A DNA stretch of 64,000 bases, from assembly GCA_963833985.1 (NCBI GenBank), contig CAWIAD010000001.1, forward strand, positions 800,001 to 864,000. Reading direction: 5' to 3'. Every line of letters starts with the position of its first letter. Positions within the stretch are counted from its first letter, which is position 1. Source of the stretch: an uncultured Planctomycetaceae bacterium (lineage in GTDB: Bacteria > Planctomycetota > Planctomycetia > Isosphaerales > Isosphaeraceae). The notes below the pieces were generated by a model. It ran no database searches and was not told the DNA's origin. It saw only the letters and a list, made by a program, of their open reading frames with translations. This document shows positions 1-64,000 of the stretch, in pieces. The translations under genes and the position numbers were made by a program.

Positions 1-71
1 TACAAGGCCGGCGACTGCGGGTTGCCGGCCAGAGCATGGCCTTCAGGGAGGCCGCATGCCGGGCTGGTCGC

Positions 72-635
72 TCAGGGTCGTCGTGTCTGGTCACCCGCAC
101 CGCCGGTCTGGTCGGTCACGACCGTCCGCTCCTCAAATTCCAGGGCCGCCGAGTTGATGCAGTAGCGCAAACCAGTCGGCGCGGGGCCGTCGTCGAACAC
201 GTGCCCCAGGTGAGCATGGCAGGAACCGCAGAGCACCTCGGTGCGCTTCATCCAGAGACTGCTGTCCTCCTGGCTTCCCACGTTGCGTGATTCAACCGGC
301 CTCGTGAAGCTGGGCCAACCGCTGCCGGAATCAAATTTCGCTGCCGAGTCGAAGAGCGGCGTACCGCAGCAGACGCACTTGTAAACCCCGTCGTGCTTGT
401 TGTCCCAGTATTTGCCCGTGAAGGCGCGTTCGGTTCCGCGCTCGCGGGTCACGTGGTATTGCTCGGGCGTCAACTGGCTGCGCCATTCCGCGTCGGACCT
501 GGTGACTCTGGGCGCAGGCAGGTTGCTGGGTCTGTCCATGGGACGGTTGCTCCACGTGGGACCGCAGCCGGCCGTCACCAGAAAGGCGACGATCAAGGCC
601 GCGACGGAGATATTGATAGTTCGATCCACTCGCAC
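72..635 (-). CDS. msrB: Peptide-methionine (R)-S-oxide reductase MsrB with a probable N-terminal lipoprotein signal
   Basis: Motifs [43 protein letters not shown]. Hydrophobic N-terminus ends in a lipobox-like TAGC. Confidence 0.95.
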
Positions 636-664
636 AGCTGCTTTTCATCCAGTTGTCAAGGCGT

Positions 665-2164
665 TCATGGCCGATGGAACACTCGGCGGTAGATTTGCAG
701 AAAACCTTCCGCTCGTGATGACCGTGTGTACGGGAAGAGTTGCGGCCGAAAGCCTCCCGCCCCCCGCTCGAACACAGCCTGGGACTGGGTGAATTCGAGC
801 AGGCCGAACGATCCGTGAGTCCGTCCGAAACCGCTGGCCTTCGAGCCGCCAAACGGCGCCCCCGCGTGCGCGGTTGGAGTCACGGCGTCGTTGATGCAAA
901 CCATGCCGGCACGGAGACTGGAAGACATGCGGCGCAGGGTGGAAAGGTCTCTGCCCCAGAGGCTGGCACCCAGCGCATAGCGGCTGGAATTGGCCGCCTC
1001 GATCGCCGCCTCGGCAGTCGGCACGCCGCGGATCAGCACAACTGGCCCGAATGCCCCTTCCAGAGCCATCGCGGGCTCCTCCGTATCCGCCTCCAGGACG
1101 GTCGGAGCGTAAAACCACCCCGGTCCGTCGAGCCTCTGCGCACCCGCCAGCACACGGGCACCCGCGGTGATGGCGTCCTGAACCTGCTCGTGAAACCGCT
1201 GCCGCGCGGCGCTTGTGATCATCGGGCCGAGATCGGTTCCAGGCAGCGCGGGGTCACCAACCTTCAGGGCCAGGGTGCGGGCCGCGAACCGGTCCGACCA
1301 GGACCGGACCTCGCCCACCACGTAGACGCGCTTCACGGCCACGCAGGTCTGGCCGCAGCCCACGAAGGCCGCCCAGACCAGGGCATCCACGGTGCTCTGC
1401 ATGGGCGAGCCTGGCAGCACAATGGCGGCATCGAAGCCGGAAAGCTCGGCGACAGCCGGGATCCCCCGCGACCCGAGCCGCGCGATCACCCGGCGGCCGT
1501 TGGCCACGCCGCCGGTGAACAGGGCCTTGTCCAGGTTGGCATCCACCAGCGCCTGGCCGACCTCGGGCCCGCCAGGGAGTGCGATCACCAGGTCAGGCGG
1601 CATCCCCGCCTCGCTCAGGCTCTCCTGGATCCGCGCGGCAGTGGCGAGGGCCAGTTCCGACGGCTTCCAGACAACCGCGTTGCCCGCGGCCAGGGCCTGG
1701 GCAATCGGTGGCACGTTGAGAAAGAGAGGATAGTTCCAGGTGCCGATCATCCCCACGACGCCGTAGGGGGCGTGCCGCACCTTCGCCCCGGGCAAGAGCA
1801 GCCAGCGCTGCCATGCGGAACCCACGCGCAGATCGCGCAGCACGCGGTTGCCGTGAGTCACCGTCCAGCGCAGCGCATCCAGCGTGGGCACCACATCGCC
1901 CGCGAGCGCCTCGACGCCGGGCTTGCCGATCTCGTCCCGGATCAGTTCTCTCCAGGCCGTCGCGTCACGCGCGAGCACGCGCCACCAGCGTCTCAGGAAT
2001 TCGCGCCGCGCAGGCCAGGGACGTGCCTCCCAGGCTTGCTGCGCTGCCCGTGCCCGCTCCACCAGCGCGGGCACTTGCCCGGGCTCCGTCGCATCGATCC
2101 TACCAACCACAGCCCCGGTCGCGGGGTTGGTGGTCGACAGCACACTCTTCACCGCCACTGACAT
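665..2164 (-). CDS. NAD(P)-dependent aldehyde dehydrogenase family protein
   Basis: NPATG, WNYP, KPSE, FTGG, catalytic Glu (ELSG) and Cys (GQTCVA), FGPV, PFGG.K.SGFG. Confidence 0.93.
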   Translation of the reverse strand: MSVAVKSVLSTTNPATGAVVGRIDATEPGQVPALVERARAAQQAWEARPWPARREFLRRWWRVLARDATAWRELIRDEIGKPGVEALAGDVVPTLDALRWTVTHGNRVLRDLRVGSAWQRWLLLPGAKVRHAPYGVVGMIGTWNYPLFLNVPPIAQALAAGNAVVWKPSELALATAARIQESLSEAGMPPDLVIALPGGPEVGQALVDANLDKALFTGGVANGRRVIARLGSRGIPAVAELSGFDAAIVLPGSPMQSTVDALVWAAFVGCGQTCVAVKRVYVVGEVRSWSDRFAARTLALKVGDPALPGTDLGPMITSAARQRFHEQVQDAITAGARVLAGAQRLDGPGWFYAPTVLEADTEEPAMALEGAFGPVVLIRGVPTAEAAIEAANSSRYALGASLWGRDLSTLRRMSSSLRAGMVCINDAVTPTAHAGAPFGGSKASGFGRTHGSFGLLEFTQSQAVFERGAGGFRPQLFPYTRSSRAEGFLQIYRRVFHRP

Positions 2165-2775
2165 GAATTGGTGCGTTTCCTGCGAAAGCCCCTTACTTCA
2201 GGGGACGGACCGGGCGGATCCTGCTGGGCCTCACCAGCTTCGACCCCTATCGTAAGAACGGCACGGGTTCGACCACAAGTGCAGCGTGACACGGACCACA
2301 CATCTGCCCTCAGCAAACGCAGTCGTGGATCGGCTGGGCAGGCAGCCTGAGCAGTGCGTTCTGCGCCCGGCGGCGGTGATCCGGACGCGAGGTCTGTCTG
2401 GACAGCCGCATCAACAAAACTGAATTGATTTTAATCCGAGTTGACTTGTATTCAAGGTCGCCTGATGTAGATTGAACTCATGCCTCCCCTCGAAGGCAGA
2501 TTCTTTACGGAAGGAAGTATAGAATTCATTCTTGGCCTCGGGTACCGTGTGAATCGGGTTGGGCGGGGACTGAGTTCGCGAATCGAGCTTGTACGGATCG
2601 TGCCTCCAAGAAGTCCCTCCATCAATCATCCGTCCATCCGCCGGAGGCGGTCTGGTCTGGCGGATGGCCTCTGGCTGGTCAGCGTCCGGGCCCGTCGCTG
2701 GCACACTGATCGAGCCACTTCGAACGCGCGGGAAATTCGCCGATGAGCTGGGGCACCGAGGGAGAACGTTCCGGG

Positions 2776-4311
2776 ATGGATGAGGCCTCATCGCAGCAGC
2801 GCGGGTATTTCGTTTCTCCCCAGGCCTTCCTCGCGTCGATCGTCGAGTCATCGAACGACGCGATCGTGACCAAGACGCTGGAGGGCATCGTCACGAGCTG
2901 GAACCGGGCGGCGGAGCGTATTTTCGGGTACACCGCCGCTGAGATGATCGGGCACCCCATTTCCAGAATCGCGGTTCCCGGCCATGTCGAGGACATGCGA
3001 CGCATCCTCGAGAAGATCGCGCGCGGCGAGCGTATCGAGCATTTCGAAACGAGGCGCCGCACCAAGGATGGCCGGATCATCCATGTCTCGCTGTCCGTTT
3101 CCCCGGTCCGCAACGAGCTCGGGCAGATCATCGGCGCTGCCAAGATCGCCCGCGACGTCACCGAACGCAAGCGGGTCGAGGAGGAGAATGCCGCGCTGGT
3201 GGGCGAGCTCCAGGAATCCGCAAAACATAAAGATGAACTTTTGCGTATGCTCGCGCACGAGCTGCGTAACCCGCTTGCGCCGTTGAGGAACGCGGTTCAC
3301 CTGCTTCAGCTTCAGGGCAATGACCCGGCCATTGTTTCACGCGTCCGCGAGATGATGAACCGGCAGATCACCCATCTCAGCAGGCTCATCGACGATCTCC
3401 TCGACGTCTCGCGGATCACCTTCGGCGTGATCCATCTCGATCGCGAGCGTATGGACCTGGCCCGCCTGGTCCGGCTCACCATTGATGACCAGCAAGAGCT
3501 TTTTGAAAAGTCAGGCATCGCTCTGACGACGAGGATCCCGGAGATCCCCGTCTGGACCTACGGCGATCGCACACGCATGAGTCAGGCGCTTGAGAACCTG
3601 CTGGAGAACGCCCGCAAGTTCACCCAGAGCGGGGGCCGGATCGAGGTGGAGGTCACAATCGAACCGGAGCCGCAGGCGGCCATCATCCGGGTGTGCGACA
3701 CGGGCATCGGCGTCGATCCGCAACTGCTTCCCAGGCTGTTCGAGCCGTTCATTCAGGCCGACCGCAGCCTCGACCGCAAGCGCGGAGGACTTGGCCTGGG
3801 GCTGACGCTCGTGAAAAAAATCGTCGACCTCCACGCCGGCTCCGTAGCGGCCCACAGCGCGGGCAAGGACCAGGGAGCTGAATTCACGATCCGGCTTCCC
3901 CTTCAAAGCGAACCGCTGGCCCTGGCCAGCAGCGAGGTCATACCGGCCGGCGTCAGCAAGCATGTGCGAATCCTTGTGGTCGAAGATAATCGCGACTCGG
4001 CCGAGAGCCTCCGCATGCTCCTTTCCACACAAGGATACGAGGTGGCGCTCGCCTACAACGGAATCGAGGGCGTGGAGGCCGCGCGGAGCGCGCACCCAGA
4101 TGTGATCATCTGCGACGTCGGCCTCCCCGGCATGGATGGCTATGCGGTGGCCCGGGCGATCCGCCGCGACCCCGGGACGTCCAAGACCCGGCTCATCGCC
4201 GTCACCGGCTACGGACAGGACGACGACCGCGTCCGGGCTCTGGCCAGCGGTTTCGACACGCACCTCGTGAAACCGGCCGACCCGGAAACCCTGCTCGGAC
4301 TGATCTCCTGA
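2776..4311 (+). CDS. PAS-domain hybrid sensor histidine kinase / response regulator
   Basis: PAS (SSNDAIVTKTLEGIVTSWNRAAERIFGY), H-box LAHELRNPL, N-box NLLENARKFT, G-boxes DTGIG and GLGLGL, C-terminal receiver (VVEDN, CDVGLPGMDG, KP). Start could be 2743. Confidence 0.93.
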   Translation: MDEASSQQRGYFVSPQAFLASIVESSNDAIVTKTLEGIVTSWNRAAERIFGYTAAEMIGHPISRIAVPGHVEDMRRILEKIARGERIEHFETRRRTKDGRIIHVSLSVSPVRNELGQIIGAAKIARDVTERKRVEEENAALVGELQESAKHKDELLRMLAHELRNPLAPLRNAVHLLQLQGNDPAIVSRVREMMNRQITHLSRLIDDLLDVSRITFGVIHLDRERMDLARLVRLTIDDQQELFEKSGIALTTRIPEIPVWTYGDRTRMSQALENLLENARKFTQSGGRIEVEVTIEPEPQAAIIRVCDTGIGVDPQLLPRLFEPFIQADRSLDRKRGGLGLGLTLVKKIVDLHAGSVAAHSAGKDQGAEFTIRLPLQSEPLALASSEVIPAGVSKHVRILVVEDNRDSAESLRMLLSTQGYEVALAYNGIEGVEAARSAHPDVIICDVGLPGMDGYAVARAIRRDPGTSKTRLIAVTGYGQDDDRVRALASGFDTHLVKPADPETLLGLIS

Positions 4312-4585
4312 GCATGCCCCGGGGATCTCCGTCTGCCGGTTCACCCTGCACCCGCCCGAACACCACTTGCAAGTCGGGCACCTCGAGCGGTATGGTACCG
4401 ACCTGTTCTGCCACATGTCGGACCGATCCTATGCGACAGCGGTCGATGCGCAGGCATTCTCCGTTGTTTCGGCTCTTCGATCCTTTGCCATCTCGGAACA
4501 GGCCAGCGCAGGCCCGCACGCGGTGATGCACAGCTTGCCCGAACCGGGTGAAGCACGGCACCGCGGTGGGACAAGGAGAGCATCC

Positions 4586-5670
4586 ATGCCTGATCAGCTC
4601 CCAACCCGCCGGGCCACGATCCGGATTCATCCATCCGCTGCCACAGCTCGCGGCTGCACGCCGGTCCGCCTTCCCTGGGTCACGCCGGCAAGGCTGCTGC
4701 TTGCTCCCATGCTGCTGGGAGCAGGCGCTTTCTCGGGCAATCTCTTCGAGCTTGACACCGAGCGCCGGGACGCCCGGGCCGTGCACGGGGTCTCGTCCTC
4801 GGTGCAGGCTCTGGCCTACGCGCCCGTCGGAGAGCTCATGGCCTGGCTGGAGTGGGACGAGCTGGACCCACGGCTCGTCCTGCAAACCTTGGACTCTACA
4901 GAGACGATCCACTTCCCGAACCGGACGCGGGCAGCGAAGAGCCTCGCATTCGCCCCAGACGGAAGCCTGCTGGCAATTGGCTTTGGCGACGGTGCGGTGG
5001 AGGTCAGGAAGACCCGGCCTCACAGCAACTCTCTGGAGATTGCCGCCCACACCGGCGCGGTCCGTAGCGTGGCCTTCTCCGCAGACTCGTCGGTGCTCGC
5101 GACGGCGGGAGCCGACTCGCGGATCAGGCTCTGGGACGCTTGCACCGGCAAGCCGCGCGGAACACTCAGCGGCCATCACGCCCCGGTCAACGGTATTGCC
5201 TTCGCGCCCGACGGTACCACCCTGGCGGCGGCCGATGCCTCGGGAGTCGTGGCTCTCTGGAACTGGCGCGGCACGCCGGCCATCAGGTGCCTGCGGCAGT
5301 CGACCGGGGATGGCCATCCCGTGACCAACGTCGCCTTCTCTCCCGACGGCTCGAGCCTGGCCGCCGGCAACGTGAACCGGCAGGTTGCAGTCTACGAGGC
5401 GAGCACCGGCCGGCATCTCTGCACATTCGGAGACCGCGCCAGACGATCACCGCACTGGCCTGGTCACACGACGGCCGCTTCCTCGTCGCGGCCGGCACTG
5501 GCGGCACCATCGATTGCCGGGAGCTTGCGACGGGCCGGCATCGAACAATGCCACACCAGCATGATGGAGCGATCTGGTCGCTGGCGTTCTCCGCTGACGG
5601 GAATGAACTGGCCTCGGCCGGAAGCGATCAATGCATCCGGGTTCATGACTGGGAGCGCCTGAGCCGCTAG
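4586..5670 (+). CDS. WD40-repeat protein, frameshifted near 5438
   Basis: Repeats such as HTGAVRSVAFSADSSVLATAGADSRIRLWD in ORF 4367..5662 continue as TITALAWSHDG...HDGAIWSLAFSADG in ORF 5140..5670. AGGAG RBS precedes ATG 4586. Confidence 0.85.
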
Positions 5671-5709
5671 GCACCAGGTCACAGTTCGGGCGAGCGATGG
5701 CTTGCGACG

Positions 5710-6129
5710 TCACTCCGTAGTGGTGGGACGTCCGATCTCCCAGTGGTATCCGAACGGATCCACGAGCCGTCCGATTCTCCAGCCGTGCTCATCGGTCACC
5801 GGGAATACCTCCACGGCGCCGGCTGCCAGCGCCTGGGCAAACAGGGTGTCCGGATCGGGGACCGTCACGATCAGCCGGATTGGCCCGCCACCGGCGAATG
5901 CGGGTCGTGATTCCGCATGACCGGCGGAATCGCCGCTCAGCCAGAACGGTGCGCCCTCGATCGACAGCCGTGCCACCAGGCCGGCGCCGGGCGCTTCCTC
6001 GAAGCGATACGTTTCCACGGCGCCGAATGCGGATGTGTAGAACTCAACAGCGCGGGCACCGTCCGGCACCGTCAACCACGGTGCGATAGTGACCGGACCA
6101 GCGGCTCTCGACTCTGAACCTGAGACCAT
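5710..6129 (-). CDS. VOC/glyoxalase (PhnB-like) family protein
   Basis: PWLTVPDGARAVEFYTSAFGA and GWRIGRLVDPFGYHWEI. AAGGAG RBS upstream of ATG 6129. Confidence 0.9.
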   Translation of the reverse strand: MVSGSESRAAGPVTIAPWLTVPDGARAVEFYTSAFGAVETYRFEEAPGAGLVARLSIEGAPFWLSGDSAGHAESRPAFAGGGPIRLIVTVPDPDTLFAQALAAGAVEVFPVTDEHGWRIGRLVDPFGYHWEIGRPTTTE

Positions 6130-6264
6130 CGGCCGCTCCTTGTGAAGGTCCCTCGCCGGCCGCCTTCGCGGCTCCAGGGGAGCGAGCGAAGTCTGGCCAT
6201 GTGCAGCTCGCTCCGGTGTGGCGCAGTCTACTGTTGCGAACGACACTCCGTCCATCGACATCGT

Positions 6265-6509
6265 TCACCACCGTGGGGCACGGCCTGCGATCGCGTCGTT
6301 GACGGCCAGTTCAATCGCCTCGTCCTTGCCGTGCCGGCACATCCTGCGGTGCACCTCCGCGCGGATCGCCTCGACGTTACCGCCGATGCCTGCCGCGAAG
6401 TCGCGGCCGAAGCAATGATCGAAGCGCCAATCTCGATGAGCCGGGCCGCCTCACCATAAGCCCGCCGGTACAGGGCCGCCTGCTGAGGATCGTGCGTATC
6501 GAACATCAT
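6265..6509 (-). CDS. Small hypothetical protein (~81 aa), apparent frameshift near 6428
   Basis: Restoring one base gives MMFDTHDPQQAALYRRAYGEAARLIEI-RFDHCFGRDFAAGIGGNVEAIRAEVHRRMCRHGKDEAIELAVNDAIAGRAPRW*. GGAGGAG RBS upstream and GC3-rich codons in the repaired frame. Confidence 0.6.
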
Positions 6510-6830
6510 CCCAGCTCCTCCCTGACGGCTCGACCAGCGCCGGGCTCCCAGGCTCAGGCTGAACCGTCACGCAACGAGGCGACATACGTTCTGCGCACAA
6601 ATGTATATCACGATACCGTGCGTGGCAAGGCCAGTGAGCCGGCTTCGGGCGGCGCGACGGAGTGAGTTTCGCGGCGCCGGCAGATGCTCCGGGGTTTCCG
6701 CACGCCCGGGCACGTGACCGTCGCACATCATTTCTTCATGGAAACGGGATAGGATCAAGATTCAGCCCGGGACACGACCATCGGCCTCGCGCCGTGCCGG
6801 ATCGAATCAATTCCGTCGAGGTCGCTCAAG

Positions 6831-9314
6831 GTGAAAGCCAGCAACAGCGATTGGATTGGACAGGAGATCGCCGAGGGCCGGTACAAGATTCTCGGCAGGA
6901 TCGGGCAGGGAAGCATGGGGCACATCTACTGTGCCTTTGACCGGCACCTGGATACCGACGTGGTCCTGAAGTTCCCGTTCTCCAACGAACCGGGAGCGGA
7001 CAACCGGGCGTTTCTCGACCGCTTCGGCACGGAGATCCGGTCGCTCGTCGCGCTCAGCCATCCCCATATCGTCAAGATCATCGACGTGGGTGAGTTCCGC
7101 GATCTGCCGTTCGTCGTCATGCAGTACCTGGCCGGTGGCAGTCTCAAGGATCGCATTCCCGCCGGGGCGCGCGGCGAGCCCCAGCCCATGCCGCTGGCCT
7201 CGCTGCGGGACTGGCTGCCAGATGTCGCCCGGGCGCTCGACTTCATTCATTCCCAGAACCACATCCATCGCGATGTGAAGCCGGCCAACATCCTCTTCGA
7301 CCGTCATGGCAACGCATTCCTGGGCGATTTCGGCATCATCAAGGCGCTCACGTCCGAGACCAGCGACTGGAGAGGCAACTCGCTGACCGCTCCCGGCTTC
7401 CTCGTGGGCACGCCAAACTACGTCGCGCCCGAGATCGTCATGGGACGAACCGCCGACGCCCGGGTCGACCAGTATTCGCTCGCGATGACCGCTTACGAGA
7501 TCTTGACCGGGAACAACTGCATGGAAGGTCCAACGCCTTCAGCCACCGTCGTCAACCAGACCATGGTGGTTCCACCTCCGCTCACCGAGATCCTCCCCTC
7601 CCTACCCAGGCGGACCTCCGACGCCATCTTGCGGGGTCTCGCCAAGAGCCCCAACGACCGCTTCGAGACGTGCGTGGCGCTGGCGCAGGAAGTGCTCGCC
7701 GAGGTCCCCGCCGGTTCCATGCGCACGACCGTGACCCCTCTGAACGGGTTGACCGCGCGGGGGGAACCCGGCCGCGTGCCTTGCCCATCCTGCGGAGCGC
7801 CGATTCCGGCCGACCGCGAGCACGCCGGCCGGCGGTTGCGGTGCGCAGGATGCCAGGCCGTATCCTACGTCCAGATCCTTTCCCGCAACACGCTGCAATT
7901 GAAGCTCGTCGAACACCCCCCGGTGACGGTCGGGGCGGGCGGACCCGTGGTGATCGACGCGCCGGACGAGGAGATTCAGCCCGATCCGTCGGCGGCAACG
8001 GTGCACGTGACGGCTGGCGATGCGAGCTCCACGCTGCTGCCGCTGCCGTCCATGGCGGAAAAACAGGCGCGCCCCGCGGTCTGGACGCGCCGGCTCGCCC
8101 TCACCGCGCTGGCCGTCCTATCGCTTGCCGGAGCAGTGCTGCTGGGCCGATCGCTCATGAGCCGTTCCGGCCGCTCTGACAGCGGCCAGGACCTGGCTCA
8201 CGTCACGCAGCCGGGGGGTGATGCCCAGGCCGCACTGCCTGGCTCCGCGCCACTTTCCCCGGTTGAGATTCACATCGCGTATGGAACCGAGAAGGAAAAG
8301 TGGCTCAAGGAGGCGATGGCGGAGTTCCTGCGGACGGCAGCCGGCGAGCGGATCAAGATCATCCCGCACGGCATGGGCTCGCTGGAAGGCGCCCAGGCCG
8401 TCCTCGACGGACCCGGCCCAGCTCCCATTCATGTCTGGTCTCCGGCCAGCAGCGCGTACCGCGATCTCTTCGAGAAGAAGTCGCGCGCGGCGCACCAGAA
8501 CAAGCCCATCCTCAAATCGGAGAGCCTGGCCCTTACTCCGATGGTCTTCGTCTCCTGGCAGGACCGCCGCGAGGCGTTTATCAAGAAGTATGGCCGGCTC
8601 AGCTTCAAGACCGTCGGCCAGGCCATGGCAGAGCCCGGGGGCTGGGAGGCCATCGGCACAGAGCCGGGCTGGGGTCGATTCAAGTTCAGCCATACGGATC
8701 CGGGGCAATCCAACAGCGGCCTTCTGACACTCGTCATGATGGCCTACGAGTTCGCCGGCAAGGAACGCGGTCTCTCCCAGGAAGACGTGTCCCAGAAAGC
8801 TTTCCTGGACTGGCTTCGCGGCTTCGAACGTGCCGTGGTCCCCTCCGGAGGCCCGCTCATCCATAGCACCGGCGACTTGATGCGCGAGATGATTGCACGC
8901 GGCCCCTCGCAGTACGATTGCGTCCTCGTCTACGAGAACCTGGCGATCGACTACCTCCAGTCCGCACGCGAACACTGGGGCGACCTGCACGTCGATTATC
9001 CCGAGCCCAACATGTGGAACGAGCACCCTTACTACATCCTCGATGTTCCCTGGAGCAGCCCTGCCCAGCGCTCCGCCGCCGCCGAGTTCCTTGCCTTTCT
9101 CATGAGCGAGCCCATCCAGCGGCGGGCACTCGAGCACGGCTTCCGCCCCGGCAACCTCGACATCTCGGTCCGGTTCCCCGAGAGCCCCTTGATCCGCCAC
9201 GCTCGCAACGGCTTGCAAATTGACCTGCCAAGGATGTGTGAGCCGCCCCGCGCAGGCACACTGGAAACGCTTCTGCGCCTCGCCAGCCAGGTGGACCTGG
9301 CCAGCCAACCCTGA
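6831..9314 (+). CDS. Hanks-type Ser/Thr kinase with Zn-ribbon, one TM helix and a C-terminal extracellular solute-binding (SBP_bac_11-like) domain
   Basis: GQGSMG, HRDVKPAN, DFG, GTPNYVAPE; CPSC..CAGC; TM LALTALAVLSLAGAVLLG; SBP-like motifs YGTEKEKWL, WSPASS, HTDPGQSNSG, YENLAI, FLAFLMSEPIQ..ALEHGFRP. Confidence 0.9.
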   Translation: MKASNSDWIGQEIAEGRYKILGRIGQGSMGHIYCAFDRHLDTDVVLKFPFSNEPGADNRAFLDRFGTEIRSLVALSHPHIVKIIDVGEFRDLPFVVMQYLAGGSLKDRIPAGARGEPQPMPLASLRDWLPDVARALDFIHSQNHIHRDVKPANILFDRHGNAFLGDFGIIKALTSETSDWRGNSLTAPGFLVGTPNYVAPEIVMGRTADARVDQYSLAMTAYEILTGNNCMEGPTPSATVVNQTMVVPPPLTEILPSLPRRTSDAILRGLAKSPNDRFETCVALAQEVLAEVPAGSMRTTVTPLNGLTARGEPGRVPCPSCGAPIPADREHAGRRLRCAGCQAVSYVQILSRNTLQLKLVEHPPVTVGAGGPVVIDAPDEEIQPDPSAATVHVTAGDASSTLLPLPSMAEKQARPAVWTRRLALTALAVLSLAGAVLLGRSLMSRSGRSDSGQDLAHVTQPGGDAQAALPGSAPLSPVEIHIAYGTEKEKWLKEAMAEFLRTAAGERIKIIPHGMGSLEGAQAVLDGPGPAPIHVWSPASSAYRDLFEKKSRAAHQNKPILKSESLALTPMVFVSWQDRREAFIKKYGRLSFKTVGQAMAEPGGWEAIGTEPGWGRFKFSHTDPGQSNSGLLTLVMMAYEFAGKERGLSQEDVSQKAFLDWLRGFERAVVPSGGPLIHSTGDLMREMIARGPSQYDCVLVYENLAIDYLQSAREHWGDLHVDYPEPNMWNEHPYYILDVPWSSPAQRSAAAEFLAFLMSEPIQRRALEHGFRPGNLDISVRFPESPLIRHARNGLQIDLPRMCEPPRAGTLETLLRLASQVDLASQP

Positions 9315-9644
9315 CGCTCACCATGGCTGACGCCGAAGATGCCGATCTGGAGGCCTTTCCGCGTCCGAAAATGTCGATTCCGCGCGTCATGACACGAGAT
9401 CTTCCGCACGGCTTGTCGAATTCTTCAAGTTCCCCAATTTCTCCAAAGATCGGAAGTTTGCAAGCTCTTGCTTGTTCGCTAAAGTAATAGGAGCAGCTTG
9501 TCACCCACGCCGCCGTCGGTTCCCGGGCCGTTCCGCCATCGTCTTCAGGATCCTGCCGGCGAGTCTTGAAGAGGCCCTGCCGCCATGGTGCGCGCGTCTC
9601 TCGATTGATTGTCCGAACCGGGCCAAACACCGCGAGTTGCACCG

Positions 9645-10929
9645 ATGCGTACAAAGCTTGTCTCTTCGCAACAGAAGCTTCGTGGGGCCGTCAAGGATCA
9701 TGCGCGACAGGAGCCGCCTGGTAAGCCGCCGGAGGGAGACGGCCCGCAGGAAGCCGAGCGGCGCCTGCGCTGGGTGGGGCAGGTGACCGGCCACGACCTG
9801 ACCGGAACGCCCCTCCCCGAGCCGGGCGCATTACAGGGGATCATCGAGAACCATGTCGGTTTCATGCCCCTGCCGATGGCGATCGCGTCCCCCCTGGTGA
9901 TCCACGGCGATTATGCCCGCGGCGACTTCGTCGTACCGCTCTGCACGCTGGAAAGTGGGCTCGTGGCACTTCTCGGCCGCGGGCTGGAGGCCGTCGCCGC
10001 GGCGGGCGGCTGCCGGACCATTCACCTGAAGCAAGAGCTCAGCCGCAGCCCGGCCTTCTGTCTGCCCACGATCACCGAGATCGGCCCGTTTCTGGACTGG
10101 ATCAACGACCATGCGGATTCGATCCTCGTCGCCGCCGAGAGCACCACGCGGCATGGCCGGCTGTTGCGGGTCGATCCGACCCCGATCCAGCAGTGGGTGA
10201 TCCTCGACTTCGTTTATGACACGGGCAACGCGGCCGGCCAGAACATGGTCTCGCTGGCAACCGAGGCAGCATGCCAGTACATCCAGGGCGAGACCGGCTT
10301 TCACTATTACCTGGAGTCGGGCTTCAACAGCGAGAAGAAACCCTCGCGCCGCAATCTGGGGAGCGGACGCGGCCACTCCATCAGCGTCGAGTTCTCGCTG
10401 GGCGGCCAGGCACTGAGCGGGTTGGGAGTCCGCCCCGAGGCGATCCTGGAGTACCAGCAACTGGCGCTCACCTCCCGCGCAGGCGATCGGCATGCTGGGC
10501 AACAGTTCGCACCTGGCAAACCTGCTCGCGGCCCTTTATCTCGCCACCGGCCAGGACGCCGCCTGCGTGGCCGAGAATGCCATGGGCTTCAGCCAGGCCC
10601 TGCCTGACGGCGGCGACGGTCTGCTCTTCCGGATGACCTTGCCTTCGCTCACGATCGGGACCGTGGGCGGCGGTACCCGGCTGCCGGCCCAGCGGCGTAA
10701 CCTGGAGCTGCTGGGGTGTACCGGCGGCAGCCACGACGCGCGCAAGCTTGCCGAGATCTTCGGCGCGTGCGCCGCCGCGGCCGAGCTGGCACAGGTGGTC
10801 TCGATCGTCTCCGGGCAGGCGGCTCACGCCCAGCGCGCCTGGCGCGGGCAGGCCGCGATTGAGCCGCAGCATCATCGACCCGCTCCCCCGGGACCGGTGA
10901 CCTGGGCGCGTGCCCTGCTCGATCCATGA
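9645..10929 (+). CDS. Class I hydroxymethylglutaryl-CoA reductase homologue, frameshifted near 10475
   Basis: ENHVGFMPLP, VPLCTLESGLVA, TGNAAGQNMV and EKKPS in ORF 9609..10607; ANLLAALYLATGQDAACV and GTVGGGT in ORF 10492..10929. Confidence 0.87.
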
Positions 10930-11022
10930 TGCAAAGGGCCGGCGGGCAGACCGTGCCGCGCCGGAGCGGCCCCGTCAGATCGAGACGCGCGCCACCCCGA
11001 CCTGCGGACAGAGACTTTCCGA

Positions 11023-11583
11023 TCAGCGCCGGTTCGGGTTCCACGAACCTCGAGCTCGGGCACGCATGTCCGCCTGGAGCTGGCCGCGGCCCAGGAGGTT
11101 GGACTCGACCATGTAACTTTGCAAGCCGAGCGGGCTCATCCCCACGCCGAAGAGCGGGTTAAGATAGGGAGACGCGGCAATCGGACTGCCGTAACCCATG
11201 GCTGCCGAGTATCCGTAGTTGAACCCGATCTGGGGGAACCCATACCCCAGCACCCCGTAGCGCAGACCGATTCCGGGAACGCCGAATCCGTATCCCATCC
11301 CGTTGCCATAGGGCATGCCATAGCCGTAACCCATGCCATAGCCAAACGGCATGCCGTATCCATAGCCCATGCCGTACCCGCCGTATCCGTAGCCCATGCC
11401 GTAACCGCCGTATCCGCCGTACCCGCCGTACCCGTAGCCCATGCCATAGGGCATGCCGTACCCGTAGCCCATGCCGTAGCCCCCATACTCGGCGCGGGCC
11501 TTTGGCGGCGGCAAGAGACTGATCGAAGCCATCACCACCGTGACCAGGAACGCGGTCCGCAGAGAACTCAAGGTGACTTTCAT
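11023..11583 (-). CDS. Secreted Gly/Tyr/Met-rich low-complexity protein
   Basis: AGGAGG RBS, signal peptide MKVTLSSLRTAFLVTVVMASISLLPPPKARA, then tandem GYGMGYGYG repeats. Confidence 0.8.
   Translation of the reverse strand: MKVTLSSLRTAFLVTVVMASISLLPPPKARAEYGGYGMGYGYGMPYGMGYGYGGYGGYGGYGMGYGYGGYGMGYGYGMPFGYGMGYGYGMPYGNGMGYGFGVPGIGLRYGVLGYGFPQIGFNYGYSAAMGYGSPIAASPYLNPLFGVGMSPLGLQSYMVESNLLGRGQLQADMRARARGSWNPNRR
11295..11490. repeat. Imperfect coding tandem repeat (ccgtagcccatg-type units) encoding GYGMGYG
   Basis: Recurrent ccgtagcccatgcc / ccatagcccatgcc units are directly visible. Confidence 0.8.
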
Positions 11584-11748
11584 GGTGCCTCCTGGCCCCG
11601 GCCGAGAGCGAGAGCGAGAGCGAATGCCCGATGGGTCCGTGCTTGAAAACTCCTTCAAGGGCTGATGGAATCCTACAGGCAGCGGATAGTGAACAAAATC
11701 CCCGTGGAAAGCGGCGGACTCCGTGTTTTGATGCCTGGCAAACAAAGG

Positions 11749-12251
11749 TCACCGGGCCGGAGGTGCGGGCGCCTTCGCGGTTTTGGCCCGCGGCTTCGCC
11801 TTGCGCTGCGGGCGACTGGCGGCTGGGGGACCCGCGGGGCGTTGCTGCTCCACCTGGGCGTTCGGAGCCATCCCGGTGAACGGACCCGCCAGCGGCGAGC
11901 CGGCTGCGAACCCGTTTCCGCCGGCGAGCATGCCGTCGCCGAACCCGCCGTAACTGTAGCTGGAACCGCCGGAACCGACGTCGGACATGCCGTATCCGCC
12001 AAAGCCAGACATGCCGTAGTCGATGCCCCCACCGTTCCCGGGATAGGCGAATCCCGACACGCCGTAATCCAGGCCGCCCCCACTCATCGAGTAGGGATCT
12101 CCCAGAGCGTCCATCCCGTAGGCTCCGACATTGAAGCCGAGCCCGTCATCCAGGTACTGAGCGTGCGCGAACCGGTACTCGCCGCCAGCAGGACGTGCCC
12201 TAGAAGAAAGGCCCCTGCGACACGGATGGAGCGCCTCTGCGAGAGCTTCAT
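11749..12251 (-). CDS. Secreted Gly/Tyr-rich protein with a basic Pro/Lys tail, frameshifted near 12168
   Basis: Signal peptide MKLSQRRSIRVAGAFLLGHVLLAASTG (ORF 12084..12311) joins AHAQYLDDGLGF...DYGVSGF..DYGMSGFGGYG (ORF 11749..12324). Confidence 0.7.
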
Positions 12252-12400
12252 GAGGTTGCCTTCTCGAAAACCATTCCGGAAGTGCCACACCGTTCCACGA
12301 CAATTCATCATACTCGGTAGTCACCTCAAGGTATCCTGAATACTGACTTCAAGTCGTCGGGGTTCCCGCTGCCGCCGGCAATTCTCCAGGAGATCTGTTC

Positions 12401-13324
12401 ATGCCTGGCCCGCTCACGGGTTTGATTCCTGCCGCTCACACGCCCTTCACGGTCAACGGCGCACTCGATCCCGGGATCGTGCGGCAGCAGGCCGCGCTGC
12501 TGCTTGAGATGGACATCCAGGGAGTCTTCGTGGGCGGAACGACCGGCGAGTTCTCGTCGCTGACGGTGGAAGAGCGGATGATCCTGGCGGATTCGTGGTG
12601 CCAGGCCGCCGGCGGCGCGTTGCGGGTGGTTGTGCATGTGGGTCACAACTGCCAGGCCGAGGCCATCCGGCTGGCCCGCCACGCCCGCGAGTGCGGGGCC
12701 GTCGCCGTGGCGGCCATGGCCCCGAGCTACTTCAAGCCCACCGCCGTCCGGGAGCTGATCGATTTCTGCGCTCCGATCGCCCTCGAGGCAGACCCGCTGC
12801 CCTTCTATTTCTACGATATTCCGGGAATGACTGGCGTGCGGCTGAAGACCTCGGAGTTTCTCCACCAGGCGCGGTTCCAGATGCCCACACTATGCGGAGT
12901 GAAGTATTCGAACAACGACCTGCTCGAGCTCCAGGAATGCGTACGGCTGGAGAGCGGGGCGTTCGACGTCCTCTTCGGCTCGGACGAGTGCCTGCTGGCC
13001 GGCCTCTGCCTGGGAATCCGGGGCGCAGTGGGCAGCACCTACAACTTCGCCGCCCCCGTGTATCAGGGCCTCATGCGGGCGTTCGCCCGTAATGACCTGG
13101 AGGCCGCGCGGGCCGCACAGGGCCGCTCCATCGACCTGATCAACATCCTCGGCGACTTCGGCTTCCTGGCCGCGTCGAAATGCGTGATGACCATGCTGGG
13201 CGTCTCGTGCGGGCCCGTGCGGCCGCCCCTCCGCAACCTGACGGCCCCGGAGCGGCTGGCGCTCTGGCAGAAGATCTCCGCCCTCGACGTCTTCCCCAGG
13301 CCGCTCATTCCTCCAGCGGCATGA
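12401..13324 (+). CDS. nanA: N-acetylneuraminate lyase / DHDPS-family aldolase
   Basis: GGTTGEF, VHVG, APSYFKP, FYFYDIP, Schiff-base Lys in GVKYS, G.DE and GAVGSTYN (NanA-type signature). Confidence 0.85.
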   Translation: MPGPLTGLIPAAHTPFTVNGALDPGIVRQQAALLLEMDIQGVFVGGTTGEFSSLTVEERMILADSWCQAAGGALRVVVHVGHNCQAEAIRLARHARECGAVAVAAMAPSYFKPTAVRELIDFCAPIALEADPLPFYFYDIPGMTGVRLKTSEFLHQARFQMPTLCGVKYSNNDLLELQECVRLESGAFDVLFGSDECLLAGLCLGIRGAVGSTYNFAAPVYQGLMRAFARNDLEAARAAQGRSIDLINILGDFGFLAASKCVMTMLGVSCGPVRPPLRNLTAPERLALWQKISALDVFPRPLIPPAA

Positions 13325-15140
13325 TCTCGACCTTGCGGAACTCGACGGGGTGGCTCTCCGCCTGGAGCGAGATGTAGCCGCCGGTGATGAGCCGCTCACC
13401 CTTGCGTGCCTCGGTCAACTTGACGGCATCCGGGTCGCTGCCGTCGAGCTGCGGACGCTCGTACTCGATCACCGGCTCGCCGTTGACGAAGTGTTTGATG
13501 GTGCCACTGCCGTGCACCTCGGCCTCGACGGTCACCCACTGGTCGCCATTGAAAGTTTTCGACTTCGACTCGATGCAGTGTGTGGTGATCAGCTTGCCGT
13601 TCATGACAATGTGCGTGCCGGGCGTGCAGAGATTGGCCGTCGGCCGCTTCCCGCGACCGGAACCGCCCAGGAACTGGACCTCGATCGATACCGGGAACTC
13701 CTGGTCCTTGCGCATCGTCTCCGGCGGCTGGCAATGGATCATCGCTCCGCTGTTGCGGAACGCCCAACCAGGGCCGCCGTGCACCTGATCGCCCACGAAC
13801 CGGTATTCAACCCGTAGCCGGTAATGCGAGAACGGCTTCTGGTAGAACAGGTGGCCGAACTCGCCGTGGAAGTCCTTGTAGCCGTCGTACGAGACCTTGA
13901 GCACGCCGTCCTGCACGCGGAAGGTCTCGAACGCGTTATCGCCCAGCGCATACCCTTTCAGCTTGGGCGTCCAGCCGCTCAGGTCCTTGCCATTGAAGAG
14001 GCTGGTCCACTGCCCCTTGGGAAATTCGTCCGAAGCGGCCGCAGGCGAAGCGTTCAGGGCTTTCAGGCACACGCGCAGCGCCTGGGCCGCTCCCTGCACG
14101 CCGGCCCGACGGCCCTTGGGAAGCTCGACGGCGGGCTCTGTGATCGCCTTGCAGAAGGCGGTCGCGCTGCCCCAGGTGGTGCCCAGATGGCCGATGACGC
14201 CGCCCCGGTTCACCCGCTTGCTATCCTCCAGCAGGGCCAGGGCCGCCTTCGGGTTGTTCCAGCTTGCCGGCCAGACGCGGAAGCCTTTTTCCTGGAGGTA
14301 GGGGACCGAAGGATAGTGGTCGCTCAGTTCATAATGCCAGTCGCAGAGGATGATGTCGTGGGGAATCTGGTCGATCGCCGGCGCGGTGCCGTTGGCACTC
14401 GATTCCCACTTGCCGTAATGCATCGTCTTGTCGTCGAGCAGCCGGTCGGCCCACATGAGCATCGTCAGCTTCCTGTCCTGAACGATGTGCGCGTGCAGGT
14501 CGTTCACCGCCTTTGCGAAGACATCGGCCGGGTTCTTGCCCTTGCAGCGCGGGCACTGGTCGCTGGCAACCAGGAACACCTCGTCCATACCGACGTGAAA
14601 GGCATCGGCCTGGAAGGCGTCGATCAGGTCGTCGATGAGGGCGAAGACGACGCGGTTGACCTCGGGATGAAGCGGGCACCAGCTCCGGCAGTAGATCCCC
14701 TTGTTGTCGGCCGGGACCTGCGGGGTCTCGTCGAACTGCGGGTACTTCGTGAGCAAGGGCTGCGTGTTCCGGGCCCACGACTGGTGGCCCAGGCAATTGA
14801 GCTGAGGGATGAGCCGGATCTGCCGATCGCGGCAGAATGCCGCCAGGTCGCGTGCATCCTCGCGACTCAGCCCGTGCGGATCAGCCAGTTCTGGATGCGA
14901 AGGGAACTGGAACCCGTAATTCAACTCGAGCACGATCACGTTCACGCCGAGCGGCCTGAGCCCTTCGTCGATTCCTTTCTTGAGTACGGCGAGCCCCTGC
15001 TTGCCCGGCGACATCAGGTGCACCCCGCGCCAGACGCCCTGGTTCCCGGACGCCGGCTCGACGGCACTCCACGCCTGGACCCCTCCGCCAGCAAGTGTCA
15101 CGATGATGAGCGAGGCGATCGTCAAGCAAGAGCGTTTCAT
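13305..15140 (-). CDS. Secreted GH20-like glycoside hydrolase fused to a C-terminal DUF1080 domain
   Basis: Signal peptide; IPQLNCLGH, FHVGMDEV (catalytic DE), MWADRL, DWHY; then SLFNGKDLSGW...NSG...EVQ...LQAESHPVEFRKVEI typical of DUF1080. Confidence 0.88.
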   Translation of the reverse strand: MKRSCLTIASLIIVTLAGGGVQAWSAVEPASGNQGVWRGVHLMSPGKQGLAVLKKGIDEGLRPLGVNVIVLELNYGFQFPSHPELADPHGLSREDARDLAAFCRDRQIRLIPQLNCLGHQSWARNTQPLLTKYPQFDETPQVPADNKGIYCRSWCPLHPEVNRVVFALIDDLIDAFQADAFHVGMDEVFLVASDQCPRCKGKNPADVFAKAVNDLHAHIVQDRKLTMLMWADRLLDDKTMHYGKWESSANGTAPAIDQIPHDIILCDWHYELSDHYPSVPYLQEKGFRVWPASWNNPKAALALLEDSKRVNRGGVIGHLGTTWGSATAFCKAITEPAVELPKGRRAGVQGAAQALRVCLKALNASPAAASDEFPKGQWTSLFNGKDLSGWTPKLKGYALGDNAFETFRVQDGVLKVSYDGYKDFHGEFGHLFYQKPFSHYRLRVEYRFVGDQVHGGPGWAFRNSGAMIHCQPPETMRKDQEFPVSIEVQFLGGSGRGKRPTANLCTPGTHIVMNGKLITTHCIESKSKTFNGDQWVTVEAEVHGSGTIKHFVNGEPVIEYERPQLDGSDPDAVKLTEARKGERLITGGYISLQAESHPVEFRKVEIMPLEE

Positions 15141-15293
15141 GATGAGGGAGACCCCAGTGTGCCTGGCGAGCGATCCACAAGGGCGCTCGCGCGCTCAGCC
15201 GGCGCGTGATGGCGATAGAATGCGACCCAACGCACAGGATGAATCGCGCCGCGGCCACATGCAAGTCCCTGCCGCAGGCCCTTTTTCGGGCAC

Positions 15294-15321
15294 TTGACAT
15301 CGTGCGGCCGTGGGTTACCAT
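15294..15321 (+). promoter_or_regulatory. Sigma70-type promoter for tRNA-Leu
   Basis: TTGACA (15294-15299), 16-nt spacer, TACCAT (15316-15321), about 35 nt upstream of the tRNA. Confidence 0.65.
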
Positions 15322-15356
15322 GAAAGATCCTCGTTCGTTCCCCAGCGACCGATCGC

Positions 15357-15443
15357 GCCGGAGTGGCGGAATTGGCAGACGCGCCAGCTTGAGGGGCTGG
15401 TGAGCTAACCATGCTCGTGCAGGTTCAAGTCCTGTCTCCGGCA
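15357..15443 (+). tRNA. tRNA-Leu (anticodon GAG), CCA not encoded
   Basis: Acceptor stem GCCGGAG/CTCCGGC plus discriminator A, D-loop GGAATTGGCAGAC, anticodon arm CCAGC-TTGAGGG-GCTGG, long variable arm, T-loop GGTTCAAGTCC. Confidence 0.97.
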
Positions 15444-15587
15444 ATCGATCTCATTCCTGAACGCTCGTATCCTCGCCGTTTCTGAACGCCCGTTCAACTT
15501 CACGCTTGCCTCCCGCAACGAAGCGGCACACAATCAACTCGTCGGCACTTCGATGAGTGACGCGCATGGTGGGCGGAGGGACCGGGC

Positions 15588-18500
15588 GTGACCGATGCGA
15601 GCGACCAGGAGACCGATGTTCTCGCGCGCTTCCTGCCATCGGTGGCAGGGTGGTTCCGCGAGCAACTGGGCGAACCCACGCCCGCCCAGCGGCTCGGCTG
15701 GCCGGCGATCGCGGCCGGGCAGAACACGCTCATCGTCGCTCCCACCGGGTCCGGCAAGACGCTCGCGGCGTTCCTGGCGGCACTCGACCTGCTGTGGCGG
15801 ACGCCCCGGCGCGAGAGCGGCGTGCGCATTCTCTATATCTCGCCGCTCAAGGCGCTCAACGAGGACGTCCGCCGCAACCTCGAGGTGCCCCTGGCCGGAA
15901 TTCTCGAGCGCTCTCGAGATTCCGGGCCCCCGCTCTTGCCCCTGCGCGTGGGCGTGCGCAGTGGCGACACGCCGGCCCGGGAACGCGTCCGGCTCGTTCA
16001 AAAGCCGCCCGATATCCTCATCACCACGCCCGAATCGCTCCACCTGCTGCTCACCAGCCGCGCCCGGGAAGTCCTGCGCGGGGTCTCGCACGTCATCGTC
16101 GACGAGATCCACGCAGTCTGCGGCAACAAGCGCGGCGTGTTCCTGGCGATCTTGCTGGAACGCCTGGAGGCGATCTGCCCGCGGTCGTTTCTGCGCATCG
16201 GCCTGTCGGCCACGCAGAGGCCGCTCGATGAGGTAGCGCGCTACCTGGGCGGGCAGAGGCGCGTGGCCACGGCACAGGGCACAAGCCGCTTCGAATGCCG
16301 GCCGGTGACGATTATTGACGCCGGCCGGCGCAAGGACCTCGACCTCCAGGTCCTCTGGCCGGGGCCTGACGAGGGCCGATTCCTCGGTGTCGCCGGGGAC
16401 GATCTGGCCGGCCATCGAGGAGCGGATCCTCCGCCTGGTGCAGGACCATCGCTCGACGATCGTTTTCGCCAACAACCGGCGCACGGTGGAAAAGCTCACC
16501 ATCCGCCTGAACGAGGCCATCGACGCGGTGGAAGCCGGTGCTCCGGTCGAAACGGAGCCCGCGCCGCGCCCGACCCCGACTCCGAGCCTGGCAGCGGTGC
16601 AACATCCCGTCCCGCCTGGTTCCGTGCCCATCACGGCAGTCTGAGCCTCGAGGAGCGGCGCGGTACCGAAGAGCAGCTCAAGGGGGGAAACCTCAAGGCG
16701 GTGGTCTCGACCGCGTCGCTGGAGCTGGGCATCGACATGGGAGATGTCGACCTGGTCTGCCAGGTAGAGTCGCCGGGGAACATCGCACGCGGGCTGCAAC
16801 GAGTGGGGCGGGCGGGTCACGTGGTGCACGGCGTGAGCAAGGGGCGGCTCATCGCCAAGACGGCCGGCGACTTGCTCGAGACCGCGGCGCTGGCGCAGGC
16901 GATGGTCGCGGGCCAGATCGAGGAGCTGCGCGTGCCGCACGGCTGCCTGGACGTCCTGGCCCAGCAGGTGGTGGCGTGCGTGGCGATGGACCGCTGGAGC
17001 GTGCCCGAGCTGTTCGAGATGGTGCGATCGGCCTATCCCTACGAGGACCTGCCCGCCGAGGTCTTCGAGCGTGTGCTGTGCCTGGTCTCGGGGCGATATC
17101 CGACCGGGCCAATTCGCGATCTCCGCGCGCGCATTGCCTGGGATCGGGTGCACAACAACCTGGCGGCGCTGCCGGGCTCGGCACGTCTGGCCCTGATCGG
17201 CGGAGGGACCATCCCGGATACCGGCCAGTACCCCGTGTATCTGGGGTCGGATGGTCCGCGGCTGGGCGAACTGGACGAGGAGTTCGTCTTCGAGCGGCGG
17301 GTGGGAGAGACCTTCGCGCTGGGGAATAACGTGTGGCGGATCGACGCGATCGAGCCGCATCGCGTCGTGGTGCGTGCGGCCGAGGGGAACCACGCGGTGC
17401 TGCCCTTCTGGCGCGGGGAGAACCCGGGACGGTCGGCCGAGCTCGGGGCCGCCGTGGGTGCACTCTGCCGTGAGCTCGCCGGGCGGCTGGACGACCCTGG
17501 CGTGCATTGCTGGCTCGAGGAAACGTGCCGGCTGGAGGGCCGGGCCACGCACCCGCTGGTGGCCTACGTCGCACGCCAGGCGCGCGTGGCTGGCGTGGTG
17601 CCGGACGACCGCACCATCCTTGTGGAGACGTTTCGCGATCCTGCCGGCGAGCTCGGCCTGGCGGTGCTCTCTCCGTTCGGCGGCCGCATGCACCAGGGGC
17701 TGAAGCTGGCCTTGCTGGGACGCATTCGCCAGCGGCTGGGCATCCAGGCCTCGTGTTTGCACGGCGACGATGGGCTGCTGATCCGCCTGCCCGGTATGGA
17801 CGAACCGCCGCTCGACCTGCTCGACGGGCTCTCGGCCGACGAGGCCGAGCGGCTGATTCGCCTGGAGCTCCCGGAAACCCTGCTCTATGGCCTGCGGTTC
17901 CGGCAGAACGCCAACCGCGCCCTGCTCATGCCCCGTCCGGACCCGTCGAAGCGCACGCCGCTCTGGCTCCAGCGGCTGCGGGCCAAGGACTTGCTCCAGG
18001 TCGTCGGCAAGTTTCCGGACTTCCCGATCGTGGTCGAGACATTCCGCGAATGCCTGGACCAGGACCTGGAGCTGCCCCGCCTGAGGCAACTGCTCCAGTC
18101 CATCGAGTCCGGCAGCGTGCGGGTCGTCACCCGGCCGGGCGAGATCGCATCGCCGTTCGCCTCGGAGCTGATCTTCCAGTTCACTCCCACCTATCTCTAC
18201 GAGTGGGACGAGCCGCGGCGCGGCGACCTGCGGCCCGGCGGCCTGGCGGTGGACGAAGACCTATTAGACGCCCTGCTGGATGGGCCCGCGGGCGCCCGGC
18301 TGCTTGATTCCCAGGCGGTGGGCCGCGTGCAGGGCCGCCTGCGCCGCCGCGGGCTGGACCCGCGCTCGGCCGAGGAGATGGCCGAGACCCTCCGCGCACT
18401 GGGCGACCTTTCCCTGTCGGAGCTGGCCGGACCGATGGAGCGGTGGCTCGCGGAACTGAGCGCGGCGGACAGGGCCGTGCGCATCGACCTGGCGCACACC

Positions 18501-20137
18501 GCCGAGCCGCAACGATGGATCCTGACCGAGGACGCGCAGCGCTACCAGCAAGCCTTTCCCGTCAGCGGCGAGCCCGATCTCGATGCCGTGGAGGCCATTG
18601 TCCGGCTCTACCTGCGCACTCATGCCCTGGTGGGCCTGACCGAGCTTTGCGGCGCTACCCGATTGCCCCGGAGCTGGCGGGCGAGATGCTGGAACGGTGG
18701 GTCGAGACGGACGGCCTGGTGCGCCTGGCTGCCGCGTCCTCCGACGATGAGGACCGCTGGGCCGAGCCGGAGAACCTCGCCGAGATCCGCCGCCTGAGCG
18801 TGGCGATGCGCCGGCGCGAGAGCGTCGCGGTCGCCCCCGAGGTCTTCGCCGACTTCCTGGTTCGCCGCCAGTTTCTGCACGCGGCAACTCGCCTGGAAGG
18901 CCCGGCCGGCCTGGAGCGAGCGCTCGAGCAGCTTCAGGGCCATGCCAGCCCCGCCGGTTTCTGGGAGAGCGACGTCCTGCCCCGGCGCGTGCGGGGGTAC
19001 CAGCCGGCCTGGCTCGACGACCTGCTGGCGACCGGCTGCTGGCTCTGGCGGGCGACCTCGGAGGGGAAAGAGGAGCCGCTGGTGGCCTTCGTTCCGCGCG
19101 AGTTCGAGGGCTCATGGCCTGCAATCGCGAACCTGGCCGAGCAGGCCGGCGAGGAGCGCCAGGTACTTGACGCCCTGACCGCGCGCGGCGCCAGCTTCGC
19201 GGCCGACCTTGCGCGGGCGACGGGGAGGGAGCCCTTGCAGGTCCGCCGCGCCTTGCGTGCGCTGATGCTGCAAGGGCTGGTTGCGAACGACCGCTTCGAC
19301 CCGGTTCGCCCGGGGAGCTTCGCAATGATGCACGCGCTGGAGGAGGCCAGAGCCTCCCGCCCTGGCCCGGGACGAAGGCGCGCGGTCCGGCCGCGCCGCT
19401 CCAGCACCGGCGGCGGTGAGGGCCGATGGGCCCTGCTCGTACCTTCGCCCCGCGATCAACCGGGCCGTTCCGAGGGCGCCCTGCTGGCATGGGTGAGCGC
19501 GCTCCTGGAGCGCTATGGCGTGCTCACGCGTGAGCTCGTGGAGCTGGATCGCTGGGCGCCTCCGTGGTCCGACCTCGTTGCGTTACTGGCCCGCGCCGAG
19601 CTGCGCGGGGAGATCCGCCGTGGGTTTTTCGTCGAGGGCTTCTCCGGGGTTCAGTACGCCTCCGAAGAGGCGGCCGAGAGCCTTGCCCGGCTGGGCAGCG
19701 TGGCGCCGGCGGATGCGTACGTGATGCTCTCCGCCGCGGATCCGGCCAACCTCTACGGAGGCGGGGGGCCCCTGGATATCCCATTGCTCGAGGGCGGTAC
19801 CGGCCGTCTCAGCCGCGTCCCGGGGAACTACCTTGTCCTGCGCGGAGGCCGGCCGGTACTGATCATCGAGTCGCAAGGCAAGCGCCTGACCGGACTGGCC
19901 TCGGCCTCTCCCGCCGAGCTCCGCACCGCCCTGGCACGAGTGGTCGAACTGGCCGGCCCGAAGCGACAGGTCCTCAGGGTCGAGACCTACAACGGCCAGC
20001 CCGCGGTGGACAGCCCCGTGGCCGTGCGCCTGGGCGAGCTCGGTTTCGTCCGCGATTATCCGGGCTTGGCCTACTACGGGGCCTGGGCGAGCCAGCAGCG
20101 CACGGAGCAAACGAGCGAGACGCGCCACGAGTGGTGA
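15588..20137 (+). CDS. lhr: Large ATP-dependent helicase Lhr with extended C-terminus; frameshifts near 16365, 16600 and 18650
   Basis: APTGSGKT, YISPLKALNED, TTPESL, DEIH, GLSAT; IVFANNRR in alternate frame 16315..16644; HHGSLS, LELGIDMG, QRVGRAGH, GGTIPD; C-terminal LLERYGVL / GEIRRGFFVEG / DPANLYG in ORF 18443..20137. Confidence 0.92.
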
Positions 20138-20199
20138 GCCGGACTTTCAGCGTGAGCCGGGCACTCGCGTCGTAATTATCAACGGAATCCAGTAATGCT

Positions 20200-21909
20200 T
20201 CAGTATCCCTCGGCATAAGCGAGTGTTTGCCGGGCGCCGGCGGCGTGCAGCTCTCCAGTCTTCGGATCCAGTTCGACGCCAATCCAGAAACCGGCGAATG
20301 CCAAGTCCTCCGGCCGGGACACGATCTCGACCCGCTGGCCAAGCTGTCGCACACCCTCGAGCACGCGCTTGTCAAACGAGCCATCGCCAACCCGCGCAAC
20401 CGACTTTTCCTGCGACCAGTCAGGCGCGAGGAAGGCGGGCGCATCGACCGCCGACTGGGCGTCCATGCCGAACTCGAGAATGTTCGCCAGGATCTGCAAA
20501 TTGCGCTGGTGAAGCCCCGCCCCGATGGCGCTGGCTGCGAGGATTGGATGACCGCCGAGCGTGATGATGAGCGGGGTCTCCGGGTCTGGCAGGCGTTTGC
20601 CCGGTCCGGTGCGCTGGATAACTTCCTGCTGGAACGAAGCTGAATCCGGAACCGAGACTCCCCCGACGAAGATTCCCGTATTGCCCCAGATCACCGCGTT
20701 GCAAGTGTGCGTCAACGCCGCGATGTTGCCCCTTGAATCGATGGCCACCACACCGGACGAATGGGCCGGACGCGACCCGAGGCGGTTCGGCGGCACTGCG
20801 AACGGCCATTCGCCGACTTGCATCCGGGTCCATAGCCAGCGCGCGTGCTCCTTCGAAACGCGGATACGGGGAGAGAAGTCTTCCGCTGGAAAGCGCCGGG
20901 CGGCAAGCTCTGGCTCGTAAAAGAGAAACTGATTATGGGAAATCTGCATGAGCCAGAAGAGGCTTTCCGGGGAACGGCTCGGAAGACCAGAGCGGCTCAG
21001 GCCGGACAGTTCGAGCAGGTTCAAGGCCTCGATCGTGTCCACCCCGCCGATCGACGACAGACCCGGTGCAAAGACGCGGACGGCGCGATAGGTGGTTTCG
21101 GTCGCTTGCTCCCAGCCTGGCTGGTAGGTTGCCAGATCCTGGGCAGTGATCCGTCCGCCTTCCTTGCCGACCGCGGCGACGAACTGTCTTGCCCATTCTC
21201 CCGTGTACATGTAAGCGGACCCGCCTGAGGCCACCTTCCTCAAGGTGCTTGCAAGTTCTCGCTGCCGCAAAAGATCGCCCTGAACGTGAAAAGACCCGTC
21301 CGGCCTTGCAAAGAGCCGCTGGGTTTCCGGCAGGCGTCCCAGCACGTCCTTGCGGAACTGCAAGTAGTAGGCAAGCAGCGGATCGATCTTGACGCCTTCC
21401 TCGGCAAGCTCGATCGCCGGCTGGAACAGGTCAGGGAAATGTCTCTTGCCGAACCGGTCATGAGCCGCCTGCACACCCGCCATGAAACCCGGCACCAGCA
21501 CCGTGCGGCCGCTGGGCAGTCCTTTCCAGGTTTTCTCGTCCATCCTGGGGATCGAGAGCGGATCTTTTTCTTCCAGCGGCGTGTTGTAGCCGGCGTTGAG
21601 GGAGGACACCTTGCCCGTGGAGGCATCATAGTAAACCAGGTTCAGAATACCCGCGAAGCTGACGTAGGATCCGGCAGCCTCGACCACCTGCACGAGCGCC
21701 GTGGTAAGGGCCGCGTCAACCGCAGAGCCGCCCCGCTTGAGTGCCTCGACTCCGGCAGGAACGGCGCGTGGCCCGGTCAAGCCGATGACCAGGCCGCTCC
21801 GTCCTTCCGCCAGAAAGCGATGCGCCCGATCTTGCGCACCCGGCTCTGACCGAGGCTCATCCACAAGGCCGGGAAGACCCATAGCCAGGAGCAGAATACC
21901 GACCTTCAT
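20200..21909 (-). CDS. ggt: Gamma-glutamyltransferase family protein with signal peptide
   Basis: GGSAVDAA, VLVPG, LFQPAIELAEEG, LASTLRKVA, ITAQDLATY, PGKR, GMDAQSAVDAP. Autocleavage region reads HSSGVVAID. Confidence 0.85.
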   Translation of the reverse strand: MKVGILLLAMGLPGLVDEPRSEPGAQDRAHRFLAEGRSGLVIGLTGPRAVPAGVEALKRGGSAVDAALTTALVQVVEAAGSYVSFAGILNLVYYDASTGKVSSLNAGYNTPLEEKDPLSIPRMDEKTWKGLPSGRTVLVPGFMAGVQAAHDRFGKRHFPDLFQPAIELAEEGVKIDPLLAYYLQFRKDVLGRLPETQRLFARPDGSFHVQGDLLRQRELASTLRKVASGGSAYMYTGEWARQFVAAVGKEGGRITAQDLATYQPGWEQATETTYRAVRVFAPGLSSIGGVDTIEALNLLELSGLSRSGLPSRSPESLFWLMQISHNQFLFYEPELAARRFPAEDFSPRIRVSKEHARWLWTRMQVGEWPFAVPPNRLGSRPAHSSGVVAIDSRGNIAALTHTCNAVIWGNTGIFVGGVSVPDSASFQQEVIQRTGPGKRLPDPETPLIITLGGHPILAASAIGAGLHQRNLQILANILEFGMDAQSAVDAPAFLAPDWSQEKSVARVGDGSFDKRVLEGVRQLGQRVEIVSRPEDLAFAGFWIGVELDPKTGELHAAGARQTLAYAEGY

Positions 21910-22103
21910 CGTGTGGCCTTTCCAATACAAAGGCGTCAGGAACCGATTCCTTCGGTGGGCGCCTGCCATCACGGCCGTGCGGTTGAGTTCTGAGTTCAGC
22001 AGGTTTTATACGACCCCGTGATCGGCACGACAATCGCAACCTTGAATGCCTTCCGAAGCCGGCATGGCCGCCCTCCCGGCCCGGAGCAGTAAAGGGGCCT
22101 TCC

Positions 22104-22337
22104 ATGTCCAGGTCATTGCAGCCCGGTGACCGGGTGCGGTGGAATTCTTCGCAAGGCGAGGTCACTGGCAAGGTCCGGAAGAAACTGACCGGGCCGACCG
22201 ACGTCAAGGGACATCACGTCGCGGCCTCACCTGAGAATCCGGAGTTCCTGGTCGAGAGCGAGCAGACCGGCGCCCAGGCCGCGCACAAGCCAGAAGCCTT
22301 GAAGAAGATCCGGAGGAAAAAAGGAGAGAAGTCATGA
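22104..22337 (+). CDS. DUF2945 / HVA1 Tudor-like small protein
   Basis: GDRVRWNSSQG...VAASPENPEFLVESEQTG..AAHKPEAL. Confidence 0.85.
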   Translation: MSRSLQPGDRVRWNSSQGEVTGKVRKKLTGPTDVKGHHVAASPENPEFLVESEQTGAQAAHKPEALKKIRRKKGEKS

Positions 22338-22570
22338 TCCACGATCCGGACCGGGTCGTCGCGGACTTTCGCGCAGGCGTGAACATGACAGCCTGAAAAC
22401 TCGAAACCTGCCTGTAATCGGAAGAATTCAGAAAAGTGGGATCCAGGAAGGACGGCGCGGATGAGTCGGTCGGCCACCGATCGGGGCGCAGCATCGTGGA
22501 GATCTTGAGAAAACCTCCGGCAGATGACGAACAAGGGCATCGAGCATATGGCGAGGGTCTCGAGCCGGGC
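22334..22570 (+). pseudogene. DUF3140-family remnant
   Basis: MIHDPDRVVADFRAGVNMTA*KLETCL*SEEFRKVG...ESVGHRSGRSIVEILRK carries two in-frame stops. ATGA overlap with the DUF2945 gene, a usual partner. Confidence 0.7.
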
Positions 22571-22671
22571 GTTCACGAGCAGCCGGATCGCAAAGCACTG
22601 ATCCCGTGGTGACCGCGTCCGGCCGGCTCCGGGATCAGCGTGAGACGTTCAAGACTGGATCCCAGCTTCTC

Positions 22672-23169
22672 TCAGCCCGGCATGGCGGGGAGCATGTTGC
22701 GGATCGCGGCGATGCGCCAGCCGTCGCTTGCTCGCTTCAAGACGATGGACGTCCACATCACGCGATCCTTGCCGCCGTTGCGTGCTTGCTGCACATAGCG
22801 GCCGTCGGCGATGGCGACGTCGGAGGTGAGCCATCGGACGGATTGCACATCGATCGTACGCCGGGCTGTGTTCTTCCGCGACGACTCGAGCATCCCCTGG
22901 ACAAGCTGCTCCCGTCCTCTCCGCCAGGTCCCGTCCGACACAAGCTGGTCGGCGTCGTGCGTGAAGAGTGCCTCGATGCGACGGGAATCGCTGGCCTCAC
23001 GTGCGTCGACGTAGCGCTGGATCACCAGGCGGACCGCGGCCTCCTGTTCGCGGTCGGCTTGCGCACCCGCGGCCTCGGACACCGAGGTCGCGGCGAGGCA
23101 GGATGTTGCGCTGACACAGGATGTTACGCTGACACAGGATGTTGCGCTGAGGAACTGGCGTCGGTTCAT
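22672..23169 (-). CDS. SnoaL/DUF4440 (NTF2-like) protein with Tat signal
   Basis: MNRRQFL Tat motif; [29 protein letters not shown]. Confidence 0.85.
23099..23150. repeat. About three copies of an 18-bp tandem repeat within the Tat signal peptide
   Basis: caggatgttgcgctgaca / caggatgttacgctgaca / caggatgttgcgctga, encoding [18 protein letters not shown]. Confidence 0.9.
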
Positions 23170-23279
23170 GGTGATTTCCCAAGCGGGTCGCGGTTCACGG
23201 CCGGCAACAGGCTTCCTGGTCTCGGCATAACGGTTGCAGGGTAGATCCGGAGAGTCTCAACTCTGGAAAGGGGCTATCC

Positions 23280-23471
23280 ATGAAAGTCGATCCCGTCGCC
23301 AGGAAGATGTCTGAAGCCAGTGCAAGCGTGGGCGCTTCCGCTCCGAAGAAGGGTGACAGGTTCCGCTGCGAATCGTGTGGAATGGAGATTGAACTCACCG
23401 CGGATTGCCACTGCAAGAGCGGTGAGCACATTCATTTTGAGTGTTGCGGACAGGATCTCGCCAGGGTCTGA
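23280..23471 (+). CDS. Small Cys/His-rich metal-binding protein (desulforedoxin/Zn-ribbon-like)
   Basis: KKGDRFRCESCGMEIELTADCHC...HIHFECCGQDL. Confidence 0.75.
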   Translation: MKVDPVARKMSEASASVGASAPKKGDRFRCESCGMEIELTADCHCKSGEHIHFECCGQDLARV

Positions 23472-23502
23472 CACCACTTCCGTTTCGAGGGGAGGAGGCA
23501 CC

Positions 23503-23730
23503 ATGCGGTTTGTCCAGGCGGTCCTCTTGCTGGCGTTTCTCGGTGTCGTCGGGCTTTTCGCCGTTCAGAACACCGAGGCGATCACCGTGTCGTTCTGGAA
23601 CTGGAGGACGACCGGGCCCGTGGCGCTGCTGGCGATTGTGGCCTACCTTCTGGGCATGCTCAGCGGTTGGACGGTGGTGTCCTTCTTCACCCGGTCGCTC
23701 CGTGGTGTGTCGGAGCGAAGGACCGATTGA
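23503..23730 (+). CDS. LapA/DUF1049-like two-TM membrane protein
   Basis: GGAGGAGG RBS; FAVQNTEAITVSFWNW followed by a second TM helix. Confidence 0.82.
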   Translation: MRFVQAVLLLAFLGVVGLFAVQNTEAITVSFWNWRTTGPVALLAIVAYLLGMLSGWTVVSFFTRSLRGVSERRTD

Positions 23731-24234
23731 GCTGGTATGGTGCCCCCTGGAGAATGTCCCGGTCCTGTCTCGACCGCGAGTGTGGACGTCGAATCAAGAA
23801 CAATGGACAAACGGACGGCATCGTCCCAGGACGTCGTACGGCGTGTGCGGTTCGGCGCACGCAAGGCCCTGTCAGCTGGTGGTTTGCGCTGCGCTGACCC
23901 ACCCTACGGTCGGCGCGCCATGGCCATTGTGGGACGATGCCAAACGGACCCAATGATTCAAACGCGTAACCCGCTACGGAAAAGTTAGTTGCATCGACGT
24001 TTTCGGAAAACGCGGCGCGCAAACCAACCGATTCTTTTTCGGACTCACGAAGTGTAAGAGAGATCTCCACGGGGCGCTGACCGCCCTCGATTGGAAGGAC
24101 GGGTACAGATCGGTGCAGAGAGTGCGCGGCAGCCCCGGCTGACGGGCATGGGCAGCGATGAAACGCCGAACGGCTGTCCCATGGTGATCGTAGAATCATC
24201 TGGTCCGGGAAGTGCGATGCGGCGTCCGGAGCGC

Positions 24235-24264
24235 TTGACGGGCACGCATGCACTGTTGTAAAAT
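24235..24264 (+). promoter_or_regulatory. Candidate sigma70 promoter for secA
   Basis: TTGACG, 18-nt spacer, TAAAAT, about 60 nt upstream of ATG 24323. Confidence 0.5.
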
Positions 24265-24322
24265 CTATCTCTCAAAAGACTTAGTGCGGCTGAATCAGGA
24301 CTTTCTGCGGGGCGATGCGGCA

Positions 24323-27951
<3,629 letters not shown>

Positions 27952-28345
27952 CCGGCAACGCTGATTCTGGGACGTTCTTTCGGGCCCTCGACCACCCCAC
28001 GGGAACCAGGCCGAGACGCCTCCGGATCCGCCCCTGGCGGGGTCTCCCGGACGTCCTGGGTACCAGGTCCGTCGCGCATAAGTCGATCAGCCTATAGGGG
28101 TTACGAGTTCACGTCCGACCCCTGCCGGGGTGCTATGACAGAGTTCCAGTGGCTGGCTCTGGAATGTGCCATTGAAGCTGCGGCAACCTTTGAGCAGGGC
28201 GAGAGTTGCATCGAGATCGACGGGCTCGGATCGGTCGTCAGCCGGGGAGACGATTCGTCGCGGCGCCGGAGATTGAGGCACGGTTATTGCTGTCTCGACT
28301 GCCGCCGTGACGTTTGCCGATCGGACCGGGAAAGGATTCCCCGCG

Positions 28346-29668
28346 ATGCCCCTCGTCTTGAACTTCGTCTACTTTCTGCTGCTGCTGGTGCTTTCGCCCG
28401 TGCTTCTGTACCGGATGATCCGCTCGGGAAAGTATCGCGAGGGACTCTGGGAGAAGTTTCGGGGCGATGCGCCGCTACGGATTGGCGATCAGCCCTGCCT
28501 CTGGTTTCACGCGGTCAGCGTCGGCGAGGTACTCCTGCTGCGGCCGCTCGTGCAAGAGATGGCCCGCCGGCGTCCCAGCTGGCAGGTCGTGATCTCGACG
28601 ACCACGACAACAGGTCTTGCCGTGGCCCGGCGCACCTTTCCGGACCTGATCACCTTCTACGCACCACTCGACTTCAGCTGGGCGACAGGCCGGGCGATGG
28701 CGCGGATTCGCCCGACGGTGCTGGCGCTTGTGGAGCTGGAGTTATGGCCGAACTTGATCCGGGCGGCCAAATCGGCGGGAGCAAAGGTCGCCATCATCAA
28801 CGCACGGCTGAGCACGCGCAGCTACCGAGGCTATCGCCGGCTGCGTGGTCCCCTGGGAACGACGCTCCGGTGCATCGATTTCGTCGCGGCTCAGAATGAT
28901 GACTATGCCAGCCGGTTCGTGGATCTGGGGATCCCCGGCAACCGAGTGGGCATCACGGGCTCTGTCAAGTTCGACGGCCTGGAGAGTGACCGCAACAACA
29001 CCAGGACCCGCGACTTGCGAAAGGAGCTTGGTCTCTCCACCTCCGACCTGGTGTTCGTGGCGGGAAGCACCATGGAGGGCGAGGAGGCGGCAGCCCTGGC
29101 AGCCTACCGGGTGGCCCGGCTGGAGCATCCGAGCCTGCGCCTGGTGCTGGTTCCACGGCACGCGGAGCGGTTTGACAGCGTGGCTGACTGGCTGTTGAAA
29201 AACGGTGAGACCGTCGTGCGGCGGACCGATCTGGTGGCGGGCAAAGCAGCCGGCACCGCGGGAACCGGACACCGGCCCGCCGTGCTCTTGATAGACACCC
29301 TCGGCGAGCTTGGTGCTGTCTGGGGACTGGCCGATGTCGCGTTCGTGGGGGGCAGCCTGCTGCCGGGCCGTGGCGGCCAGAACATGATGGAGCCGGCCGC
29401 TTACGGAGCCTCGGTGCTATTTGGGCCGCATACTTCCAACTTTCGCGACACCGTCGAGCAGTTGCTCAGGCGTAACGCCGCGTGCCGGGTGGCCAATGCG
29501 GATGAGCTGATGCTCCGGCTCCAGCAAGATCTGGACGACCCGGAATCGGCTGCCACGCGCGGCGCGGCGGGGCGTTCGTTCGTCCTGGCGCAGCACGGGG
29601 CCTCGGGCAGAACCCTGGCGGAGCTGGATCGCCTCGTGGAATCGTCGTTTACCCAAAAGTCGGCTTGA
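28346..29668 (+). CDS. waaA: 3-deoxy-D-manno-octulosonic acid (Kdo) transferase
   Basis: WFHAVSVGE, YAPLD, ELELWPN, NARLS, GSVKFD, AGST, VPRHAERF, DTLGEL, FVGGSL, GGQNMMEPA. Confidence 0.95.
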   Translation: MPLVLNFVYFLLLLVLSPVLLYRMIRSGKYREGLWEKFRGDAPLRIGDQPCLWFHAVSVGEVLLLRPLVQEMARRRPSWQVVISTTTTTGLAVARRTFPDLITFYAPLDFSWATGRAMARIRPTVLALVELELWPNLIRAAKSAGAKVAIINARLSTRSYRGYRRLRGPLGTTLRCIDFVAAQNDDYASRFVDLGIPGNRVGITGSVKFDGLESDRNNTRTRDLRKELGLSTSDLVFVAGSTMEGEEAAALAAYRVARLEHPSLRLVLVPRHAERFDSVADWLLKNGETVVRRTDLVAGKAAGTAGTGHRPAVLLIDTLGELGAVWGLADVAFVGGSLLPGRGGQNMMEPAAYGASVLFGPHTSNFRDTVEQLLRRNAACRVANADELMLRLQQDLDDPESAATRGAAGRSFVLAQHGASGRTLAELDRLVESSFTQKSA

Positions 29669-29804
29669 AGGCGGCTTGCGTTTCGAGTTACGCTCTGGAA
29701 CTCCCTACATCAAGCGGGATCGAGAGCGCGCCGTTGCCTCTCGCCGTGCGGTAGAATTCAAGCCGCCCAACGGCGCCACCTTTAGCGACGACAGGAACAA
29801 CACC

Positions 29805-30185
29805 ATGAGCGACAAAGAACACGAAGCGACCCCCACTCCGAACCCCCAGACTGCGACGACCGAGGTCGTTGTCGATGATTCGAGCACTTTGCCTTCGTAC
29901 TCGAACTTCTGCCGGGTGACCGCGACTCCAGAAGAAGTGATTCTCGATTTCGGCCTGAACCCCCAGCCGTTCGCGACCGGCCGCCAGGACGTGAAGGCCA
30001 ATCAGCGGATCGTGATGAACTTCTACACGGCCAAACGACTGCTGACCGCGCTGGGGATGACGATCCAGCGTCACGAGGGCACGTTTGGATCCATCGAGCT
30101 GGACGTACGCCGGCGTGCGACCGGTTCCCCTCAGTATCCCCAGTCGGGTCCTGGCCGCGTGGTTCCCCAGGGTGTTGTCGAGTGA
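29805..30185 (+). CDS. DUF3467 family protein
   Basis: YSNFCRVTATPEEVILDFG...RIVMNFYTAKRLL.AL...YE/HE..FG.IE pattern. Confidence 0.88.
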   Translation: MSDKEHEATPTPNPQTATTEVVVDDSSTLPSYSNFCRVTATPEEVILDFGLNPQPFATGRQDVKANQRIVMNFYTAKRLLTALGMTIQRHEGTFGSIELDVRRRATGSPQYPQSGPGRVVPQGVVE

Positions 30186-30653
30186 ATGGCCAGGCCAGCC
30201 CGCTGACACACCGCTCCGGAGCAGCACGGGGCGGTCGTCTCCTTCCTTCCCTCTCGGGGTGATCAAGGCAAGGCCCGCACTTTCAGGGCACTTTGATCAC
30301 CTGTTTTCGCCGCCCGACTTCCACATCGCTTTGGCCTTCCCGGCCAGGTCTCCGGCTCGCCGCTGAGCCGCTGGCACCGCACACCATTCTGGCCGCCCTC
30401 CCGCCATCCGTCGCAACGTCAAGGCCGATGATGCCGATTTTTCGGCTTGCGCGGTGGCTTTGACTCATCGCGGCCAAAGGTTCAGCCGATTCTGATGGTA
30501 AGAAACGATCCGCGCGTGCGGATTCTGCCCCGAGTAGGGGTCTTGACAGTTGTTTCGACTCATCAACGAGCGCCACTTGCGCCGATACTGTGACTTGCCG
30601 GGCATCTCGGCCTCGATTCAGGACGGACGAGTCCAGCGATAGGAGATAATGGA

Positions 30654-33600
30654 ATGTCTCAGCCATCCCGAGGACGGGCGCGTGGCCCAGCGAAGCGGCG
30701 GCGGGCGACCAAACTGGAAACTCCCACTTTGCTGGAGCCTCGCTGTCTTCTGGCTCCATACGTGTCGGTCTTCCCGGTCACGGCCACCTTCACCGCGGCC
30801 ACCGCGCCCACCACGAATGCGGACCTGGGCACGATCACGGTGGCACAGAATACAACGGCGACCAATATCCAGACCGCCGCACCGATCACCTCGGTGTCCG
30901 AGTTGTCGCCGCTCTCCTCGTTCGGGGGCGACATCGTGCGGCTCAAGGCCGGGCCGGGCGGCGTCTTCGGCAACGGGCTGTACGCGATCTCGCGCGGCAG
31001 CGGGGGGAACACGAGCGCCGTCAACCGGCCGGGCGTCATCTACCGCGTCGACACGGCCACGGGCAAGGCCAGTGTCTTCTTCGATCTGAACACCGTGCTC
31101 AACCAGATTGACCCGAATGCCCTGGCTACTGACGGCACGAATCCGGCGGCCAACTCCATGGGCAGCTCGACGGGGCTGGTCAACTGGTACGATATCGCCT
31201 TCGATGCGGAAGGAAACTTCAACGGCAGTCCGGTGATGTTCGTCAGCAGCGTGGATCGATCCGATCCGTCCAAGAATGCGATCTTCATGATCTCTCCCAG
31301 CGGTCAATTCCTGGGTGCGTTCGTGATGATGACCGACGGCCTGGCGGCAACGAAGTTCAACATCAATCCGACGGCAATGACCGTTCCCGGACCGCAGGAC
31401 CAGGCCTTCCTGCGCGGCTTGCTGGCCGGCAGTGGAATCAGCACGACCGGCGGCACGTTCGCGGCGCTTTACTTCAACGCCAACGCCTATTCTCCGGGCC
31501 AGGTCATCAGCAACTCCACGCTGCCGAAGGGCGTCTCGCAGACCGGGCTGACAGCCGGAACGATTGTGGGATTGACGACGTCCAACGCCGATTACACCTC
31601 GCCTGTCTACTCGGCATTCACCGACTTCGGAACTCCAGCGGCCGGCGGGATTCCGGCCACCCCCGGCGATAGCGGCGTGCAAGGATCCACTACCGGTCAG
31701 CTGCTCATCGGGTCCGGGCTGCCGGCCACGACGACGTCGCTGACGATCGACCAGACCGGCCAGGTCAGCACCCAGTTGCGGCGGCTCGAGGACATTGCAT
31801 TCGACCAGTACGGCTACTTCTCGCAGAGCGTCGGGTTGACCTCCACAACCACGACCAGCACGACCACGGGAGCCTCCACGACGGCGTACACCGTGACCCT
31901 ACCGACCATCTCGGCGGGCAGCGTCTTCGTCAGCGATCTCGCTTCGGGTATCTCCCAGTCGGTGACGTTGACATCGGTGGCTGAGGGCGACATTCCCGCG
32001 GGAGTCGCCGTGACGGGAACAGTTCCCGTCGACGGGCCAACCATCGTCGGGCTTCAGAAGCAAAACCCGAGCGCTCCGTACAACGCCGCGACCAACCCAC
32101 TGGTGATCGTCTACACGCTCGAGAGCGTAAGCCCGCTGCTGGGTGGTCGAGTCGTCCGGATCACACCGTCGGGGGTCATGACCAACTTCGCGCAGGGTTT
32201 TGACGTTTCGCCCGCGACCGATGCGACCAGCTTCATCAATTCGGAGCTGTCGATCACATTCTCGGCCGACGGCACCACGCTCTTCGCCTCGGACGGCCAG
32301 GGAGTCTGGCAGTTCAAGACGACAGCCAGCCTGGCCGGCTCCAGCACGGGAACCTTGATTGGCCTGAACGACCTGCGCACCCTGGCGGTTCCCTACGACG
32401 GTCTGGGCAGCGCCGTGGCCGTGATTGACACCGGCGTGGATGGTCAGTCGCCGCCCTTCCGCGGCCGCGTCACCACCGGAACAAACATCTGGACGGGAGG
32501 CCCGGGCAACCAGGACCTGGCGGCAAACGCCAGCACCACGGCCGGCGGTGCGGGCGGAGCCGGCGGTGCTGGTGGAGCCGGTGGAGCCGGTGGAGCCGGT
32601 GGCGCAGGGCAAGTCCTGGCTAACACTTACGACGGACACGGGACTCCGGTCGCGGGAGTGGTGGCCCAGTTCGTGCCGCAAGCAACCATCGTTCCGGTGA
32701 CGATCTTCGCACCGTTTGTGGGAACGGTCACTCTCACGTCCGGCGGCGGGACGACCGGCGGAACGGGAACCACCACCGGACTGTCGGCGACTTCCAATGC
32801 CTTGACCACCAGCCAGGCGGTTTACCAGGGCTTGCAGTACGTCGCCAACCATCCCTACGTGAATGACCCGGTCCGCACCGGCAAGGTCAGTCGCGTCATC
32901 GCCACAACTCTGGCCTTTGGCACGACGTCGACGTTCACCAGCGAGTACACGGCCTACAAGACGTATCCCCAGATCGTCATCGCACTGAAGAACCAGTTGC
33001 ACCGGCTGCGCAAGCTGAGCATCGCCCCCATTGCGGCCTCCGGACAGTTCGGCGCACCGCTGGGCGCCTCGGGTACGGCGGGCGCCGGAGGCACCGGCAC
33101 CACCGGGACCGCGACGACCACCGGCGGCTTCAACGCCTCGAATAATGCCTCGCTGGGCGATGTGAATGGGATGTCGTTGCCGGCTGTGCTCAATGAGGTC
33201 ATCTCGGTGACCGGAACCTATCCCTTCCCGTTCTCAACCAGCCCATCGACGACTCCCAATGATCCGGTGATCAGCGTCATCCCGAACCTGCTGGGTCCCC
33301 TGCTGGTCTTCGGAAACGCCCTCACCCTGGGCGGCACGGCCGGCACGACCGGAGGCGCCGGAGGAGGAGGAGGAGCCGCGGGCGGTGGCGGAGGCACCAC
33401 GGCTGGGGCCACGGGCGTCTCCGCGAACGTGACCACGTTCACTGCGGCCGACACGCTCATGTACGCCGACCGGATCACCTCCGCGGCCAATCGCAGCCCG
33501 ACGACCGACTTCGCCGCACCGGCGATCGACGTCCCCACATTCCGGCGCACTTTCTCGCTGACGAACACGACGACCGGCACCGCCACGAGCGCCGCGGGTG

Positions 33601-35585
33601 ATCCGCTCAACCACCTGACCTTCACCCAGGTCGGCACCTCGATGTCGTCGGCGATCGTGACCGGGGCCTACTCCATGGTCGCCTCGGCCCTGAACTACTG
33701 GATCAGCCTCAGCCAGGCCAACGGCGTTACCTCGGATGCTTATCTCACCACGCCGGTCGGCGTCGACTCCCTGAACTTCGGGGCGCACGCGATCAAGAAC
33801 TTGCAGGCCTTCAACACTCCCGACGGGATCAACGGCATCCTGGCCTACACGGCCGTGCCCGCGGCCGACGTCAACGATGGCGGCTCGATCTCCACTCCGC
33901 CGCTGGTTGCCACCACCGACCGGCAACACCACTTTATCGGCAGCACCTCGCCGCCCTCCTACGCCCGCGTCTCGATAGGTAATGCCATCGCCTCGGTCGA
34001 AGGCACGATCGCGATCAACTACCTGCTGGCGCACAATGACTTCCCGCTCATCGACACCAACGGCGACGGGATCATCACGGCGCAGGAAATCCAGAACTTC
34101 ACCGACACGGCTGCCACCAAGGGCCTGGCCGAGGCCGGTGCCATGGCAGCCCTGCTGGGCGGCACGTCCACCTACGCCCAACCCCAGCCGGGAATCAACA
34201 ACACCGTCTACAACGAGAACCCGGACCAGCCGTCGGCACTCCAGCGCCGGTTCAACTACTTCGACTACATCGCCAACGGCACGCTTCAGGGCGGCATCAG
34301 CATCAACTCCTTCAAGATGCTGGCCAACACCCTGCTGCCCCAGCCCGACTCGTATGTGATCGTGGACCGGCAGCGCGCCTCCGCCAACGGCTTCCTGGTG
34401 GCTCCGCTGGCCGTGCGCAACTTCGTGAATCTCCAGCATCTCCTGCCCAAGTACGAGTTCGTGCCGCCCTCGGCGATCATGAAGTACCGCAACGTCTCGC
34501 CCCTGCGGTTCGGGGTCGCGCTCAACCAGACACCCGGCTCTGCCCTGCCGTTCTACGCCTTGTTCGGTGGCGGTACCGGCCCTGCCTTGACGACAGGGAC
34601 ACCTGTGGTCCGCACCGGCGTCGTCAATGGACAGAGCTTCTCGGTGTCCATGGTCCCGATCGTGGCCGCGGCTTCGACCACCACGTCGACCGGTTCCACC
34701 ACCACATCGACAACGCCTGCAACCGGCACAACGGCCAGCACGACGGGAACCAGCGGGACATCGGTAGGGGCGATCGCCGCGCCCGGCAGCTCGGCCGTTG
34801 CCACCGGCAACGCAGCCACCGCCGGCTCAGGCAACGGCAATGGCAGCACGACCTCCACGGCGGGCGGATCCACCGTCGCCACCAGCAGCTCCACGGTGGC
34901 AACGGGCACGGCATCGACCCAAACGACGACAGGATCAACCTCCGGCGGCACGAACGCGAGCACGATCCAGGCCATTGTGGCCGCGGTCACTCAAGCGATC
35001 AACAATCCAGGCACGTCCTCGTCCAGCCCCAATAGCCTGATGCCAGCCGGGACCCTGACGCCCACAACGACTACCACCACCAGCACGTCGTCTTCGACGA
35101 CACCAGCAAGCTCCACGAACTCAAGCGGCACAACGGGAACGACGTCATCCAGCGCGAGCACCACCGCAGCGTCCGGATCGACAGCCTCGACCGCCGGGTC
35201 CGGATCGACCGCTTCGACCACCGGGTCGACAGGGACTGCGAGCTCGACACCCGCCTCCACGGCCCCGGCAGTGCCACTGGCCTATTCCTCGACCGCGGTG
35301 GCGAGCACGAGCGGCACGCCAAGTCCCGGTGTCAGCAGCAGTACTGGCGCGACGGGGACAACCGGTGGGACAAGCAACTCGAATGCCGCAAGCCCGCCCG
35401 TGCCCACCGTGACTCCCATGCTGGTGGCATCGACGGCACAAACGGCGGCGAGCAACCCGACCACGCCCCTCCAGGCGGCCGTTTCCAACCAGAAACAGGC
35501 CATCCGCCTGGCCGCGCTCCAGAGGGCGGCCAGGAAGAAGCCGGACTTCTGGAGCAGGCTCTGGAAGAACGTCAAGAAGATCTGA
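30654..35585 (+). CDS. Large secreted subtilase (S8)-like protein with EF-hand-like motif and Thr/Ser/Gly-rich tail
   Basis: Planctomycete export motif (LLEPRCLLA); triad VAVIDTG / HGTPVAG / GTSMSS; DTNGDGIITAQE; ~250-aa T/S-rich region; basic aromatic C-terminus. Confidence 0.82.
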   Translation: MSQPSRGRARGPAKRRRATKLETPTLLEPRCLLAPYVSVFPVTATFTAATAPTTNADLGTITVAQNTTATNIQTAAPITSVSELSPLSSFGGDIVRLKAGPGGVFGNGLYAISRGSGGNTSAVNRPGVIYRVDTATGKASVFFDLNTVLNQIDPNALATDGTNPAANSMGSSTGLVNWYDIAFDAEGNFNGSPVMFVSSVDRSDPSKNAIFMISPSGQFLGAFVMMTDGLAATKFNINPTAMTVPGPQDQAFLRGLLAGSGISTTGGTFAALYFNANAYSPGQVISNSTLPKGVSQTGLTAGTIVGLTTSNADYTSPVYSAFTDFGTPAAGGIPATPGDSGVQGSTTGQLLIGSGLPATTTSLTIDQTGQVSTQLRRLEDIAFDQYGYFSQSVGLTSTTTTSTTTGASTTAYTVTLPTISAGSVFVSDLASGISQSVTLTSVAEGDIPAGVAVTGTVPVDGPTIVGLQKQNPSAPYNAATNPLVIVYTLESVSPLLGGRVVRITPSGVMTNFAQGFDVSPATDATSFINSELSITFSADGTTLFASDGQGVWQFKTTASLAGSSTGTLIGLNDLRTLAVPYDGLGSAVAVIDTGVDGQSPPFRGRVTTGTNIWTGGPGNQDLAANASTTAGGAGGAGGAGGAGGAGGAGGAGQVLANTYDGHGTPVAGVVAQFVPQATIVPVTIFAPFVGTVTLTSGGGTTGGTGTTTGLSATSNALTTSQAVYQGLQYVANHPYVNDPVRTGKVSRVIATTLAFGTTSTFTSEYTAYKTYPQIVIALKNQLHRLRKLSIAPIAASGQFGAPLGASGTAGAGGTGTTGTATTTGGFNASNNASLGDVNGMSLPAVLNEVISVTGTYPFPFSTSPSTTPNDPVISVIPNLLGPLLVFGNALTLGGTAGTTGGAGGGGGAAGGGGGTTAGATGVSANVTTFTAADTLMYADRITSAANRSPTTDFAAPAIDVPTFRRTFSLTNTTTGTATSAAGDPLNHLTFTQVGTSMSSAIVTGAYSMVASALNYWISLSQANGVTSDAYLTTPVGVDSLNFGAHAIKNLQAFNTPDGINGILAYTAVPAADVNDGGSISTPPLVATTDRQHHFIGSTSPPSYARVSIGNAIASVEGTIAINYLLAHNDFPLIDTNGDGIITAQEIQNFTDTAATKGLAEAGAMAALLGGTSTYAQPQPGINNTVYNENPDQPSALQRRFNYFDYIANGTLQGGISINSFKMLANTLLPQPDSYVIVDRQRASANGFLVAPLAVRNFVNLQHLLPKYEFVPPSAIMKYRNVSPLRFGVALNQTPGSALPFYALFGGGTGPALTTGTPVVRTGVVNGQSFSVSMVPIVAAASTTTSTGSTTTSTTPATGTTASTTGTSGTSVGAIAAPGSSAVATGNAATAGSGNGNGSTTSTAGGSTVATSSSTVATGTASTQTTTGSTSGGTNASTIQAIVAAVTQAINNPGTSSSSPNSLMPAGTLTPTTTTTTSTSSSTTPASSTNSSGTTGTTSSSASTTAASGSTASTAGSGSTASTTGSTGTASSTPASTAPAVPLAYSSTAVASTSGTPSPGVSSSTGATGTTGGTSNSNAASPPVPTVTPMLVASTAQTAASNPTTPLQAAVSNQKQAIRLAALQRAARKKPDFWSRLWKNVKKI
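32541..32609. repeat. 9-bp coding tandem repeat (ggtggagcc-like) encoding (GGA)n
   Basis: gccggcggtgcgggcggagccggcggtgctggtggagccggtggagccggtggagccggtggcgca. Confidence 0.8.
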
Positions 35586-35587
35586 CC

Positions 35588-35612
35588 CGCCTGGTGGAGC
35601 ATCCACCAGGCG
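35588..35612 (+). terminator. Hairpin immediately after the stop of the large S8 gene
   Basis: cgcctggtgga-gca-tccaccaggcg, perfect 11-bp stem, no U tract. Confidence 0.5.
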
Positions 35613-35634
35613 TGAGGAAGTGTGAACGAGCCAG

Positions 35635-35677
35635 CGGCCCTTGTCTCCGCGACGGAGACAAGGGCCGACTCTTTTCT
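35635..35677 (+). terminator. Rho-independent terminator
   Basis: cggcccttgtctccg-cga-cggagacaagggccg, perfect 15-bp stem followed by actcttttct. Confidence 0.75.
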
Positions 35678-35999
35678 GGAGCAGTTCGTGATGAGGCTGT
35701 TTGAACGCGCACAAGGTCCCGTGCAGGAGCTGGCGACGGCTGACTGCCCGACCATGCCGTCGCTGAAGAGGAGGGTGCACCTCGCATCGCGGTTCTCGGA
35801 TCGGATCGGGATGCTGGGCACTCCCGTGCGATTGAGGAGACAGCGAGCTGCGGTTTGGGCGCTCCCTTGAGATCAATGAACCACAGAAGCAGACTGTGCC
35901 GGGCGGCAAGGGCGTGTAAGCCTGCCGGTACCATGCAAGAGAGAGCGGCCTGTGTGCGTCACCGTGGAAGTCAGCCGGGTTGTATGAGCCGAGCTTGCG

Positions 36000-36245
36000 C
36001 TTAAGCCCAATACCGTTGAAATAGCGTTTACGAAAAGGGGGCAACAGCTTTGCGACAGACTTGTTCCCACGCTCTGCGTGGGTACACCGGTCGGGACGCT
36101 CGGCGTCCCATGGATTTCCCAGCCTCGGCACGGCCCCAATCGACGCGGAGCGTCGCAGACGGCATTCCCACGCGGAGCGTGGGAACGAGGGACAAATCCC
36201 TGCGTAGACTCAACTTATCGCTATTTCAACGGTATTGCGCTTAAG
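36000..36245. mobile_element. MITE/REPIN-like non-coding element, copy 1
   Basis: 27-bp terminal inverted repeats with one mismatch (cttaagcccaataccgttgaaatagcg ... cgctatttcaacggtattgcgcttaag) enclosing inverted REP hairpins gttcccacgctctgcgtggg and ttcccacgcggagcgtgggaac. Confidence 0.8.
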
Positions 36246-36293
36246 CCCCTCAGCGACAAGCTCCTGATTCCGGGCTCAATGGTGGGCACTCGC

Positions 36294-38477
36294 TCAGATG
36301 CTGAAGTTGAACGTCTTGTGGAAGAGCCGCCAGAGCCACCAGCCGAACGTGTGGACCCCGCCGTCGATCTTGGCAAAACCACGCAGCCCGGGCTGGAGCG
36401 TGAGCTTGGGGTTCTCCAGCGGGATGATCACCTCGTAAACCGCCGTCTGAGGCTTGACCGCACCCGTCTTCGGATCGGCCTTGCCGGCGATCTCGCCTCC
36501 GGCGACGTGGGAGAGCTCCGGAGGAATCTCGTCGCGACTGCGCTTGGCGACCTCTGAGACCTCACTCTTGTAGGTGGTTTCCGCGCGGCCGTAGACCTTG
36601 ACCCAGGCCCTGCATCCCGGCTGGATCAGGTCGACGTCGGATTGATCGATGATCAGGTGAGCCTCGATCTGGTGTGGATCTCCGACCTCGCAGAACGGCT
36701 TGCCCGGCTTGAGCACCTGGCCCACCGTCTCGGGGTGTGGGACGCCCATCACCTGCCCGTCATGCGCGGCCACCAGCGTGAGCTTGCCAATCTGCTCGTT
36801 GATCTTCTCGAGGACCGGCTCCAGCTCCTCGGCCGCCTGGAGATACTGCAAGGCCAGCGCGCGGCTCTCGCGTTCCGGGCTCCGGTTGTACCACTGCGAC
36901 TTCGCCCAGTTGATGTCGTGGTCCGCCGTCTTCTGCACCAGTTCCTTCTGCTTTTCAGGATTGATGAGCTTGGCGATGACCGTGTCTTTCTTGACCCACT
37001 CGCCGTCGCGGACGTTGAGCTCGACAAGCTGACCTTCCACCTCGGCGTAGACCTCGTCCGGCTTGGCCGCGGTGAGTACCAGCGTTCCCTGAACTCGCAA
37101 CGGAGTGGGGATCAGCAGAATGCCGGCCACGATGGCCACGGCCGCCACCGTGATGCTGGCCGCACGTACCTTTTTCACTTTGCGCAACCTCCCGGGGGTG
37201 CGAAGAAACTTGCCGATCTGGTAGACGGGCATTCCCAAGAGCGGCACCAGTGCGCCGCTCGCCAGCAAGTAGCTGATCGACTGCAACTTGTACGGTTTGA
37301 GCACCTGGCTCAAGAACCAGATGATGCTGAAGGTGACCACCCAGCGGTAGATGTAGCTGGCGATCGCGTAAGTGACGAAAAGTGACCGTCGCGACCGGGG
37401 CAGATAGCTCTGCACCGGGATCTCCAGCCCCAGCACCTTCTCCTGAACGAGGTAGGCGAAGAACTGCGTGCTCTTGATCCGCAGGTTGGGGATCTCCAGC
37501 CAGTCGGCCATCACGTAGTAGCCGTCGTAGCGGAGCAGGGGGTTGGCATTGAAGAGCACGGTATTGATCGAACAGATGAACATCGTGGCCATGGACAGGC
37601 TGTTCAGCAGTCCCGGCTCGCTGTAGAACCAGACGAAGGTGGCGATGCTGGCCAGGAACAGCTCGACGTAGATGCCCGCGGCCGAGATCCAGATGCGGTG
37701 CCACTTGTTGGGCAGGAGCCAGCTATCCGTCACGTCGCAGTAGAGTGCGGGCGTGAGGACCAGAAACAGCATCCCCATCTCGTGGACCTCGCCGCCGAAA
37801 TGCTTGGCAGTGAGGCCGTGGCCGAATTCGTGGATGATCTTCACGATCGCCAGGCTGATCCAGAAACTGAAGATCGTCCACCAGTTGAAGAAGCTCTGGA
37901 ACTCTGGCAGCTTGCTGTAGAACATGTCCCACTGGCTGATGACCAGGGTGACCGCCGCCAGCATCAAGCCCACGCTGGCCGTGACGAAGTAGGACGTGTA
38001 GATCCACCGGAAAGAGGGGTACATCCAGGTGAGCAGCCGCTCCGGGTCAATGATCGGGATCTTGATGAACAGGATGTTGGCCAGGAATGCCCACACCTTG
38101 CGCCAGCGGTTCTTGCGCCGGCGGCGGATGAGCACCTTGGCCTGCTCCTGGCTGTCAATCTGGATGATGCCCGCCTCGTGCAGTTGGGCGACGAAGCGGG
38201 TGAGGTCCTCGATGGAGATCGTCTGCGGCCGGTACTTGCGTTCGAAGACCTTCTTGACATCTTGAAGCGTCTGCTTGCCGTCGAACTGCTGGAGCAGGAA
38301 ATACTCCTCGATCTTGAACCGGAAGTACTTCAGAGCGAGGGGATCCTTGATCACATAATGCGTCATCCCCTCGTAGAACTGCGGTTGCACGACCAGGTCG
38401 GCGCGGAGCTTCACCTTCAGGTGTTCGGCGGCCTGGCCGAAGGGCGTCACGGGGGCCAGAGACGGAGCGGCGCTCAT
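36294..38477 (-). CDS. Site-2 (M50) metallopeptidase fused to an N-terminal PqqD/RRE-like domain and a C-terminal HlyD-like adaptor
   Basis: HEFGH and NANPLLRYDGY Zn motifs, multiple TM helices, lipoyl-like VRDGEWVKKD, LQPGLRGFAKI. N-terminus resembles a winged helix (FDGKQTLQDV...FVAQLHEAGII). Confidence 0.88.
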   Translation of the reverse strand: MSAAPSLAPVTPFGQAAEHLKVKLRADLVVQPQFYEGMTHYVIKDPLALKYFRFKIEEYFLLQQFDGKQTLQDVKKVFERKYRPQTISIEDLTRFVAQLHEAGIIQIDSQEQAKVLIRRRRKNRWRKVWAFLANILFIKIPIIDPERLLTWMYPSFRWIYTSYFVTASVGLMLAAVTLVISQWDMFYSKLPEFQSFFNWWTIFSFWISLAIVKIIHEFGHGLTAKHFGGEVHEMGMLFLVLTPALYCDVTDSWLLPNKWHRIWISAAGIYVELFLASIATFVWFYSEPGLLNSLSMATMFICSINTVLFNANPLLRYDGYYVMADWLEIPNLRIKSTQFFAYLVQEKVLGLEIPVQSYLPRSRRSLFVTYAIASYIYRWVVTFSIIWFLSQVLKPYKLQSISYLLASGALVPLLGMPVYQIGKFLRTPGRLRKVKKVRAASITVAAVAIVAGILLIPTPLRVQGTLVLTAAKPDEVYAEVEGQLVELNVRDGEWVKKDTVIAKLINPEKQKELVQKTADHDINWAKSQWYNRSPERESRALALQYLQAAEELEPVLEKINEQIGKLTLVAAHDGQVMGVPHPETVGQVLKPGKPFCEVGDPHQIEAHLIIDQSDVDLIQPGCRAWVKVYGRAETTYKSEVSEVAKRSRDEIPPELSHVAGGEIAGKADPKTGAVKPQTAVYEVIIPLENPKLTLQPGLRGFAKIDGGVHTFGWWLWRLFHKTFNFSI

Positions 38478-38556
38478 CGGTCGGCAGTCCTCGGGGAGGT
38501 TCGGGTACCTTCGCCTGTCAGTCCATCAATCGTCAGTCACGCCCGCCCGGCCCGAT

Positions 38557-39501
38557 CTAGCGTGCCGGCTGGGGAATCCGCGCGGCCACATCGTCATTCA
38601 GGTAGATGGTCATTCTGGCCGTGAGCCCCGGAACCAGCTTGTAGTCGGGGTTCTCGAACTCGGCCCGGATCCGCCGCTCCGGCCGGACATTCACCTGGAT
38701 CTGCGGATCGACGAAGGTGATCTTGCCGCGGAAGATCATCTTCTCGACCTCTTCCTTGCCGCTGCCGCCGGCCGTCTCCAGCCGCGGCTGGAGCTCGACG
38801 ATCTGCCCCTCCTTGACCTTGAACGCGTGCCTGAGCGGGACATAGGCATTGGCGCAGAGCCGGGACAGTTTGCCGATCTGGACCACGGCCTCATTGGCGC
38901 GCACGCTTTCTCCCGGATGCTTGAAGACGTTGATGACGATGCCGTCGAAAGGAGCCAGGATCGTGTGCTCGGCGAGAAGCTGCTTGGCGATGGCCAGTTC
39001 GGCCATGGCCACCTTCTGATTCTCGCGCGCCTCCTTGATCTGGGCGTCGGCGACCTTCAGCTCGCCCTCCGCCTTGGCCATCTCTTCCTTCGACACCATG
39101 CCGGGCTTGCGCTCGTTGAGCCGATGGTTGATGGCCACGGTGGCCAGGGCCACGTCGAAGGCGGCCTTGCCCTTCTCGATGGCACCCACGCTGTCGGCCT
39201 GGGCCTGGGCCTTGGCCACCGCCAGCTCGGCCGAGATGTGGTGCAGGTAGCCGATCGGCTTGCCCGCGAGCGCGGGGTCGCCCAGCCGCAGCTCCATCTT
39301 GTCGATCACGCCCTCGCGCAGGGCGGCGACCTTGGACTGCTCGATCCAGTCCACGGTGGCCAGATCGTCGAGCACCAGCGTGTTGGCCGTGCTGGAGCGA
39401 ACCGGCTGGTCCTGCCCCGTACCGTTCTGGGCGAGCAGCCCCATAAACAGCGTTGAGAGCAGTCCCACGCCCAGGGCTGCGGCAGTCTTCGCGGCGTACA
39501 T
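38557..39501 (-). CDS. HlyD/RND periplasmic adaptor (membrane fusion protein)
   Basis: Signal/TM segment, coiled hairpin, ILAPFDGIV, PGESV, GKITFVDPQI, LVPGLTARMTI. GGAGG RBS. Confidence 0.9.
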   Translation of the reverse strand: MYAAKTAAALGVGLLSTLFMGLLAQNGTGQDQPVRSSTANTLVLDDLATVDWIEQSKVAALREGVIDKMELRLGDPALAGKPIGYLHHISAELAVAKAQAQADSVGAIEKGKAAFDVALATVAINHRLNERKPGMVSKEEMAKAEGELKVADAQIKEARENQKVAMAELAIAKQLLAEHTILAPFDGIVINVFKHPGESVRANEAVVQIGKLSRLCANAYVPLRHAFKVKEGQIVELQPRLETAGGSGKEEVEKMIFRGKITFVDPQIQVNVRPERRIRAEFENPDYKLVPGLTARMTIYLNDDVAARIPQPAR

Positions 39502-39661
39502 CTTCAGCAAGCCTCCACCTTCAAGGATCGATCTGGTTTGTTTCCAATGATTCCGGTCGCCTGTCGAAGGACTCGTCCCTCGCTCCACGCGATCCGCCGG
39601 CTGGGGGCAGGGGGCTCCCTCCCCCTCTTTTTTCCAGTGCCGCGCGGGGCCAGCCGCGGGC

Positions 39662-41764
39662 TCAGTGGAGGAACGGCCAGCGGAACATCACCGACTCGTA
39701 CCAGACCTGGACGACCTTGCGGAGCAGGTAGTACGACAGGCGGGTCTTGCCGCAGTCAACCCGCGCCCGCACCTCGGCGCCGGGATGCAGTTCCTGGTGG
39801 CGGGTGAAGACTTCCTTGCGAACGGCCTCGTCGAAACCCACGGTCACCTTGACCACGTGCTTCTGCTCCACCGTCTCGGCCTTGGCGGCGATCCTGCGCA
39901 CGTAGCCCTCGTACTTGTGCTCGGGATCGGTCGCCAGCACGAAATAGGCCTTCAGCGCCGCGCCCGGCTGCTTGGTGCCGGCGGCAATCTCCGCTTGCAG
40001 CTTGCTCTGAGCATCCAGGATCGGGCTCATGTCGTCGTCGGGAACGTCCACCTCGAGCACCCAGTCGGAGTCGCCGCCGATGGCCGCGATGTTGAGCAGC
40101 TCATGGCCGATCTCGACGGGTCGTCCCATGAGGTTCTTCTTGACTTCCCAGGTCGTGATGATGCCGTCCTGTGGTGCCTTGATGGTCATCATGTCGATCT
40201 GCTCCTCGACGATCTCGATCTGCTCCTTGGCGCTCTTGAACGTGAGCGCGGCCTCGACGAGCTGCGACTTGACCTGATACTGCATGTCCTGATCGGCCTG
40301 GGAATCCGACGATTTCAGTTTCTGGTTCTCGGCGATCAGCTTCTGGCTCCAGGCCTTGTCGCGCTCGCCGATCAGCTTCTTCAGCTCCTTCTGGAGCTCC
40401 TTGCTGTCAAGCCGGGCGATCACGTCCCCCTTCTTGACGATCTCGCCATGCTCGACGGGGACCTCGATGATCGTACCGGCAATCGGAGCGTACAGCGTCC
40501 GCCGCTCCTCGGGCAGGAGCGATCCGCGGCCCTCGATCGTGAGCGTGCAGGGAACAAACCACATGGCGGCGACCAGCACGACGATCGCGACCAGCACGGC
40601 CGCGATCTTGGCCAGCGTCCGGCCGCGGAGTAACCGCCAGGGCGACCCCATGAACTTGAGCAGGGGCTTCAGGAAGATCTTGTGATGTTCCTGCGAGTTC
40701 CAGAGCGCCGTCGATGCGTGCCGCGAAACCACCTCCGTGCGGGCGTGCATATCCGTGGGCGCCACCTCGTCGCCGATCTGCTCGGCGACCAGGCAGCCGT
40801 AGGGGACCTTTTCCCGGCTTTCTTTCTCATCGCTTCCCTGTTGCTCCTCCTCGGGCTTGTGCAGGAGCGTGACCACCACCACCTTCGAGCCCGATTCGTC
40901 GACATAAAGCTCCAGGGCATCGCGGATATCCGGCGCGAAGCCTTCGGTATTGCCGGTGTACACCAGGTCCTCGCCGGACCGGATCACCACCTTGCAGAGC
41001 CGGGTCAGGTCGCGCACCAGGTTGGACCGCTGTTCGACCACCTCCTGGCCGCTCACCGCCTCGACCAGGGTCCGGCCGGAGAGCTTCAGCGCCACGCTCA
41101 GCCGGTCGCAGCCCACCAGCCGCTTGCCGTCGTTGACCACGGAATAGGCGGTCTCTTTCAGGTCCAGCGAGCCGTGGATGTGGTGCGTGAAACCCTTGAG
41201 CTGGTTCCAGAGCCGTTGCTGCGACATCATCTGCCGCATCTGCCGGTTCTTGAGATAATTGCTGGCCAGGTCGCAGAGGTCGCCCACGAACCGCAAGGTG
41301 CTCTTCTGCTGGGCCGCCCGGCGGTTGGGATCCATCAACAGCTCGAGCAGTCCGACGACCTGCTTGTCCACGATCAGCGGAGCGATGATGAGCGCCTGGG
41401 GTGTCGGGTTATAGGCCTGCGGTACCCCCTCGATCACCGCTCCCGGAGGGATGATCTGCGCCTGCGAGGCCTGGATCATGCAGCCCAGAAGCGCGTCGTG
41501 GGGCGGCGTCTTGACCCGGCCGTCCATGAGTCCGGTCTGCGCGAACTCCACCTGGTATTGAAGTCGCAACCCATTCCGGCCGTCCATCAGCCAGAAGGCG
41601 CCGCCGGACGCCGCAACCGCGGCCACCGACCGGTTCAGAAACTCAACGTAAAACTCGGCAGGCTGAACGTCCGATTCCGCCAGATCGGCAATCTCGGCCA
41701 CCAGCTTGCGAATCTGGTTCTTCGTCTGCTCAAGCAGACCAGCATCAATGGTTTCTTCCGGCAT
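39662..41764 (-). CDS. GAF-domain-containing HlyD-family adaptor protein
   Basis: Two GAF-like segments (APLIVDKQVVGLLEL; SLDLKETAYSVVNDGKRLVGCDRLSVA), a TM helix, then APIAGTI..VEHGEIVKKGD, IKAPQDG, LHPGAEVRARV. Confidence 0.88.
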   Translation of the reverse strand: MPEETIDAGLLEQTKNQIRKLVAEIADLAESDVQPAEFYVEFLNRSVAAVAASGGAFWLMDGRNGLRLQYQVEFAQTGLMDGRVKTPPHDALLGCMIQASQAQIIPPGAVIEGVPQAYNPTPQALIIAPLIVDKQVVGLLELLMDPNRRAAQQKSTLRFVGDLCDLASNYLKNRQMRQMMSQQRLWNQLKGFTHHIHGSLDLKETAYSVVNDGKRLVGCDRLSVALKLSGRTLVEAVSGQEVVEQRSNLVRDLTRLCKVVIRSGEDLVYTGNTEGFAPDIRDALELYVDESGSKVVVVTLLHKPEEEQQGSDEKESREKVPYGCLVAEQIGDEVAPTDMHARTEVVSRHASTALWNSQEHHKIFLKPLLKFMGSPWRLLRGRTLAKIAAVLVAIVVLVAAMWFVPCTLTIEGRGSLLPEERRTLYAPIAGTIIEVPVEHGEIVKKGDVIARLDSKELQKELKKLIGERDKAWSQKLIAENQKLKSSDSQADQDMQYQVKSQLVEAALTFKSAKEQIEIVEEQIDMMTIKAPQDGIITTWEVKKNLMGRPVEIGHELLNIAAIGGDSDWVLEVDVPDDDMSPILDAQSKLQAEIAAGTKQPGAALKAYFVLATDPEHKYEGYVRRIAAKAETVEQKHVVKVTVGFDEAVRKEVFTRHQELHPGAEVRARVDCGKTRLSYYLLRKVVQVWYESVMFRWPFLH

Positions 41765-42020
41765 GGTGGTACCGTTGGGTTAGGAGCAGAGTCGGCGTCG
41801 TCACGCCGAAATCAGGCCTGAGACTCACCTTGCGGCGCCGTGCCAGCGAAGGCTGACCATTCGGGGCTGGATCCTCTGGATGCGCGGCGCCCGCTCATAA
41901 CCAGAACGGGACGGGAACCGAGCCGACCTTCCTGATCAACGGCCCGGCAACTTCACAAATTCCCAAAAGGACCTCGCCTGCCGGACCGATCCTGGTCACG
42001 TAAATGGCAGGCTTGCAGAG

Positions 42021-42245
42021 GTTAAGGGCAATACCGCTGAATTAGCGTTCACGAAAAGGGGGCAAGAGGTTTGCGACAGACTTGTTCCCACACTCTGCGT
42101 GGGAACACCGGTCAGGACGCTCGGCGTCCCCTGGGTTTTCCAGCCTGAGCACGGGCCCAATCGACGCGGAGCGTCGCAGACGGCAACGAGGGACAAACCT
42201 ATGCCCGTACCCAACTTATCGCTATTTCAACGGTATTGGGCTTAG
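42021..42245. mobile_element. MITE/REPIN-like non-coding element, copy 2 (same orientation, one REP hairpin deleted)
   Basis: Aligns end to end with 36000..36245 (ttaagggcaataccgctgaattagcg ... cgctatttcaacggtattgggcttag) but lacks ttcccacgcggagcgtggga. Confidence 0.8.
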
Positions 42246-42425
42246 GGGCAGGAGGCCAGGAAGCAGAGGAAGCACGGCCCGGTTCAAGTTGCGGAGAGAG
42301 ATGAGGAGCGGGAGGGAACCGCTCACTGCCATGCCAGGCAGGTTCAAGCGATGGGTGGCGGGTCGGGCATGTACGGTCGTTGATCGCAGGGAGCAATGAC
42401 TCGGGGGCAGAGGAGCACGCTCCAT

Positions 42426-42800
42426 TCACGCACGAGGTGGCTGCGAGTCCTCCTTGGCGGTCCCTCGGGTTGCGTCAGGATAGCGGCTTTCCAGGTCGTT
42501 CAGATAGCGGTTGATCTGGTAGAGGCTCTGCTTGTGAATTTGAGGAAAGCGCCTCTCAAACCAGTTCTCCACCTTGCCGAAGGCCTTCGGCCAGAGCACC
42601 AGGCCACCCGCGATGGCCGCCGGCGTGCCGACCACGCCAGGCAAGATGAAGCCCAGCACGCCCACGGTCATGAGCATCACGCCCACTTCCCTGGGTAAAT
42701 CCTTGATGCGACCGAGTTCCGCTTCTTCTTCCAGCGTGAGCTGCGGCCCCGCCTCGGCGTGCGAGGCGGAATCGGCCACAGGCGGAACCGGCTCGCCCAT
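42426..42800 (-). CDS. Hypothetical membrane protein with a Gly-rich hairpin
   Basis: VGVMLMTVGVLGFILPGVVGTPAAIAGGLVLWP followed by an amphipathic helix. Last gene of the ATPase run; true start may lie slightly upstream. Confidence 0.75.
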   Translation of the reverse strand: MGEPVPPVADSASHAEAGPQLTLEEEAELGRIKDLPREVGVMLMTVGVLGFILPGVVGTPAAIAGGLVLWPKAFGKVENWFERRFPQIHKQSLYQINRYLNDLESRYPDATRGTAKEDSQPPRA

Positions 42801-42921
42801 GCCCGGCGCTGCGGCCGCGCCGCGCCCACATCATGACCGGGTGCTTGTGGCTCCTCTCTCTCGTCGACCGAACTGAGAACGGCTTCCGGAATCAAGATGC
42901 CCTCCGTTGTTGAACAGCAAG

Positions 42922-45419
42922 TCAGCCGGCGATGCGCGACTCCCGCCGCCTCGAGACCCGGGTGAGCTGCTTTTCGAGGCCCCTGACGGCGGCCGAGGTT
43001 CGTGCGTAGGTGCTATAGGTTCCGAGGTTGGTGATCACCACACTGGTGAGCGAGGAGAAGCCCATGAAAAACGCGCCGGCCACGCAGACGAGGTTGGGAA
43101 TCCAGGCCGAGCCCTGTGCCGCCAGCACGCGCCGGCGATGAATTTGCGAGACCTCGTCGAGCGTGCCGAGTCTGGACAGGTCGGGCTGGAGCAGCACGAT
43201 CCCCGCCGGGTTCCGTTCCAGGTTCTCCAGACCGGCTGGATCAATCGAGATCGCCACGTCGGCGGCACGGGCAGCCGGGCCGCGGCGCAGACATTCCCCC
43301 ACGTAAGCGACCTTGAGCCCACGGCGCTGACAGCCGCGGAAGAGCTGGACCAGATCCGGGGTTGCCAGGCTGCCGTGCTGGAAGTCCACACCCAGGCCGG
43401 CCGCGAGCTGTCGGAAGCGGGGCCCGTCCTGCTCGGAGACGAGACCGATGGCCAGGGGATGCCGCAGCTTCCCGCGGATTTCGCTGAGTGCGGTGGCGGC
43501 CGCCAGGCGCGGCGAGCGGCGGAAGTCGATCAGTCCCGCGATCTGTCCGTTGATGCCGACCATCAAGGAATCCAGCGGCCGGTCCTCGACCCGCCCGCGG
43601 GCCTCCGCGGCCTGCCCCGGGGCCGGTCCCTGGCCCCCCAGGTTGCCAACCTTGATCACCTGTTCGTTGTGCACGAGCGTCACGTCCGTGCCGTAGGTGG
43701 TCGGAATTCGGTCCAGCAGGGTGATCCGCCGGGCGCGGCAGGCCGCGTGCAGCGCTGCGGCCCGTTCGTCGTCCAGCTCGCGCAGGGCCGAGGCCGCGTA
43801 CCGCAGCACCTGGAACTCGGTCTGACCAGGGAAGACGCGCACCGACGAGACTTCGGGCTCGAAGATCTCGAGCGCGGCGTGGTGATCCAGGAACAGCACG
43901 TCGACCTTGGCCAGCCGACCGATGGCCTCCGGATCGCGGACCACGATTCCGTGCTGGAAGCAGAGCGAGAGCGCCTGGAGATTTTCCAGGGGGTAGGCCA
44001 GGCCGGGGCCAGACGCGTAGTCGGTATCAAGGATCGCCAGTGCCATCGGAGCACCGCCCAGGGTCAGTCCCAGGCCGGCGGCCGCCAACGTTGGCACCAC
44101 TGTCGGCGTGGCGAACTGCTCGCCCTTGACGGTCGGGGTGCGCAATCCCGGCGGGTGGTTCGCCGCGACGAGTGCGGTCCGCGCCAGCTGCGCGGCCCGA
44201 CTCTTCGCGCCCAGCCAGGCAGTCTCCACCTCGAAATCACCGCTGAGCACGATCGAGCCGGCGTAGACGGCCTCGTCGGGTCCCTTGCGGGTCATTCCCC
44301 GCGCGCCCCGGACCACGCGCTCGTCGAGGAGCCCGTACCCCTTGATGATCCGCCCGTCGACACAGACCTTCTCGCCGGCCGAAACCCGGATCACGTCGCC
44401 GGCAACGAGCCGCTCCGCGGGGACCTCGACCTCAACCCCTCCGGCAGCCTCGACCCGGGCATAGCGCTGGTGCTGCGTGACCTCGCCCAGGAGCCTCCTG
44501 CGGGCGCTGGCAAGCTGTTGCTGGTACTGCCGCTTCCACAGCCGCAGCATCCAGCTCATCGTCGCCCAGGGGAGAAACGTACCGGTCGCCAGGGTGCCCG
44601 CGGCGATGCTCGAGTAGATCACCGGCAGGCCAAGCTGGCCGCGGCCAACCTGGTTGGCCGCGATCCGGAAGACCCGCAGGTTCGCCCCGACCACCAGCGC
44701 CGCGGCCGCGGGCCAGACGGCCGGGACGAAGAAATCGCTGACGATGGACACGGCCACGGCCGTGTTCACCAGGCCAAACCGCACCGGTGAGCCCTCACCG
44801 CCGGGGCCGAGCTCGACCGGCAGCGACTCGGGCGCGGCCTCGAGGGCGCGCAACAGGCGGTCGGGCGCGTCTGCGACGGGTCGAAGCGGATCCGCAGCGT
44901 CCCGGAGAACGGACGCAGCACGCTGCTCTTGACCCCGTGTACCGATTCCAGTTGATGAGCGATCCGCTGCCCCAGAGCGGCGTCGGCCGTGACGGTCTCG
45001 TGCCGCAGGCAGAGGACACCAGGCTGCTCGCCGACGATCTCCCAGGTCGAGAGCATTCCGCGGTTGCGGTGGATTTTCAGCCTGGGCCTGCTGAGGTCGG
45101 AGGCCAGGAGCACCACGGCCTGACGGCCCGGCGCCGGCTCGGCGTTTCCCCGCAGCGCGAGGGCCAGGTGCTGGAGCAGATCCGCACGCTGCCGCCCCCC
45201 CTCGAAATGGATCAGTGCCGTCGCACAGGAACGGTCGATGTCGACGGTGTGCACCTCCTCCACGGAGAAGGCGCGCACCAGAAAGCGGCCGCACAGCTCG
45301 GCTCCTGCCGTGGAGATGCCGAACATCTCCTCGTCGCGCAGCCGGAGAGTCTGCGGGCCCCAGCTCACATGCACCGGGGAGGGTTTCAAGGCGGATCCGG
45401 AAGTCTTCACGTCCAACAC
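42922..45419 (-). CDS. Degenerate P1B-type ATPase paralogue (catalytic motifs lost), frameshift near 44870
   Basis: Collinear with 46564..49212: two N-terminal HMA-like domains (ORF 44766..45419), actuator LVAGDVIRVSAGEKVCVDG; TGES->RGAR, DKTGT->DHHAA, GDGIND->GECLRR. Confidence 0.8.
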
Positions 45420-45443
45420 ATCACGCTCCAGCCGAGCGATTGC

Positions 45444-45653
45444 TCATCGGCCCTGGCCCGTAGCCAGAAATGGCTTCAGCTCGCCGCTTTCGACCCACTG
45501 TTCCAGGACGGTGGCGATCTGGCTCTCCTCGCGGTCGAACACGTTGAAGATGGACCTGAGCTTGTGCCGCTGGCGATTCACCTCCAGCCCGAAATAGCAG
45601 AGGATCAGCGAGGCCACGAGAATCGGCAGAATGGGAATACCTTCTTCATTCAC
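45444..45653 (-). CDS. Small single-TM hypothetical protein
   Basis: GAGGT RBS, TM ILPILVASLILCYFGL, tight operon spacing. Confidence 0.7.
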   Translation of the reverse strand: MNEEGIPILPILVASLILCYFGLEVNRQRHKLRSIFNVFDREESQIATVLEQWVESGELKPFLATGQGR

Positions 45654-45687
45654 TGGTCTGACCTCACAGAAATCCCAGGAAAGCCAA

Positions 45688-46219
45688 TCAGAGTAATTCC
45701 AGCGATGCTTCGGACGCCTCCCGGAGCAATTTCACCATGTTTCCCAGCCCTTCCCGGTGCAGCTCACGCTCGACCTCGCACGACAGGCATTCCGCCGTCC
45801 GGTGCGTGGCCACGAACTTGAGGAACTCCTGCAACTTCACCAGGGCCTGCTCGGGATTCTTGATGATGCCCAGGTTCAGGCGGAAGCCGTGATAGTTGGC
45901 CTTCTCCCTGGGCGGCTTGCTGAGGGGGCGGTAGATATCATAGACGAGGATCATGGGATCGCGGCCGATGTGCTCGGGCGCGCTTCAGCACGTTGATCGA
46001 CTGCTCCCGGCTGAGGATGTAAACCGGGTCCTGGGGATGATAATGGTGGAACAGGGGCATGTGTTCATGAAGCACCTTCGAGACCGGCCCGTTCCAACCC
46101 GTATCCACCAGGAAGATATGAAACCGCGGCGATTCCGGGGTGAGCGGCTCCTCGCGGCTCCTGGGACGGAGCTTGAACCGTGACTCCTTCGTCGACTCAT
46201 TACCCGATCGCTCAGTCAT
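45688..46219 (-). CDS. Hypothetical soluble protein (~177 aa), frameshift near 45980
   Basis: ORF 45938..46219 (FHIFLVDTGWN..VSKVLHE) joins ORF 45688..45954 (DPMILVYD...YHGFRLNLG...HREGL) in the operon. Confidence 0.7.
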
Positions 46220-46277
46220 GGTTGAAGCTCCGGCAGAAAAGAGAGCAACGCGCGATCGGTCAGGGGAGACAGGCGGC

Positions 46278-46589
46278 TCACAGGTTCAGGTCGTTGGCGA
46301 TACTGTCAATGAACTGCACGGCCACCTTGCGGTTCTCGTTCGTGGCCAGCACCTTGGCGGCCAGGGAGAGCTCGGCGTCTACCCGCATCGTCTCCTTGGT
46401 GAACTGGACGATGAACGACAGCCATCTCGTCTTGATTGTCATCTCGGGCTTGGCCGGGTTTTCCAGCAGCTCGGACGGGACCGGAATCTCGTGCTTGCGG
46501 CGCTGGTACTCGGAGCGTATGGCCTCCATGGTGGGACTGTCCACGGGGCGCTTGAGCGGCCGCTCATACAGCTTTTCTCGCCAGGCCAT
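46278..46589 (-). CDS. Hypothetical protein (103 aa)
   Basis: Overlaps the ATPase stop by 26 nt, GAGG RBS, GC3-rich codon usage. Confidence 0.72.
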   Translation of the reverse strand: MAWREKLYERPLKRPVDSPTMEAIRSEYQRRKHEIPVPSELLENPAKPEMTIKTRWLSFIVQFTKETMRVDAELSLAAKVLATNENRKVAVQFIDSIANDLNL

Positions 46590-49212
46590 AAGCTTGCCTC
46601 ATCTCCTGTTCGTGCTTCTTCTCCGCCTCGATCTGGGCAATCTTCCGGAGCGGCATCATGCCGTTGGCCAGGGCGCCAATCGCCGAGACGTTGTTGGTGA
46701 TCACCGAGGCCATGATCCCGAAACCCATTGTAAAGACGCCCGCGATGCAGGCAATGTTCGGTATCAGGATCATGGTCCAGCTGCGCTTCACGTTGTGGTC
46801 AAGGTCCTTCGCGATGTCACGCAAATCGCAGAGCTTGGACAGGCCCTGCTCCATGAACACGATATGGGCCGTGTCCGTCGCGATCGAGGAGGCCCCGCGC
46901 AGCGAGATCGACACGTTCGCCTTCTTGAGGGCGATGGAATCGTTGATCCCGTCGCCCACGAAGCAGACCTTCTTGCCCTCTTTCTGCAATTTCGCCACGT
47001 AGTCGGCCTTGTCCGCCGGCAGAACCTGGGCGAAGTACCGGTCCATCCCCAGCGTCTCGGCCAGCTTGCGCATGGGCGCCTCGTGGTCGCCGGAAATGAT
47101 TGCCAGGTGCTTGATGCCCCGCGCCCTCAGCCCAGCGACGATGTCGCGAACTTCCGGCCGGACCGCCGCGTGCAGCTCGATCGCCCCGCCGACCTCGCCG
47201 TCCACGCCCACCAGCACCATCGTGTGGCCCTCACCGTGCGCCTCCTCCAGCGCCTGGCGAATCTCGGTGCACATCGGCAGACCTTCCAGCTCCATGAACC
47301 GCTTGCTACCGACGCGAATCATCCGTCCATGAACGTGCACGGTGATCCCGTAGCCAACCTTGTACTGCGTGTCGTCGGTGGGAGGAAGCTCGAAACCCAG
47401 ATCCTTGGCTTTCTGAAGGATGGCCAGGGCGATGGGATGGTGGAACTTCTTCTCGGCCGCGGCCGCGTACAGCAGGATCTCGTCGGCAGTCTGCCCCGGG
47501 GCGGCGATCACGCGGCCGACCTCGGGACGTTCCCGCGTGAGCGTGCCCGTCTTGTCGAAGAGGACCGTATCCACCTCGTTCATCAGTTCCAGGGCCCGGC
47601 CGTCCTTCACCAGTATTCCCTTGGTGGCGCACAGGGCCAGCGAGCTGAGCATCGCCAGCGGGGCGGCCATGCGGATGCCGGTCCCGAAATCGCTGTTCAG
47701 TACGGCCACTGCGCCGAAGGGGCCCATCGTGGCCATGCCCACCGCGCCGATGGTCAACGTCGGGATCACCGCCTTGTCGGCGAGGATCTCCCCCTTATGC
47801 TGCGAGCTGAGCTTGTAGCCGGCCGTGTCATTGAGAATCTGGCTGATCTTGGCCGACGCCGTCTCGCTGCCGGATTTCTCCACGGACACGAGAATCTTGC
47901 CAGCCACCAGCAGCGTCGACGCGAACACCCGGTCGCCCACGCCCTTCTCGGCCGGCGTCGATTCGCCGGTCAGTGCGTGCTGGTCGATCATCGCCAGCCC
48001 CTCGGCGATGATGCCGTCCACCGCGACCACCTCGCCGGTGTTCACCACGATGATGTCTCCGGCCGCCAACCGGTCCAGCGACACCTGCACCTCGACGCCG
48101 TCGCGATAGAGCCAGACGAACCGCGGCTGCTTGCCGAACGCATTCAGGAGCAGCTTCTTGGAGTTATCCTGCGTCTTCTTCACCAGCACCCGGCCGAAGC
48201 TCAGGCACCAGCAGAGCACGGCACCCGGGAAGATGGACAGCGTGGCCAGGCAGCCAACGACCACGATGGCATCGAGCACGTCCACGCCCAGCCGCTTGTC
48301 GACGGTGAGCACCTCGCGGGCGTTCTTGAACGTGGGGATGGACGTGTAGGCGAAGAGTCCGGCAGCCACCGGCAAGAGCCCTGGCGCGGCGAACTGGGCC
48401 ACGGCGGCCACCGGAATCGAGATCGTGCAGAGCGGCAGATGCAGGTCAGGACGGTCCTTGTGGGCAGGATGCTCGGCCGCGGCGAGGGCGGCCTCGATGA
48501 TCTCGATGATCTGGTCCCGCGTCAGCTCCTTGATGTCATATTGCACCAGCACCGTGGAGGTGAGCGGATTGGTCTTGTAGGAATCAATCCCCAGCACGCT
48601 CATGAGCTCGCGCTCGATGGCCTGGCAGAGATCGGACTTGCGGTGGATCAGCGGGTTCTTGATGCGGAGCCGGCCGGGGATGTCCTGCTTGATTTCCCAG
48701 TTCGTGATCGACGAGCCATAGCGGAAGAAGCGGATCTGGCCCTGCTCGTTGCGGATCGGCGTGACCCGGCTGATCGCCACGCCGTGCGGCGCTCCGTTCG
48801 GGGACGCGGGGGGGGTTCCCGGTCGAGACGGCAGGGCAGCCTCCGGTTCGGTCCGGCTCTCGTTCGGTGCCGTGGCCGCATGTTGTTCCGGGGTGGAAAC
48901 CGCCGTTGCATCCGCAACCGTGTGGACAACCTGGCCGGCCCCCTGCGGTTCACGGGCCCGGTCCGGGTCCAGGCAGGTGGTGATCCGCTGTACGACGTCG
49001 TCCAGTGTGAAGGATCGGGGACAGAAGCGCAGCTCCGCGTGGGGCATCTCCCCGTTCTTGCGATGTGAATTGATCGTGACGTCGGTGATCTCCGGCGCCT
49101 GGAAGACGCGCTCCAGGAACTGCCGGCAGGTCTCGTTGCCCGGCTCGGCGAAGAGGTGCCGGCTCTCGAGGCGAATCTGACCCTGGCCGGGGAAGCTGAT
49201 CGCGATGTCCAT
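46564..49212 (-). CDS. Heavy-metal P1B-type ATPase without CPC motif (P1B-6/FezB/CtpC-like)
   Basis: LTGES, DKTGTLT, HP (HHPIA), SGD, GDGINDS all intact. TM motif NSDFGTGIRMAAP replaces CPC. N-terminal HMA-like domains include IPGRLRI. Confidence 0.92.
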   Translation of the reverse strand: MDIAISFPGQGQIRLESRHLFAEPGNETCRQFLERVFQAPEITDVTINSHRKNGEMPHAELRFCPRSFTLDDVVQRITTCLDPDRAREPQGAGQVVHTVADATAVSTPEQHAATAPNESRTEPEAALPSRPGTPPASPNGAPHGVAISRVTPIRNEQGQIRFFRYGSSITNWEIKQDIPGRLRIKNPLIHRKSDLCQAIERELMSVLGIDSYKTNPLTSTVLVQYDIKELTRDQIIEIIEAALAAAEHPAHKDRPDLHLPLCTISIPVAAVAQFAAPGLLPVAAGLFAYTSIPTFKNAREVLTVDKRLGVDVLDAIVVVGCLATLSIFPGAVLCWCLSFGRVLVKKTQDNSKKLLLNAFGKQPRFVWLYRDGVEVQVSLDRLAAGDIIVVNTGEVVAVDGIIAEGLAMIDQHALTGESTPAEKGVGDRVFASTLLVAGKILVSVEKSGSETASAKISQILNDTAGYKLSSQHKGEILADKAVIPTLTIGAVGMATMGPFGAVAVLNSDFGTGIRMAAPLAMLSSLALCATKGILVKDGRALELMNEVDTVLFDKTGTLTRERPEVGRVIAAPGQTADEILLYAAAAEKKFHHPIALAILQKAKDLGFELPPTDDTQYKVGYGITVHVHGRMIRVGSKRFMELEGLPMCTEIRQALEEAHGEGHTMVLVGVDGEVGGAIELHAAVRPEVRDIVAGLRARGIKHLAIISGDHEAPMRKLAETLGMDRYFAQVLPADKADYVAKLQKEGKKVCFVGDGINDSIALKKANVSISLRGASSIATDTAHIVFMEQGLSKLCDLRDIAKDLDHNVKRSWTMILIPNIACIAGVFTMGFGIMASVITNNVSAIGALANGMMPLRKIAQIEAEKKHEQEMRQAYGLARKAV

Positions 49213-49454
49213 GAATGCCCCTGATGACTGTTCGAGCCGTTCGGGTATGCCCCGTCGTCCTTGCCGTCAGTACCGCCTGCCGCGCCGGCAGGCGCACGGG
49301 AATCTCCGCGCGCGGTGATCGAACTGGAACCGCTCCTGTCCAGATGTCGGTCGTTGCCGGACCCCGGCTTGACTTGCCTTCACAGGAAGAAATCGATTGC
49401 AGGTTGGTCGTGTCGCAAGAAAGTGGTGGAGAGCTGTGGCCCCCCGGGATGGGT

Positions 49455-49733
49455 CTAGGTCGCGGTCGTGGCCTCGGCAGTACCGCTGGGCGTTGTGGCC
49501 CCGGCGCCGGATTGTTTCATCTCCGCCATCGCGTCCTGAACGGCTTCCACCTTCTCCGCCACCTTTTTCGCCATCTCGGAGTACGATTCGCCGAACGCCG
49601 CGCCGGCCCCGGCGAGCGCCCCGGAGAGCAGGGGCGCGAATTTTTCCTTCATGGCCGGGTAATTCGCACCCGCCACGGCACCGATGACGAGGCCGGCGGT
49701 GAAGAACATGGCTTCAGATCGAGTCATGGGCAT
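49455..49733 (-). CDS. Small GxxxG membrane/coiled-coil protein (DUF5132/FezA-like architecture)
   Basis: FFTAGLVIGAVAGA and SGALAGAGAAFG glycine zippers followed by the helix EMAKKVAEKVEAVQDAMAEMK. Confidence 0.7.
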   Translation of the reverse strand: MPMTRSEAMFFTAGLVIGAVAGANYPAMKEKFAPLLSGALAGAGAAFGESYSEMAKKVAEKVEAVQDAMAEMKQSGAGATTPSGTAEATTAT

Positions 49734-49851
49734 CAGGGTCTGACTCCGGCGCGTGAGATCCAATCGGTTTTCAGGTGAGCGCGTCTCTCAACAGTATCCG
49801 AGATCAGGCGCGACTCGTCGAGAGAATCGCCAACCGGGTATGGCTCGCCGC

Positions 49852-50214
49852 TCACGACTGGGCAATGGCCGGCGTTGCTTCGGCGGAGCCGCCTTCAAGC
49901 TTTCGTTTCTTCATCTCGTCCACCATGTCCACAGCGGCATTGGCCCCGTCAATCAGCCCGTGGACAATCGGATTGTTCTTGGGCACGGACCGAGCCACCA
50001 GTATGGACGGGAAGACCACTCCGTAGGAAATCGTATAGCACGTCGTGTATACGAACCGCGAAACGAACTGGTTCACCGCCGGCAAGGCCTGGTCCACTCT
50101 CTGCCGGGCGTCGGCTGCCCCATCCCTGGCCGCCTGCACGGCCTGCTCCATGGCATCGGCCACCGTTTTCAGTGGGTCGCTCGCATGGGTCCCCACCGTG
50201 GAATTGTCACTCAT
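49852..50214 (-). CDS. Hypothetical protein, 'ISYGVVFP' family paralogue 1
   Basis: YTTCYTISYGVVFPSILVARSVPKNNPIVHGLIDGANAA. First gene of the ATPase run. Confidence 0.82.
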   Translation of the reverse strand: MSDNSTVGTHASDPLKTVADAMEQAVQAARDGAADARQRVDQALPAVNQFVSRFVYTTCYTISYGVVFPSILVARSVPKNNPIVHGLIDGANAAVDMVDEMKKRKLEGGSAEATPAIAQS

Positions 50215-50689
50215 GGCTTCTTGCTCCGGATTGAAAGGGGAGATCGAGCGTGCTCACATGGCATGTCGAGTGGCAATCTGTCAACTAAAAGCAAATCGTA
50301 TGCCCTCGCTGCCCCTATACTCAAGTGCGCCTGCCAATCGTTGCACGCGGCTTCGTTTCGCGTACTCTGATCGGCAAAACAACACGCGGAAAAGAGAAAC
50401 TGCAAAAAAAGGATAAACTACGCGGTTTATGAGGTCAAGTCGTATTCTTGCCAGTCTCCTCAACGCAAATCCGTTCTTGCCAATGATTTCAGCAATCCCT
50501 TCCGGACCGTGATCAGAGCTTCGGCAGGCTCGGAGGTTGAGTATCGATACTGTGACCGCAGTGCTCACGCTGCCCGGATATCCTTCGTTCCCTCCACAGA
50601 GTCGTATCGAAAAAACGGGTCCTATCCAGGCATGGAGCTGGGAATGTCATTCCTGCATCGTGTGGGCGGCCTATTCGGCCGCCGATCGT

Positions 50690-51358
50690 TCAATGCCCCG
50701 TCTGGGACATGGGTGCATCGAGCGGCTTGGACTGGGGCGACCCATCCTGCCTCAAGAAGATAGATAGCACAACCATCGCCCCCAGCGCCAGGAACTCGCT
50801 CTGGTAGTTCTGCAACGACTGGAACCAGAAGGTTGAAGTCGTGAGGAAGCCCACGAACGAAACGGCCGCCTCGCCGTGCTGGACCTGCTCGACGTTGTAC
50901 TCGAGCCGGCCCCCGACCGCATGGGCGAGGAACGACATGATGAAGAGTGCGAAGAAGGCGATGGACAGAGAGTGCGCATAGACCGCCCGCACCCAACCCC
51001 CTTGGCGGGCCGGCCAGGGCGCATCGGGTCCGCTCGACCGTGCCTGCCCCCCACTGCCCGAGGAACCATCAAGCTTCTTGGAAACGGCCGAACCCTTCTG
51101 AAACAGGAATGCGGCGAACAGGACATTGCAGCCCATCTGCAAGAACTCGCTCTCCCAGTTCTCGAAAATGGCTTCGATGTTCTGGCCGCAAACGAGGTAA
51201 TCCAGGTAACTCAGAGGCGAGAGCCCAAGCTGTGTGCGCTGCTGGTTGTAGGTGGCCTGCCCCACGATCGTCTGACCGACCAGAAAAACCGCGAAGAGTG
51301 CAAACAGAGTGATCGACAGGCCATTCTCCCGGAGAATTCGCATCATGAGACTGCTCAC
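50690..51358 (-). CDS. DUF6766-family membrane protein
   Basis: ENGLSI, FENWESEFLQ, QKGS..SK, YAHSLS, FWFQSLQNYQSEFL, LRQDGSPQSKP. Confidence 0.85.
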   Translation of the reverse strand: MSSLMMRILRENGLSITLFALFAVFLVGQTIVGQATYNQQRTQLGLSPLSYLDYLVCGQNIEAIFENWESEFLQMGCNVLFAAFLFQKGSAVSKKLDGSSGSGGQARSSGPDAPWPARQGGWVRAVYAHSLSIAFFALFIMSFLAHAVGGRLEYNVEQVQHGEAAVSFVGFLTTSTFWFQSLQNYQSEFLALGAMVVLSIFLRQDGSPQSKPLDAPMSQTGH

Positions 51359-51409
51359 GATGAACCAGGTGTCATGCCGCGAAACAGCCCGCGCTCTCCG
51401 TGCGACCGC

Positions 51410-52207
51410 TCAATCCGTTAGCTGGTCCGTGAAGCGCGGAAACCAGCGGCGAAGCGGAGCGACAACCCGATCCCCGGCCGCTCGAGCCCACTCCCCGCTG
51501 CGGGGGGGCAAGCCTCTTCGCCAGCGAGGATAGGCCAGGCAAGCCAGGACGATGAGCCCCACAAAGAGCACGTGAACCGGCACGCCGGGCATGCCGCCCA
51601 TCAGGGAGGCCGTTTTGCCGGGTGTGGAATGTCCCGATGCGGCCGTGAGATCGCTCCAGAACATCTCGCCCGCCGTCACGGCCAGAACCAGGGCTCCCGC
51701 CGAGACGATCCACTTGAAGCGCGCCATGAGCTCGACGATGGCCGTGCTGAAGATGAAGATCATGAGTCCGGAGATCAACAGCCCCAGGCCCATGCGGATC
51801 GGGTCTCCGCGGCAGATGCTGGCGACGGCAACGACGTTGTCGAAGCTCATCGCCAGATTTGCCAGGGCAATGCGCAGGATCGATGCGCCCATCCTGGAGC
51901 GGCCCTCTGTTCCGACGCCAACCTCGGGAGCAGACTCCTCCTGCATGAGCTTGCAGGCAATGATCAAGAGCAACACCGCACCGGCGAGCCGTAGCCCGGG
52001 AACGCCCAGCAGGTCGGCGATGAGCAAGGTGAAAACCGCTTGCATCGCAACCGCAAGGATCCCTCCCCAGAGCACAACCCGGCGCCGTTGCCGTGCCGGC
52101 AGGTTGTGAGCCGCCAGCGCGATGACAACCGCGTTATCGCCGGACAACGCGACATTGATCAGGGAAATCTCGAGAACCGAGAACGTATAAACAAGAATTG
52201 CATCCAA
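51410..52207 (-). CDS. TerC-family (YjbE-like) integral membrane protein
   Basis: NVALSGDNAVVIALAA..LP and ANLAMSFDNVVAVA. Start (TTG 52207) is uncertain. Confidence 0.88.
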   Translation of the reverse strand: MDAILVYTFSVLEISLINVALSGDNAVVIALAAHNLPARQRRRVVLWGGILAVAMQAVFTLLIADLLGVPGLRLAGAVLLLIIACKLMQEESAPEVGVGTEGRSRMGASILRIALANLAMSFDNVVAVASICRGDPIRMGLGLLISGLMIFIFSTAIVELMARFKWIVSAGALVLAVTAGEMFWSDLTAASGHSTPGKTASLMGGMPGVPVHVLFVGLIVLACLAYPRWRRGLPPRSGEWARAAGDRVVAPLRRWFPRFTDQLTD

Positions 52208-52647
52208 CGGGACTATCCTCGGACTTTGCGACACTCTCGCTCGGCATCGACGCGCCCGAAGCGAAGGCTTGCTCAACAATGCAAAACAGGTGCCGCGGCT
52301 TTGTTTAACGGGGGGGGCGGGCGGCACAGCTTCAGCGGGCAGAGCCGCCGCGAGTCAACCGTGTTTATCGCTATTTTGATGCAGAAGTGTTCTCGCGGAC
52401 GCGCAGGGCGATTCCCGGCGATGCCTCCGTGAAATGAATTTCTGTTTATTAACAAATATTATGTGGTGACGGGCCCGCGAAATCGTCTCTATTGCCAGAG
52501 TCAGAACCCGCGTACCACGGGGTGCTGGCAGCGATGTTGCATCGCTTTTACGGCGGTTCATGCCGTGAGCCGGACCCGGGGCGGTCGTCCCGGAGCCAGC
52601 TCAGTTCGCGTCTGATCACGCAGGAAAGAGAAGAAAGAGGCAATTCC

Positions 52648-53087
52648 ATGGCAGAACATGCCACGACAGATTCGCCCTCGGTTGCTGATGGCGCGCGCAG
52701 TGGTGGAGAAGCCGTCGTGAGTGACGCCCTGGCGTCGGCCCGCGAGGGGCTCTCCGGGATGATCCCCCAGCGCCAGGGCGTTCTTGGACGCACGGTCTAT
52801 TCCACGTCGTATGCGATTTCCTACGGCGTCGTCTTTCCCACCATGCTCGTGGCCCGCGCGCTACCCAGGGACAATGCACTCTTCCACGGCCTGGCCGACG
52901 GGGCAGAAGCTGCGCGCGAACGGGTTTTCGGCTGGGAAGACAGCCAGGAGCACGAAGAGACGGCCGGCTCGGAGGAGGCCGGGCAGAGCGAGGGAGACTC
53001 CGATGGCGAGGGACAAGAAGCCACTCGCGGATCCTCACGGAACCGCCGTCGCGGCCGTCAGCGCGGGGGCGCAAATCCTCCCGGTGA
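52648..53087 (+). CDS. Hypothetical protein, 'ISYGVVFP' family paralogue 2 with acidic then Arg-rich tail
   Basis: YSTSYAISYGVVFPTMLVARALPRDNALFHGLADGAEAA. The ORF reads to 53250 but a G-run indel near 53066 probably puts the stop at 53087. Confidence 0.75.
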
Positions 53088-53144
53088 GCCGGCTGCTCGC
53101 GTGGCCGCTCGCCCGGTATCCCGCGGTCGACAGGGCTCGACGCA

Positions 53145-53924
53145 TCATGCGGAATTGATCCGCAGCGGGTTCGAGGTGCCGTCGAGCACGAGCGTACCTC
53201 TGAAAATGATGGAGACGTTGCCCCTCCCCCACCCGCTGGCATGGAGATAGCCGCCATTGCCCGGGTGATAGATGAGCTGGATGGTCCCCGAGCCGGAAGC
53301 GTTGGCGAAGGCTCCCGAGCTGGCCGAGGTGACGATCCAGTTCAGCGTTGTGGGCCGCCCGTTGGGCGGCTGGCTGGGGTCTCCGGAGATCTGGACGATG
53401 ATGAAGCTTCCGGTCATGAGAAAGCTCTTGGGGTAAAGCGTGGCAGAGCCACTGGGGCCCTGCGATGCCGAGGACGGGGTCTGGAACCCTAGCTGGATGT
53501 TGCCGTGCAGAAATGCGGTCGAATTGCCGCCGGCATTCGCATATGTTTGCGAGATGTCGCCGGTGAACCGCGGCGGACCTATGATGTACGGCCCGTAGAA
53601 GACCGCGACGAAGTTCTCGCGCAACTGCTCGTGGGGCGTCGGCGCTCCTGAAACCTGCGAGACGGTCGAGGAGTTGCTGGACACGGCCCCCTGGAGGTTC
53701 AGTTGTGTCGAGCCCAGGGAGAACGCGGGACTCTGGCTTGAGCCCGTGCTCGCGTTGGCGGAGGGAGTTGCACTGGTCTGCGCCTGGACGACGGCGCTGT
53801 GCCTGCGTGTGTGAGCGGGCGCCGGGCGTGCCAGACCGTGGAGCGACGATGGCAACTCGCGCTGTTCCAGGAGCTCGATGAGCGGGCCGATCGGCTGACC
53901 GGGACCTGTTCTCTTTCGTTTCAT
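53145..53924 (-). CDS. Secreted beta-rich hypothetical protein with planctomycete export motif
   Basis: MKRKR...LIELLEQRELPS leader; TSASSGAFANASGSGTI. Confidence 0.75.
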   Translation of the reverse strand: MKRKRTGPGQPIGPLIELLEQRELPSSLHGLARPAPAHTRRHSAVVQAQTSATPSANASTGSSQSPAFSLGSTQLNLQGAVSSNSSTVSQVSGAPTPHEQLRENFVAVFYGPYIIGPPRFTGDISQTYANAGGNSTAFLHGNIQLGFQTPSSASQGPSGSATLYPKSFLMTGSFIIVQISGDPSQPPNGRPTTLNWIVTSASSGAFANASGSGTIQLIYHPGNGGYLHASGWGRGNVSIIFRGTLVLDGTSNPLRINSA

Positions 53925-53947
53925 CGGGTTCTCTCCCGTCTCCGGTC

Positions 53948-55845
53948 TCAGGGCATGATCCGTAAACCAATCGCCGTGTTCAGGCTCAACGTGTCTTGCC
54001 GGTGCTGGAGCAGGATGTTTCGATAATGCTGAACCACCTGGTTGTACTCCTGCTGCTGGCTGGTGTACTGGTCAATCTTCGACGGGTCCTAGCGGTAATC
54101 CTGAAAGGCCAGGTCGCGCGTCCGCCGGGCGGCCGGCAGCACTTCCTGCTCCATCTCGCCGATCGACTCGCGGCTCAGCTCGAAGCTGCGGATCGCGTCC
54201 GCCGCCTCGTCGAGGACCCGCCGCTCCATCGACCGCAATTCAAGCTGGGTTTGCGACACATTGGCCTGGGCCAGCATGATGTTGCCCTGGTTGCGGTTGA
54301 AAACGGGCAGCGCCGCATTGATGCCCACCGCCCACGAGTACGTGTCCTTGGTGCCGAACGCCCGACCCGACTGGTCGGTGTACGGCTGGTAAACAAGGTA
54401 GACGTCAGAGGCGCGGTTGGCCCTGGCCAGCCGCACCTCCGATTCGGCCCGGCTCAGCGCAAGCCGGTATGCGGCCAGGTCGGGACGGGAATCGACCGCA
54501 GTCTGGACCAGTTGCTCGGCCGACATGGGCAGTTCCCGGATCTCCCGCAGCGAACCGCGCAGCTCCAGCCGTTCGGCATCTTGCGGGGGAATGTTCAGCA
54601 TGCGAGCGAGCTGGCGCTTCGAACGAGCCAGCATTTGCAAGGATTGCTTGAGTTGAAGCTGCGCCTGCCGCGCCTGGTTCCGAAGATATGCCACAGCATG
54701 TGATGCGTCGGCTTGATCCTTCCAGGCCTTCTGCCTGGACTGGTCGGTCGTGCGCGGGTTGTTCTGGAGGCTACGGGCCTGGGTCTCTTTTTGCGCGACC
54801 GGGCCTCCGCCCGGTCGAGGATGCGCTGGATGCCTTCTTGCAGGGCATGCCCGAAGCGGACGTTCGCCCGCGATGCGAGAACGTTGAGATACGCCGTGTA
54901 CAGCTCGTCGATCATCTTCCGGGCGTAATCCTGCAACTGTGCCTCGGTCACGCGCCTGGCCCGCTCGGCCACCTCGACCCGCGCCGGCCACTTGCGGGTG
55001 ATGTCGATCGGAATCGTCACATTGACGCCATATTGCGGCTGGCCGCCACTGCCGCCGGGACGCGAGACAGAGTAAGTTCCATAGGGAACGAGCTGGCTGC
55101 TGCCATTGATGATCGGGTTCGAGCGCAATCCCGCCGTGAGAATGTCGGCGTCCGACTTTGTGAGCTCGAAACGGAGGGCCATCATGTCCAGGCTTTGCTG
55201 AATCAAGAGCTCGATGGCGCGGTCCAGAGTCAGTCCATCGGCCGGCCCGAGTTCATCCTGCCGTGCTGGAACCTCCATGGCGGCCCGCGACCCCAGGGTG
55301 ACCGGATCAAAACCGGAGCGCTGGATCTCCTGACGATTGGCCTGGATCTCGTTACGCAGGCTCTTCCGCACCGAGTCGAAGCTGAGCGGGTCTGCTCCAC
55401 GGCCAGAGCGGGCCAGCAGTCCCGATGAACCCACGCTCGCACCGGTGCGCCGTTCTCGGCTTGACGGCACGGTGTTTGACGCGTGCGCCCCCGGGGCACC
55501 CAGCGGCGGTCCAATCGTCGATTCGTCGGGATCCGGTGAGCCAGGGTCGCCTGGCAGCCGTGGCAAGAGCGGCGACCCCAGCGCCTCGCCTCCGCGTGCC
55601 CGTCCGCCCGACATGCCGCCGAAGTCGTCCATCTGGGTGGACGCCTGCCCGGATACGCCTGTGGGTCGCGAGGATCCGCGTGGGACGGCCGCGGTACCCG
55701 GGCCGCCTCCGCCCTGACTGCCGGGCGGGCCGCCAGCGCCAAGATTCAGCCCCTGAGCGCTTGCCGTGCCGGGACAATGGCCAGTCATCAGCATCGCCAG
55801 GCACGAGGTTAGGGTCAGGATCCGGCAGAACGGCACTCTCGACAT
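53948..55845 (-). CDS. TolC/CzcC-like outer-membrane efflux protein; frameshift near 54800 and in-frame TAG at 54089-54091
   Basis: LTLDRAIE, ADILTAGLRSNP, RPDLAA, LPVFNRNQGNI. The frame continues past the TAG to ...QEYNQVVQHYR...LSLNTAIGLRIMP*. Confidence 0.8.
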
Positions 55846-56157
55846 TGCACAGTTCCCCGGTCCCGCAGAGTTCGCCGCGCAAACGAGATAACAATCGCTA
55901 ATTTCGGATCAACCTGTATATCCGGAATGCTTTTTCTGCGGCTCGTGAAGCAAAACAGAGGCTTGTCCATGGACCGCGGCGTGACGGCTCGATGGGGAAC
56001 AGGTTTCAAGGTGGTGATTGCCCGGATTTGACTTCGACGATCACCATGGTAGATATCTTCGCGGCAGCAGGCACACAGGATGGCGCCATGTTTCGCCGAA
56101 TCGTGTTGAGCAACGGCTTGACGGCCGGGCAGGTCACTGAACCCATCTGGAGGGGGG

Positions 56158-56763
56158 ATGCGACGTTCCTGCAAGCGGTTTCGGCCCAGCATCGAGGCCG
56201 AACTCGAAGACCGGCTGCTGCTTCATCGCTCAGGCGTGGCCGCGGAACTGCAACACTCGGTGCAGCAGACGCCTGTCCGGCGGTACTTGCCCCTCTCGGT
56301 TGCCGTCAACGAGACGAGCGGCAATTTCGCCAGCTTCAACCAGCTCGTCACGTCGTATGTCCATGTGCTTTTCAATTTCAATGGCTCGTTTCCCAGCCCG
56401 GGCACCAGCGGGGCCACGTCCAGCAATCCAGACGGAACCATGTTGCTCTCAAGCAACTACAATCAATCCATTGCATCCGTCACGGCCATTCTGAGCCAGT
56501 CTGTCGCCACGAGCATCTCGAATGTACGGCTTCGTCCCGGCACCGCGGCGCTCATCAGTGCCCGCATCAACGGCAGCTCTCCGGACAGCCTCGTGTCGCA
56601 ATTGACCGCCGTGCCGGTGAGCGCTCTGGCCAGCCAGGGGCCATCCAGCTCCTCGGCCCAGGCCGCAGCCTTTCTACCAATCACCCAGGCGATCGATTCG
56701 GCGCAGTCGGACGTGATTGCCGCTCTGATTGCGGGTTCGCGGGCTCGGCCGCGCTGGCGCTGA
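56158..56763 (+). CDS. Secreted hypothetical protein with planctomycete export motif
   Basis: GGAGG RBS; MRRSCKRFRPSIEAELEDRLLL leader. Confidence 0.75.
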   Translation: MRRSCKRFRPSIEAELEDRLLLHRSGVAAELQHSVQQTPVRRYLPLSVAVNETSGNFASFNQLVTSYVHVLFNFNGSFPSPGTSGATSSNPDGTMLLSSNYNQSIASVTAILSQSVATSISNVRLRPGTAALISARINGSSPDSLVSQLTAVPVSALASQGPSSSSAQAAAFLPITQAIDSAQSDVIAALIAGSRARPRWR

Positions 56764-56779
56764 GATTACGAACCAGTGG

Positions 56780-57910
56780 TCACAGACGACCGGCTCCGCC
56801 AGGCAGGGCGATCAGCGCATTTTTTGGAATACCGGCGGGGTGGTAGAAGAACCCGATCCCGAAAATCACGTAGACGGCGATGAGGATCAAACCCTCCAGC
56901 CAGCTCGACTCGCCGTCGTAGATCAGGTTGCGGGTCACGTAAACCGCCATGACGATTGCGATCAGTTCCAGTGGTGAGAAGATCAGGTCCATCGGCTGTC
57001 CCATGATCAGCCCCATGAAGACCAGCACCGGCGCGACGAGCAACCCGACCTGCGTGCTCGCACCTACCGTGATTCCCAGGCACAGATCCATCTGGTCCTT
57101 GCGCACGAACCGGATGGCGTTGAACAGCTCCGCGGCATTTCCCACCAGGGCCAGCAGAAATACGCCGGCGAAGCGGGGAGTGAGGTTCAGTATCTGAGAG
57201 GCCGGCTCAAGAGCGCCTGTAAGAATCTCGCTCATGACGGCCAGGCCCAATGTCACGGCACCCAGGATGCCGATGGCTATTTTCCTGCTCCATCTCGGCT
57301 CGTCCCTGGACTCAGCCTCATCCGGACGCGCGTCCTGCTCTTTCAGGTTCGCCTGCACGCCTTCCTTGCCGATGACCGGCTTCTGCTTCACGAAGATGGC
57401 GGCCAGGCTGGCAAGATAGACCAGAAACAGTACCGCTGAGACTTCCAGGCTGATGGCCCGGGCGGCGGTACTGCTGAAGTCCGTCACTGCCGGAATGATC
57501 AGTCCGAAGGACGCCAGTGTCAAAAGCGCCGAGGACATGCGGGCCGCTCGGGGGTCGAACGTCTGGTTACGCCGGTATTTGATTCCGCCGGCCAGGAACG
57601 CCGCACCCACACCGAAGAGCAGGTTGCCGATGATCGACCCGGTGAGCGACGACTTCACCATGCCGACGAGCCCCCGGTGCAACGCAAAACCGGAGATGAT
57701 GATCTCGGGCGCGTTGCCCAGGGTTGCATTGAGCAATCCGCCGGCGGTGGGGCCCAGGTACCTGGCCAGCACCTCGGTGGCGTCGCCCATCAGCTTCACG
57801 AGCGGCACAATCGCCAGGGCCGAGGTCAGGAACACCACGATCGGATTGGCCCCGAACCAGCTTAGCCCAATCCCGATCGGAAGAAAAAAGAGCAGCCACC
57901 TCAGGCGCAT
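56780..57910 (-). CDS. cax: Ca2+/H+ antiporter (CaCA family, CAX/ChaA-like)
   Basis: Alpha-1 GLLNATLGNAPE, SLTGSIIGNLL; alpha-2 GNAAE, GASTQVGLLVAP, DGESSWLEG. Confidence 0.93.
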   Translation of the reverse strand: MRLRWLLFFLPIGIGLSWFGANPIVVFLTSALAIVPLVKLMGDATEVLARYLGPTAGGLLNATLGNAPEIIISGFALHRGLVGMVKSSLTGSIIGNLLFGVGAAFLAGGIKYRRNQTFDPRAARMSSALLTLASFGLIIPAVTDFSSTAARAISLEVSAVLFLVYLASLAAIFVKQKPVIGKEGVQANLKEQDARPDEAESRDEPRWSRKIAIGILGAVTLGLAVMSEILTGALEPASQILNLTPRFAGVFLLALVGNAAELFNAIRFVRKDQMDLCLGITVGASTQVGLLVAPVLVFMGLIMGQPMDLIFSPLELIAIVMAVYVTRNLIYDGESSWLEGLILIAVYVIFGIGFFYHPAGIPKNALIALPGGAGRL

Positions 57911-58014
57911 CGCCTTGCTCCCCCGGCTTCGTCCTCATGGTTCTCTTCCGTCAGCAGGACGCTCGGATTCTGGAGGGAAGACGGGGAGCAATACCCAGGC
58001 CATGTCCCGATGGT

Positions 58015-58350
58015 TCAGTGCGTGGCGGGCGCCGCCGTGACGCTGGCCTGCCCGAGCATGGCGTCCACACGCAGGCTGGCGGCGTGGGCTCCGTCCATCA
58101 GGCCGCGGACGGCGGCATTCTCACGCGGGATGGCGCGGGCCAGCAGCGCGGCCGGGAAGACAACGCCGTAAGAAATGGCATAGGTCGTCTGGTACAGGGC
58201 GCGAGCAAGGACCAGGCTGGTGTTCGCCAGTGCCCGGTCGGCCGCCGCCCGGGCGTCCATGGCGCCATTCCTGGCGGCCGTCGCGACCAGGTCGAATGTC
58301 CCCGATACTGAATCCACACCCGTACCGGCCGCTGCCGTCATGTCCGACAT
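58015..58350 (-). CDS. Hypothetical protein, 'ISYGVVFP' family paralogue 3
   Basis: YQTTYAISYGVVFPAALLARAIPRENAAVRGLMDGAHAA. AGGAGG RBS; directly upstream of cax. Confidence 0.82.
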   Translation of the reverse strand: MSDMTAAAGTGVDSVSGTFDLVATAARNGAMDARAAADRALANTSLVLARALYQTTYAISYGVVFPAALLARAIPRENAAVRGLMDGAHAASLRVDAMLGQASVTAAPATH

Positions 58351-58636
58351 GGAGGACCTCCTGGTCGTCATTCTTTCCCGGAACAACACGCTCAGAGCAA
58401 TATCTTACCTATTTTGCCTCATGACCGCAAAGACACCACAGGATCGATTATGGTGAGGCGGTGGGCTCAGACCCAGCACGGCGTGGTTTATCCGGCAAAA
58501 TCCATACGTTTGGCTTCGCAGCCTTGTCTGACCGTAGTGGCGGCCTGATCATGATAGTAAGGGGACGCGCTTCGACGGCTCCATTGTGACCTTCCCGGTC
58601 AGGCTCCCCGAGACCCCTGGATTGCAGGAGCTCCAC

Positions 58637-59699
58637 ATGCGTTACCACCTCCGAATGTTGGTCCTTCCTTTTGTCGCCCTCTGTATCCTGCCTTCCATGG
58701 CCAGTGCCCAGTGGATGTACCCACGCGGCTATGGCGGTTACGGCATGAGCCGCTGGGGAGCGGACCCGGCGTCCGGGTACATGGCTGGACTGGGCGCGTA
58801 TGCGCGGGCAGGGGGTTTACGCGCTGCAAAAGGCCCAGGCCGACTCCATCAATCTGGAGACGATGATCAAGTGGAACAAGGCTCTGCGGGAGCGCCAGCG
58901 CGCACTTCGCGAGCAGAAGCAACAGGAGCAAGCCAGCAAGGAGGCGGCCCGCGAACGAAGGGTTGCGGACCTGGAGTTGAAGGACGGTACGACGCTGAAT
59001 AACCTGCTGCTGGAGATCCTCGACGCAGACCCCGCGGTGGCAAGGTCGAGCCGGGCGAAAATGCCTGTGAGCACGGCTGCGATCCGCGAGATCCCGTTCG
59101 AGTGGGATTCCGAGGCACTCACCATCTGTCTTGACCAGATGACCGGTGAGGACTCGCTTCCCGACATTCTGATGCGGCCGGAGTACACCGAGCAGCGCAA
59201 TGCGCTTCATGCCGCGGTCAAGCCCGCGCTCGAGGAAGACGCCCGGGGTGATGTTTCGGCCGCGACGCGCCAGCGGATCGACAAGGCCGTCGCGGACTTC
59301 CGCGCCACGTTCATGAAGAACGCCTCCGAGTTCACCCCGGGATACCAGGACGCCCTTGATTATTTCACCACGATGGCCAGCCTCAACCGGCTGCTCAACG
59401 ACCCGAGCATGAAGGCATTTCTGGATCAGCTCGAAGACACGAAGCAGAGCACCGTCGGCAACCTGGTGGCATTCATGAATGCCTATAACCTACGCTTCGG
59501 AGCCACCACCTCGGATCGGCAGGTCGAGATTTACTCTCAGCTCTTGCCGGGATTGGTCGCGCTCCGCAACGAGATCGCCAGCCAGCACGCACAGGCCTCG
59601 AACGCGGACCGTTCGGGTGCAGGGCTGAGGTCCGCCGCCAGGGCGGCCTTCAAGGGAATGAACTGGCAGGAGCTCCAGGCTCAACAGAAAGGCAAATGA
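58637..59699 (+). CDS. Secreted helical protein with GYGGYG N-terminus, frameshift near 58808
   Basis: AGGAG RBS; signal peptide ending ASA-QW; continues into ORF 58800..59699 (SINLETMIKWN, DGTTLNNLL, FMNAYNLRFG). Confidence 0.75.
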
Positions 59700-59830
59700 C
59701 CATGCCCACGGAGGGCATGGTCGTGCACGATCTTGCGGGGGAAGGCTCATGCTGAGTTGCCGGCCGGACCGCCGGTCCCGGCATGGGCCTTTTACCCCCG
59801 GGGCAAGTCGGGGCGCAAGCTGTTCATGCC

Positions 59831-60318
59831 CTAGCGCGCGCTCATGAAGGCGTCATAGAGCCGCCGGCGCGCATCACGCAGTGCGCTCTCGACGCCCTCG
59901 AACTCACCGACGGTCATCACCCTGAAGAGCAGCCGATCCAGCTCGGCTTCGAGCTCGACGAGGGGCTCGCGCCGCCGGCTGGTCTGCGCGCTCGTGGACC
60001 TGGGTCTGGCCCCACTCAGGTCAACCACCTGCAACTTGGGTTTGCGCCGCGCTTCTTGCCGGTGTAGGGCGGCTTGACCGCGGTTGTGGTTGCGCTTGCG
60101 GCCACCGATTCGCGCTTGCGGCGCGGCACGCCGCGCAAATTGCCGGTCAGCCCCATTTGCGACCGCGTCTTGTTCACGAGCGTCTCGCTGATGGTGCCTT
60201 CCATTCCCGCTTCCGCCCACGCGCCGTTCACCAAGTGGGTGTTGGCCTGAGGATGATCGATCAGGTACTCCTTGACAAAGGATGTTTTTCCTTGATCGCG
60301 TGTCTTCGTTGCTGCCAT
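59831..60318 (-). CDS. Hypothetical protein (possibly nucleic-acid binding), frameshift near 60045
   Basis: MAATKTRDQGKTSFVKEYL...KKRG(R)KPK joins ...LEAELDRLLFRVM..VESALRDARRRLY. Confidence 0.65.
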
Positions 60319-60652
60319 GCCGGAATCTCCAGATGATTGGTACGGAATTCCCTTTTCTTCACAGATCATCAATCCATAACCAATGCAAACTACAGAATCA
60401 AGGGGGTTCTGCTTCCTTGAACAAAAACAATACAGCCTCAAATCGCTACCGTTGTCCTCCTGTAGCGTCGCCCTCGGTGCCGGCAGAGCACTACAGGACC
60501 AGACGCATCACAGCCGAAAGGGACGGTGAATGTTCAAGTGACAAGTGTCAGGCGATGTGAAAAAGGGTGCCTCGCGGCCCGACTACCACTGTCACTGGGT
60601 CGCGCGCCACATGCGGTCCGGGAGCGGCGATTCACCGGCGGCTCCCACGGAA

Positions 60653-63472
60653 TTACTTGCTTGCCGGCCTGTCGCCGGCTTCCTTGAGCACCGTCTCCAG
60701 CGCCGTGCGGAGCTGTTCGCCGAGGTGCGGTCCGCCACCCACGAAGAGACGCGCCACGTTGCCGGCGCGGTCGATGACCACGGTTTGAGGTATGGCGCTG
60801 GCGGCATACTTTTCGGCGACTCCGCCGTCGCGATCGAGTGCCACGGCGGGGTGCAGCTTGTGCCGCTCGAGCATCGAGGTGATCTGCTGGGGCGACTCCT
60901 GCAAATTGACCGCAATCAGGTGCACGCCGCGGTCGCGGAACTCCTCGGCCACCTTTTCCACCTGCGGCATGGCTTGCAGACAAGGACCGCACCAGGTCGC
61001 CCAGAAGTCAAGGATGATCACCTTGCCGCGCGTTTCCGCCAGGTGGAACTTGGTACCGCCCAGGAGCTCGAGCACGAAGTCCGGAGCCGGCCGGCCCACG
61101 AGGGCGGACTCGGTGCCCACGGGCCGGCCCGAACTTGGCCCCCCGGCGTCGTCCTGGAAGGCTTTCGGCTCGATGGCGTTTTGCAGCTTCCACTGCTGGT
61201 GAACCAGGGTGGCCGCGGCCTGTTCGATGCATCCGCCGATGAGCAACTGATCGACGTCCCGCAGCGCGACCTGGCAGGCGCCCAGAACCTCGCTCCGGCC
61301 CGCGAGCACTCCCTGGGCCATTCGTTCGGCCAGGAAGGTCAGGCGGATGCCGTCATGGCAGACGGCCTGCACGCGGGTGACCGGAGCCGGCGCCGGGTCG
61401 GCAGGCTTCACGCCGGGCGCCGGTTGCTCGGGGTGCAGCCAGACGATGAGCGCCAGCCGGTCGCGAGGGATCTCGCGCGGCTCCAGCCGGATCTCCATCT
61501 GGAGCGAACGGTCGTCGAGCTTGATGAGCCGGCCGCGCAGGAAGTCACCGCTGCGCGAACGGACCAGGTGAGTCGGCGGATTGTCCTTCTGCATGCGAGG
61601 CAATGTGAGCAATCGCTCGCGCTTGACCCGGTTCAGCTTGATGGGCGGATCGCCGGCGAGCGCCAGCTCCACGGCCTGCACCTTGTCGTGCGGGACGAAC
61701 GTGCTCGCCGAGAGCGCTGTGCGAAAGGTCACCCCGCGCTCGTCTATGCCGGTAATCTCCGAGGGAATGACGTCGCCGCTCCGAAGGTAGAGGGCCTTTC
61801 GCTTGCCCCCGCTCTGTCCCGGTGATTCCCCGCTCAGGGCCGTGAGAAACCCCACGACGAAACCTCCTGGCCCCTGGGGCGGCGGAGGCGCCGACGGCCG
61901 CTGGACGGGCCGCGCAGGCGCGGGCTCCCGGTAGACGATCCGGCCCGAGACCCCATGGCACAGGGGACTGGCGCTGCGGCTTCCCTGTGGCTGCCACGCC
62001 AGGCAGCTTGCCGCGGGGCCCTCCGCACCGTCCACCAGGCGGCCGGGCAGCCGCACCCCTTCCAGCATGAGCACGCCGCTCTGCCCCCGGGTCTCTGATG
62101 CGTGCGATTCGGCCGGGCGGAGCACGACCAGCGAACGCAAGCCGGCCGCCGGCAGGTTCAGCACCTGCTGGAAACCGGGCACCCGCAGCGCAAGAGATTC
62201 TTGCTCCACTTTCAAGAGCGTGCCGCTATATCGCGATCCGTCCTGGTAGACCGCCGCCAGCGCCCGATCCCAGACCTCTGCCGGACGCGACAGGAACACT
62301 CCGCCGATCTGCTTTTCGGGCATGCGCGTCAGCCCCCGGTCGCCTCGGATGACGAATTCGCGCGACGCCGTGTCGAACCCGATGATCTGGCCGTACACGA
62401 TCGAACCGTCGTCCCAGTGGATCCGCGACCGATCCCCCTCCACCTGGCGCGGGGGTTCGCCATTCCAGCGGCCGATCCGCAACCGCTCCAGCCGCAAGTC
62501 GCCCCGCTTGTTGACGAGCGAGAGCCCGCCGTGCACCTGAGCCTGGCCGCCGGCCACTTTCACGTCCGCCAGCGGCTTGCCCCGAGCGTTGTAGACCAGG
62601 GCCCGTCCCTTCTCCTGGTCCAGGTAGGCCACCAGGTGAACTCGCCCCGCGCCCTGGCCCACCTCGCCCACCGAGGCCACGTCGGCCTCCTGCTCCGTCT
62701 CGCGCTGAATGATCAGATCGCGCTCCCAGACCTCGAACCGGAAGGCGCGCTGCACGGTCTTCTCATCCTCGCCCACGCCCAGGGCGAAAACAAAGTCGGG
62801 CTTGGTCTTCCAGGAGAGCTCGAACTCGAGGGTCGACCGCGCGGGAAGCTTGAAATCCCCGCGGATGGCCGCCCCTTCGCGATCGGTCCAGGGCTGTCCT
62901 TGCTCTTCACGCCAGTCCTCCTTGCCCGGCGGCTGCTGCCAGCCCAGAAGTCCGTTGGGGCCCAGGTAAACAAGGTCGGCGCTGGAACGCCAGCGGTACA
63001 TTCGATTGATCACCGAGCGATCGACGCGAACCCGGCCCAGACCGGCAATCTCCAGCTCCGCGGCGTGCTCATCGAGCGTCAACAATGAGCCAAAGGCGAC
63101 ATCGCCGCCAGCCATCTCGAAGCAGTAGTCGCCCACCGGCCGCGGCAGCTCGGCTGGGACGGCGAGATGAACCGCGGAAAGGGAGGTCAAGCTGAAGTCC
63201 AGCGGTGCCGTGAAGGCGGGGCTTTGCCAGCGGAGGGTCTCGGGCCGGCCGGATGGCACGAGCGTCCCGTGCACGAAACCGCCGTTGTAAAGGTGAAGCA
63301 TGCCGCCAGCGGAGGCCGTGCGACCAGCCCCTGGCGGTGCAGCCTGCGCGGTGCCGGTCGCCCCCAGCCAGGCAGCCAGAACCATCAAGGCGATCGAGTG
63401 CCGGCACACCAGTGCGGACCGGCGGCACGCGGATTCGGCACGGCAAAGTGAAGGCATCGACTCACCGTTCAT
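60653..63472 (-). CDS. Large secreted protein with C-terminal TlpA-like thioredoxin domain
   Basis: Signal peptide; APDFVL, ILDFWATWCGPC, IPQTVVIDRAG. Confidence 0.87.
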   Translation of the reverse strand: MNGESMPSLCRAESACRRSALVCRHSIALMVLAAWLGATGTAQAAPPGAGRTASAGGMLHLYNGGFVHGTLVPSGRPETLRWQSPAFTAPLDFSLTSLSAVHLAVPAELPRPVGDYCFEMAGGDVAFGSLLTLDEHAAELEIAGLGRVRVDRSVINRMYRWRSSADLVYLGPNGLLGWQQPPGKEDWREEQGQPWTDREGAAIRGDFKLPARSTLEFELSWKTKPDFVFALGVGEDEKTVQRAFRFEVWERDLIIQRETEQEADVASVGEVGQGAGRVHLVAYLDQEKGRALVYNARGKPLADVKVAGGQAQVHGGLSLVNKRGDLRLERLRIGRWNGEPPRQVEGDRSRIHWDDGSIVYGQIIGFDTASREFVIRGDRGLTRMPEKQIGGVFLSRPAEVWDRALAAVYQDGSRYSGTLLKVEQESLALRVPGFQQVLNLPAAGLRSLVVLRPAESHASETRGQSGVLMLEGVRLPGRLVDGAEGPAASCLAWQPQGSRSASPLCHGVSGRIVYREPAPARPVQRPSAPPPPQGPGGFVVGFLTALSGESPGQSGGKRKALYLRSGDVIPSEITGIDERGVTFRTALSASTFVPHDKVQAVELALAGDPPIKLNRVKRERLLTLPRMQKDNPPTHLVRSRSGDFLRGRLIKLDDRSLQMEIRLEPREIPRDRLALIVWLHPEQPAPGVKPADPAPAPVTRVQAVCHDGIRLTFLAERMAQGVLAGRSEVLGACQVALRDVDQLLIGGCIEQAAATLVHQQWKLQNAIEPKAFQDDAGGPSSGRPVGTESALVGRPAPDFVLELLGGTKFHLAETRGKVIILDFWATWCGPCLQAMPQVEKVAEEFRDRGVHLIAVNLQESPQQITSMLERHKLHPAVALDRDGGVAEKYAASAIPQTVVIDRAGNVARLFVGGGPHLGEQLRTALETVLKEAGDRPASK

Positions 63473-64000
63473 AGATGGGCAGGAAGCGGTAGTTCAGCGC
63501 CAGGGCCAGCAGTGAGAAAGACGTTGAGAGCGTGGGCCCGAGTTGCCCCTGGAAGCTGCCATCCGGCTTCTGTGCGGCCTTGAGCTGGCGGACGAGCAGC
63601 TTGTTCCACTTCTCCCAGGCGTTGAGATCGGCCTGGAAGAGCGCCTGGGCCTGGTAGTAGCGGGCGTACTCCGGCCACTGGTGGGTAATTTGCTGCTCCA
63701 GCCTTTGCTTCAGGTAGTCCGCCGTGGCCTTGTATTCCGGCAGCTCCTTGCGCCGGCCGACCGCATAGACCAGCGAGGCGATCGAGATCCGGGCAATCGA
63801 TTCATCGAAGCCGCCGATCCCGCCGGTGTACGCGACCTGTCCCGAGGGAGCCGTCATCTGCTTGTAGAAAGCGAGGGCCTTGTCGATGGCCTGGTCGGGA
63901 ATCTCGATGCCGGCGTTTCGCGCGGCGAGCAGGCCGACGAGCACGGCCCCACTCACGGAAGTGTCGGCGTCGGAGGCGTCGGGCGAATACCTCCAGCCGC
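63462..64000 (-). CDS. Prenyltransferase/squalene-oxidase repeat protein (5' part outside window)
   Basis: GWRYSP..SDADTSVSG...LLAARNAGIEIP, YARYYQAQA, QKPDGSF, LALNYRFLPIYER. Confidence 0.85.
   Translation of the reverse strand, partial: GWRYSPDASDADTSVSGAVLVGLLAARNAGIEIPDQAIDKALAFYKQMTAPSGQVAYTGGIGGFDESIARISIASLVYAVGRRKELPEYKATADYLKQRLEQQITHQWPEYARYYQAQALFQADLNAWEKWNKLLVRQLKAAQKPDGSFQGQLGPTLSTSFSLLALALNYRFLPIYER

Follow-up and report, generated by a model that had tools for sequence, protein, structure and literature searches.

A maintained P1B-ATPase paralogue without catalytic motifs, encoded beside an atypical P1B pump

Described systems and the pump operon

P-type ATPases are textbook single-chain pumps, and to our knowledge their accessory subunits (KdpA/C, CDC50 and beta subunits) are proteins unrelated to the pumps themselves. 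The described systems closest to the locus reported here are ferrosomes, PacL-Ctp effluxosomes and calcyanin gene neighbourhoods. In the ferrosome passages, D[Y/F]SCA together with HNxxT defines the pump FezB (10.1101/2020.01.10.902569). The PacL-Ctp passages provide a precedent for P-ATPase assemblies that are scaffolded by small membrane proteins, and in that system the HMA domains bind the scaffold (PMC13460109). Calcyanin (ccyA) is a marker of intracellular CaCO3, and the passages on its surroundings place cax, CoBaHMA-DUF454, DUF5132, carbonic anhydrase and cation-transporting ATPase genes around it, with no dead ATPase named there (PMC8890360, 10.1101/2024.07.07.602159).

Within the passages covered, the nearest printed case of a dead ATPase twin is the degenerate N-terminal region of CtpH/CtpI, in which a degenerate P-type ATPase region is likewise retained with an active one (PMC13460109). 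That region is fused to a P2-type pump and described from AlphaFold models only, whereas the dead ATPase reported here is a separate gene accompanying a P1B pump, the two cases being likened by description. Our literature search found no account of the dead family, nor of any dead P-type ATPase that has its own gene and accompanies its pump; these proteins could figure in the CoBaHMA survey.

The window, which is the whole analysed stretch of 64,000 nucleotides from an uncultured Planctomycetaceae bacterium, contains an operon on the minus strand in which a pump gene and the dead gene are accompanied by six small genes, in an order that is constant between loci: c120, c91, pump, c103, c177, c68, dead gene, c124. 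The pump (46564..49212) is a P1B-6-related protein of 882 amino acids with intact TGES, DKTGT, HP and GDGIND motifs, so the dead gene is indeed paired with an active-type P1B ATPase, as a preliminary description of this DNA had proposed. The pump scores 393 bits against TIGR01525 (cut-off 346), and its arginine-rich N-terminus, which includes PGRLRIK, matches HMA_2 (PF19991, 43 bits against a cut-off of 30). Its membrane motifs are DVLD, NSDFGTGIR, PNxxC and NNxxA. The pump is atypical in carrying DFGTG without CPC or SCA, and it is 30% identical to a DYSCA pump. TM4 reads DFGTG, DLGTG or DYGTG in 44/44 pumps of this family, and the Asn-Asn of the TM6 motif NNxxA is present in all 44; none of them has the D[Y/F]SCA and HNxxT motifs of P1B-6/FezB.

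Because Cys and His are gone and the site is instead rich in Asp and Asn, the transported ion would be a hard cation. This ligand set and the gene context make Ca2+ or Mn2+ a more likely substrate than Fe2+; what counts against this is that iron, rather than calcium, is loaded by the pump's FezB-like relatives. A Ca2+/H+ exchanger gene (CAX, PF01699; 56780..57910, minus strand) is a recurrent operon link. It occurs within 10 kb in 21/76 loci (kin that are not independent) and in 16 of the 43 loci that have 3 kb on both sides, and each genome has only one to three CAX matches. No FeoA or FeoB homologue was found in the 76 loci, and no iron gene (FeoA, FeoB, ferritin-like or Fur) was found among the 56 of 225 neighbour cluster representatives that were scanned.

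The c120 gene (49852..50214, 44/73 loci) encodes a 120-residue protein with no curated family above cut-off, and further copies lie at about 52650-53190 (plus strand) and 58015-58389 (minus strand). The c91 gene (49455..49763, 27/73 loci) encodes a small membrane protein with a helical tail, a layout like that of FezA and PacL, and GxxxG occurs in the first 45 residues of 17/17 c91 proteins. It is weakly DUF5132-like, with HMM E-values of 2.5e-5 and 1.6e-4 against two annotated DUF5132 proteins and an hhalign probability of 66%. The 103-residue protein of c103 (46278..46589) is fused to the C-terminus of the pump in loci L036, L037, L056, L057 and L064. The c177 gene (45688..46219, 38/73 loci), whose 177-residue product matches only unnamed Atlas clusters and nothing in Pfam or PDB, is frameshifted in the window near 45975. 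The c68 gene (45444..45653, 42/73 loci) encodes a 69-residue membrane protein with a single helix, and c124 (42426..42800, 58/73 loci) a 124-residue membrane protein that is weakly DUF454-like (E 0.004 in a homologue).

Several other genes are linked less regularly. An HMA-DUF454 fusion of the CoBaHMA type is linked in 15/73 loci, EcsC in 13 loci, DUF1345 in 4, and carbonic anhydrase and TerC in 3 each. In the window, the TerC-family membrane protein (PF03741; 51410..52327, minus strand; 3/76 loci) is such an occasional link. Between it and c120 lies a DUF6766 membrane protein (50690-51358), which is found in 0/76 related loci. The window's genome (G000) also holds scattered relatives of the operon: an EcsC-c120 fusion (C2:2222870-2224033), an HMA-DUF454 protein (C2:3437275-3438531) and a c124 copy adjoining a TerC gene (C2:2683942-2685231). 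A tandem family of proteins of about 550 residues with long Gly-Met repeats occurs in the same genome at C1:1058841-1064564 and C2:5113019-5115061.

Downstream of the operon are three HlyD-like genes (36294-41764), one fused to a GAF domain and one with a peptidase M50 domain. They were rejected as members of the system, as HlyD-type genes co-occur in only 1-2/76 loci. They adjoin a gene for a 1643-residue protein rich in Thr, Gly and Ser (30654-35585), in which subtilase-like motifs can be seen by eye, and with it they probably form a secretion locus with no link to the pump operon.

The operon resembles the ferrosome cluster, as the passages on it describe that cluster (10.1101/2020.01.10.902569), in having an R-rich HMA-like N-terminus without CxxC, M1 'VLDA', the TM4 Asp, small GxxxG membrane proteins, HMA-membrane fusion proteins and two P1B genes per cluster. 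It differs from the ferrosome in its pump, where DFGTG and NNxxA stand instead of D[YF]SCA and HNxxT, and in that no homologue of FeoB, FeoA or a small gene of cluster L114 was found in the 76 loci. L114 (L114:5073-15490, genome G201, Planctomycetota) is a ferrosome-type cluster with FeoB, an HMA_2 protein, GxxxG proteins, a DYSCA pump, a FeoA-domain protein and a CPC pump. The second ATPase of this cluster is a candidate FezH with CPC and an intact DKTGT and falls outside the dead clade, in contrast to the dead twin described here. Identity of the operon proteins with FezB/FezH or with PacL was rejected on motifs and families.

In the passages on the PacL-Ctp effluxosome, P1B-6-like pumps are co-encoded with single-helix scaffold proteins, and several P-ATPases share a membrane assembly (PMC13460109, 10.1101/2021.10.01.462712). 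All the effluxosome pumps described there are active, whereas the twin here is dead (PMC13460109), and the small proteins of the operon match no DUF1490 or DUF6110 model, their likeness being one of layout alone (a GxxxG helix and an acidic or Ala-rich tail). The loci share with calcyanin neighbourhoods, as far as these are described in the passages covered, the frequent cax and HMA_2-DUF454 genes, the weakly DUF5132-like protein and, in 3 loci, carbonic anhydrase. A simple glycine-zipper pattern found no calcyanin-type glycine-zipper protein in the loci or in the window's genome.

The dead gene and its maintenance

The dead gene extends on the minus strand from a GTG at 45419 to a stop at 42922, in two frames that total 832 codons when read through. 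Its N-terminal part (44865..45419, 185 codons) begins with the GTG, which has GGAG 6 nucleotides upstream, and encodes two HMA-like domains without CxxC. The C-terminal part (42922..44865, 647 codons) encodes the membrane helices and the A, P and N domains, with the motifs RGAR, DYASG, DHHAA, DDERA, GECLRR, PNLVC and TNLGT. Scans for promoters and terminators gave no signal above that of shuffled sequences.

The preliminary description held that this gene keeps the architecture of its neighbour while the catalytic motifs are replaced, and both statements are borne out. The C-terminal part is 27% identical to the neighbouring pump over 623 residues (E 2e-64), and the N-terminal part weakly matches both N-terminal HMA-like domains of the pump; its HMA_2 match (E 0.005) is below cut-off. 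A structure model of an orthologue (P0002, pLDDT 84) has a P1B ATPase fold with the same order of elements as the pump model, and its top 12 Foldseek matches are all P1B structures. TIGR01525 is the best family for the dead protein, with 125 bits against a cut-off of 346. TGES is replaced by RGAR (44310-44299), DFGTG by DYASG (44022-44008), DKTGT by DHHAA (43887-43873), in which the phosphorylated Asp is still there, and GDGIND by GECLRR (43299-43282). The HP motif of the N domain is also gone (DDERA). The dead gene is confirmed as a P1B-ATPase paralogue that lacks the TGE, DKTGT, HP and GDGxND motifs.

The two frames are joined by a one-base shortfall at 44863..44867, inside GCGCCC. This break is likely an assembly error, because four close orthologues (L021, L023, L005 and L006) are in frame at the site, c177 in the same operon breaks in a comparable GC run, and 11/38 matched loci of the two-contig assembly are frameshifted (not all of them independent, as a few queries are antisense shadow ORFs). 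The unbroken L021 orthologue has the same length as the read-through copy. That this strain alone has recently acquired a genuine break is decidedly unlikely. The earlier observation of no internal stops and one indel of a kind seen elsewhere in the window agrees with this single one-base break in an assembly where indels are common.

Nei-Gojobori dN/dS values for the dead gene range from 0.105 to 0.414 (49 pairs above the identity cut, which are not independent of one another). The four least saturated pairs give 0.20-0.26, comparisons with the window copy 0.16-0.31, and the N-terminal part against L021 gives 0.25. It might still be supposed that the whole family is a decaying pseudogene, or that the window copy is broken by a real frameshift: the gene has one frameshift here, it evolves 2.9 times faster than the pump (37 pairs), and a few broken copies occur in other metagenome-assembled genomes. 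Decay is scarcely credible, given dN/dS far below 1 on either side of the break, many unbroken orthologues that include those of isolate genomes, and the frequency of frameshifted loci in this assembly. The preliminary description had taken the gene to be a maintained pseudoenzyme and not a decaying pseudogene, and had proposed that orthologues be checked for a common loss of DKTGT and TGES and for dN/dS below 1. Both turned out so, in an intact orthologue family that is co-inherited with the pump, and the dead gene is almost certainly a maintained pseudoenzyme.

Losses and conservation across the family

Relatives were collected by a word-indexed search (95 proteins) and a profile search (the best 150 representatives), and 238 proteins were gathered, 10 of which carry DKTGT. 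Motifs were compared between 169 full-length sequences without DKTGT, less than 90% identical to one another, and 44 with it; two rows were left out, a frameshift chimaera and a decayed copy of the pump that had been misfiled. The division into dead and active sequences was set by DKTGT, and the other motifs are independent of it. TGE is present in 2/169 dead proteins, the N-domain Glu in 1, HP in 1, SGD in 2 and the ND of GDGxND in none, whereas each of these is present in 44/44 pumps. At the DKTGT positions the dead proteins keep the Asp in 110/169, the Lys in 1 and the Thr in 4.

Retention of the phosphorylated Asp counts against a wholly non-catalytic protein. Perhaps a slow phosphatase or ATPase activity of a non-canonical kind persists through this Asp in the HAD-type P domain, and the GD of GDGxND, which is partly kept, and the Lys735 equivalent, which is present in 50/169, are consistent with such activity. 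However, the Asp is replaced in 59/169, the Thr two positions beyond it, SGD and ND are essentially absent, and the N domain is deleted in 20 of the 176 relatives that span the membrane core. Residual catalysis is therefore very unlikely.

Conservation is highest in the membrane. Mean values for the dead family are 0.52-0.66 in membrane segments, 0.37 in the N domain and 0.45 in the C-terminal part of the P domain, and residues peculiar to the family occur in M1-M3, including a Trp in M2 (98%), an Ala/Gly motif in M3 and a Pro and a Gly in M1. Both HMA-like domains are missing in 14/176 relatives; some of these may be cut gene calls, but the loss is real in Aquisphaera insulae, and the domains are missing in Aquisphaera isolates. 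No relative (0/176) has CxxC within its first 210 residues. The N-domain deletions, the absence of HMA domains and the lack of CxxC imply that ATP binding and cytosolic metal sensing are dispensable, and the membrane is most likely the seat of the protein's job. The preliminary description had offered the roles of heterodimer partner, scaffold and metal sensor; a partner or scaffold would fit best, whereas sensing through the HMA domains fits poorly with these absences.

The membrane residues that are kept suggest another possibility, in which the dead protein alone is a passive ion carrier, a leak or release channel or a membrane ion sensor, with the pump filling a compartment that the twin empties or senses. 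The TM4 Asp (168/169), TM5 Asn (168), TM5 Cys (155) and second TM6 Asn (165) are 92-99% conserved, orphan copies of the gene exist, and most of the sampled cyanobacterial dead genes are not beside a pump. Nonetheless, the M1 Asp pair (kept in 2/169), the TM4 Arg (11), the first TM6 Asn (2) and the TM4 Asn are lost, the kept residues may be structural, and the HMA domains have no CxxC. We consider a stand-alone carrier or sensor unlikely, if still a serious candidate.

Pairing with the pump

In a phylogenetic tree the dead proteins form one clade with a support of 100 that includes 72/73 rows, the remaining row being the misfiled decayed pump copy. Its sister group is the DFGTG pumps, the DYSCA and CPC pumps branch outside both, and the DYSCA pump of the FeoB-containing cluster L114 is the nearest outgroup. 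The dead gene is present in 73 of the 76 loci gathered, 57 of which have enough upstream DNA to judge, and 55 of these have a paralogue of the DFGTG family immediately upstream, in the same orientation. Among the 55 paralogues, 51 have DKTGT, two are cut by contig ends and two are degenerate. The two orphan dead genes are in Methylococcaceae genomes that hold the operon with another dead copy elsewhere. For 37 pump/dead pairs the two gene trees share 28/34 splits with no strong split in conflict; operon linkage alone produces matching trees, so this congruence is not proof of contact.

The dead gene is found in Isosphaerales, Pirellulales, Planctomycetales, Alphaproteobacteria, Methylococcaceae and one verrucomicrobium; relatives are named as Isosphaeraceae. 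A search of 74 Isosphaeraceae genomes gave no match in 31, and the remaining 43 include 41 with at least two matches. Elsewhere in the phylum, a search of 300 Planctomycetota genomes, with 3 candidates scored in each, did not find the dead gene, the sole match being a DYSCA pump. Cultured carriers of the pump family are Aquisphaera and, by name, Paludisphaera.

Pumps also occur without the twin. Locus L089 has the pump and three small genes without a dead gene, and no dead gene was found in genome G043, which has the pump. The window's genome has a second, stand-alone pump copy with DLGTG, which is frameshifted (C2:1088960-1091445), and none of the six annotated genes upstream of a Methylobacterium plasmid pump is an operon gene. 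At L078:3883-5577 and L085:5772-7805 the upstream pump copy has degenerated too: it reads DFRTG, lacks DKTGT and has lost the N domain. Two dead genes thus stand side by side there, and each of the two genomes has a pump with DKTGT at another site.

Nearly all of the ATP-using residues are lost, yet the gene is kept beside the pump by selection, so the product is likely a non-pumping membrane partner. We lean slightly towards the reading that the dead protein is a non-catalytic membrane subunit of, or scaffold for, the adjacent DFGTG pump. It would neither hydrolyse ATP nor cycle, and it would contact the pump through its membrane helices, where its own conserved residues sit, perhaps to stabilise, cluster or tune the pump. 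By analogy with effluxosomes and ferrosomes, the twin may assemble with the pump and with the operon's small GxxxG proteins, in a system whose cargo is probably a hard divalent cation (Ca2+ or Mn2+). Co-inheritance is insufficient to establish contact, and pumps without a twin, orphan twins and degenerate upstream copies count against a subunit. A complex prediction with pump residues 255-868 and two pieces of the dead protein scored 0.00 against a mark of 0.32, with no controls folded, and speaks neither for nor against contact.

Alternatively, the dead protein might be a negative regulator or decoy that damps pumping, either by binding to the pump or by sequestering the small scaffold proteins. 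Its pump-like architecture, co-transcribed layout and dispensability in some lineages would suit an inhibitor. However, a fixed operon offers no obvious on/off switch, and the HMA domains, which are the scaffold binders in PacL-Ctp, are missing in Aquisphaera. This role is quite unlikely.

Cyanobacterial dead copies and a possible link to calcium

On cyanobacterial plasmids, DFGTG pumps are accompanied by cax, DUF5132, DUF1345 and a gene for Mn efflux, and two types of dead copy are found in these bacteria. Type 1 is a 522-residue protein without A and N domains that keeps the HMA, membrane and P core and is conserved in Microcystis, Gloeothece and Chroococcopsis; it has 21 homologues, one of which represents a Microcystis cluster with 341 members. 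An example on a Gloeothece verrucosa plasmid (L124:12822-14390; type-1 proteins P0359-P0379) is annotated only as 'HMA2 domain protein'. Type 2 is a 663-residue Nostoc protein without an N domain, in which the membrane and P core is likewise preserved. In the tree the cyanobacterial dead copies group with cyanobacterial pumps, and a single origin with the planctomycete dead clade is rejected (p-AU 3e-5), whereas one origin for both cyanobacterial types is not (p-AU 0.08). Dead copies of the DFGTG pump family arose independently in cyanobacteria. In 15/16 cyanobacterial metagenome loci, several of which are short contigs, no active pump is beside the A-less/N-less dead gene, which counts against a strict partnership. 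At one of these loci the dead gene follows genes for an HMA-glycine-zipper protein and a DUF5132-like protein.

The pairing of pump and dead twin, its breadth and its repeated origin are newly seen here; the analysis also defines an uncharacterised pump family with cultured carriers. A separately encoded dead paralogue that is conserved alongside its pump in three phyla, and that has arisen again in cyanobacteria, would be a new way to build or regulate a pump. The gene context links clusters of the ferrosome and calcyanin types, and in cyanobacteria DFGTG pumps and dead copies occur with cax, DUF5132, DUF1345, DUF1269 and HMA-glycine-zipper proteins. It is conceivable, though as a whole this proposal is speculative and rather unlikely, that the DFGTG pumps, as an undescribed P1B family, transport Ca2+ in the form of a hetero-oligomer of pump and dead twin, a design that would have evolved at least twice, and that this complex, together with the GxxxG proteins and cax, forms a membrane compartment for calcium storage, equivalent for calcium to the ferrosome. 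Planctomycetes would do so without calcyanin, and in cyanobacteria the complex would supply the missing Ca2+-loading step of intracellular CaCO3 formation. The gene context provides a concrete candidate for how Ca2+ is loaded into bacterial mineral compartments.

Two cyanobacterial arrangements are of separate interest. At L141:6701-9464, an HMA-glycine-zipper (calcyanin-like) protein, a DUF5132-like protein and a dead ATPase are encoded in one row. On a Nostoc flagelliforme plasmid (L126:11632-13623 and 17690-18898; L125), an N-less dead ATPase occurs with an HMA protein that has two glycine-zipper-like stretches. The same cluster includes two cax genes, DUF454, DUF5132, DUF1345, a Mn efflux gene and two P1B pumps, one of which has DFSHS and GEGIND, and it is a candidate Ca or Mn biomineral island.
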